DNA from: an uncultured Dehalococcoidales bacterium
GTDB taxonomy: Bacteria; Chloroflexota; Dehalococcoidia; GIF9; AB-539-J10
Assembly (NCBI GenBank): GCA_964534285.1
Contig: CAZHQV010000004.1
Coordinates: 1 to 39,183 of the forward strand
Length of the DNA: 39,183 nucleotides
Reading direction: 5' to 3'
Shown in pieces: positions 1 through 39,183 of this stretch (its first letter is position 1; every line of letters starts with the position of its first letter). The notes beneath the pieces were generated by a model, which did not search any database, was not told where the DNA came from, and was given only the letters and a program-made list of their open reading frames with translations. The position numbers and the translations under genes are program-made.

Positions 1-206
1 TCAAAGCTTGCCTCGGGCAATTGTGTTTTCAGTTCAGCTGCTTGAGCCATTGCTGAATCTCGTCCTCCCCGTCACTGCGAGGCTTGTCCCCGTCCCTGCG
101 CGAAGTGAGGGGGAGGGAGCTCGATGAAGCAATCTCAGCCCAACCATTCCTCTGTCCTCTGCCTCAGCATTTCCTCTTGCTTTCTCCTCATATAAGCGGT
201 ATCCTT

Positions 207-587
207 TTATTCTCGCAGTGTAGCAAGCTCAAAGGCGTTTTCTATCTCATCGCTTTTCTTATGGACAAGGACACCGTTGCTCACGATCTCGAAGCGGAGG
301 ACCGGTGAAGCTATCTTGAGATTAACCAGGTCAACCCTGTCTGTACCCAGAGCTTCACAAATCTTTTCCCGCAAAGCAGCAAGATTGTTCTCACCGGGCA
401 AGATAGGCAGACCAACATCCTCGCCCTTATCTTGCCCGGCAACGGAGCCAAAGAGATAAGCCAGCAAGACCCCTTCCCTTTCAAAGAGAGACCTCAAATT
501 GGCAACCCTCTCCTTGGTATTCTCAGGCAAGGGCTTAAACTTGCGCCAGCGCGCCTTTATGGACACGTCTTCCTTCCAAGCCTGCAA
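207..587 (-). CDS. Nucleotidyltransferase-fold protein, MNT type (HepT/HEPN-partner family), apparently orphan
   Basis: 126-aa ORF. LFGSVAGQ..EDVGLPIL matches the GS-x(n)-DxD Pol-beta NTase core, with the second Asp replaced by Gly. The tail DLVNLKIASPVLRFEIVSNGVLV is typical of MntA-like proteins. Confidence 0.7.
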   Translation of the reverse strand: MQAWKEDVSIKARWRKFKPLPENTKERVANLRSLFEREGVLLAYLFGSVAGQDKGEDVGLPILPGENNLAALREKICEALGTDRVDLVNLKIASPVLRFEIVSNGVLVHKKSDEIENAFELATLRE

Positions 588-739
588 AAACGGATGTCTG
601 TCTATCGCTTAGAAGCCTCCAGTATAGATAGCCCTACCAATTCACCATTACTATACCCCAGGGGAACACCGTTTTCCGGCATCTCAGGATCGCTATCAAA
701 AAGCGTTTACACACCGTCGTCTGAGCGGCAGAGGCATTT

Positions 740-2965
740 TTACTCTACGAAAACGCCCCCCTTCGCGTATCCTGTTACTCCGTATTTTGGGCTGTACTCC
801 AGATTTGCGTAAAGAAACCGCGAGGTCGTGGTGCTTCGGACAATGCTATTCTCAGCCTTGTAGTAAGGCACACGCACCAAGTATTTCGTAACTTCAAGAG
901 GGTGGGTTAGGCTGGAAACTTCTTCTTGATATCGGGTTGGAATAACTTCTATATTTGGGAATTTGTCTCTCCTAGTCTTAGCTATCTTCCTCAAAGCCTC
1001 GCTCTCACTGCTTAACTGCAATGTTTGAATCTGCCACAGATCGTGCCGAAGAGAGTTAAACTCTCTTTCTACCTCTTCCCTCTCTTCTAATAATATTTGG
1101 TTCATGTCTTCTTTGGGGTATTGTTCTTCTACTAATTCTCTTAGAAGGCGTTCCTGAATCTCCTTCTCGTTTATCCTCCTTATTATTCTATCAGCCCGAC
1201 ATATATTATCGTCTCCATAAACCTTGGAGCTTTCTTCGCCTGGTGAGTACACAAAAACAGGAACTATACCCTTTTCACCTTTTCGATTTGCTCTTCCCAT
1301 CCTTTGAATAAGAGCATCAACTGGTGCAAGCTCAGTGTAGAGAATGTCATAATCGATATCTAAGCTTACCTCTACAACTTGAGTGGTCACCGCGATAAAT
1401 CCCTTGTCCTTGTCAGCTCCGGCTTCTATCCTGTCCTCTTTTTCTCTCCGATGCATTTCAGTAAATCTCGAATGATAAAGTACGCAATCTTCTTCTGTTA
1501 AATTCCCTATATATTCAATCTTCTTGAAAAACTGCATAGCTTTTTCTACAGTATTCACTATTACTAAGATTCTTTGCTTCTCTGCGTAACCAGCTAATAT
1601 TGCTTTTGTGGCCTCTTCGATAGGCGTTTCTTTATAGTAGATTCGATGGCGGCATTCTGCATCAAACCCCGGCTCCTCTATAACCGGGACATCCCCTAAA
1701 ATGTCCCTTATACTCTCTTCAACATAGCTTGGCAAAGTAGCGCTTAAGATGGCAAATCTTGCTCCCTTTTCTCTAAGCTCTTCCATTGCGTGAAGAATCA
1801 GGGAAAGGGTATAAGGCTCGTAGGCATGGATCTCGTCAAATATACAAGCACCGGAAGCGGTATTTTGCTCTATTAACTCCCAATGATACCAATTAAATTT
1901 TGCAAGTAGCAGTTGATCCACTGTGCAAATTGTGATGGGTTTCATGAAAGTTTCTGATAGCAGTTTCTCGGATCTATATGATTCAGTTCCCCAACCTCGC
2001 TCCTCTGCGATGACTAAAGAAGAAGAGCCGTGAGCGACGCCGACATCATCTCTGAAATAATCTTTAAGTCTCAGGTACATGGCATTGCTTGTTACCCTAG
2101 TAGGAAGAAGGTAAATTACCTTACCTTCCGTAACATTTCTTTCGATCCAGTGGAAAGCTGCCTCTGTCTTGCCCTTCCCCGTAGGGATTCTAATAAATAT
2201 AGAACCAGCTATTTTCCCTGCGTCTCTTTGAAACTGGTGCCAATTCCCAAAGAGCTTACCTGTATAGTGAAATGACTTTTCAATGTCTGGGAGAAAGATT
2301 TTCCTTGAGAATTTGTAGTCTTGCTGATGCCCGCTAGCGAGCCAGTCAGCATAGTGAAGAGCAGTTACAAAGAAAGAGAAGACTTCTCTAAGCTCAGCTG
2401 TCTCGAATAGATAGAATTCTTTAACTTTTTTGAGGCATTTTCCTAAGTCTTCAAGAGGGGGTTCTTTCAACGAGAAGGGGTATTCGTAGCCAAGTTCCTT
2501 ACTGTGGACTTCTGTAATTTTACAGTAAAATTCTAGGGCGAAAGGAAGGCAATACTTCTCTTCGCTCGCTGCCCTTTTGTAGTCTTCATATAGCTCGGAG
2601 TAAAAGGGAGTATGATGCGAGATAAGAGCCAATGACTCTACGTGGACTTCCTCTAAAGGGGGTACAGCAGAGAAAATAAACGGCAAAGAAAGTAAGGCGT
2701 GGGGAATATCCTTCTTACGCTCGCCATGCATCCTCGCCTGAAAATCTACATTTGCCTTGCCAATATCGTGCAAATACACGGTGGCAAAAAGGCGCGACTT
2801 GAGCTCATTTACCTCAACTCTGCTGGCTTGGGCAATTCTCTTTAGGTTTTCTTTTTGCCAACCGAAAAATTTTAACAGAAATTGAATGGAATTCTCGGTA
2901 TGCTCCCCCAGAGTTTCATCTTCTTTAGCTAGTATTTCAGAAAATGAAGAAGGCGAATTCCCCAT
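740..2965 (-). CDS. cas3: Cas3 HD nuclease-helicase fusion
   Basis: 741 aa. N-terminal HD motifs (EHTENS, YLHDIGK), Walker A IPTGKGKTEAA, a DEAH-like box FDEIHAY, and a C-terminal helicase lobe. It is the last gene of the cas operon. Confidence 0.9.
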   Translation of the reverse strand: MGNSPSSFSEILAKEDETLGEHTENSIQFLLKFFGWQKENLKRIAQASRVEVNELKSRLFATVYLHDIGKANVDFQARMHGERKKDIPHALLSLPFIFSAVPPLEEVHVESLALISHHTPFYSELYEDYKRAASEEKYCLPFALEFYCKITEVHSKELGYEYPFSLKEPPLEDLGKCLKKVKEFYLFETAELREVFSFFVTALHYADWLASGHQQDYKFSRKIFLPDIEKSFHYTGKLFGNWHQFQRDAGKIAGSIFIRIPTGKGKTEAAFHWIERNVTEGKVIYLLPTRVTSNAMYLRLKDYFRDDVGVAHGSSSLVIAEERGWGTESYRSEKLLSETFMKPITICTVDQLLLAKFNWYHWELIEQNTASGACIFDEIHAYEPYTLSLILHAMEELREKGARFAILSATLPSYVEESIRDILGDVPVIEEPGFDAECRHRIYYKETPIEEATKAILAGYAEKQRILVIVNTVEKAMQFFKKIEYIGNLTEEDCVLYHSRFTEMHRREKEDRIEAGADKDKGFIAVTTQVVEVSLDIDYDILYTELAPVDALIQRMGRANRKGEKGIVPVFVYSPGEESSKVYGDDNICRADRIIRRINEKEIQERLLRELVEEQYPKEDMNQILLEEREEVEREFNSLRHDLWQIQTLQLSSESEALRKIAKTRRDKFPNIEVIPTRYQEEVSSLTHPLEVTKYLVRVPYYKAENSIVRSTTTSRFLYANLEYSPKYGVTGYAKGGVFVE

Positions 2966-3656
2966 CTTTACAGCCCTTCACGTCGCAGAATTTCAATCCA
3001 AGATTGTGCACAAAGGTAAAATCCTGCAATCCTTCTGGAACTCGAACACCATTTTTGTTGATTTCGAAGCTTGTGGGAAGCTTTGAAACCTCCGGCAGTC
3101 GAAAGGAATTAGGCTTGGTAACATTTATACTCTCAGGTTTAAAATCCTTTTCACGGTAATTAAAGGGGAGCAAAGTATGCTTGTATATATCGTCTGGCGT
3201 TGCTTCCTCTAGCTCCACCCGAGGAGCCAATCTTATGATCACAAGCTCGTCGCTTCTACCCAGTGTTAGGGGATAGGCTGGATCCTTAAAGGCACTTTCG
3301 ATATCAGTCAGGGAATACTCAAAGCCTGGTTCTACACAGAAGTACACAACAAACATAGGTCTGTAAATTAGCTCCCTCATAACTACAGCATGTTCCGGAT
3401 CCCCACCTGTTTTAAGTTTTGTTATTCCCCAGAGGTCCCTCGCTCTTCCTTGAGCACCCCTGCTGATGACACTCACACTCACCTTTTGATAAGCTTCCTT
3501 CCTCACCAGTTCCTCATCATCTAGTCCGAGGGCTGCTCCTAGCAAGCCCACGAGGGTAGTTTTGGGAGGAAGTGGAAAGGTCTGTTGGTATTTCATAGCT
3601 GAAGGCAGCCGAAAGGAATTAAACGAGCCTTCTATAATAAGCTTCAAAGCCTCCAT
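2937..3656 (-). CDS. cas5: Cas5 (Cas5t-like RAMP)
   Basis: 239 aa. The N-terminus FNSFRLPSAMKYQQTFPLPPKTTLVGLLGAALGL is the canonical Cas5 signature. It sits between cas7 and cas3. Confidence 0.85.
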   Translation of the reverse strand: MEALKLIIEGSFNSFRLPSAMKYQQTFPLPPKTTLVGLLGAALGLDDEELVRKEAYQKVSVSVISRGAQGRARDLWGITKLKTGGDPEHAVVMRELIYRPMFVVYFCVEPGFEYSLTDIESAFKDPAYPLTLGRSDELVIIRLAPRVELEEATPDDIYKHTLLPFNYREKDFKPESINVTKPNSFRLPEVSKLPTSFEINKNGVRVPEGLQDFTFVHNLGLKFCDVKGCKDGEFAFFIF

Positions 3657-3665
3657 TGGTCTCCC

Positions 3666-4775
3666 CTAAAAATCTGTAGATTTTATATCTTGCACCATTT
3701 GATCGATTGCACTCCCAACGCTGAGGATTGTCTCACCTTGCTTAAGCAACCCCTGGAGTTTCTCTTTATTAGGCTCACGGATAAATCCTTCTCGAACACC
3801 AAGTATCACTTTTTGAAGATCAACCTTGTAATCGTCTAAGACTTCTTTAAGAGGAGGTATTTTAACCTCATATTCGCCATTACTAAATTCTACGGTAAGT
3901 GTATTTAGGAATATTGGAACTTTCTTAGTTAATCTGGCGTATACTACAAGCTGGGGGGTCAAATCAATAAGCAAGCGTGTTCTGCGACCCCCTCCCCAAA
4001 GGTATTTAATAGCTTTTAAGAGCAACTCTACTCTTCTCTTTCGAACATCGTTGTCATCAATCGAAAACACCAGATCCTTAATATCAGTTGCGCGCAGAAA
4101 TCGTTCACCTTCTGGACCTTGTATTTCATAATATGCTACTCGCTCCTTTTCCTCCTTTTTCTTTTCTGAGCTCAGCAATCGACGTTCAAGCCCCTTGGGC
4201 AACTCGTCCTTATTAATTAAAGTTGTTTCGTAAGCTTTCCACCTTCCTACTCTGTCTAGCTCTAATAGCACAGTGCACCTAAATATGTTATTCGTAATTT
4301 CTGTTTCAAACATTGAACCACCAGCCTCTGCCTCTCCGGTCGCCTCAACAGCGCTGCGAGTCCCAAGGTCGCGGTCCCCGGTGTAAGGGAAAAGGCCAAA
4401 CGCTGGTGCTACACGAAGCGGTGACTCCCGCCTTCTTGTTCTACCCCCAATAGCACGCATGAACCCAAAAAGGTCATCATCCATGAATTCCTTTGGCACT
4501 CCCTTTGTGACAATCGGAGCCTTAGGATCTCCAGTTGTCTCTAAAGGTGAGATTTCCTTCTCTTTATCAACCTCTGGAAGGTCTGCCAAGGTATCCCTGA
4601 GATACCTTCTTAGTGCTTGCCCTGAAATATAAGGGTGAGCTTTGCCATCAGGTCTTTCCACCTTCTTTAGCACAGTGACAGTCCCCTCTGTCCATCCAGC
4701 ATTCGGATTGGCTACATCTACCTTAAATAACAAGCTTAGTGATATAGCTTTTGACTTAAGTTGTTGATTTGACAT
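3666..4775 (-). CDS. cas7: Cas7 (Cst2/DevR-type backbone subunit)
   Basis: The ORF runs to 4826, but ATG 4775 is preceded by GGAGGGG (MSNQQLKSKAISLSL...). It is glycine and RAMP-like, and the size (369 aa) and position fit type I-B Cas7. Confidence 0.8.
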   Translation of the reverse strand: MSNQQLKSKAISLSLLFKVDVANPNAGWTEGTVTVLKKVERPDGKAHPYISGQALRRYLRDTLADLPEVDKEKEISPLETTGDPKAPIVTKGVPKEFMDDDLFGFMRAIGGRTRRRESPLRVAPAFGLFPYTGDRDLGTRSAVEATGEAEAGGSMFETEITNNIFRCTVLLELDRVGRWKAYETTLINKDELPKGLERRLLSSEKKKEEKERVAYYEIQGPEGERFLRATDIKDLVFSIDDNDVRKRRVELLLKAIKYLWGGGRRTRLLIDLTPQLVVYARLTKKVPIFLNTLTVEFSNGEYEVKIPPLKEVLDDYKVDLQKVILGVREGFIREPNKEKLQGLLKQGETILSVGSAIDQMVQDIKSTDF

Positions 4776-6276
4776 TTTCCCCTCCTTCTTTCTTAGATTT
4801 CTTCTCCATATACTCCAAGACAGCATATATTCCTACAAGAGCCCTATACCTTTTCCAATTTTGCTCGGTGATATCTTTAAGGATTTCGTCCATCGCTTTT
4901 CTACCCAAGACTGGATGCTCCTTCTTAACTTTGTCATCAAGCCTTTCCTCATAAAGCTTAATTTCGTCTACATGTCGTATAAGCAAGAGGTTTATAGCTT
5001 CTAAAAAGTCATCCATAGTGCGGGTGCTTCGTAGGGTGTAAAAAATCCCCTTATCATCGTTTTCAGCAGCAAGTCTTCCTAAAGTCGTGCCTACATTCCA
5101 AGCATCAGATATAACTTTTCCTTCCATGTTCATAACCTCCTTTTCGTATTGGTTCACAAGAAGCCGAAAGTTGTATGCTTTGAAACCGTCCATCGTCTGG
5201 TTTTCTTCCAAAACGAACTTATAGAGGAACCTCTCTATTGTCTCAAATATGTGAGCACCAAAGAGGATACAATATGAAAGGTCTTCTCTTAGGAGGGTAT
5301 CAACCCTGTCCTCTCTCCTAAAGTGAAAGGACTCTGCTACTTCCCGTAGCGCGTTATACTCCTTCCCTGCCTCAGAGCTCCATGATGCAACCTCAAAGGT
5401 TTTCAATGTTTTCTCCACTCCGGGAAGGATATAATATCGTTTTACGTCTACATTTCGTCCTCCCTTTCTGGTATATGCTATTGAAAACACATGATAAATC
5501 TTGTTCCCTATATCCTCCATAAAATCCTCTTCCTTGGAGAGATTCCTCCAAGAGGAGAAGAGAAAATCTAGGAAGGACTCTAGCGGATATTGCGTCCAGT
5601 AGAATGCATGGGGATAATTGGCGACTTTACTAGCTGTGGTGAAAAGTGAGGAGAACCTTCTAATACCCTTATAAAGTTTGATTAGATCTGCACCCTCTAT
5701 AAGTGAGACGTTCCAAATTGAAGAAGCTCGGTCAACGATTTGTTGAGAAAAGAAGAGTTTCAAGCCTGTGAGCTTTGACGCTAAGGAACAATTTTCACAA
5801 ATGACCATCTCTCCCCGCAGGTTGGAGAAAAAAGAGCTAAACTTCTCTGAAGTAACGATTAAAGGCTGATGAGCAGCACCGGCCTTTCTCACGCTCGACT
5901 CCTTACCACAAAAATCACAGATTCCTTTCTTGGCATATTTGGGCAGAGAGAAGAAGCCGCTAATAGCAGGCTGCCCTTTTACCTGACCTGTAAACACACT
6001 AGCTATGCCAGTCCAATAAAACCGACCTAGGTCGGATTTGCCCAAGCTCTGGTTCTTGAGGAAATCGAGGCATTTGCTAAGCTCGCGGTTTATGTCACCA
6101 ATATCTCCGCTAAAAGTTAGTTCTTGAGGCGTTAGTTCTATTTGCACCCTATTAGGGAGCTTCAAGGTTAATCCCTTTTTGTGTTTAGGATGTTGGCTCT
6201 CAAGATAATCCCATAGACTCACAACCCCTAGGTCTATCCAAGGTGTTCCTGTTCTTAGCAATGTAATCTTCTCCAC
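4756..6276 (-). CDS. cas8b: Cas8b large subunit (Cst1, CXXC-CXXC type)
   Basis: 506 aa with a GTG start 7 nt after AAGGAG. Paired CDFC...CENC motifs are characteristic of Cst1. It lies between cas6 and cas7. Confidence 0.7.
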   Translation of the reverse strand: MEKITLLRTGTPWIDLGVVSLWDYLESQHPKHKKGLTLKLPNRVQIELTPQELTFSGDIGDINRELSKCLDFLKNQSLGKSDLGRFYWTGIASVFTGQVKGQPAISGFFSLPKYAKKGICDFCGKESSVRKAGAAHQPLIVTSEKFSSFFSNLRGEMVICENCSLASKLTGLKLFFSQQIVDRASSIWNVSLIEGADLIKLYKGIRRFSSLFTTASKVANYPHAFYWTQYPLESFLDFLFSSWRNLSKEEDFMEDIGNKIYHVFSIAYTRKGGRNVDVKRYYILPGVEKTLKTFEVASWSSEAGKEYNALREVAESFHFRREDRVDTLLREDLSYCILFGAHIFETIERFLYKFVLEENQTMDGFKAYNFRLLVNQYEKEVMNMEGKVISDAWNVGTTLGRLAAENDDKGIFYTLRSTRTMDDFLEAINLLLIRHVDEIKLYEERLDDKVKKEHPVLGRKAMDEILKDITEQNWKRYRALVGIYAVLEYMEKKSKKEGGENVKSTT

Positions 6277-6524
6277 GGAAACGCTCCTTCTTTGAAAAGC
6301 CTACCGTCATCGCCCGCAATGCCAGGACTGGTAGGGTGACCTTGGCGAAACTTGTGCTTTCCCAACCCTGTATCTCTATCCCCTTTCCCGCCGCCTCTTT
6401 TTCAATCCCTGCTTGTTTCTGCCTTATTTCAGACCCCTCAGGGGTATAGCACAGCAAAGTCGACAGAGTTTCTGAGGCTGTGTAGCAAAAGTAGTCTAAT
6501 CATCTTTGGCAAAGCCGTCGTAGC

Positions 6525-6719
6525 TCATCCTTCAATGTAATTCATAGCCTTTGTCAAAGCATCAATTACGTCCTCAATGAAATCTCTGGCCTCGCTCAGA
6601 TAAGAGCCAAATACCCTTGTTTCCCCAACCCCGTATTTGACATTCAGCTCCTCTTTATGCTGTTTCAATATGCTTGTGATATTTTCGAGACTTAAGGCCC
6701 TTGCTCCCGCCATCCTCAT
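6525..6719 (-). pseudogene. Decayed MNT/HepT toxin-antitoxin remnant (fused N-termini)
   Basis: 64-aa ORF. ILKQHKEELNVKYGVGETRVFGSY is an MNT N-terminus that stops before the DxD motif. It is then joined to ARDFIEDVIDALTKAMNYIEG, which looks like a DUF86/HepT N-terminus. Downstream frames are broken by stops. Confidence 0.5.
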
Positions 6720-6852
6720 CCCTCTATCAGTCTCTTGAAGCTGAGTCCAATCATTTGCTTACATAATAATCCACTCCACTCCATTCCTATCTTCCGCCGC
6801 GGCTCTGGGAAATCGTCAGCGTGGCCCCCTGGCCGGTCTGAACTCTCTTCCG

Positions 6853-7596
6853 TCACCTTAGTACCTCTACCATGCCAAAGCCGGCGGAGTTGTTCTCGCC
6901 GAAGCCAGCCGCATAGCCTATGCGGACTAAGTCCGCGTCTCCTTCAATTGTGAAGTGCATAAACCAGCCGCGGACCTTTATGCCCTTATAGTCCATGAGC
7001 TTGGACCGGGGAGGGCGCAAAACCTTCAGGGAAATACCTTCCCCTGAGGGCTCCTTTCCGTAGCAGGCCCGATATTTTCTCTTCAAGTTTTCCTCGAGAA
7101 TCCGGTTGAACTGTGGCTCTTCGGGGCTGAGGTATTTCTTGCGGAAACTCCCGTTGCTGGCCATCTGTCCAGTAGAGACAACTACAGGAGACAAAGTCTT
7201 GAAAGCAGTGGAATGATCGAAGACTGGTTGGCTCAATACTTCAACTTGTTGCACCATGAGCCGCTGGTCTAATACAAGCAGGAAACCTTGTTGCAGAATC
7301 CCTTGCGCCAGGTTGGCGACGAATTCTTTCTTGGGTGACGAAACCAACCAGACCAGTTGTCCTTCCATGATAAGCCCTTCTCTGGTTGCCTTGCGCCTCT
7401 TGCTGAGCAGTGGTGAGAAGGTGAACAGCTTGAATACCTTGTCCTGGTCGTAGAAGCCTTCCTGGTGAAGGAAGTGAGAGAATGTGGCGTCGCCCAGAGC
7501 GAGAAAGGAAAAGATGGCTGAACTCAGCGCATGACTATAGTTGTAGGGAAGACTGACCTTTCCCCTCTCGGGCTGAAGGGAGACCCTGAATCTCAC
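6853..7596 (-). CDS. cas6: Cas6 pre-crRNA endoribonuclease
   Basis: C-terminal glycine-rich loop GFGENNSAGFGMV. I prefer the in-frame GTG at 7596 (VRFRVSLQ..., a typical Cas6 N-terminus) over the tracked ATG at 7641. Confidence 0.8.
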   Translation of the reverse strand: MRFRVSLQPERGKVSLPYNYSHALSSAIFSFLALGDATFSHFLHQEGFYDQDKVFKLFTFSPLLSKRRKATREGLIMEGQLVWLVSSPKKEFVANLAQGILQQGFLLVLDQRLMVQQVEVLSQPVFDHSTAFKTLSPVVVSTGQMASNGSFRKKYLSPEEPQFNRILEENLKRKYRACYGKEPSGEGISLKVLRPPRSKLMDYKGIKVRGWFMHFTIEGDADLVRIGYAAGFGENNSAGFGMVEVLR

Positions 7597-7749
7597 TAAT
7601 CCAATTATACCATGACTTTGATACCATTGACCGAGGCACACTGACCCCCAAGCCTTGTTTCGTCACCCAGACAGAGCACTCGCTCGTATCGTTGCTGGAA
7701 GGTTGTGAAGCGGGGTGATACTCCAGGGGTCAAATCGGTTCAAGAGACA

Positions 7750-8163
7750 TTAGACGACCTGGGCTATCTCAAGCAACCTTTGAGTATCCCAATGCAGGTC
7801 TTGCCATATCTGGGGAATGTTTTTCTTTTCTACCCACAAAGCTTCGCCTACGTCACTGGCCACGTTGAGCTCGCCACCCAGCAGCCTGGCGACATAATCA
7901 ATGTAGATAACGTGTAAGCTGGTCTCCTCATTTGTTTTGACGATCCTATCAAAGGGAATGAGAGGTCTAACCAGCTCTATTTCCAGGTTTGTCTCCTCCC
8001 TGACCTCCCTTTTGATCCCTTCTTTGATTTCCTCGCCGAGCTCAAGCGCCCCTCCGGGACAGATCCATTTTCCCTGCCAGTAGCCGCCCCTCTCCTTCTT
8101 ATGCTTCACCAGGAGGATTCTTTCATCGTCGTCCAGGATCACTGCTCCCACGGCTACTAACAT
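7750..8163 (-). CDS. NUDIX hydrolase, copy 1
   Basis: NUDIX box GGALELGEEIKEGIKREVREETNL. The likely start is MLVAVGAVIL at 8163. Confidence 0.85.
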   Translation of the reverse strand: MLVAVGAVILDDDERILLVKHKKERGGYWQGKWICPGGALELGEEIKEGIKREVREETNLEIELVRPLIPFDRIVKTNEETSLHVIYIDYVARLLGGELNVASDVGEALWVEKKNIPQIWQDLHWDTQRLLEIAQVV

Positions 8164-8394
8164 GCAACCGAATCTACCTTTGCTCCAATTGGCCTGGCCA
8201 GCCAGCCGCAATGCTCACTCTCGGTAGCTAACCTCTCTTGCGTGATCTCCGCCACGTCCATTCCTCCAGAGCCAAAGCGCCGGCCAAGACCGGCGCTGTG
8301 GCCAATGCCGAAAAGACGGCAACTAGCGCCGGATTAGATTGCCACGCTTGGCTCCCAATAGCCGCAGGGTTAGCCAGCGTTTCTCGCCAGCGGC
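7763..8394. repeat. Direct repeat copy A (632 bp), homologous to 10609..11240
   Basis: Read by eye at a constant offset of 2846 bp. The copies are near-identical from about 7940 to 8394 and clearly more diverged from 7763 to about 7930. Confidence 0.85.
8228..8394 (-). pseudogene. Duplicated 3' fragment of the MA-peptidase gene (C-terminal TM tail only)
   Basis: Aligns to the last ~55 codons of the intact gene at 11074..11240. Homology stops abruptly at 8394. Confidence 0.7.
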
Positions 8395-8395
8395 C

Positions 8396-8539
8396 GTCAT
8401 GTTGTGTATTGAATACACGCTCGACGGCTTACCTCCAAGCTATTCTCAAGATACATATAGAGAGAAGTGCGACTTGGTTTATCGGCATATCTTTGATTCA
8501 TACTACGGAGAAGGGCGGAGTGTGTATACGAGGGTGTAG
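8396..8539 (+). pseudogene. Orphan 3' gene fragment, possibly the tail of a type I restriction R subunit
   Basis: The frame opens exactly at the repeat boundary. The peptide CIEYTLDGLPPSYSQDTYREKCDLVYRHIFDSYYGEGRSVYTRV resembles, from memory, HsdR C-terminal tails. There is no start codon or N-terminal body. Confidence 0.3.
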
Positions 8540-8645
8540 ATATGGAGTGGGGCTATTGGAAGGCTTTGGGGAGGCCTTCCGCAGAACCTGGATGTGAAGA
8601 GGCGATTGAGGGCGGCGGTCTTCCGATCGGTGAAGCGCCGGGTTA

Positions 8646-9473
8646 CTACAAGTCGTTAAACTCCAACGATATGTGAGGGGCTAGGAGCTTATCAAGCATA
8701 CCCTGTAGTTCCGCCAGTACTGCCTCAAGTGGCGGCAGAGGGTTGACCTGTTGCTGCAGGTCCTCTTCCCAGTAGCGCTTCAGTGTTCTGGGATCTTTAG
8801 GAAGAAAGTCGCTCATAGCACGAGGGCGAAGGCCTTTGTGCGCAAGCTTCCTGGACAGAACTGTGCCCAAGAGTCCGAGGTTCAATTGAGTGGAGTGTTC
8901 TTTTAGAAGTCTCCACACGTCGTAGTAGTCCCGGGATTTTCCCCGCTCAAGCAGGCTGCGCATCTTCTCAGCGAGTAACTCTTCCAATGGATAAGCTAGC
9001 ACTTTTTGCTGCTCATCGGGGAAGGGATGGGTCAATACTGTGCGATATTCCGGCTCAAGGCATAGTGGCTCATCGAAACTCAAGTCCATATAAATCATAG
9101 CCGGGTAGGCTAGGGGACCGACAAACTGAATTCGGACACGGGCATAGCCATCTGGCTTGTGAAGCATCTTAGTGGTGAGCAGGATACGAGACGACTGTTG
9201 CACCTGGCGATACCATGTGTCAAGAATTCGTGTTAAGTCTTCCTTTACCATATCGTGCCTCACGGTGAAGTCCAAATCCTCCGAATAGCGCCAGTTTGGG
9301 AAGTAGACTTTGCGCAGGGCAGTGCCGCCTTTGAAGATAAAGAGCTCTCTCAGTTCAGACACTTGAGATAAGGACTTGAGCACTTCTGTAAGCACATAGT
9401 CCTTTTCCAATACGCCTAAAGCCACCTTCTCGCGGTTTGCCAGCCTGTGCAACTCAGACCTGGATAGAATCAT
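8646..9473 (-). CDS. AbiEii/AbiGii-family nucleotidyltransferase toxin (DUF1814)
   Basis: LEKDYVLTEVL...FKGGTALRKVY...YSEDLDF are signature motifs. The ATG at 9473 overlaps the antitoxin stop (ATGA). Confidence 0.85.
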   Translation of the reverse strand: MILSRSELHRLANREKVALGVLEKDYVLTEVLKSLSQVSELRELFIFKGGTALRKVYFPNWRYSEDLDFTVRHDMVKEDLTRILDTWYRQVQQSSRILLTTKMLHKPDGYARVRIQFVGPLAYPAMIYMDLSFDEPLCLEPEYRTVLTHPFPDEQQKVLAYPLEELLAEKMRSLLERGKSRDYYDVWRLLKEHSTQLNLGLLGTVLSRKLAHKGLRPRAMSDFLPKDPRTLKRYWEEDLQQQVNPLPPLEAVLAELQGMLDKLLAPHISLEFNDL

Positions 9474-10291
9474 CGTTCCTTCCACTGGAGCAGTTCATTC
9501 TCAGGAACGTTTAGCAAAACTTTCCAGCGTTCGACATAGTGCCCTTCACGGGTTGCCAGGTTATCGAGGGGAGCATAGCTATTGCTTATGCCTTCACGCA
9601 GGAGAGCAATCGCCTCCTCGGCCCCGAAGTCAAGCATTTCCAGGAGACAACCCAGGCGCTGGATTGCCGCCCTGTTTCCATTCCTGCGGGCATACTCAGC
9701 CATCTTGACAAGGTCAAGCTCATCCCGGCCATAACAGAGTGCCTTAGCCACCTCCACCGCACCACCACAATATTCCAGGCGGTCAAGGCAGTCGACTATG
9801 GTCTTCTCAGGTTCTGAGATATTCACCCGATATCCATCGAGGGTCGCCTCAGCGACTGCAAAGAACTTTCTGTCGGACATATAGACAAAGCGGTAGGTTA
9901 CCCCAGAGATTTCCAGTGCTGATTTTAGCTTGCGACGGGTTGAGGCTATGAAGACAGTGCGGCTAACCTGTTCTGTATAGCCATAGTAATTGAGGGCACT
10001 GCGGAATCCAATGTAGTAGGGCTCAATAAGGTATGAGGCGATTATGAATTCATGCTCAGTCCACTCGCCCTCACGTCCAGCTTCAAAGGGTAGTATGAGG
10101 TACTTGCCCTTCTCCATACGGCGGAGCCAGTGCCGCTTTACCAGTGTGGATAGCAATTCGCGTAGTCCACTGCCACTGTTGCCGTAGATTTCGGCAGCAT
10201 CATTTAAGGCAAAGAGGCGCTTACCCCGACGGAGCAGCTCTGCCAAGAGGTTGCTTCCTGCGTCGCCGAGAGTTCTTTTGTTTTGTGTCAT
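9470..10291 (-). CDS. AbiEi-family antitoxin / transcriptional regulator
   Basis: N-terminal wHTH-like region and COG5340-like body. It sits directly upstream of AbiEii and is translationally coupled to it. Likely start is MTQNKRTL at 10291. Confidence 0.8.
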   Translation of the reverse strand: MTQNKRTLGDAGSNLLAELLRRGKRLFALNDAAEIYGNSGSGLRELLSTLVKRHWLRRMEKGKYLILPFEAGREGEWTEHEFIIASYLIEPYYIGFRSALNYYGYTEQVSRTVFIASTRRKLKSALEISGVTYRFVYMSDRKFFAVAEATLDGYRVNISEPEKTIVDCLDRLEYCGGAVEVAKALCYGRDELDLVKMAEYARRNGNRAAIQRLGCLLEMLDFGAEEAIALLREGISNSYAPLDNLATREGHYVERWKVLLNVPENELLQWKER

Positions 10292-10319
10292 AATTGTCAG
10301 CCTTTTCCTGACAATTATA
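10292..10319 (-). promoter_or_regulatory. Putative abiE promoter/operator: extended -10 overlapping a perfect 9-bp inverted repeat
   Basis: The minus strand reads TGCTATAATTGTCAGGAAAAGGCTGACAATT followed by ATG. The repeat AATTGTCAG-n7-CTGACAATT abuts the start codon. Confidence 0.45.
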
Positions 10320-10386
10320 GCATAAAACATAAATGCCGGGAACAGTGGTTATCGGCTTGAGTGGGAAGAGAAACGGGAACTAGGAA

Positions 10387-10415
10387 ACGGGGCGGGCGCA
10401 TTGCGCCCGCCCCGT
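10387..10415 (-). terminator. GC-rich hairpin, likely intrinsic terminator/insulator upstream of abiE
   Basis: ACGGGGCGGGCGCA/TGCGCCCGCCCCGT forms a stem of about 12 bp, followed on the minus strand by TTTCC. Confidence 0.5.
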
Positions 10416-10419
10416 GTGG

Positions 10420-10581
10420 TTATAGGAGCCTGCCTGTGTGGGTTTCTAGGACATGGTGGACGATTCGCCTTGCGATCTCGAAGCATGCTGCCATGCGAAT
10501 GACGCTGGCGTCGCCGATGCCTTTGTAGCGTAGGAACTTCTCGAGGGGCTGGTGGAGCCGGGTGACAATCCAGGGGTTCGA
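10420..10581 (-). pseudogene. Truncated RadC-like (helix-hairpin-helix) gene fragment
   Basis: The 53-codon frame SNPWIVTRLHQPLEKFLRYKGIGDASVIRMAACFEIARRIVHHV resembles the RadC/YicR HhH segment (F..V.GIG.AK...L..A.ELARR). A stop lies immediately 5' of it at the repeat junction, there is no start codon, and the JAB domain is absent. Confidence 0.3.
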
Positions 10582-10586
10582 TCAAT

Positions 10587-11009
10587 TCAAGAACCGCTAC
10601 ACAACCCCGCTATCTCGAGCAACCTTTGAGTATCCCAATGCAGGTCCTGCCATATCCGGGGGATGTCCTTCTTCTGTACCCATAAAGCTTCGCCTGCGTC
10701 ACTGGCCACGTTGAGCTCGCCACCTGACAACCTGGCGACATAATCGATGTAGATAACGTGTAGGATGGTCTCCTCACTTGTCTTGACGATCCTATCAAAA
10801 GGAATGAGAGGTCTAACCAGCTCTATTTCCAGGTTTGTCTCCTCCCTGACCTCCCTTTTGATCCCTTCTTTGATTTCCTCGCCGAGCTCAAGCGCCCCTC
10901 CGGGACAGATCCATTTTCCCTGCCAGTAGCCGCCCCTCTCCTTCTTATGCTTCACCAGGAGGATTCTTTCATCGTCGTCCAGGATCACTGCTCCCACGGC
11001 TACTAACAT
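10587..11009 (-). CDS. NUDIX hydrolase, copy 2
   Basis: Same NUDIX box as copy 1. The C-terminal third differs from copy 1 at several residues, and the last residues differ. Confidence 0.85.
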   Translation of the reverse strand: MLVAVGAVILDDDERILLVKHKKERGGYWQGKWICPGGALELGEEIKEGIKREVREETNLEIELVRPLIPFDRIVKTSEETILHVIYIDYVARLSGGELNVASDAGEALWVQKKDIPRIWQDLHWDTQRLLEIAGLCSGS

Positions 11010-11240
11010 GCAACCGAATCTACCTTTGCTCCAATTGGCCTGGCCAGCCAGCCGCAATGCTCACTCTCGGTAGCTAACCTCGCTTGCGTGATCTCCGCCA
11101 CGTCCATTCCTCCAGAGCCAAAGCGCCAGCCAAGACCAGCGCTGTGGCCAATGCCGAAAAGACCGCAACTAGCGCCGGGTGAGATTGCCACGCTTGGCTC
11201 CCACTAGCCGTGGGGTTAGCCAGCGTTTCTCGCCAGCGGC
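10609..11240. repeat. Direct repeat copy B (632 bp), homologous to 7763..8394
   Basis: See copy A. This copy is continuous with the intact peptidase gene. Confidence 0.85.
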
Positions 11241-12312
11241 TATCAAGCCCATCTGTATCAAAGCCGTAGACCTGGGTCAAAGCTGCGTCACAGGTCTCGC
11301 CTTGTTTGAAAAGCCCAAGGAGTTCAAGCATCTTTCCCTGGCCATAACCGTCCATGAGGTATTCCACAAGGCTGTAGCTCTCAGCATAAGAGACATAAGC
11401 CTTTTCAGTCTCAGCCGAGAAGGGACTGCATAGACTACGCACTGAGATAAGCTTGTCTTCGGCAACAGCGTTGTTCAGCCAGGCTTGGAAAAACGACTCA
11501 AGCTGCCCTTCATTATACATAGCCAAACCTTCATCGACCCACACGGGAAGGGCGGAATAAGGGCTGAATGTTGTCTCATGAACGACCACGTGCGTCAGTT
11601 CATGAACTAGAGCTCTCTTACCCCAATCTATTTGTTCTGGCGCGATGCCGATAACGATTATGCCAAAATCGGTGAAGGCCGCGCCCCCAGTCCATTCCTG
11701 AGGAAAAATCATGGCTCCTCGCACATCTGCCGTTGAGTCATAAACATATATCGCGATAGGCACCGGGCTTGCTTCGGCATTCCCTGCCCCCCAATAACAA
11801 ATGGGCTCCAATCTGTCGAGTCCCTGGTCGCAAGCATCCGTTAGTTCTCGAGCGAAAGAATCACTGCCTTCATACCAGAGAAGGGTTACCTCATCAGTGG
11901 CTACGCTTTGCCAGGGATAGCGAACATCATCAAAGTAGACCAAGCCCGGAGGAGTTTCGAGCGTGTTTCCGGCAGTATCCTCTGCTGTCCACCAGTATGT
12001 TACTGCAGCGCCCGGAGGCAGGCTTGCTTTCCTCATATCCCATGTCCAGCTGGTCTCTATTGTTGTTCCTGGAGTGAAATCAGGCCAGCCCTCACCAGTA
12101 ACTTCAGCGTAGTTCATCTTGTCCACCTGGTAGTGAAGACGAACATCAGTTATGTTGGCAGAACTCTCGGCTTCAAGATTGAAAACAAGCTCACTGGGGA
12201 AGTCTATCTCCACACTGCTGTCCACAGCGGAGATGCCGCTGTCAGCCTGAAGGGGCGAGGGAATGAACAGTAGAACCAGAGCTAGAGCCGCTAAGCCAAC
12301 CCATCTAATCAT
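11074..12312 (-). CDS. Membrane-anchored zinc metallopeptidase (peptidase MA-like, HExxH)
   Basis: Signal/TM at the N-terminus (LAALALVLLFIPSPLQA), HELTHVVVHE zinc motif, and a C-terminal TM plus basic tail. The ATGA overlap with the prfB stop implies coupling. Confidence 0.7.
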   Translation of the reverse strand: MIRWVGLAALALVLLFIPSPLQADSGISAVDSSVEIDFPSELVFNLEAESSANITDVRLHYQVDKMNYAEVTGEGWPDFTPGTTIETSWTWDMRKASLPPGAAVTYWWTAEDTAGNTLETPPGLVYFDDVRYPWQSVATDEVTLLWYEGSDSFARELTDACDQGLDRLEPICYWGAGNAEASPVPIAIYVYDSTADVRGAMIFPQEWTGGAAFTDFGIIVIGIAPEQIDWGKRALVHELTHVVVHETTFSPYSALPVWVDEGLAMYNEGQLESFFQAWLNNAVAEDKLISVRSLCSPFSAETEKAYVSYAESYSLVEYLMDGYGQGKMLELLGLFKQGETCDAALTQVYGFDTDGLDSRWRETLANPTASGSQAWQSHPALVAVFSALATALVLAGALALEEWTWRRSRKRG

Positions 12313-13413
12313 TTCTCGTCCCCCATTTTCGAGCGGAGGTAGGAGGTAATGAATCCATCCAGATCGCCGTCCAATACAGCCTCAGCATCACTGACTTCGT
12401 AGCCGGTACGATGGTCCTTGACCATCTTATAGGGGTGGAGAACATAGCTCCTGATTTGGTTCCCCCAACCAGCTTCAATACGCTCGCCTTTGAGTTTTGC
12501 CTTTTCCTCTTCCTTCTTAGCGCGCTCGACCTGAAGAACGCGGGCATGAAGGATTTTCAGAGCAGTCTCCTTGTTGTGATGCTGTGACCTCTGACTCTGA
12601 CACGTGGCTACTAGCCCTGTGGGCAAGTGAGTTACCCTCACAGCGCTGCTTGTCTTTTGCATGTGCTGTCCACCGGGACCGCTGGACCTGAAGGTGTCTA
12701 TCCTCAAATCTTCCGCGTTTATCTCGGCGTCCGTTGCCTCCTCAGCTTCGGGGAGCACCTCCACCAACGCGAAGGAGGTATGGCGAGCGTGGTCGGCATC
12801 ATAGGGCGAAAGCCGCACCAACCTGTGGACTCCATGTTCACCCTTGACGTAGCCATAGGCATGGTCTCCCCTGATTTCCAGGATAGCGCTTTTGATGCCA
12901 GCCTCTTCACCGGGCGAAACGTCCAGTATCTCGGCGCGATAGTCATGTCCTTCCGCCCACCTTAGGTACATCCTGAGCAACATATCTGCCCAATCTTGAG
13001 ATTCAGTACCACCGGCACCAGCATGAAGGGCAAGCATGGCGTTGCGCGAGTCATAGTCACCGCTGAGCACTAACTTGGCCTCCAGTTGTTCCAAACGAGA
13101 GCTCACGCTCTTCAGTTCCCCTTCAATGTCTTCTTTGATTGAGTAGTCCCCCTCTTCAATAGCTAATGCTGCCATTTCAGAAAGATCGACAACTCTACGT
13201 TCTAGGTCACGCCAGTCGCGAACCACGTTCTTGTTCGCCGAGAGTTGGCGCATGGCGGCTTGAGCTCTAGCTGGATCGCGCCAGAAAGTGGGGCTCGCCG
13301 AGTCCGCCTCTATGTGGGCGATTTCCTTTTCCTTACCGGAAATGTCAAAGATGCACCATTATGTCGGAGAGCCGGCGACGCAAGCTCTCCAGATTGTCTT
13401 TCTGCTCCTGCAT
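12309..13413 (-). CDS. prfB: Peptide chain release factor 2, requires +1 programmed frameshift
   Basis: The tracked ORF (314 aa) carries SPGEEAGI...GGQHMQKTSSAVRVTHLPTG (GGQ motif). A 22-codon frame-0 leader MQEQKDNLESLRRRLSDIMVHL ends at CTT TGA C. Reading +1 gives DISGKEKEIAHIEADSASPTFWRDPARAQAAMRQL, which joins the tracked ORF in frame. Confidence 0.9.
13344..13350 (-). promoter_or_regulatory. prfB: prfB +1 frameshift site CUU UGA C
   Basis: An exact CTTTGAC heptamer lies at codon 22-23 of the leader frame. Confidence 0.85.
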
Positions 13414-13431
13414 TTCACCCTGCCTATCGCA

Positions 13432-14133
13432 TTAGTTGAATAGCTTCTCCTGGTGGCTTGGCCCAGAAACTGACTTGCCGCCGGCGGCAAAATGAGCCAG
13501 ACGAGTAGGTTCAGGAAGGCGATAGCCGCGACAACACTTCATCACCCAGTGTAGAGCTGAAGCAAGGTCAATCTTGTGGCCTATGGAAACGTAGATAGCG
13601 GCCACTCCAGGTTTGGTTCTCAAAGCAGCGCCGACAACTTCCCCATCATCAATCAGCTCGGCATAGGAGCCAACCTGTTCTCCCAAAGGATTCTGCCTGC
13701 CGCAGAGGATGGATTTGGCACAGCCTATTGTGGGCAAGTCGAGAAAGAGTCCCAAATGTGAGGCGAGCCCCAGCCTCCTGGGGTGAGCAATTCCCTGACC
13801 ATCAACCAGGATGAGATCAGGAGTATTGCGGAGCTTCTGACAGGCGGCCAATATTACAGGAGACTCCCGAAAAGATAACAAACCTGGGACATAAGGAAGG
13901 GTGAGCCTGTCTTCAGCCGTTTCTACCTCCACAACAGCAAGCTCAGGGTAGCTGAGGACGACTATGGCGCCCCGAGCCACGCCGTCAGAATCCGTAGAAG
14001 ACATGTCAACGCCGGCAACGAAGTGGGGATTGTCGACCTCGCCTTCGGTCACTACCTCTTTTGCAAGCCTCGACTGTATCTCCTTAGCTTGAGCGGGACT
14101 CATCTGCCACTGATGCAGTCTATTCACCTTCAT
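13432..14133 (-). CDS. nfi: Endonuclease V
   Basis: YVPGLLSFRE, VDGQGIAHPRRLGLASHLG, PTIGCAKS and GYRLPEPTR match the conserved blocks of E. coli Nfi. Confidence 0.9.
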   Translation of the reverse strand: MKVNRLHQWQMSPAQAKEIQSRLAKEVVTEGEVDNPHFVAGVDMSSTDSDGVARGAIVVLSYPELAVVEVETAEDRLTLPYVPGLLSFRESPVILAACQKLRNTPDLILVDGQGIAHPRRLGLASHLGLFLDLPTIGCAKSILCGRQNPLGEQVGSYAELIDDGEVVGAALRTKPGVAAIYVSIGHKIDLASALHWVMKCCRGYRLPEPTRLAHFAAGGKSVSGPSHQEKLFN

Positions 14134-14174
14134 CTGTTTGAATTATAAAGCATTTACTTCTAGGAGGAAAGCAA

Positions 14175-14203
14175 TTGACAAAGGCCGCTATTCGAGGGAT
14201 AAT
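14175..14203 (+). promoter_or_regulatory. Sigma70-type promoter for rpsP (TTGACA-17-GATAAT)
   Basis: A perfect -35 with a 17-nt spacer. The -10 ends 11 nt before the ATG at 14215, and no SD lies between them. Confidence 0.5.
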
Positions 14204-14214
14204 AGCGCAGTCAA

Positions 14215-14493
14215 ATGGTTAGAATCAGGTTGCGTAGGGTCGGGAGCAAACATAGACCAATATACCGAGTGGTAGTAGCGGATAGTCGTTCACCTCGTGA
14301 TGGCGCCTTCATCGAGACTATTGGGCATTATAACCCTTTAACAGAGCCTGCTACCGTTGTCGTTAATGAGGAGAGAGCATTGAAATGGCTAAGAGACGGA
14401 GCTCAGCCCACAGACACAGTCTCAAGCCTGCTCCGTAGGTTAGGCATCCTGGACAGATTCAAACAAGGGTCTCAAGCCAAATCTGACTCTTAA
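14215..14493 (+). CDS. rpsP: 30S ribosomal protein S16
   Basis: [41 protein letters not shown] is canonical S16. Confidence 0.95.
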
Positions 14494-14502
14494 GGAGACG
14501 AA

Positions 14503-14733
14503 ATGAAAGAGCTGGTGGAATACATTGTCAAGTCCATTGTTAGGGAGCCCGACCAAGTGAATATTACTGAAGAAAACGATGACGGGGACGTACTGGTAGT
14601 CAAACTGGAGGTTGCCCCTGAGGATAAAGGCAGAGTGATTGGCAAGCAGGGCCGAGTGGCCGAGGCCATACGCACTTTGCTTCGAGTAAAAGCCGCTAAG
14701 GATGAAACGAGAGTCAGGCTAACGATACTGTAA
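14503..14733 (+). CDS. KH-domain RNA-binding protein (YlqC/KhpA-like)
   Basis: 76 aa. GRVIGKQGRVAEAIRTLL is a KH GXXG motif. The position after rpsP is conserved. Confidence 0.85.
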   Translation: MKELVEYIVKSIVREPDQVNITEENDDGDVLVVKLEVAPEDKGRVIGKQGRVAEAIRTLLRVKAAKDETRVRLTIL

Positions 14734-14747
14734 TTAGGATTCTCGTG

Positions 14748-14792
14748 AGCCAGCTCCTCCAGCGTGTTTACAACGTGAGAAGCTGGCTTTTT
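14748..14792 (+). terminator. Possible intrinsic terminator of rpsP-KH
   Basis: AGCCAGCT ... AGCTGGCT forms an 8-bp stem with a large 25-nt loop, followed by TTTTT. Confidence 0.3.
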
Positions 14793-14936
14793 CTCTTGTA
14801 TGCAGCGTCGCCAAGATAAGTCTGGGCTGAGCAAGGGCGACATCGTGAGTGCAGCCCATCGACTGCAGCACAAAGTTGTAGCTAATTGTTGTCACATCCA
14901 TCAGGCGAAACGACACCTGTTCCCTTGCAGAGCATA

Positions 14937-17267
14937 TCATTCGCCTTTTGAATTCTGTTGATTGGCAACTGACGCACTCACAGACAATGGTGCTGAGCAC
15001 ATCAGCTCTTGCAGCAGTAGTATCGCTGCTTTCTTATCCAGAGGCTGGTTATTATTGCCGCACTTCGGTGATTGAATACAGCTTGGGCAACCGTCGTGAC
15101 AGGGGCATTTCTCAACTACTTCCAGAGTAGCTTGCCACAGCTCTTCCACCATCTCAAATCCTTTTTCGGCAATGCCGATGCCTCCAGGATAGGCGTCATA
15201 GATGAAGATCTGTGCTTTCCCGGTATCTGGATGGAATGGAGTGGAAACACCGCCGATGTCATTTCGGTCGCAAAGGGCAAATAGGGGAAGTATGCCAATG
15301 GCGGCATGCTCGCAAGCGTGTAAGCCACCATGAAAATCAAGCCCTGCGCTTGTTATCCTGGCGATCGCCCTTTGAGGCAGATCGAACCACAATGCTTTGG
15401 TGGCGAAGCTCTGAGATGGTAGATCTAGTGGCTCCTCTCCGATAACCTCTTCGGTGAATTGTCTCTTTTTCCGAAAGCTGACCACTGTAGTGGTGACGTC
15501 AACATCTCCAAGATAGACGCCTACCCCGTGATTCTCTTCTCTGGCTACTTCTACAACACTGATGTCCGTGATGTCCTTGGCTTGGGTGTAATAGCCAACA
15601 GAAGTCGGCTCCGCCAGAGCGACATGCCTAACCAAGTCGAGCTGGGTTACGATGTAAGATTCGCCCTGGTGGAGATAGATGGCCCCGGGATATACTTGAA
15701 AAAAGGCGACACTCGCTTCCACCGTCTCCAGCAAACGGCCCTGGGAAGTATCGATGACCAGATAGTTCTCCCTTGAAGTTGTCCTTATGTTTACATTTTG
15801 TGCGGGATAGCTGACTGCAGCAGATAGAAACCACTTCACCTGGCGTCTTCGCAAGCTGCCTTTGCGCTCTAGATCCACAAGTGCATCATCGACGCCGCTG
15901 CCAAAGAATTCTCTATCACCGTCATCAAGAGGTTTCTCCCAGGCAGCACAGAGAAGGTGAGGTTCCAGAATATAAGGATTAGCGGGGTTGATTAAGGCAT
16001 TGTCGAAGTTCTTACCAAAGAAGAAATCAGGGTTGCGCATTAGATACTGGTCAAGTGGACTATCCTGTGCGATCAGAAAGCTCAAGGAGCTACCCCCACT
16101 CCGCCCACTGCGCCCCGCTTGCTGCCAAGCGCTGGCAATGCTTCCGGGATAGCCGGTTAGAACTGTGGCATCCAAATCGCCAACGTCTATTCCCAGTTCT
16201 AGAGCAGTTGTCGCTACCAGGCCAAGCAAATGGCCGTGAAAGAACTGATGCTCAATGCGTCGCCTGTCTTCGGGGAGGTAGCCGGCGCGATAGGGACTGA
16301 TGAGGTGGGCCAGGTGGGGGGGTAACTGCTCCTGAGCATAAATACAAATAAGCTCGGTCAGCTTGCGAGTGCGGGCGAACGTAAGGGTACGAACATCGTT
16401 GCTAACGAGCTGGCTGAGAAGAAAAGCAGCTTCACTATTAGAACTGCGTCGGGTGCTCCTTGCTTCATCGACAATTGGCGGATTCCAGAAGGCAAAATAT
16501 TTCTCACCACGAGATGAACCGTCCTCAACGATTTCGTCAAAGGGCAAGCCAACTAGATTCTGAGCATGCTCTTTGGGATTGGCAATGGTGGCTGAGCAGC
16601 AAATAAACTGAGGGCTGGAGCCATACAAAGCGCAGAGTCGTCGTAATCTCCTTAGCACGTTAGCCACATGGGAACCGAAAATACCTCGATAAATGTGGGC
16701 CTCGTCTATCACTACATACCTCAGCTTACGGAGCAACTTAGACCACGATTGGTGATTGGGCAGAATACCAAAGTGGAGCATATCTGGATTTGTAAGCACC
16801 ACCCTGGCTTGCTTCCTTATACTAGCTCTTTCTGACTGGGGAGTATCACCATCAAAGGCAGCTATGACCTCCTCGGAGAGGAGCTTGGGACAGGCTATTC
16901 CCTTTAGGCTGCGCAACTGATCCTGGGCTAAGGCCTTGGTGGGGAAAACGTAAAGAGCGCGGCTGTCTTTCTCATCTAGGACAGCCTCAAGGGTTGCCAG
17001 GTGATAACACAAGGTCTTGCCGCTGGCACTGGGTGTAGCTACCATCACATTCTTTCCCATGAAAATGGCGTCCAGCGCCTCTACTTGATGGCTATACAGA
17101 GCAGAAATGCCTAGAGATTGAAGGCATTCCTGGAGGGCAGGCTTAGAAAGGTTGTTCAGCTCTCTAATGCTGGCGTCTTGTGAAAGGATGTGCTGGATGC
17201 GAACTATCTGCTGCTCATAGTCGGGCGAACTAATGAGGCGATGAAGAAAAGCAGCCACATCCATCAA
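14937..17267 (-). CDS. DEAD/DEAH-box helicase with C-terminal DUF1998 zinc domain (MrfA/YprA-like)
   Basis: 776 aa with TPSASGKT, VIDEAH, and the C-terminal CPCHDGCPSCIQSPKCGNNN motif. Confidence 0.85.
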   Translation of the reverse strand: MMDVAAFLHRLISSPDYEQQIVRIQHILSQDASIRELNNLSKPALQECLQSLGISALYSHQVEALDAIFMGKNVMVATPSASGKTLCYHLATLEAVLDEKDSRALYVFPTKALAQDQLRSLKGIACPKLLSEEVIAAFDGDTPQSERASIRKQARVVLTNPDMLHFGILPNHQSWSKLLRKLRYVVIDEAHIYRGIFGSHVANVLRRLRRLCALYGSSPQFICCSATIANPKEHAQNLVGLPFDEIVEDGSSRGEKYFAFWNPPIVDEARSTRRSSNSEAAFLLSQLVSNDVRTLTFARTRKLTELICIYAQEQLPPHLAHLISPYRAGYLPEDRRRIEHQFFHGHLLGLVATTALELGIDVGDLDATVLTGYPGSIASAWQQAGRSGRSGGSSLSFLIAQDSPLDQYLMRNPDFFFGKNFDNALINPANPYILEPHLLCAAWEKPLDDGDREFFGSGVDDALVDLERKGSLRRRQVKWFLSAAVSYPAQNVNIRTTSRENYLVIDTSQGRLLETVEASVAFFQVYPGAIYLHQGESYIVTQLDLVRHVALAEPTSVGYYTQAKDITDISVVEVAREENHGVGVYLGDVDVTTTVVSFRKKRQFTEEVIGEEPLDLPSQSFATKALWFDLPQRAIARITSAGLDFHGGLHACEHAAIGILPLFALCDRNDIGGVSTPFHPDTGKAQIFIYDAYPGGIGIAEKGFEMVEELWQATLEVVEKCPCHDGCPSCIQSPKCGNNNQPLDKKAAILLLQELMCSAPLSVSASVANQQNSKGE

Positions 17268-17271
17268 CCAT

Positions 17272-17565
17272 CTAAGGACCTGGGAGAATCTCTATTTCTG
17301 AACCCAGTAGCTCCAAATCAGGGTAGTTTTGGCTGATGAACCTGACTACGCCCGATAAGATCTCCTGGGCATGTCCTCCGTGGTTGCTAACGGCAGCGAC
17401 ACCCAAGGTGGCCAGCTGCCATAACTCCTGATTATCAACTTCAGCTACAGAGACATTACAGTCATTTCGCAGCCGCGTGCTTATGGACTTGATCACCCGC
17501 CGCTTTCCCTTAAGAGATTGATTCTCTGGAAGGCGAAGCTCTATACGGCATACGCCGATGTTCAT
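17272..17565 (-). CDS. DUF503 family protein (YlxP-like)
   Basis: 97 aa. The N-terminus MNIGVCRIELRLPENQSLKGKRRVIKSI is typical. Confidence 0.75.
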   Translation of the reverse strand: MNIGVCRIELRLPENQSLKGKRRVIKSISTRLRNDCNVSVAEVDNQELWQLATLGVAAVSNHGGHAQEILSGVVRFISQNYPDLELLGSEIEILPGP

Positions 17566-17578
17566 CCTTTGTCAATGA

Positions 17579-17872
17579 TCAAATTCGCTGTTCTCTAACC
17601 TTGGCGTAACAGTCACCGCAGTATACGGGCCGTCCCTCCTTAGGCTCAAAGGGCACTTCGGTCTCGCATCCGCAGCTGGCACATGTTGCCTTATACATTA
17701 TTCTTGGCCGACTGTAATTGCCGCCGTACCTCCGCCTGGAAGCACGGCACTCGGGGCAGCGAGCAGGTTCATGCTGCAAACCGCGCGTCTGATAGAATTC
17801 TTGTTCGCCTACGGTGAACACAAAGTTTCTACCACACTCCCGGCAAGTAAGGGTCTTGTCTGCTAGAGCCAC
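17579..17872 (-). CDS. Zinc-ribbon protein (CxxC-x17-CxxC type)
   Basis: CRECGRNFVFTVGEQEFYQ..CPECR plus CASCGCETEVPF..PVYCGDCY. The start is GTG, preceded by AAAGGAGGTG. Confidence 0.7.
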   Translation of the reverse strand: MALADKTLTCRECGRNFVFTVGEQEFYQTRGLQHEPARCPECRASRRRYGGNYSRPRIMYKATCASCGCETEVPFEPKEGRPVYCGDCYAKVREQRI

Positions 17873-18073
17873 TGCACACCTCCTTTATCAATAGCTTTTT
17901 ACCTTGCTTAGTTGCAGTCTCCGCAGAACCAAGACCTCTCCCGGACAGTCACTAGATACGCTCAAGGATAGCAACAACTCAAGGTATAACCACGAATACT
18001 ATACGCTGCGACGCTTAGATAAGTCAAGGTCAAAAAACACTAGTTCCAGCTTGTACAATTGTTTCTTGAGTCA

Positions 18074-18082
18074 TGGTATAAT
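18074..18082 (+). promoter_or_regulatory. Extended -10 element (TGGTATAAT) upstream of rpsO
   Basis: A TGnTATAAT match lies 36 nt before the rpsO TTG start. No good -35 is present. Confidence 0.35.
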
Positions 18083-18117
18083 CTTAGCCGATCTCAAACC
18101 ATAGGACGGACGGGTTA

Positions 18118-18381
18118 TTGGATAAGGAAAAGAAGGGAGCTCTAATCTCGGAATTCAGGCTTCACGAAAAGGACGCTGGCTCTACGCAAGTTCAGGTAGC
18201 GCTGCTGAGCGAGGGAATTAACCAGATAAGCGAGCACCTAAAAGCAAATTCCCATGACTATCACTCTCAACGTGCGCTTCTTAAGCTCATAGGGCGGCGC
18301 AAAAGGCTACTGGCCTATCTCAGTAGAACCGAGCCTGACGAGTATCGTTCTCTTATTGCTAAGTTGGGCTTAAGGAAGTAG
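18118..18381 (+). CDS. rpsO: 30S ribosomal protein S15
   Basis: GSTQVQVALLSEGINQISEHLK..HDYHSQRALLKLIGRRKRLLAYL. The start codon is TTG. Confidence 0.95.
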   Translation: MDKEKKGALISEFRLHEKDAGSTQVQVALLSEGINQISEHLKANSHDYHSQRALLKLIGRRKRLLAYLSRTEPDEYRSLIAKLGLRK

Positions 18382-18397
18382 TCGAAGGTCTAGCAAG

Positions 18398-20572
18398 ATG
18401 TCCCAGACCTTTTCTTGCTTATTGAGTAATCGATCATTTACCATTGAAGTAGGGAAATTCGCTCTACAGGCCAATGGTGCGGTTGTCGTGCGTTACGGGG
18501 ACACAGTGGTCTTGGTCACAGCCTGTGTGGGCCGTGAGCCGATAGAAAAACAGGATTTTGTGCCGCTGACGGTGAACTATGAGGAGAAACTGTACGCGGC
18601 AGGGAAAATACCAGGCAGCTTCATTAGAAGGGAGGGGCGCCCGAGTGAGGAAGCCACCCTCACCAGCCGGCTGATAGATAGATGTCTGCGGCCCCTTATC
18701 CCCAAGGAATTCAATTACGAAATCCAAGTCATAGCTACTGTTCTTTCCGCCGACAAAGAAAGCGACCCTGACATCTGTGCCCTTGTCGGAGCCTCAGCAG
18801 CCCTAACTATATCCGACATCCCCTTCTCTGGGCCGGTATCAGCAGTCCATGTTGGCTATTTGGATAGCAAGTTAGTTGTAAATCCTAGCTTAACGCAGAT
18901 TGAGGATAGCCTGATTGACTTGGTTGTGGCCAGCACTAAGCAAGCCATAGTAATGGTGGAGGCGGGGGCTAAGGAGAGCTCCGAAGAGATCATACTGGAG
19001 GCAATTCAATTTGGTCATGAAGCTAATCAGGAAATAATCAAACTTCAAGAGGAGCTACAGCAATCCTATAGCAAGGCAAAAACGGCTACTAGTGCTAAGG
19101 AAATCAACCCTGAACTTGCAAAGCTTCTCCTCAGCACCGTTGGAGATAAGCTAAGGCGGACCGTGGAGCATAAGGAGAAATCACAACGAGAACAAGCCCG
19201 GGCGCTAGTCGAGGAGGAAGCCACACAGAAATTGGCGAATTCCTTTACTGAAGAGGAAATCATTCCTGCGCTTGAGGCTCAGTTCAGGACAGAGGCAAGA
19301 AGAAAGATACTAGAAGAGAGGCGGCATCTAGATGGTCGTCAAGCAAACGAGATTCGCCCTATCAGTTGTGAAGTGGGCCTCCTGCCTCGGGCTCACGGTT
19401 CTGGTCTATTCAGGCGCGGTGAAACACAGGTGCTGACCGTGGCCACTCTAGGTTCCACAAAGAAAGAACAACTACTAGATGGGTTGGGTCTGGAGGAGAC
19501 GAAGCGCTTTATGCATCACTACAATTTTGCTCCCTTTTCTACTGGTGAAGTCAGGAGGGTGGGGGCGCCCGGCAGGCGAGAAATTGGGCACGGCGCTTTG
19601 GTCGAGCGTGCCATCGCTCCCGTGCTGCCCGCAGAGGAAGATTTCCCTTACGCTATTCGCATAGTCTCCGAAGTGCTGAGTTCTAGTGGCAGCACTTCTA
19701 TGGCCAGTGCGTGCGGTTCGACGCTTTCCTTAATGGATGCCGGCGTGCCTATTAAGGCGCCTGTAGCTGGCATAGCCATGGGCCTGCTTATCGGCGAGGA
19801 CAGCGACTACGTTATCCTCACTGATATTGAGGGTGTGGAGGATGCCTACGGTGACATGGATTTCAAGGTCGCAGGGACATCCCGAGGAATTACAGCTCTA
19901 CAGCTTGATATCAAACTGCAGGGGATAAAGCCTCAAATCCTGGCTGAATCCTTAGATAGGGCTCACCAAGCCCGCCTGGAGATATTGGAAAAGATACAGC
20001 AAACCATCAGTGCCAGCCGCCCGGAACTCAGCCCCTACGCACCAAGGATGTACAAGATGAGTATTAACCCAGATAAGATTGGCAGCCTTATTGGTCCTGG
20101 AGGCAAGACTATAAGATCCATCATAGATGAGACTAAGACCACTATAGACGTGACTAATGACGGCACTGTGGTTGTTGGTTCGCCTGATCAAGAAGCGGCT
20201 CAGAAAGCAATGAACATGATACAAGACTTGACTCGGGAGGTGAAGGTGGGGGATATTTATACTGGGAGAGTAACGCGGGTGCTAAATTTCGGTGCCATGG
20301 TAGAAATCCTGCCCGGAAAGGAAGGGCTGGTCCATATAAGCGAACTCGCTGAACACCGTGTTCCTAGAGTCGAGGATGTTGTTAAAGTTGGTGACGAGGT
20401 CATGGTCAAAGTGACTGAAATTGACAGCATGGGTAGGATAAACTTGTCACGAAGAGCAGTATTTGAAGGGCTTTCTCGTATTCCTGGTGCTAGGACAGAG
20501 GATTCCCTGACTGGCAGACATCCCTCGCAAAAGGAACCCCGCTATCATAGAGGGAATCGCCCTAACCGCTAG
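18398..20572 (+). CDS. pnp: Polynucleotide phosphorylase
   Basis: 724 aa with two RNase PH domains plus KH (GPGGKTIRSI) and S1 (GRVTRVLNFGAMVEI). It follows rpsO. Confidence 0.95.
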   Translation: MSQTFSCLLSNRSFTIEVGKFALQANGAVVVRYGDTVVLVTACVGREPIEKQDFVPLTVNYEEKLYAAGKIPGSFIRREGRPSEEATLTSRLIDRCLRPLIPKEFNYEIQVIATVLSADKESDPDICALVGASAALTISDIPFSGPVSAVHVGYLDSKLVVNPSLTQIEDSLIDLVVASTKQAIVMVEAGAKESSEEIILEAIQFGHEANQEIIKLQEELQQSYSKAKTATSAKEINPELAKLLLSTVGDKLRRTVEHKEKSQREQARALVEEEATQKLANSFTEEEIIPALEAQFRTEARRKILEERRHLDGRQANEIRPISCEVGLLPRAHGSGLFRRGETQVLTVATLGSTKKEQLLDGLGLEETKRFMHHYNFAPFSTGEVRRVGAPGRREIGHGALVERAIAPVLPAEEDFPYAIRIVSEVLSSSGSTSMASACGSTLSLMDAGVPIKAPVAGIAMGLLIGEDSDYVILTDIEGVEDAYGDMDFKVAGTSRGITALQLDIKLQGIKPQILAESLDRAHQARLEILEKIQQTISASRPELSPYAPRMYKMSINPDKIGSLIGPGGKTIRSIIDETKTTIDVTNDGTVVVGSPDQEAAQKAMNMIQDLTREVKVGDIYTGRVTRVLNFGAMVEILPGKEGLVHISELAEHRVPRVEDVVKVGDEVMVKVTEIDSMGRINLSRRAVFEGLSRIPGARTEDSLTGRHPSQKEPRYHRGNRPNR

Positions 20573-20605
20573 GGTAGATAGCTGCCGATCAGCAATGGGG
20601 GGAAT

Positions 20606-21397
20606 ATGGAAGTGATAAGAGTAGTGGTCAATGGGGCTTTAGGTAGGATGGGACAGGAGGTGATCAAGGCGGTAGTCCGTGAGCCCGAATTGAAGTTGGT
20701 TGGTGCTGCAGAGAAGAATGTAACCCAAAAATACCTGCCCCTTACTCACGACTTCGTACCGTTCTCCTCGGATTTGGAATCTCTTCTTAACAGTTGCAAT
20801 GCCCATGTGGTGGTAGATTTTACCACCGCTGAAGTCTCCATGAAAGCCGCTCGCGTAGCTACCAAGCAACAGGTCAATCTGGTCATAGGCACCACGGGCC
20901 TTTCTCAGGAGAATTTGGCAGAGATCGGACAGATGTGTCAGGACAACGGTGTCGGGGCTGTAGTAGCCCCCAATTTTTCCTTGGGAGCAGTTGTCTTGAT
21001 GCATTTGGCAAAGATTGCGGCCAGATTCTTTGAGCATGCTGAGATCTTAGAAATGCACCATGACAAGAAAATCGATGCCCCGTCTGGGACTGCCATAAAC
21101 ACAGCTAGAGGCATGGTAGAAGCACATGGCACACCATTCATCTTCCCCAAGACCGATCGGGAGATAATTGAAGGCACCAGAGGTGGGCAAATTGAAGGGA
21201 TAGCTATTCACAGCCTACGCTTGCCAGGATTCATGGCCGGTCAAGAGGTCATTTTGGCAAAGACGGGAGAAACCCTCAGCTTACGCCATGAGATTATCAG
21301 TCGGGAGTCGTATATGCCTGGCGTCATCCTGGCCGTCAAAGAGGTCACCAACCGTAAAGGCCTCACCTATGGATTAGATGCTTTGCTAGACCTGTAA
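20606..21397 (+). CDS. dapB: 4-hydroxy-tetrahydrodipicolinate reductase
   Basis: VNGALGRMG NAD-binding motif, EMHHDKKIDAPSGTA signature, 263 aa. Confidence 0.9.
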   Translation: MEVIRVVVNGALGRMGQEVIKAVVREPELKLVGAAEKNVTQKYLPLTHDFVPFSSDLESLLNSCNAHVVVDFTTAEVSMKAARVATKQQVNLVIGTTGLSQENLAEIGQMCQDNGVGAVVAPNFSLGAVVLMHLAKIAARFFEHAEILEMHHDKKIDAPSGTAINTARGMVEAHGTPFIFPKTDREIIEGTRGGQIEGIAIHSLRLPGFMAGQEVILAKTGETLSLRHEIISRESYMPGVILAVKEVTNRKGLTYGLDALLDL

Positions 21398-21408
21398 AGG
21401 GAAGAACC

Positions 21409-22449
21409 ATGGAAGAGTTCAATGTAGCCATTGTCGGTGCCACCGGGCTTGTAGGGCAAGAACTACTCAGGATACTCGACCAACGGAGATTTCCCGTAGC
21501 CTCGGTCAGATTGTTGGCTTCGGACCATTCTTCCGGGACAAAGCTTTTCTTTAATCACCAAGAAATTGAAGTCACTGAGGCCGAACCAAAGATATTTCGT
21601 GGCATCGATATCGCCCTTTTCTCGGCGGGAGCCGATATTAGTCGCCAAGTGGCACCTCTGGCTGTTGAAGCTGGTGCTGTAGTGATTGACAACAGCGCTG
21701 CTTTCAGAATGGATCCTACGGTTCCTCTGCTGGTTCCTGAGGTAAATCCTGAAGATATGGAATGGCATAGCGGGATAATCGCCAGTCCAAGTTGCATTAC
21801 AGTTCAGTTGGTGGTGGCTCTCTATCCCTTGCATAAGGTTAATCCTATGAAGCGTATTATCGTAAGCACCTATGAAGCGGTGTCAGGCACTGGTGCTGCA
21901 GCCGTCAACGAACTGACTACTCAAGCCAAACTGGTTGTAGAGGGGCATAGCATTTGTCCTCACGTTTACACTCATCAAATAGCCTTCAATCTGTTGCCGG
22001 AGATAGGCGTTTTCTTGGGCAATGGCTATACTAAGGAAGAACGGATGATCTTGGAAGAAACACGTAAGATAATGCATTCTGAGAATATAGCTGTTTCGGC
22101 AACATGCGTCAGGGTTCCTGTCTACTTTGGGCACAGCGAGGCAGTCAACGTGGAGTTTAGCTCGCCCATGACAGCCGAAGAGGCGAGGAAGATCTTGGCT
22201 CAGGCACCGGGGGTCAAAGTAATTGACGATCCCAGTGTCAGCCTTTACCCTCAACCTTGGGCAGCCACTGGGTCAGATAACGTATTCGTGGGCAGGATTC
22301 GAGAGGATCTCTGTTGTGGTAACGGGCTGGTCATGTGGATAGTGGCCGATAATCTGCGCAAAGGGGCGGCGCTAAATGCTGTGCAGATTGCTGAGGAAGG
22401 TCTACGTATGGGTTGGATAAAACCTAAGAATTGGTCATTTCGAAAATGA
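21409..22449 (+). CDS. asd: Aspartate-semialdehyde dehydrogenase
   Basis: VAIVGATGLVGQ and the active-site region IIASPSCITVQ. 346 aa. Confidence 0.9.
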   Translation: MEEFNVAIVGATGLVGQELLRILDQRRFPVASVRLLASDHSSGTKLFFNHQEIEVTEAEPKIFRGIDIALFSAGADISRQVAPLAVEAGAVVIDNSAAFRMDPTVPLLVPEVNPEDMEWHSGIIASPSCITVQLVVALYPLHKVNPMKRIIVSTYEAVSGTGAAAVNELTTQAKLVVEGHSICPHVYTHQIAFNLLPEIGVFLGNGYTKEERMILEETRKIMHSENIAVSATCVRVPVYFGHSEAVNVEFSSPMTAEEARKILAQAPGVKVIDDPSVSLYPQPWAATGSDNVFVGRIREDLCCGNGLVMWIVADNLRKGAALNAVQIAEEGLRMGWIKPKNWSFRK

Positions 22450-23339
22450 AAAAGCTAGGTCGCTTACTAACTGCTATGGTTACTCCCTTCGATGCTGAGG
22501 GCAAAGTTGACTACCAACAGGCTAGGAATCTGGCTAGAGCTTTGCTGGACTCTGGCAGCGACGGTCTTGTCATCTCAGGTACTACCGGGGAATCCCCCAC
22601 TCTGAGCTCGGAAGAGAAACTGCGCCTTTTCTCTGAGGTCAAGTCAGCCATAGCCGATCGCGGAACAGTAGTGGCTGGCACTGGCAGTTATGCCACTGCA
22701 GAAAGTCGGCAACTGACGAAGGAAGCAGAGAGAATTGGAGTTGACGCTTGCCTCCTGGTGGTCCCTTACTACAATCGGCCAACCCAGCAAGGACTAGTGG
22801 AGCATTTCAAGGCCATTGCTGAGAGTACTACCCTACCTTGCATTCTGTACAACGTGCCGTCACGCACAGTTACCAACCTCGCTTCGGACACTGTCATCAA
22901 GCTGAGTGAAATCGATAATGTCGTCGGAGTAAAGGAAGCAAGCGGGAACCTTGCTCAAATATCTGCCATCATACAAGGGGCCAGAGACGACTTCTTGGTT
23001 TACAGCGGCAATGATGCTGATACATTACCCATACTTGGTTTGGGTGGCTATGGCGCGGTTGGTGTTGCTTCTCACCTGGTGGGAAACCAGATAAAAGAAA
23101 TGATGGAGACATTTCTTAGCGGCAAAGTGGGGGAGGCGGCAGCCATCCATCGCCGTTTGCTCCCTCTAGTCAATGCTCTGTTCATAATCCCCAATCCCAT
23201 GCCCGTCAAATACGCCCTGAACTCTCTGGGTTTTCCTGTGGGCAAACCTCGCTTACCTTTAACCGAGCCGGACGAGAAATCAGCTGAGATTATTCAGGCG
23301 ACGTTAAAGGACTATAAGATCGACTTGGCGATCCCGTAA
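22446..23339 (+). CDS. dapA: 4-hydroxy-tetrahydrodipicolinate synthase
   Basis: LTAMVTPF, GTTGESPTLS and YNVPSRT motifs. The ATG at 22446 overlaps the asd stop (ATGA). The tracked TTG at 22431 is less likely. Confidence 0.9.
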   Translation: MKKLGRLLTAMVTPFDAEGKVDYQQARNLARALLDSGSDGLVISGTTGESPTLSSEEKLRLFSEVKSAIADRGTVVAGTGSYATAESRQLTKEAERIGVDACLLVVPYYNRPTQQGLVEHFKAIAESTTLPCILYNVPSRTVTNLASDTVIKLSEIDNVVGVKEASGNLAQISAIIQGARDDFLVYSGNDADTLPILGLGGYGAVGVASHLVGNQIKEMMETFLSGKVGEAAAIHRRLLPLVNALFIIPNPMPVKYALNSLGFPVGKPRLPLTEPDEKSAEIIQATLKDYKIDLAIP

Positions 23340-23343
23340 GAGG

Positions 23344-24633
23344 TCATTGAGGAAGTCTGGATCTCGCCCTTATCACTTGCTCTCGCTCGCGACCCACTGA
23401 GATTAGACCGACAGGGCAACAAGTGATTTCCTCAAGCCTGGCCACATATTGGTGAGCCTCTGTGGGCAGGTCATCGAGATTGCGGATATCAGCTATCGGC
23501 CCTTGCCAACCTGCTAGCTCTTCGTATATAGGTTGGCATTTCTCGAGTATTGCTACACTGCCGGGCAAGCGACTCAGCACCTCGTTTCCAAATTTGTAAG
23601 CGGTGCATATTCGAACCGAAGGGAATGCGTCGAAAACATCAAGGTGAGTCAAAGCTATCTCGGTACAGCCGTTTACCTGAACACTGAAACGGCCGGCAAC
23701 TGCGTCAAACCAACCGCACCTCCGTGGCCTGCCTGTAGTAGCCCCGTATTCATGAGCTTTTTCCCGAATCAGTCCACCAACTTCGTCCTGTAGCTCAGTA
23801 GGCATAGGCCCACCGCCAACTCTAGTGGTATAGGCTTTGAACACGCCAACGACATGATCAATTTGCATGGGACCTATTCCCGATCCAAGAGAGGCGCTCC
23901 CAGCTAATGGCGAAGATGAAGTCACGTAGGGATAAGTACCATAGTCGGGGTCGAGCAATGTCCCTTGAGCTCCTTCTAGCAGAATTGACTTCCCTGTCCT
24001 CAGTGCTTCATGAAGCATGTCGGTGGTCTCCCGAATAAAAGGAGTCAGTTGCTCCCCATAACGCCAATACTGTTCATAGATTGCCTCAAGTGACAAGGGT
24101 GACACTTCGTATACCTTTGTTAGAATGGCATTCTTGAATTCAAGGGTTGACTTGAGACGGCTCAAGAATGTGTCTTTGTCTAGTAAGTCCCCAGCGCGAA
24201 TTCCCAGTCGAGCCACCTTATCAGCGAAGACGGGACCAATTCCTCTACGTGTTGTACCCAAAGCTCCCCCCCCACGCCTTTCCTCCTCCAATCCGTCAAG
24301 AAGGGTGTGATAGGGCATGACGAGGTGTGAGCGGTCACTGATAACCAGGCGGCTTGTATCGACTCCGTGCGTCTGAAGCTCATCGATTTCCCCAAGAAGG
24401 GTCGCTGGATTGATAGCCACACCGCTGCCAATAATACAAGTTACTTGGGGATAGAAAATGCCTGAGGGTATCAGATGCAGCCTAAACTCGCCGTAAGGGC
24501 CGATTACCGTATGGCCGGCATTGTCCCCTCCTGAGAAACGAACTACCACATCCACCTTCTCGGCCAGAAGATCGATCACCCGCCCTTTGCCTTCGTCACC
24601 CCATTGACCGCCTATGACAGCTATGACAGCCAT
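23344..24633 (-). CDS. purA: Adenylosuccinate synthetase
   Basis: GGQWGDEGKGRVIDLL P-loop, GTTRRGIGP, 429 aa. Confidence 0.95.
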   Translation of the reverse strand: MAVIAVIGGQWGDEGKGRVIDLLAEKVDVVVRFSGGDNAGHTVIGPYGEFRLHLIPSGIFYPQVTCIIGSGVAINPATLLGEIDELQTHGVDTSRLVISDRSHLVMPYHTLLDGLEEERRGGGALGTTRRGIGPVFADKVARLGIRAGDLLDKDTFLSRLKSTLEFKNAILTKVYEVSPLSLEAIYEQYWRYGEQLTPFIRETTDMLHEALRTGKSILLEGAQGTLLDPDYGTYPYVTSSSPLAGSASLGSGIGPMQIDHVVGVFKAYTTRVGGGPMPTELQDEVGGLIREKAHEYGATTGRPRRCGWFDAVAGRFSVQVNGCTEIALTHLDVFDAFPSVRICTAYKFGNEVLSRLPGSVAILEKCQPIYEELAGWQGPIADIRNLDDLPTEAHQYVARLEEITCCPVGLISVGREREQVIRARSRLPQ

Positions 24634-25227
24634 TCAGTCGCCTCCGGCCTTGGTCTTCCGCCGTAAGTAGAACATCCTTTCAACCACAGTAACATAGACG
24701 AAGACCACCAAAACCCATAAAGCGATGTAGACATGATTCAACATCAAACCCAGAGCCAACACTATAACCCTTTCCGCTCTAGTAAACAAGCCAACGTTGC
24801 ATTCTAACCCCGCTCCCTCTGCCCTGGCTCTTATATAGCTAACAAGGAAGGAGCCGACTAGGGCAGCAAAAACAAGCACAGTTTCCAAATCTGCCCCCGT
24901 TGACATATACCAAACCAGAAGACCACAGAATATGGCTGCTTCAGAGATGCGGTCAGTGACAGAGTCCAAGATAGCGCCGAACTTCGTGGTTTGTCCTACG
25001 AAGCGGGCTAGAGCTCCATCAAGAAGGTCAAACAAACCAGCGACTAGAATGAGTATCCCAGCAGCAAGAAACTGATGAATGGCAATAAGGTAAGCCGCAC
25101 CAATATTGATTGCTAGCCCAAGGGAAGTCAGAACATCAGGTTTCACCCCAGTTCTGCTCAGAAATCTGAGTATAGGTCTAGTAATGCGTGAAGCTAGATT
25201 CCCTCGAAGCTCCGCCAGACTACTCAT
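24634..25227 (-). CDS. CDP-alcohol phosphatidyltransferase (candidate phosphatidylinositol-phosphate synthase)
   Basis: Exact D-x2-DG-x2-AR-x8-G-x3-D-x3-D motif (DLLDGALARFVGQTTKFGAILDSVTD). It is multi-TM and clusters with inositol-3-phosphate synthase. Confidence 0.85.
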   Translation of the reverse strand: MSSLAELRGNLASRITRPILRFLSRTGVKPDVLTSLGLAINIGAAYLIAIHQFLAAGILILVAGLFDLLDGALARFVGQTTKFGAILDSVTDRISEAAIFCGLLVWYMSTGADLETVLVFAALVGSFLVSYIRARAEGAGLECNVGLFTRAERVIVLALGLMLNHVYIALWVLVVFVYVTVVERMFYLRRKTKAGGD

Positions 25228-25232
25228 CTAAG

Positions 25233-26141
25233 CTAATTCACTATCCCTTGTTCTTGCAGGAAGTCAACTACACCTCGAATCTGCTCGGCCTCATTCCACT
25301 CAGCAATTTCGCAAACCTTGATTGCATCATGGGGTAGGTATCCTGCCACCATGTTCCAATCTACGTCTCCTTCACCCGGAGGGCGGTGGTCACAAATACC
25401 ACGAACATCGTGCAGATGGATGCCGATGATCCTATCTCCAAACCGCGAGAGCCATTCTTCGTGTGGGGTAAAGCCAAGCCGTTCGTTTACTTCAGCGTGC
25501 CCCACATCATGCCAATACCCGACTAGGCCCCCCTCTCCTTTTCTGAGTAGCTCCTCCATTTCACCTATGTTTGGTATCTCACGAAAGTAGAATCTGGTCT
25601 CAAGACCAAGCATTATTCCCTTGGCCCGACTGTCTTCGCTAAGCGCTTCTAGGCTTCTTCTCGCCGCTTCGAGGTAAGGGGGAGCTTTAGAAATACGTTG
25701 GTAAGTGAGACTCTTCTTAACCTTGCTATATCTTTCACTCTGGGTAAGGTTCAGTTGGTGGAGCCGACGCAATTCATGTTCCAGACCAAGGCCAATAGGG
25801 ACTTCTCCCATATGAAGAACGATTGCCTTAGCTCCAACCTCGTAGGCAAGGCCAATGGCCTTCTTGGCGAAGCTCACAGCCTGATGTCTTTCGTTTTCCT
25901 CAAGAGAGCTTAGGGAAAGATTAGCCACCGGCGTGCCTTTCGGTGATAGTACTGCGGGAGAGGGAGAGTGAATGCTTGAAATAGGAATAGAAGTTTGGAT
26001 GAGCTCAGCCAACTGTTGGGGGGAAACCGACGCATTCACCTCCACATGGCTGAAGCCGAATTCCTTAGCTTTGGCAGCAAATTCTGCCATGCTGAGAAAC
26101 CTATCCTTGACCCACATAGTGGAAAGGGAAACTTGAGGCAA
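25233..26141 (-). CDS. Xylose-isomerase-like TIM-barrel protein (sugar phosphate isomerase/epimerase; the family also contains IolE/IolI)
   Basis: 302 aa. VLHMGE, LGLETRF, WHDVGHAEV and IHLHD..DH..PGEG are metal-ligand blocks typical of the AP_endonuc_2 fold. Confidence 0.7.
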   Translation of the reverse strand: MPQVSLSTMWVKDRFLSMAEFAAKAKEFGFSHVEVNASVSPQQLAELIQTSIPISSIHSPSPAVLSPKGTPVANLSLSSLEENERHQAVSFAKKAIGLAYEVGAKAIVLHMGEVPIGLGLEHELRRLHQLNLTQSERYSKVKKSLTYQRISKAPPYLEAARRSLEALSEDSRAKGIMLGLETRFYFREIPNIGEMEELLRKGEGGLVGYWHDVGHAEVNERLGFTPHEEWLSRFGDRIIGIHLHDVRGICDHRPPGEGDVDWNMVAGYLPHDAIKVCEIAEWNEAEQIRGVVDFLQEQGIVN

Positions 26142-26155
26142 ATTGCGCCTTTTCC

Positions 26156-27258
26156 TTATAGAAGCTGTTGTTCTACCTCTCTATAGACTTCAAGGGTCTT
26201 TTCCGCTGTCTGTTCCCAGGAGAACTTGGCCGCTTGGTCCATCCCCTTTTCTACAAGGCTTTTGCTAAGCTCCTTATCAGTGAGAACCTTATCCAAGGCC
26301 TTTACCAGGCCCTCAATATCCTCGGGTGAAACCTTGATTGCTGCCCCGTCTACTACCTCTGGCAATGAGGAGCTGTCAGAGGTTATCACTGGCCAGCCAC
26401 AAGCCATTGCCTCCAGCGGAGCAAAGCCAAAACCCTCGTACAGGGAGGGGAGAACAAAGCACTCAGCACCGCAGTAGCGGGCTCTCAAATCTTCCCCGGA
26501 GACAAACTCGGTGAATATCACTTCCCCGTCTAAATTCAGGGATTTTATGACCTTCATGGTCTGCTTTCTGAAATCTGTCTCCTTCCCCCAGCCTTGCCTA
26601 CTTTGACCAACTTTAGGTCTCTGAACTGCCTTCGTTCCTTGAGCTTTCCAAATGCTCTGATCAAAGTCGGCAGGTTCTTTCTCGGCTGTTCCGAACCGAC
26701 GAAGAGGATGTAAGGATATGCAAAGTCACTAGGGTGAGCCGAGGCCCTGAGAATTGAATGGTTGATACCTTCATACACGACTCTTACTCGCTCCTCAGGT
26801 ATTTTGAGGTAATACATTAGATCTCTCTTAGTAGCTTGAGATACTGCAATTATTCTCGTTGCCTTTGTGACGCCTCTATAATCAAGGTTCAGATAGAATC
26901 TATCCCGAAAGTTGGGACGATGAATATATGTTCCGTATCCCTTGCGATCAAAATACCTGATAAGGTCGTGGACGGTCATAATGTAGGATATCTTGAGGAA
27001 GTTCCCATAGCGCCCCAGGTGCTGGTTAGGCAAATGCACTACTCCACTCAATTTTTTGAGCAGCTTCAGGGCATTCCAGTCATCCAGGATAGCCCTCAAT
27101 GCTTCTCTTGATAACCAAGAGATGTTAAACCTCTCGGAAATGTGCTGATAGATGTCTGAGTAGACTCTAGGGACATCCAGCTTGTCAGCAAGCTTCTGAG
27201 AGTATAAATCCAGTGAGCCAGAACCTGTTGTCACCACCAGGGTTACCATTGAAGCCAC
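26156..27258 (-). pseudogene. GT4-family glycosyltransferase interrupted by a frameshift (two ORFs, 26554..27258 and 26156..26557)
   Basis: The C-terminal ORF has the GT4 motif EGFGFAPLEAMACGWPVI. The N-terminal ORF ends ..LKLVKVGKAGGRRQISESRP. Read in the other frame, the same DNA gives GWGKETDFRKQTMKVIKSLNLDGEVIFTEFVS, the expected GT4 continuation. The frames switch at a G5 run (C5 on the plus strand, 26585-26589). Confidence 0.75.
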
Positions 27259-27352
27259 CTAAACGCATCAGACCCAGTTGGGCCTCACCAAGCAAGGTAA
27301 CATAATAATCGGTTGCCTTTGAGCTATATTTGCCCAGCTATCTTTCTTTCAT

Positions 27353-28477
27353 TCAACCCTTAATGTGAACTAACTGTGGTTCAGGCAATGAAACTGGGCC
27401 CTCCTGCTCCTGTCCTGTGATGAATGCCTCAGTTTTGAGGCGAGCTTGGTCATCGGAATACTGAATTGGCGGGGATTTCATGAAATAGGCTGATGGTGCC
27501 ACTATAGCTCCGCTTAAGCCGCGGTCCAGGGCTAGTTTGCAGCACCTTATAGCATCAATGACTACTCCGGCCGAATTAGGGCTATCCCATACCTCAAGCT
27601 TTACCTCCACATTCAGTGGGACATCGCCGAAGGTACGGCCTTCCATTCGTATGTGGCAGAACTTGCGGTCCGCTAGCCAAGGCACGTAATCGCTAGGACC
27701 AACGTGGACGTTATCAGGCCCGATTTCATAGTCCAACTGCGAAATGACAGCATCAGTCTTGGAAATCTTCTTGCTCTCTAGCCTTTCCCGCTCCAACATG
27801 TTGTAGAAGTCAGTATTGCCACCAAAGTTCAATTGATAAGTTCTCTCTAGTCTAACGCCACGGTCACGAAAGAGTTTCGTCAATACACGATGGGCAATAG
27901 TAGCGCCGACTTGAGACTTGATGTCATCGCCAATAACTGGTAGCCCCCTAGCGGCAAATCGGTTCTGCCAATAGCGCTCGCGAGCCGTGAACACCGGTAT
28001 GCAATTGACGAAGCCGCAGCCGGCTGCTATCACTTGCTCTGCATACCACTTGGTTGCCTCCTCACTTCCTACCGGCAAATAGTTGAGCACCACATGAGCT
28101 TCGGTCTCCTTGAGAATACCCACAATGTCAGCAGTCTGCCCTGGTGCCTTGGTTATGATTTGAGAGAGATACCTGCCCAATCCATCGTGGGTCATGCCAC
28201 GCTCGACTCGGATGCCCGTTTGGGGCACATCGCAGAACTTGAAGGTATTATTGGGTGGCGTGTAAATAGCGTGGGCCAGATCCTTGCCCACTTTGTTCTT
28301 ATCAATGTCAAATGCAGCCACAAAATTGATATCAGCTACGTGGTATCCCCCAAGATTGACGTGCATTAGACCAGGAACAAATTCATCCTCCTTGGCATCT
28401 CTGTAATAATGAACTCCCTGTACTAAAGAGGAAGCGCAGTTGCCCACACCTATGATGGCTACATTTACTGCTCCCAT
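27353..28477 (-). CDS. ino1: myo-Inositol-1-phosphate (inositol-3-phosphate) synthase
   Basis: 374 aa. The N-terminal Rossmann motif [16 protein letters not shown], the GDD..KSQ-type block ([12 protein letters not shown]), and overall size match bacterial/archaeal MIPS. Confidence 0.9.
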
Positions 28478-28622
28478 AACTTAGTTCCCTCCTTCTCGAC
28501 ACTAGCTCCTGTGGAAATGCTCGAACCCCCTTCGGGGCGCGCAACTCCCGGGTCAAATGGTCGGTGTGTACTGGCTATCAACAATACTCTGAGTGGTGAA
28601 CGCTTCCTCTGGCTTGGGGATA

Positions 28623-28654
28623 GCTTAGCGGGGCTAGCAACAGCCCCGCTAAGC
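28623..28654 (-). terminator. Hairpin after the DUF5679 gene
   Basis: GCTTAGCGGGG-n10-CCCCGCTAAGC forms an 11-bp perfect stem 12 nt past the stop. No clear U-tract follows. Confidence 0.4.
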
Positions 28655-28666
28655 CTTTCTTACAGG

Positions 28667-28807
28667 CTAGGCCTTGCCGATTCTATATACTCTAGTCCCG
28701 CATACGGAGCAAACCCCCTGCACTGCTGGCCTTCCGTTCTTGAGAGTGACGGGCTGTGCATTCTTAATATCTACCTTTTTGCGACACTTGAAACAATATG
28801 CTTGCAT
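28667..28807 (-). CDS. DUF5679-type small zinc-ribbon protein (46 aa, absent from the ORF track)
   Basis: GGAGGTACAA precedes the ATG. The translation is MQAYCFKCRKKVDIKNAQPVTLKNGRPAVQGVCSVCGTRVYRIGKA, with paired CxxC motifs and the family's KNGRPA..G.C..CG....RIGK pattern. Confidence 0.75.
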   Translation of the reverse strand: MQAYCFKCRKKVDIKNAQPVTLKNGRPAVQGVCSVCGTRVYRIGKA

Positions 28808-28865
28808 TTGTACCTCCTTAGATATATGTTTACTTCAATATGGCAGCAATGTCAATACCCATTGG

Positions 28866-29231
28866 CTAATTATCTTGGTTTTCGGTACTGAAGCTATCGA
28901 CTTGCTCCATTAACTTGAGTAACCTAGCCCCACGCTCAATAGAATCATCGCAGTAGAAGCTAAGCTTTGGAACACATTTCAAAGCTAAGCGCGATGCCAA
29001 CTCTTTACGTATGAACCCTGAGGCAGCGTCAAAACCCTTTAGCGCCTCCCCTTTGTCAGCTTCACTGCCCAGGATGCTAACAAATACCTTGGCATGCTCA
29101 AGGTCGGATGAAACTGAAACATCCGTTACCGAAATTAGCCCACACAGCCTGGGGTCATTCACCGTGCGCTCAAGTAGTCTGCTGATCTCTCGCTTAAGCA
29201 AGCTATTTACTCGTGCGTTACGTCGCCCCAT
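28866..29231 (-). CDS. rbfA: Ribosome-binding factor A
   Basis: RVNSLLKREISRLL...DPRL..ISVTDVSVSSDLEHAKVFVS. It lies downstream of infB. Confidence 0.9.
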   Translation of the reverse strand: MGRRNARVNSLLKREISRLLERTVNDPRLCGLISVTDVSVSSDLEHAKVFVSILGSEADKGEALKGFDAASGFIRKELASRLALKCVPKLSFYCDDSIERGARLLKLMEQVDSFSTENQDN

Positions 29232-29302
29232 TTCACCCTCGCCTGAATCAACGTGATCTGGAAAGAACGCAAAGTGGGTAAAGCGCGAAAGGAGGGAATA
29301 GG

Positions 29303-31060
29303 CTAAGCTGTCTTTTCCCGCCTGTAAAGCTCAATGGTATCGCCAATCTCAAAATCTGTGAAGCCTTCTATACCTATTCCGCACTCAAGCCCAGCAGGCA
29401 ACTCTTTAACATTTTCCTTGAAACGTCTCAAGCTGGAGACCCGAGATTCACAGACCACTTTACCTCGGCGCAGTATCTTGGCTGGAGCATCTCGCCATAC
29501 CTTACCCTCCCTAACATAAGCTCCGGCAACCTTGCCCTTCGCAGTAATAGGGAAAACAGCTCGCACCTCAACTCGCCCTGCTAGTACTTCAAGGTAGACT
29601 GGCTCAAGCATTCCTTTCAATACACTGTCTACATCTTCCACTAACTCATAGATCACGCTGTAGTGGTGAATAGTCACTCCCTCTCGTTCAGCTAGCTGCT
29701 TTGCTCCGGGCGCTGTACTTGTATTGAAACCGATAACGATGCCGTTAGAAGCTGAAGCGAGGAGCATATCGCCGTCGGTGATACTACCACTAGCTGCGTG
29801 GATAACATTGACCCTCACCTCTTCTGTGCCTAATTGCTCTAGAGATTGTCTTAGCGGTTCAATACTACCCTGAACATCCGTCTTCAGAATTATGTTAAGT
29901 TCCTTTATCTGGCCGCTGCCGATTCCCTTGGAAAGACTGCTCAGGCTCAAAGAGGTGTGCGTGCGTTTCGCTTCCCGTTTCTCCAGCAGCCTGCGCGCCT
30001 CATGTTCATCAGCAACCACGACGAAAACATCTCCTGCCAGCGGCACCCCGCTTATGCCCAAGACTTCCACAGGGGTTGCGGGCTCAGCTTTCTTGATTTG
30101 CTTGCCCCCATAATCAAATAAGGCTTTGATCTTACCTTGGGTATCACCGATCACTAGGGCATCGCCTACCCTAAGAGTACCTTTCTGAACGAGGAGAGTA
30201 GCTACAGGACCCTTACTTTTGTCTAGCTTAGCCTCGATGACCACCCCTTCCGCTTTGTGATTAGGTTCCGCTTTCAGCTCCAGCATTTCCGCAACAAGGA
30301 GAAGATTGTCCAGCAGGTCTGAGGTACCCTGCCCTTTCTTGGCGGAGATGGGAACACAAATCACGTCGCCTCCCCACTCCTCGGGCAGCAGACCCAATTC
30401 GGCAAGCTGCTGTTTTGCCCTATCCGGATTGGCATTGGCTTTGTCAATCTTGTTAATTGCAACGAGTATGGGCACCCCGGCAGCTCGAGCGTGATCTATG
30501 GCTTCCACGGTCTGAGGCATGACACCATCGTCGGCAGCGACTACTAGAACAACGATATCAGTTACTTGTGCCCCGTGGGCTCTCATAGCTGTAAAAGCCT
30601 CATGTCCAGGTGTATCCAGGAAAGTGACCTTGTGCCCATCTAGTTCAACTTGATAAGCGCCGATATGCTGGGTAATAGCTCCTGCCTCACTAGCAGTCAC
30701 ATTTGTTTGCCTGATGCAATCGAGTAGAGTGGTCTTACCATGGTCAACGTGTCCCATAACAGTGATTACTGGGGGACGAGCCTGTAAGCCCTTTTTTTCT
30801 TCCTTCTTGCGGGGATGGTAAATCCGGCGAGCCAATTTCTTCTGCTGAGCGGCATAGCCAAAATCGCCTACTACCAGTGCTGAGGTGTCAAAATCGACTA
30901 CCTGGTTAATACTGACCATGATGCCCTTGCGCATGAATTGTTTGATAACCCTAACGGGTTCCATCTTCAACAAATCGGCCAATTGCTTCACAGTCATGGA
31001 GGATGGAAGCTCGATCTTGGGTAAGGCCGACGTTTCGTTGTCTAGTTTCTGATTGGCCAA
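29303..31060 (-). CDS. infB: Translation initiation factor IF-2 (short form, TTG start)
   Basis: [17 protein letters not shown] and NKID G-domain motifs. 585 aa. Confidence 0.95.
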
Positions 31061-31062
31061 AT

Positions 31063-31353
31063 CTAGTCTCCCTTGGGCAGCTTATCAGCGTAGCTCATTA
31101 GAGCTTGACGATCATCGGGGGTAAACTTTGTCCTCAAAGCATGTTCCAACCGGCTCCCCTTTAATCCCAGTTCCCAGCAATGACTCCTGGCACACAGGTA
31201 GGCACCCCTACCGGGTCTTCTTGTAGACGGGTCTACTTCCACAACTCCGTCCTTACTCCGCACCAAGCGAACCAGGTCTTTCTTCTCTCTGCTTTGCCGA
31301 CACGCAACGCAAGTACGTTGAGGTATGTGCTTAGTTCTCAACCTCAACCTCAT
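31063..31353 (-). CDS. ylxR: YlxR/DUF448 family RNA-binding protein
   Basis: QRTCVACRQSREKKDLVRLV...GRGAYLC is the DUF448 signature. I prefer ATG 31353 (MRLRLRTKHIP). The tracked ORF start at 31590 lies inside nusA. Confidence 0.8.
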   Translation of the reverse strand: MRLRLRTKHIPQRTCVACRQSREKKDLVRLVRSKDGVVEVDPSTRRPGRGAYLCARSHCWELGLKGSRLEHALRTKFTPDDRQALMSYADKLPKGD

Positions 31354-32782
31354 CCTGCAAGTTAACCTCTTGAAGTCTGTGACTCTTGCTCTTAGCTTTG
31401 CTTCCCTTCGGCTTTGCCTCCTTTCCCCTGCTCGATTTCTGTTCTCTTGGTGTGCTTCGCACAAGATCCTCAGCGAAGCGAATCTGTGGTTTTTCCTGTG
31501 GCGGCTCAAACACAACCTCTGAATAGGCTGAAGCGATAGCTGGCTCTTCTTCTTCGCTCTTAGCGAGTGGCTGCAGCAATTGAGGCTCACCTGCAGCGGA
31601 AGGCAATTCGCTTACTGGCTGTGGTTGTTCAATAGCGTCTTGCTCCAGGCTTGCCCTTTCCGCCTCAGCGGCGAGAGCACTCTCCAGGCTTGCCCTTTCC
31701 GCCTCAGCAGCGGGAGCACTCTCCAGGCTTGCCTTTTCCGCCTCAGCAGCCGAAGCACTCTTGATGTCAATTCGGTAGTTGGTAAGTCTTGCTGCTAGCC
31801 TAGCGTTTTGCCCCTCCCTACCAATGGCTAGAGACAACTGGTTGTCAGGAACAACCACGGTAGCCGTGTTTTCGATGAGTTCAATGCTTGCTACCTCTGC
31901 CGGGCCAAGGGCATTGCATATGAACACCTTGGGGTCACCATCCCATTGGACTATGTCTATCTTCTCATTGTTCAGCTCGTTTACGATGCTTTGTATCCTG
32001 AGCCCTCGTGGTCCAATACAACAACCCACCGGATCAATTCCTTCCTGGGATGTTACCACTGCCACCTTACTCCGATATCCAGCTTCCCGAGCCACTGCTT
32101 TTAGCTCTACGACACCATTACTAATCTCAGGAATTTCCAGTTCAAAAAGCCTGCGCAACAGGTTGCGGTGAGATCGGGAAAGTATTACTTGAGTGCCCCT
32201 GCCACCATGAACTACCTCCAGAGCACAAAACTTGAGCCGCTGCCCTACGCGGTAACGCTCATTGGGCACTTGCTCATCAAAGGGGAGGATCCCTTCTATC
32301 CTGCCTAATCCGACGCGAATTTGTTTGGGTTCGACTAACTGGATGGTTCCAGTAACAATCTCTCCCTCCTTGCTGGCAAAGTCCTCATAAGTGGCATGGC
32401 GCTCCGCCTCGCGCAACCTCTGCAGAATAACTTGTTTTGCTGTTTGCGCCGCGATGCGTCCGGCATTTCTCGGCGTGGATTCCATCTCCACAACCTCGCC
32501 AACCTGAACCCCGCCTCGCAAGTTCTGCGCCTCAGCCAGAGAGATTTCTCGATATGAATTGGTGACCGACTCGGTTACGACCTTCTGGAGATATACTCTG
32601 ACTCCACCGGTTTCAGGGTCAATCTTGACAGAGATCTCTTGCTCGGGAGAAAACGAGTCCTTCTTATATGCTGAGACAAGTGCTGATTCCAATGCAGTCA
32701 CAATCACTCCCTTGGGTAATCGCCTCTCAGCGGAAAGCTGGGTAATCGCTGCCATAAATTCCGTTTTCATCAGCCTGGCCAT
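31331..32782 (-). CDS. nusA: Transcription termination/antitermination factor NusA with a repeat-containing acidic/basic C-terminal extension
   Basis: N-terminal domain, S1 (GEIVTGTIQ), and two KH domains (GPRGLRIQSI, IGREGQNARLAARL). 483 aa. Confidence 0.95.
   Translation of the reverse strand: MARLMKTEFMAAITQLSAERRLPKGVIVTALESALVSAYKKDSFSPEQEISVKIDPETGGVRVYLQKVVTESVTNSYREISLAEAQNLRGGVQVGEVVEMESTPRNAGRIAAQTAKQVILQRLREAERHATYEDFASKEGEIVTGTIQLVEPKQIRVGLGRIEGILPFDEQVPNERYRVGQRLKFCALEVVHGGRGTQVILSRSHRNLLRRLFELEIPEISNGVVELKAVAREAGYRSKVAVVTSQEGIDPVGCCIGPRGLRIQSIVNELNNEKIDIVQWDGDPKVFICNALGPAEVASIELIENTATVVVPDNQLSLAIGREGQNARLAARLTNYRIDIKSASAAEAEKASLESAPAAEAERASLESALAAEAERASLEQDAIEQPQPVSELPSAAGEPQLLQPLAKSEEEEPAIASAYSEVVFEPPQEKPQIRFAEDLVRSTPREQKSSRGKEAKPKGSKAKSKSHRLQEVNLQDEVEVEN
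31643..31759. repeat. Three tandem copies of a 39-bp unit, in frame inside the nusA 3' region
   Basis: The unit CTCCAGGCTTGCCCTTTCCGCCTCAGCGGCGAGAGCACT starts at 31643, 31682 and 31721. It encodes 13-aa repeats of the form AAEAE(K/R)ASLES.. Confidence 0.85.
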
Positions 32783-32800
32783 CTACTCTAAAGCTTTGCT

Positions 32801-32824
32801 AAAAAGTGGGTTTTCCACCCACTT
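32801..32824 (-). terminator. Intrinsic terminator-like hairpin in the nusA leader (candidate attenuator)
   Basis: The minus strand reads AAGTGGGT-GGAAA-ACCCACTT followed by TTTAGC. It ends 18 nt before the nusA ATG. Confidence 0.5.
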
Positions 32825-32852
32825 AGCCGAAGTCTATTCCCTTCGTTGCATT

Positions 32853-32881
32853 AATATAGCATAGTCGGGTCAAAACGACAA
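32853..32881 (-). promoter_or_regulatory. Candidate nusA promoter (TTGTCG-17-TATATT with TGc extended -10)
   Basis: The minus strand reads TTGTCGTTTTGACCCGACTATGCTATATT, about 70 nt upstream of the nusA ATG. Confidence 0.4.
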
Positions 32882-33057
32882 ATTGCGCTCGTGGCGCTGC
32901 TTTCTCAGCGGATTCATCCTATGTTACAAGAAAGGCGAAATCTCTAGGACGCGTAGGATATAGGCGACACAATGATTAGGCATCCTTGGCCTCAAGAGTA
33001 TGTTGTGGCTGACCGCGACCGAGATGATGTGTAGCGAATAGCCTGTTGGAGAAACTT

Positions 33058-33089
33058 GGCCTTGCCACCTCTCTCGAGGTGGCAAGGCC
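33058..33089. other. Perfect 14-bp hairpin in an ORF-free region
   Basis: GGCCTTGCCACCTC-TCTC-GAGGTGGCAAGGCC. Confidence 0.6.
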
Positions 33090-33360
33090 TCTGCCTGAAC
33101 AACACCGTTCTCCCCTCCCGTTGTCAGAGGCAGGCAGGGCTCTTACCCTCAGCTATTCTCTCTGTCAAACGGAAAAGGAATCTACGCACAGCTCGGCTCA
33201 GAGCCATGTCTTGTCCCTGTGCGGTAACCTTGAAAGACAGAGCTCCATGCCAGCTTGTCCTGTTCCCTCCCTGATTGTGCTGGAACTCAGCCTGGGAAAC
33301 AGGAAGAAACCGCAACTAGCAATGGCCTGCTGTCTAGCCACGGTCGCTGTTGTGAATCAA

Positions 33361-33397
33361 AAGAAGCTGGCCAGACCTTAGCCGCGACCAGCTTCTT
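33361..33397 (-). terminator. Hairpin downstream of the membrane-protein gene (possibly bidirectional)
   Basis: AAGAAGCTGG-n17-CCAGCTTCTT with T-rich flanks on both strands. Confidence 0.4.
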
Positions 33398-33496
33398 TTC
33401 TTCCCTTTCATCAACCCGTCCTCTAGTTCCCAGCCCCCTTCTAAATGTAATTTTGCGCTTTTGTCCCGTTTGTCGATTTGGAATCTCTTTCGTTTA

Positions 33497-34051
33497 CTAC
33501 GGAAGCCAGGCGCCAATCGCACCGCCGTTAGTATACGCTATTATCGGCCAAACCAGAGTGACCAATACAACGGGGATAATGAGCCACCAGCCGAGGAACT
33601 TCAGAGCGCCCATCTTGCCTAGAGCAAAAACGACGAATACCGTCCAGAAAGCTACCGCCCATACCTCGAACATAATGCCGAACTGGGGGAGTAGGGGCAG
33701 CGCAGTGCCGAGCACATTGAACCAGCCTAGACCAATGAGAAAAGCAAAAAGCCCTCCAAGCAGGCTGAACCATCCAGTAGCCTTAAAGTCTCCGCCGAGA
33801 ACGACTTCAAATCCTGCCAAAGTCCATAGTATGGTGAAACAGAACGCAGCAACGGCAACGGCACCGGATACTGTGGGGCCAAACACCAATAATGCGTCCG
33901 TAAGTACCATATAAAGAACCATGACGCTCCCGGTAATGCCGGCGATCACTCCAAGGATACCTGTTCCCTTTGGTGCCGTAATCTTGCCTATACAGAAGAA
34001 TCCCAAGGTAAAGAGGAAGAGACCTGCCACCGCCAAAAGTGCATAAACCAT
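33497..34051 (-). CDS. Polytopic membrane protein (about 6 TM), AmiS/UreI-like
   Basis: 184 aa and almost entirely hydrophobic. The start is preceded by AAGGAGG. By eye it resembles UreI/AmiS blocks (FLFTLGFFCIGKI..K; GWFSLLGGLFA; aromatic-rich TM5/6). The family call is unverified. Confidence 0.45.
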   Translation of the reverse strand: MVYALLAVAGLFLFTLGFFCIGKITAPKGTGILGVIAGITGSVMVLYMVLTDALLVFGPTVSGAVAVAAFCFTILWTLAGFEVVLGGDFKATGWFSLLGGLFAFLIGLGWFNVLGTALPLLPQFGIMFEVWAVAFWTVFVVFALGKMGALKFLGWWLIIPVVLVTLVWPIIAYTNGGAIGAWLP

Positions 34052-34112
34052 CGTGTGCCTCCTTTTATTTAGTTGCCTATTCTCCCTGTTTCTCCGCCAT
34101 ATTCAATTCAGC

Positions 34113-35348
34113 TCATAGCTTACCTCCTTTCAGAATCGAATAATCTACGAGATCTTCAGGGGCTAGAGGGCTGGGAGCATCTTCTGACCCTTGAAGCCAT
34201 ACGTTTCTTAGTCCCGCATCATAGAGCAGATTCACCGCCCTTTGTACCATCTCCTTGGGTGCCGGGGGTATCCCTCTTGCCCTAAACGCAGGATGGTATT
34301 CCACCAAGTTCACATCAATATCTCTATCTAGGGAAGCCAGCCTTTTCCCTATTTTGTGCACCTCCTCCAGGCTGTTCAGCCTGGGATGATAGGGAATGGC
34401 TACTGCACAAAAGAGCTTCCCGGCATACTCATTGACTATATGTTTCACAGCTTCCCAAGACCTGTCTAGATAGAATTGGGCAAGCTGTCTGTCTTCGACG
34501 CCAGTTATGCTCATAAAGGATTCAACACTTACTGCCTTTACATCCGGGGAAATATGAGTCATCCCGCAATCATAAAGTTCATCTATATAGTCTTTGGTTA
34601 ATATCGATGCGTTTGTATCTATCTGTATTGCCAAATTCCTATTCCTATGGCTCAGCTCCTTCAGAAAAGCAATCAGCCACCTTCTGTTCAGTGTTGGCTC
34701 ACCGCCGGAGATGCCAAGCATAGAATAGTTGCCTCCACCTTGATTTATTATCTCAAGGAACTGCCTGGGTGTAAACGGATTTCCAACTGAGGAGAAGGTT
34801 ATGTCCCAGTTATGGCACCAGGAACAGGCGAAATTGCAGCCGTGCGTGAAACATGAAACCCCCGGATGCAGGTAAGCGGAGATTTGGGAAACAAGCCTGA
34901 GGGGCTCGTAACGCTGTATCATATCCTTGTCCGTGATTACTTTCATGCCCTCCTCTACGGGAGTCACGCAGCTTCTCTTAAGCTGACCATCTATCAGTAC
35001 ACAGCAATTGTAGCAGGCCCCAGTAGTACACATGCGGTTCACCACGCCATCACCGTAGAATTGTGAGACTTTATACCCCAACATCTCTAGTGCCGTCAAG
35101 ACCGTGATGCCTGAGGGCACCTGAAATGCGCTACCATCGACGAAAACGTTGACCGGTGTCCGTTCCTCTTCTACCTCTCCCACCGTTAGTGCTTCCGCAG
35201 GGCAACCACTAATACATATTCCGCAACCCGTACATTCGGAACCTTCTACCGGCCAATTGACGAAATACTCCACTGGGCAACTCACCATGTATTGGCAAAA
35301 CCTACAATCGATGCACCCCTTCGTTACACTCAGTTTTCGGAACTTCAC
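34113..35348 (-). CDS. Radical SAM enzyme (PflA/AmmeMemoRadiSam-like core) fused to N-terminal 2x[4Fe-4S] ferredoxin and 2Fe-2S-like domains
   Basis: CIDCRFCQYMVSCP and CTGCGICISGCP ferredoxin motifs. The segment VFVDG..CTTGACYNCCVLIDGQLKRSCVTPV..GM.V is Fer2_4-like. The radical SAM core shows CNFACSWCHNW (CX3CX2C) and GISGGEPTL. The start codon is GTG. Confidence 0.85.
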   Translation of the reverse strand: MKFRKLSVTKGCIDCRFCQYMVSCPVEYFVNWPVEGSECTGCGICISGCPAEALTVGEVEEERTPVNVFVDGSAFQVPSGITVLTALEMLGYKVSQFYGDGVVNRMCTTGACYNCCVLIDGQLKRSCVTPVEEGMKVITDKDMIQRYEPLRLVSQISAYLHPGVSCFTHGCNFACSWCHNWDITFSSVGNPFTPRQFLEIINQGGGNYSMLGISGGEPTLNRRWLIAFLKELSHRNRNLAIQIDTNASILTKDYIDELYDCGMTHISPDVKAVSVESFMSITGVEDRQLAQFYLDRSWEAVKHIVNEYAGKLFCAVAIPYHPRLNSLEEVHKIGKRLASLDRDIDVNLVEYHPAFRARGIPPAPKEMVQRAVNLLYDAGLRNVWLQGSEDAPSPLAPEDLVDYSILKGGKL

Positions 35349-35474
35349 AGATACTGCCTTCTTGTTTCTGCCCCCGGGATAGGCTGCCGGGCGGCTGGCG
35401 ATATTCCTGCTTCCGCTTTCCTCACCGCTACTGAGGAGGAAGTACTAAGCAAGCGCACCAAGTGAACTAAGATG

Positions 35475-36920
35475 TCAGCCAACCTTCGCCTTTAGTCTTT
35501 CCATACTTCTCAGCGCTGAATCATAAATCGCTATTTGCATGACTCTATCGGGCCCATACTGGAAACAAGTCTTGCAACTATTGATGGCCTCCTGGTAGTC
35601 TCCTAGACAATTGTAACACTCAGCTATCTGCATATAACAGTGGCAGGAGGAAGCTGGATGATTGGATATTGACTGTTGATACCAAGTGATAGCCGACTCA
35701 AAATGGCCCAGATGTTGAAGACGACGGCCAATGTAATAATATGTATTCAAATCGCGGGAGGAGTTCTCATACTGCTCAGAGCCTGGGATGATCACAAACA
35801 CACTGGGAATTGTCAGGGTGGGGTGAGTGATGTTGACAACCAGTGGCTCATAGCCTATGGCGGCCAAAGCTGCGGTACACCTTTCTGTCTCTAGCTTCAT
35901 GTCGTTTTCTGACACATTAGGAAGGGAGTCGATAGGAACCAGATTACCTTCATTCAACAGATAACTGGCCTCGTGTATCGTTGTGAATTTTGGCAGAATT
36001 CCCCCGGCATAATAGTCCTGGCGGAAGTCATCTATAGCCATCTGCTGTATTTCGGTAAGAACCCTGATGAGCGCCTTCTCAGGGTGGGTGGCTGTTCCGG
36101 CACAGCAGACAATCTCACTGTTGGGGAAACTTGAGGGGTCATAGGCTATTCCACCCACAGTCGCGATGCCGGTATCCAAACTAAAATCCTTGAAGACCAT
36201 TCTTATGCCATTGGAATGAAACCTTCTGAGCAAATCCTTGGCTACGGGATCTCTTACTGTGGTCACATCGATGGTGGGAACAGATTTCTGTTCCATGCAG
36301 ATTATGGAGCAGACATGCCTTTCTACTACCTCGCAGAGACCTTGCAGAAGAGTCTCCTCCAAAGTGTTGCCAGCGGATAGACCATTGGTACCCTGCACAT
36401 CTGCAAACCATTCATAGGGTATCAGAAAATCTCTTTCTTGCCGCAAGCTGTATGCTGGAACCCAAGAAAAGAGAAGCTCAGCGAATTTTGTCCTATTCTC
36501 CTCCGGTACCTTCGCCTTCTTGCCAGGGATCAGGAAGATTTGGTCGAAGGGAATGGCCTTATCCTTCACATTGTCATATGTGTCTTTCCAAAAGTGCTGC
36601 AGCCTTGGGAAATTGGCATGGCTGAAGCGTTCGATTAGTTCCACTAGCGCACTGGCCTCAGCTTGCTCAGGGGTATAGCCTTTGCCCATAGATTTCGCCA
36701 TGGGGGCATTATTATCTTCCCCAGTCAGGCAAACGAAGACTGGGATGTCAAACCGACGGGAATCGATGCGCAAGGTCTCCCTGACCAGCCTTAGCTTGTT
36801 GCGTTTCAACGCATCTTTGACATTTCGCACGGTATCGCCAGGTGGTAAGGCCTTGTCCAACTCGCTCTCTGGACACTTTGGTGAACCCTGCAACACAATA
36901 TCTGACGCTAGGTCATCCAC
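35475..36920 (-). CDS. YcaO-domain protein with C-terminal TPR-like repeats
   Basis: GKGYTPEQAEASALVELIERF and TNGLSAGNTLEETLLQGLCEVVERH are the ATP/Mg-binding YcaO blocks. The tail YYIGRRLQHLGHFESAITWYQQSI..YMQIAECYNCLGDYQEAINSCKTC is TPR-like. The GTG start lies 9 nt after GAGG. Confidence 0.9.
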   Translation of the reverse strand: MDDLASDIVLQGSPKCPESELDKALPPGDTVRNVKDALKRNKLRLVRETLRIDSRRFDIPVFVCLTGEDNNAPMAKSMGKGYTPEQAEASALVELIERFSHANFPRLQHFWKDTYDNVKDKAIPFDQIFLIPGKKAKVPEENRTKFAELLFSWVPAYSLRQERDFLIPYEWFADVQGTNGLSAGNTLEETLLQGLCEVVERHVCSIICMEQKSVPTIDVTTVRDPVAKDLLRRFHSNGIRMVFKDFSLDTGIATVGGIAYDPSSFPNSEIVCCAGTATHPEKALIRVLTEIQQMAIDDFRQDYYAGGILPKFTTIHEASYLLNEGNLVPIDSLPNVSENDMKLETERCTAALAAIGYEPLVVNITHPTLTIPSVFVIIPGSEQYENSSRDLNTYYYIGRRLQHLGHFESAITWYQQSISNHPASSCHCYMQIAECYNCLGDYQEAINSCKTCFQYGPDRVMQIAIYDSALRSMERLKAKVG

Positions 36921-37140
36921 GGTGACAGACCTCGGCAGTCAAGCCTGTTTGTGCACTCTTTGTATCCTTGTTGTGGTGTAGTAACCATTCCGCCAAGGGT
37001 TTACGGTCCCTCCTCAGGCGCAAAACACTATCCCCACGGAAAGCTGCCAACTGCCCTGCTTTTCCCACATAAGCTTGGCCCCCCACTTCCTTGGCAAGCT
37101 CCCCGCCATGATTTCCCAGAATTGGCTTTCCTGTCCACAA
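36913..37140 (-). CDS. Hypothetical 75-codon ORF overlapping the YcaO start (weakly supported)
   Basis: TTG start without an SD. Its stop overlaps the YcaO GTG (GTGGATGA). An internal AGGAGG-n12-TTG would give a 25-aa peptide, LAEWLLHHNKDTKSAQTGLTAEVCHRG. I recognise no homology. Confidence 0.2.
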   Translation of the reverse strand: MWTGKPILGNHGGELAKEVGGQAYVGKAGQLAAFRGDSVLRLRRDRKPLAEWLLHHNKDTKSAQTGLTAEVCHRG

Positions 37141-37645
37141 CGTGTGTTCTCTAGCCCGGATGGTTGCAGCACCTGACCGCCGGCCACAAGGCCTCAGTCT
37201 TGCTTAGCTTGGTGCCGACGTCTTCCTGCAAGCAACACTCCTCTACGGTCTGTCTTCGTCTCAGGTTTGACCGAGACCGGGGTCATAGAGAATCTTGACC
37301 TTTGTGAATGCAGAGGAGGTAACCAGCCCTCTGTGATAGCCCACCTCCTTTGTTCATGCAATTACAAGGACGGGGATAAGTCGGTTATGTAGCCGGTAAA
37401 GCTCAATCTGCTGATACACTCCACACGCCTTTCCTTGGGGGAAAGAACTCCCGCTTCCTTTGGTGAGGAGCACCTTACGCTGCAGTACTGCCAATCGACG
37501 GTGGCCCTGTACTAGACTACGGCATCATGGTAATATTAGCCTGCTGTTTGCCGTGACCATTATAGCATGACCTTAGGGCTACTGTAAATAGTAGTTAACC
37601 GAGGTACTAACGAACCAGGGATACTATGGTCGTAAGGAGGTAATC

Positions 37646-38077
37646 ATGGAAAAGGAACGCGCTATCCTGGACAAACTCGGTGTAGATGTTGGCGCAAAGA
37701 GAAGTCACATGCATACTCTTACTGACGCAGATATCGTGATGTTTTCTGGGATTTCGGGAGATACTAATTACATTCACATGTGCGAACAGTACGCCAAGAA
37801 GACCATGTTTGCCGGTAGGATTGCACACGGAATAATAACGCTAGGTTGGATATCAGCCGCCCTAGCTAAGTTTCCGGGGACAGCCATCTACCTTTCCCAG
37901 TCAATCAATTTCTTGGCGCCCGTGAGGGTTGGCGACAGCATCACCGCTACTGCTGAGGTAATTGAGGCCAGGAAGGACAAGGGAATTCTGAAGTTGAAGA
38001 CTACCTGTGTGAACCAAGAAGGCAAGGAGGTAGCTACTGGCGAAGCTGGCCTCAGGCTGTACGAGGCACCGGAGTAG
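37646..38077 (+). CDS. MaoC-like (R)-specific enoyl-CoA hydratase (hotdog fold)
   Basis: 143 aa. FSGISGDTNYIHMCEQYAKKTMFAGRIAHG is the hydratase 2 motif region. A strong SD (AAGGAGG) precedes it. Confidence 0.85.
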   Translation: MEKERAILDKLGVDVGAKRSHMHTLTDADIVMFSGISGDTNYIHMCEQYAKKTMFAGRIAHGIITLGWISAALAKFPGTAIYLSQSINFLAPVRVGDSITATAEVIEARKDKGILKLKTTCVNQEGKEVATGEAGLRLYEAPE

Positions 38078-38096
38078 GTTAGTCCAGAAAGAAGAA

Positions 38097-38124
38097 GGGG
38101 CTGTGGTTTTGCAGCCACAGCCCC
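38097..38124. terminator. Bidirectional terminator hairpin between convergent maoC and mutase genes
   Basis: GGGGCTGTGG-TTTTGCAG-CCACAGCCCC forms a 10-bp perfect stem with T-rich flanks on both strands. Confidence 0.55.
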
Positions 38125-38179
38125 TTCACACTTTGGGCTGTTCCTTACTTGGTCTCAAATACAAGCTACGCCGAAGCTG

Positions 38180-38587
38180 TCATCGCTTCTTCTTGGAAGC
38201 CAGACCTTGTTTCACGCCCGACAGTATTTCCTCTCTGGTTGCTCCGGGCGTGAAGACCTCATCAAACCCCATTTCCTTCAAATCGATAGCATCGCGGGGT
38301 GCCATGACGCCCCCGATGAAAAATGCCGTGCGCTCTTTCAGCCCTTCGCGCTCGGCTACCTTAATGACCTCGCTGCCCAGAGTCATATGAGCACCTCCCA
38401 GAGAACTCACCCCGACAGCATCAGCATCTTCTTGCATCGCTGCCTTGATTATTTGCTCCGGAAGCGCGTTGCCGATATAGACAACTTCCATGCCGGCGTC
38501 CTTCAATTCATTTGCCACAGTGATAATTCCCCTATTGTGAACATCGACGCCAAGTTTACTCAATAATACCCTAGTTTTCCTTTCCAT
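38180..38587 (-). CDS. Acyl-CoA (methylmalonyl-CoA family) mutase, B12-binding small subunit
   Basis: LGVDVHNRG (DxHxxG cobalamin-ligand motif), GVSSLGG, and a Rossmann-like fold. ATG 38587 is preceded by GGAGG, so I prefer it over the tracked 38605. Confidence 0.85.
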   Translation of the reverse strand: MERKTRVLLSKLGVDVHNRGIITVANELKDAGMEVVYIGNALPEQIIKAAMQEDADAVGVSSLGGAHMTLGSEVIKVAEREGLKERTAFFIGGVMAPRDAIDLKEMGFDEVFTPGATREEILSGVKQGLASKKKR

Positions 38588-38632
38588 GTTTATCGAACCT
38601 CCCATTTTGTCTATGTTGGAAGAGAGAAATTC

Positions 38633-39183
38633 TTACCAAAGCCCCCCTGGTGTCCACAGACCGAAGGCCTCCTTGAATACCTTGAACAGCTCCCCTTCCG
38701 AGCAGCCTGCTCTGGCACACTCAACACTATAGGGCACGATATTCTCCTTTCTCTTGCACGCTTCTCCCAGCGCATTAAGAGCGCTATTGGCCTTTTCGTT
38801 ATCCCTTTGAGCTCTCAACTTTGCCAATTTCGCCTTCTGCCTTTCCTCCACGCCCTCGGGATAGCGGAAGACATCTATTGGCGGTAATTCAGAGGGAGAT
38901 TTGTATATGTTATAGCCGACAACCTTTATGTCCCCTTGTTCAATCATCCTTTGTTCCCGATTGAAGTGTTCGGCAACTCTCCTATGTATCCAGCCTCTTG
39001 TTATAGCCGCAACGTAGCCACCCATCTTTTCGATTTCATCCACTTCATCCAGAATTCTTCTCTCAAACTCATCGGTCAGAGCCTCGACATAGAAGGAGCC
39101 CCCAAGGGGATCAACTACCTCGGTAACCCCCGTCTCTGCTTGAATAACCTGTTGAGTTCGCAGCGATACCAATGCCGCCTCCT
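38633..39183 (-). CDS. Acyl-CoA mutase large (substrate-binding) subunit, C-terminal part; the gene continues beyond the window
   Basis: VDPLGGSFYVEALTDE..E....I...GG...A...G....I is the conserved end of the mutase TIM-barrel domain. The reading frame is open to the window edge. Confidence 0.8.
   Translation of the reverse strand, partial: EAALVSLRTQQVIQAETGVTEVVDPLGGSFYVEALTDEFERRILDEVDEIEKMGGYVAAITRGWIHRRVAEHFNREQRMIEQGDIKVVGYNIYKSPSELPPIDVFRYPEGVEERQKAKLAKLRAQRDNEKANSALNALGEACKRKENIVPYSVECARAGCSEGELFKVFKEAFGLWTPGGLW

Follow-up and report, generated by a model that had tools for sequence, protein, structure and literature searches.

In this stretch of 39,183 nucleotides from an uncultured Dehalococcoidales bacterium (the window), genes for a YcaO protein, a radical SAM enzyme (rSAM) and a UreI-type channel appear to be the remainder of a lineage-specific, partly decayed variant of an anaerobic ketone-activation module beside a B12 mutase, a reading to which we assign a probability of roughly 0.55. 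On this reading a longer operon once comprised five genes, for a TPP enzyme, a protein of ~129 amino acids, a YcaO protein with a TPR tail, an Fe-S-rich rSAM and the channel, and the trio would be its 3′ remainder; in related Dehalococcoidia the operon adjoins genes for a MaoC hydratase and for a B12-dependent acyl-CoA mutase resembling HcmA. We propose that the TPP enzyme, small protein, rSAM and mutase are the Dehalococcoidia counterpart of the anaerobic module by which sulfate reducers degrade ketones (acetone/butanone). That pathway converts the ketone to 2-hydroxyisobutyryl-CoA, and its mutase isomerises this to 3-hydroxybutyryl-CoA. Gene content, synteny, decay, selection and folds were observed directly, whereas the substrate, the specificity of the channel and the chemistry of the rSAM and YcaO are inferred.

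Operon structure and gene loss

The ORF list and Pfam both bear out the initial annotation as to the positions, strand and domains of three co-directional genes (Table 1), and the intergenic gaps of 126 and 61 bp that it gave match the ORF coordinates. As it had also noted, inspection places a Shine-Dalgarno-like sequence ahead of each start: GAGG 5′ of the YcaO gene, AAGAAGG 5′ of the rSAM gene and AAAAGGAGG 5′ of the channel gene. The trio lies between a promoter-like site and a strong terminator. The promoter-like block is conserved in two of the compared contigs (L001 and L014; alignment A3) and presumably served the ancestral TPP-small-YcaO-rSAM-channel operon as promoter. The terminator has an uninterrupted stem of ~10 bp (AAGAAGCUGG / CCAGCUUCUU; the predicted fold has ~18 pairs) and then UUUUGAUU, and folds at -28.2 kcal/mol (z -5.1), with none of 200 shuffles equally good. 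Over the ~140-240 bp 3′ of the channel gene the sequence is conserved in L001, L014, L023, L096 and L102, even where the downstream genes differ. Treating the trio as the unit was too narrow, since the mutase and MaoC genes just upstream also belong to it, as do pseudogene relics between the MaoC and YcaO genes; the last 220 nt of the interval first assigned to the trio (36921-37140) are not YcaO gene and lie within the relic of the degraded small-protein gene.

Table 1. Features of the window, with coordinates, strand and supporting observations
Feature	Coordinates	Strand	Remarks
Intrinsic terminator of the operon	33359..33397	-	RNA fold and downstream conservation
AmiS/UreI-type channel	33497..34051	-	184 aa, ATG start; six helices
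rSAM	34113..35348	-	411 aa, GTG start; two N-terminal 4Fe-4S motifs and NuoG/HydA-like 2Fe-2S domain
YcaO	35475..36920	-	481 aa, GTG start; YcaO domain ~78-381, C-terminal TPR tail ~386-480
Pseudogene of ~129-aa small protein of TPP module	36913..37231	-	alignments A3 and A4, and sequence
Hairpin AGGAGGT..ACCTCCT	37314..37349	-	columns invariant in 5/5 sequences of alignment A3
Promoter-like site TTTACA-18-TATAAT with upstream TG	37559..37588	-	consensus scan, 11/12 matches
MaoC-type (R)-specific enoyl-CoA hydratase/dehydratase	37646..38077	+	Pfam MaoC_dehydratas 1.4e-23; divergent from operon
B12-binding small subunit of mutase	38180..38605	-	Pfam B12-binding 2.1e-18
Large subunit of B12-dependent acyl-CoA mutase, 3′ part	38633..39183	-	runs off window end; Pfam MM_CoA_mutase 1.7e-48

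An intact cassette is present in L096, where the genes run mutase (4065-5891), B12 subunit (5919-6344), MaoC (6449-6931, minus strand), TPP enzyme (7218-9338), small protein (9468-9857), YcaO (10001-11455), rSAM (11540-12781) and channel (12838-13386). The window has lost the gene for the TPP enzyme, the presumed catalyst of the central step, by deletion, and of the small gene it retains a pseudogene in which the first ~20 codons are followed by an internal deletion of ~195 bp and a stop; the 75-codon ORF at 36913-37140 is the C-terminal relic of this gene plus read-through. The small gene is differently degraded in L001, L014, L095 and L097. C-terminal TPP remnants were found in L014 (119 aa) and L001 (frameshifted) and none in the window or L094, and, as we read alignment A3, the left deletion junction is common to the window, L001, L014 and L094. 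This pattern suggests that, in the sub-lineage of the window, one ancestral deletion took the TPP gene and the small gene decayed afterwards. The hairpin at 37314..37349, which in L096 lies 3′ of the TPP stop codon, has been kept in the window although the TPP gene is gone; its folding energy is unexceptional in the window sequence alone (z -1.2).

Wherever a TPP-less contig spans the trio, all three ORFs are intact. Among four such contigs (dS 0.15-0.67) dN/dS was 0.10-0.19 for YcaO, 0.16-0.22 for rSAM (0.11-0.22 overall) and 0.22-0.43 for the channel, as compared to 0.13-0.21 for NusA, confirming that the annotated genes are real and are kept intact under purifying selection (dN/dS ~0.1-0.4). 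The TPP deletion and the small pseudogene could also be taken to mean that the trio consists of non-functional leftovers that have not yet decayed; this is very improbable and already disfavoured, given the intact ORFs, the ratios similar to that of NusA at dS up to 0.67, and the several independent lesions that the small gene gained over the same period. Therefore, the trio either works with a TPP paralogue encoded elsewhere or has a role independent of the TPP enzyme.

Correspondence with ketone clusters of sulfate reducers

Acetone/ketone-induced clusters have been described in Desulfococcus biacutus, Desulfosarcina cetonica, Desulfotomaculum arcticum and Desulfoscipio geothermicus, and include a TDP-dependent enzyme, an adjoining PFL-activase-like rSAM and hypothetical protein, a B12-dependent 2-hydroxyisobutyryl-CoA mutase and a dehydrogenase (PMC4103992, PMC7888143, PMC8084838). 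For example, the PFL-activase-like protein and the adjoining hypothetical protein were reported in acetone-grown D. arcticum and suggested to be subunits or activators of the TDP enzyme (PMC8084838). The rSAMs of these clusters have the same Fer4-Fer2_4-rSAM architecture as the window rSAM, to which they are 45-48% identical. The L096 TPP enzyme is 62% identical to that of Calderihabitans, the small protein is 50% identical to its counterpart, the mutase signature RQL(T/A)G..I(I/L)FD is common to the ketone-cluster mutases of sulfate reducers, and the gene order TPP enzyme, (small), rSAM is shared. The acetone-induced cluster published for D. geothermicus (PMC8084838) is among the compared loci (L019) and comprises genes for HMGL, TPP enzyme, rSAM, thiolase, 3HCDH, AMP-ligase and carboxyltransferase, and the product of the gene after its TDP enzyme is 45% identical to the window rSAM. 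Unlike these clusters, the Dehalococcoidia cassette places a YcaO gene after the small gene and ahead of rSAM, with a channel gene 3′ of rSAM, the window has lost its TPP and small genes, and MeaB and SDR genes were not seen in the available stretch. In the literature searched we found no report of a ketone pathway in Dehalococcoidia.

In ~20 bacterial loci, L019 among them, an rSAM orthologue (37-50% identity, the closest outside the Dehalococcoidia lineage) is encoded directly 3′ of a ~690-aa TPP enzyme, and these TPP enzymes are 52-83% identical across phyla; a 120-133-aa protein is usually encoded between the two, and 7-8 of the loci have a mutase gene no more than 10 kb away. YcaO-rSAM adjacency, by comparison, is confined to one Dehalococcoidia lineage and is absent from relatives of the YcaO (52-66% identity), the rSAM (37-50%) and the channel (49-62%), so that the trio does not hold up as a conserved stand-alone unit outside that lineage. 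Whereas the YcaO reaches the cutoff of no characterised subfamily model, the rSAM and channel fall in a different, partly described TPP/small/rSAM module beside a B12 mutase that is acetone-induced in sulfate reducers (PMC8084838, PMC7888143).

The full-length L001 orthologue of the mutase, 90% identical across the window part, best matches the 2-hydroxyisobutyryl-CoA mutase HcmA (4R3U; 433 bits versus 351 for methylmalonyl-CoA mutase), and the L096 orthologue of the B12 subunit matches TIGR00640 acid_CoA_mut_C (94.6 bits, cutoff 57). The mutase lacks the Asp of canonical HcmA that binds the substrate hydroxyl, and its substrate is therefore not certain. The MaoC protein is 95-97% identical in L001, L014 and L096 (dN/dS 0.03-0.05).

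The domains annotated in the rSAM were recovered with Pfam (Radical_SAM 2.2e-16, Fer2_4 8.8e-14, Fer4_12 8.8e-10), and a PDB profile search matched both HydA1/NuoG N-termini and the PFL-activating enzyme. In the family alignment C171/C175/C178 (CX3CX2C), SGGE at 214-217 and the 2Fe-2S cysteines C107/C112/C115/C127 are invariant, and the two 4Fe-4S sites (C12/15/18/24 and C39/42/45/49) nearly so. Its core most resembles glycyl-radical-enzyme activases (PFL-AE, NrdG), namely the NrdG2, YjjW-activase and PflA models and PFL-AE structures, but falls far below the cutoffs of these models (62.8 vs 131, 43.8 vs 232 and 31.7 vs 220); the neighbourhood encodes neither a glycyl radical enzyme nor an AmmeMemo partner, and, as distinct from these activases and AmmeMemoRadiSam, its extra clusters are N-terminal rather than inserted after CX3CX2C. 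With this built-in ferredoxin and 2Fe-2S electron input, the rSAM may activate or mature the TPP-enzyme system.

The proposed AmiS/UreI link of the membrane protein was borne out by Pfam (29.1 bits, cutoff 25) and by its fold: the AF2 model (pLDDT 72) has H. pylori UreI (6nsj and 3ux4) as top Foldseek matches (TM 0.72-0.76, probability 1.0), while a sequence search against the PDB returned no match. Six transmembrane helices in ~180 residues are also typical of UreI and of AmiS from the P. aeruginosa amidase operon, but the window channel is only 18-20% identical to such channels and adjoins ketone-module genes rather than a urease or amidase. Its family is very small (22 clusters in 5.8 billion proteins in a word-indexed search), and the channel is tied to the cassette in two lineages only; in an unrelated locus (L012) it also lies 3′ of genes for the TPP enzyme and small protein. 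Acetone shares its shape with urea and acetamide, and the channel may admit a small uncharged carbonyl substrate.

The YcaO protein and its possible target

The YcaO domain and TPR-like tail were confirmed with Pfam (YcaO 1.4e-64; TPR_2 31.1 bits, cutoff 27), and the ATP motif is intact, SAGNTLEETLLQGLCEVVER fitting the pattern Sx6Ex3Qx3ExxER (PMC7774982). The protein exceeds the cutoff of TIGR00702 (132.5 bits versus 75.65) and lies below that of every characterised YcaO subfamily model, consistent with the original view that it cannot be assigned to a described system. Both its best NCBIfam match (methan_mark_1, TIGR03266) and the best Foldseek match of its AF2 model (pLDDT 89; M. jannaschii YcaO MJ1094, 6pe3, E 8e-20; see also 6peu) point to the methanogen YcaOs that thioamidate a glycine of McrA, but it is far below the TIGR03266 cutoff (137 vs 365 bits). 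Bacterial hosts are not expected to carry MCR. In a similarity comparison the protein is about equally far from thioamidating and azoline-forming YcaOs, and its chemistry is therefore not readable from similarity. As had been stated, known partners and precursor genes are absent: a domain search of window ORFs of at least 120 aa found no TfuA, E1-like/Ocin-ThiF, FMN dehydrogenase, protease or exporter domain.

These properties recall the stand-alone protein-modifying YcaOs (McrA type and E. coli YcaO), which likewise have an intact ATP motif, no precursor peptide nearby and no E1-like partner. E. coli YcaO, whose C-terminal TPR the window protein resembles, thioamidates ribosomal uL16, a precedent for TPR-bearing YcaOs that modify whole proteins without TfuA (PMC13063428). 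By analogy with the enzymes acting on McrA and uL16, the window YcaO probably modifies a protein backbone, most likely by ATP-dependent activation of a backbone amide in some partner protein of the ketone pathway. The host organisms are anaerobes of likely sulfidic habitats, and environmental sulfide could serve as sulfur donor, as for stand-alone YcaOs. The acyl-CoA catabolism context of the window YcaO differs from that of the McrA and uL16 enzymes.

The same precedent would allow the YcaO to be a housekeeping modifier of, for example, a ribosomal or translation protein, inserted in the ketone operon with no tie to the rSAM or channel. Translation genes do lie near it in the window (nusA-infB-rbfA), in L008 (rpoC-rpsL-rpsG) and in L009 (rho-rpmE-prfA), and the relatives nearest to it come from other groups than those nearest to the TPP enzyme and rSAM. 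We consider this unlikely, however. Its pI of 5.35 is not the extreme 4.4 of uL16-type enzymes (PMC13063428), with the EcYcaO-type model it reaches 65.6 bits where the cutoff is 700, and in five or more independent lineages the gene has ketone-cluster markers around it (mutase, MeaB, SDR, glyoxalase, carboxyltransferase/OAD subunits, thiolase-DUF35, ADP-forming synthetase). Ketone clusters occupy a small share of a genome, and we therefore judge a chance neighbourhood unlikely. Surroundings like those of ketone clusters were seen for the orthologues (52-60% identity) of L006, L007, L098, L174 and L175, and that of L007 is ~13 kb from a TPP-small-rSAM set (L029), apparently on the same contig. 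Against the ketone-module reading, the orthologues of L008, L009 and L010 have no ketone markers. In several Deltaproteobacteria this YcaO clade has ketone-cluster-like neighbourhoods, usually beside an ADP-forming acyl-CoA synthetase, which is beside or near the YcaO gene in six loci; we found no description of this context in the literature searched.

The three genes might alternatively form an autonomous system, close to what the initial annotation proposed. A small amide, urea or ketone would enter through the channel, have its carbonyl oxygen phosphorylated by the YcaO at the expense of ATP and, so activated, undergo a radical step catalysed by the rSAM, which would be the first case of a YcaO acting on a small molecule. 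The persistence of the trio under purifying selection once the TPP and small genes were gone, the promoter-like site and terminator of its own, the UreI fold and the lack of a precursor peptide or known YcaO partner are compatible with this, but retention would be accounted for just as well by a TPP paralogue at another place in the genome, and the three genes, each with other preferred neighbours, never occur together outside one lineage. YcaOs, to our knowledge, split ATP to ADP + Pi and not to AMP and PPi. Extracts of D. biacutus do need ATP to activate acetone, but there the products are AMP and PPi (PMC4103992), and all characterised YcaOs act on peptide or protein backbones (PMC13063428), which makes such a system distinctly improbable.

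Within the ketone-module reading, only the YcaO of the five-gene operon appears to have no described counterpart in the acetone cluster. It may be a later addition, because its nearest relatives are deltaproteobacterial, whereas those of the rSAM (and, in one comparison, of the L096 TPP enzyme) are Firmicutes. No YcaO gene lies within 10 kb in L019 and none is known in the clusters of the four model acetone degraders, and the protein is therefore not essential to the ketone pathway. A YcaO + TPR architecture is also found in DVU2210 of Desulfovibrio vulgaris, a protein of undescribed function implicated in molybdate sensitivity (PMC7774982), whose published ATP motif SAGNTEEESILQGSCELVER, the sole basis of the comparison, is very similar to that of the window protein. 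As a lead, motif position suggests that DVU2210 probably belongs to a deltaproteobacterial YcaO clade with longer TPR tails (35-45% identity), in which 0/70 loci carry ketone-cluster markers.

A YcaO, radical SAM and channel operon

The operon in the window is best read as a lineage-specific, partly decayed variant of a module for anaerobic ketone (acetone) activation. The initial annotation had treated its three genes as an orphan YcaO system; they are rather part of this larger module, which here carries two additions, a UreI-type channel and a YcaO of a clade found repeatedly in such clusters, neither of them described in the literature searched. Genomic context was drawn from metagenome-assembled genomes and metagenome contigs, and for the source genome it comprises the window alone. 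By its close relatives the source is a Dehalococcoidia/Dehalococcoidales bacterium.

As annotated, the trio consists of three co-directional minus-strand genes with gaps of 126 and 61 bp and a Shine-Dalgarno-like sequence at each start, and all of the domain assignments were upheld by Pfam and NCBIfam. The annotated interval held for these genes; its remainder, up to 37140, is a relic of the small gene described below. Further upstream a MaoC hydratase gene lies beside two B12 mutase genes. The terminator flank is conserved among relatives, even where the downstream genes differ. An upstream hairpin was considered as a regulator and set aside, as its sequence is conserved yet in the window it does not stand out by folding energy, and Rfam (at gathering thresholds) and ARAGORN found no RNA genes in the window. 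A precursor peptide within the trio, such as the Cys/Ser/Thr-rich one that azoline-forming systems use, was likewise rejected because the two gaps are too short for a precursor gene; the 725 bp upstream of the YcaO gene contain pseudogene relics.

Features of the operon and of the region upstream of it
Feature	Position	Strand	Remarks
B12 mutase large subunit, 3′ end	38633-39183		upstream of trio
Mutase B12 subunit	38180-38605		upstream of trio
Promoter-like site	37588-37559	minus	11/12 consensus matches; conserved upstream of operon
Small-gene relic	36913-37140		75-codon ORF, C-terminal
YcaO gene	35475-36920	minus	
Radical SAM gene	34113-35348	minus	
AmiS/UreI-type membrane protein gene	33497-34051	minus	
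Terminator	33397-33359	minus	3′ of channel gene; -28.2 kcal/mol, z -5.1

The YcaO protein fits general YcaO models only, and none of the characterised subfamilies tested. Matches to PF02624 (218.9 bits, cutoff 25.7; 1.4e-64), with TPR repeats C-terminal to the domain, and to TIGR00702 (132.5 bits, cutoff 75.65) place it in the YcaO superfamily, and its structural model matched six different YcaO structures with a Foldseek probability of 1.0. The ATP/Mg motif Sx6-7Ex3Qx3ExxER (PMC7774982) is intact from S182 to R201 (SAGNTLEETLLQGLCEVVER), and E189, Q193, E197, E200 and R201 are invariant in the family alignment. The top-scoring subfamily model was that of methanogenesis marker 1, which thioamidates a McrA glycine, at 137 bits and far under its cutoff (TIGR03266, 365). 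The SagD-type, azoline-forming TOMM cyclodehydratase model (TIGR03604) reached 103.6 bits of 219, and the E1-like/Ocin-ThiF and dehydrogenase domains of its partners are absent from the window; the EcYcaO model for uL16 thioamidation (NF040716) reached 65.6 of 700, and the pI of 5.35 differs from the strongly acidic value (about 4.4) of that type. TfuA was absent from window ORFs of 120 aa or more and from the called neighbours in the related contig L001. The claim that described YcaO partners are missing holds for TfuA, E1-like, dehydrogenase, protease and exporter domains across window ORFs of at least 120 aa. By profile and fold the protein is about equally near to Methanocaldococcus jannaschii YcaO and to LynD/TruD, with EcYcaO farther away; the profile search gave only 57 bits against 4q84.

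The proposed resemblance of the membrane protein to amide/urea channels was borne out by an above-cutoff Pfam match (AmiS_UreI, PF02293; 29.1 bits, cutoff 25, residues 2-167), shared as a precomputed match by all but one truncated entry among 22 homologues, and by a UreI fold. Its AF2 model has six helices (pLDDT 72), and the top Foldseek matches were 6nsj and 3ux4, the Helicobacter pylori urea channel (TM 0.72-0.76, E 3e-5); a sequence-profile search of the PDB found nothing. No urease or amidase genes occur near the channel gene in the window, and a literature search returned nothing relevant on a link between AmiS/UreI proteins and acetone.

The proposed ketone module and its decay in Dehalococcoidia

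The radical SAM enzyme (rSAM) combines Radical_SAM (PF04055, 60.9 bits), Fer2_4 and Fer4-type motifs. Its C171-x3-C175-x2-C178 and S214-G-G-E217 motifs are invariant in a 20-member family alignment, placing it in the superfamily; the same alignment shows full conservation of the 2Fe-2S cysteines and near-invariance of the eight ferredoxin ones. The two N-terminal 4Fe-4S motifs, together with the NuoG-like 2Fe-2S domain, would constitute a built-in electron input. Scores against the glycyl-radical-enzyme activase models (TIGR02493/02494/02495) fell well below the cutoffs (62.8 against 131, 43.8 against 232 and 31.6 against 174 bits), and no Gly_radical protein was present in the window or in the neighbourhoods L001, L002, L019 and L096.

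The rSAM of ketone modules has no curated model, and was recognised by two Fer4 motifs, Fer2_4 and the radical SAM domain together with closest homologues lying 3′ of a thiamine (TPP, or TDP) enzyme. All matches outside the Dehalococcoidia at 43-50% identity follow such an enzyme wherever the contig extends far enough upstream. In about 20 bacterial loci a TPP enzyme of about 690 aa, 52-83% identical across phyla, directly precedes the rSAM orthologue, usually with a protein of 120-133 aa that has no Pfam family between them, and in 7-8 of the loci a methylmalonyl-CoA-mutase-like gene pair is located no more than 10 kb away. Among the hosts are Peptococcaceae, Desulfotomaculum, Desulfoscipio, Calderihabitans, Desulfococcus, Desulfobacter, Desulfarculales and Syntrophobacteraceae. 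The small protein was also considered as a GrcA-like glycyl-radical carrier, and was rejected for want of any Pfam or NCBIfam match and of an RVxG-type motif in its alignment.

The activation of acetone and other short ketones by strict anaerobes has been an open question since the 1990s. No reconstitution of the TDP-dependent step is known to us, and the neighbouring radical SAM gene has been mentioned only in passing. In Desulfoscipio (Desulfotomaculum) geothermicus DSM 3669 (L019) the order HMGL-like, TPP enzyme, rSAM, thiolase, 3HCDH, AMP-ligase and carboxyltransferase equals, gene for gene, the published acetone-induced cluster (Frey et al., PMC8084838); proteomic detection in this context comes from D. 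arcticum only (PMC8084838). Conversion of acetone to 2-hydroxyisobutyryl-CoA in these organisms is thought to be a formylation by the TDP enzyme, after which a B12 mutase isomerises the product to 3-hydroxybutyryl-CoA (PMC7888143). The cassette of TPP enzyme, small protein and rSAM, conserved over Firmicutes, several deltaproteobacterial orders and Dehalococcoidia, represents a defined minimal gene set for reconstitution.

The nearest solved relative of the mutase large subunit, judged from the full-length L001 orthologue, is HcmA (4R3U, 433 bits versus 351 for human MCM). It lacks the canonical HcmA residues RQIAGFG ... STDFD, which from the HcmA structure we take to be specificity residues, and has instead RQLTGFG ... 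NIIFD, a distinctive active-site variant that also occurs in the mutases of the ketone clusters of Desulfococcus, Desulfarculales and Syntrophobacteraceae.

The Fer4-Fer2_4-rSAM family is also widespread in anaerobic archaea (loci L024-L093; Bathyarchaeia, Methanomethylicia, ANME-1/Methanophagales, Ca. Alkanophaga, Hadarchaeales, Culexarchaeia and Asgard groups), whose members carry an extra GGxGTPxW-type insert. Across 60 loci of this branch the commonest neighbour occurred in only 7, so that a conserved partner is not evident.

In the window itself no TPP enzyme lies immediately upstream of the rSAM, and no trace of one was found at E = 10. The related contig L096 retains an intact cassette in the order mutase, B12 subunit, MaoC, TPP enzyme (706 aa), small protein (129 aa), YcaO, rSAM and channel, all in one direction save MaoC and with short gaps; its YcaO and rSAM are 76% and 84% identical to those of the window. 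An alignment of the MaoC-to-YcaO region from five relatives traces the decay of this arrangement. Of the TPP gene, L014 and, with a frameshift, L001 retain only the final ~120 codons; in L094 and the window even this C-terminal remnant is gone. Since the gene is present in L096 and L097 and persists as remnants in L001 and L014, the window rSAM is a family member without its partner in cis. By our reading of the alignment the left deletion junction is common to L001, L014, L094 and the window, which makes the loss of the TPP gene one ancestral event. Lesions in the small gene differ between genomes: in L094 its stop codon is missing, in the window it has an internal deletion of ~195 bp together with a premature stop, in L001 and L014 the deletions are larger, and in L095 and L097 it survives only as its C-terminal part. 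Tandem TPP-enzyme paralogues (715 and 748 aa; 1360-3507 and 3538-5784) lie upstream of the YcaO-rSAM pair in L097, a contig of a sister Dehalococcoidia clade, with a DUF483 gene of opposite orientation in between.

Among the TPP-less contigs all ORFs of the trio are intact, and at dS of 0.15-0.67 dN/dS was 0.10-0.19 for YcaO, 0.16-0.22 for rSAM and 0.22-0.43 for the channel, as compared to 0.13-0.21 for NusA and 0.12-0.19 for the B12 subunit. Therefore, with the small gene having gained several independent lesions meanwhile, the trio is under selection, which implies either a TPP paralogue that works in trans or a separate function for the trio itself.

Conservation of the gene order in relatives was the annotation's own measure for the trio as a unit, and by this measure the trio failed outside one Dehalococcoidia lineage. 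Adjacency of YcaO and rSAM is kept in L001, L014, L015, L095, L096 and L097, with proteins 76-94% identical (in L094 and L102 the contig covers the YcaO gene and not the rSAM gene). Of 80 loci retrieved by the rSAM profile, the 77 from outside this lineage have no YcaO gene at a distance of 10 kb or less from the rSAM; rSAM relatives at 50, 48 and 39% (L011, L002, L004) adjoin neither a YcaO nor the channel. Channel relatives at 62 and 49% (L012, L013) likewise stand next to neither YcaO nor rSAM. In L012, an unrelated locus, the channel and not an rSAM occupies the slot after the small protein. The TPP enzyme, small protein and channel there span 5165-8543, with no rSAM within 8 kb. A channel profile HMM run against all ORFs of 175 loci revealed no remoter homologues near other ketone cassettes.

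The YcaO clade and its possible role

The YcaO belongs to a short-TPR clade of about 40 clusters at 52% identity or above, from Dehalococcoidia and Deltaproteobacteria. Neither rSAM nor channel adjoins its orthologues at 66, 60, 56 and 56% (L009/L010, L006, L007, L008), and neither was near the YcaO across nine orthologue lineages and 70 loci of a long-TPR clade. The deltaproteobacterial members lie repeatedly within ketone-cluster-like surroundings. Locus L006 carries two HGD-D genes, thiolase-DUF35, YcaO, an ADP-forming acyl-CoA synthetase, AMP-ligase and mutase-B12. In L007 an ADP-forming acyl-CoA synthetase precedes the YcaO, and a TPP-small-rSAM cassette with mutase (L029) lies ~13-16 kb away, apparently on the same 1.78-Mb contig, as the lengths agree and the ranges overlap. 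Loci L174 and L175 share (SDR-)MeaB-B12-mutase, a PAS/GerE regulator, SIR2, synthetase, YcaO, a 50-aa ORF and glyoxalase, with MeaB, SDR, glyoxalase and regulator 42-79% identical to counterparts beside TPP-small-rSAM cassettes. Finally, L098 has carboxyltransferase, OAD-beta, OAD-gamma, synthetase, glyoxalase and YcaO, then thiolase-DUF35 and SDR, the same gene set as that reported to be acetone-induced in D. cetonica (PMC7888143). Ketone-cluster markers were absent from L008, L009/L010, L099 and the seventy longer-TPR loci. The nearest relatives of the YcaO are deltaproteobacterial, as opposed to those of the rSAM, which are Firmicutes, and the L096 TPP enzyme is nearer to that of Calderihabitans (Firmicutes) than to the L012 enzyme in a single comparison; on these sequence affinities the YcaO gene seems to have joined the cassette at a later stage. 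The literature searched held nothing linking YcaO to acetone degradation or to Dehalococcoidia.

Three further features of these neighbourhoods are recorded here. The ~50-aa ORF directly 3′ of the YcaO gene (L174 11587-11745, L175 11646-11795; motif MG..W.K.K.LLG.G...ILNADRH.FR) is a possible YcaO partner or substrate, and has no counterpart in the window or the other loci. A SIR2 deacylase gene precedes the synthetase-YcaO pair (L174 7015-7782, L175 6700-7467; 34% identical to each other) and another lies 3′ of the rSAM in the Hadarchaeales locus L004 (7208-7960); CobB-type sirtuins remove lysine 2-hydroxyisobutyrylation, and such genes would fit a pathway yielding 2-hydroxyisobutyryl-CoA. 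In two separate lineages a ~1000-aa TPR protein with a terminal SEC-C motif is encoded beside or near the YcaO (L009/L010 9500-12544, L098 14215-17085).

Gene content, synteny, selection and folds were observed directly, and from these, by analogy and with the literature, a sequence of steps may be proposed. The channel would admit a small uncharged carbonyl compound, possibly the ketone. The TPP enzyme, small protein and rSAM would then form a 2-hydroxyacyl-CoA, which the mutase and MaoC would process onward. The YcaO would most plausibly serve as an ATP-dependent activator of a backbone amide in a partner protein. Modification of a single enzyme by a YcaO as well as by radical SAM enzymes has a precedent in MCR. 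The models for such a role are the stand-alone YcaOs acting on McrA and uL16, which require neither a precursor gene nor TfuA (PMC13063428). That an enzyme of anaerobic ketone catabolism receives a thioamide from the YcaO is a tentative proposal with the odds against it; if true, only MCR and uL16 would precede it among known cases of protein thioamidation.

Alternatively, the YcaO and rSAM might be catalytic rather than serve in maturation, with the YcaO acting directly on a small neutral molecule admitted by the channel and phosphorylating its carbonyl oxygen. The molecule would be a ketone hydrate or hemiketal, or a short amide. We consider this reading improbable. It would account for the persistence of the trio after loss of the TPP enzyme, and would provide the first YcaO with a small-molecule substrate. 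We know of no YcaO in the acetone cluster of D. biacutus. Acetone activation in that organism is ATP-dependent, but the products of ATP cleavage are AMP and PPi (PMC4103992). Cleavage of this kind is at odds with YcaO chemistry as we understand it. Whichever the target, a conserved YcaO in a catabolic acyl-CoA cluster that lacks a precursor points to a new protein substrate, comparable to McrA and uL16, or to new chemistry. Uncultured Dehalococcoidia of marine and subsurface habitats may possess, or may once have possessed, this ketone pathway.

Other genes of the window

The other genes of the window are ordinary chromosomal ones, including cas genes, an AbiE pair, prfB, pnp, dapB-asd-dapA, purA and rbfA-infB-ylxR-nusA. 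The interval of ~575 bp that separates nusA from the operon terminator (32783-33358) contains no convincing ORF and no rimP, the gene usually found before nusA, and is conserved in relatives only over ~120 bp next to nusA and at the terminator flank. In the 3′ part of nusA a 39-nt tandem repeat (31643-31761; 3.1 copies, 90% match) encodes AAEAE(K/R)ASLES repeats. A type I CRISPR-Cas set on the minus strand (740-7641) comprises Cas3 HD-helicase, Cas5, Cas7 (DevR/Csa2), Cas6 and a 506-aa protein without Pfam match that might be Cas8-like; neither TRF nor a search of 6200-11200 detected a repeat array, and one may be present outside the window, past its start. Two overlapping minus-strand ORFs make up a split GT4 glycosyltransferase (26156-26557 and 26554-27258), with its N- and C-terminal domains apart, reflecting either a frameshifted pseudogene or a sequencing error. 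Two NUDIX genes (7750-8211 and 10587-11057), which share a 300-nt direct repeat of 93% identity (7763-8062 and 10609-10908), flank the AbiEi/AbiEii toxin-antitoxin pair (8646-10330) in what looks like a duplication tied to insertion of the toxin-antitoxin cassette. Finally, the prfB (RF2) ORF (12309-13253, minus strand) lacks its N-terminus and has the canonical +1 frameshift motif, CTTTGAC, just upstream at 13344-13350, consistent with the autoregulatory programmed frameshift of RF2.
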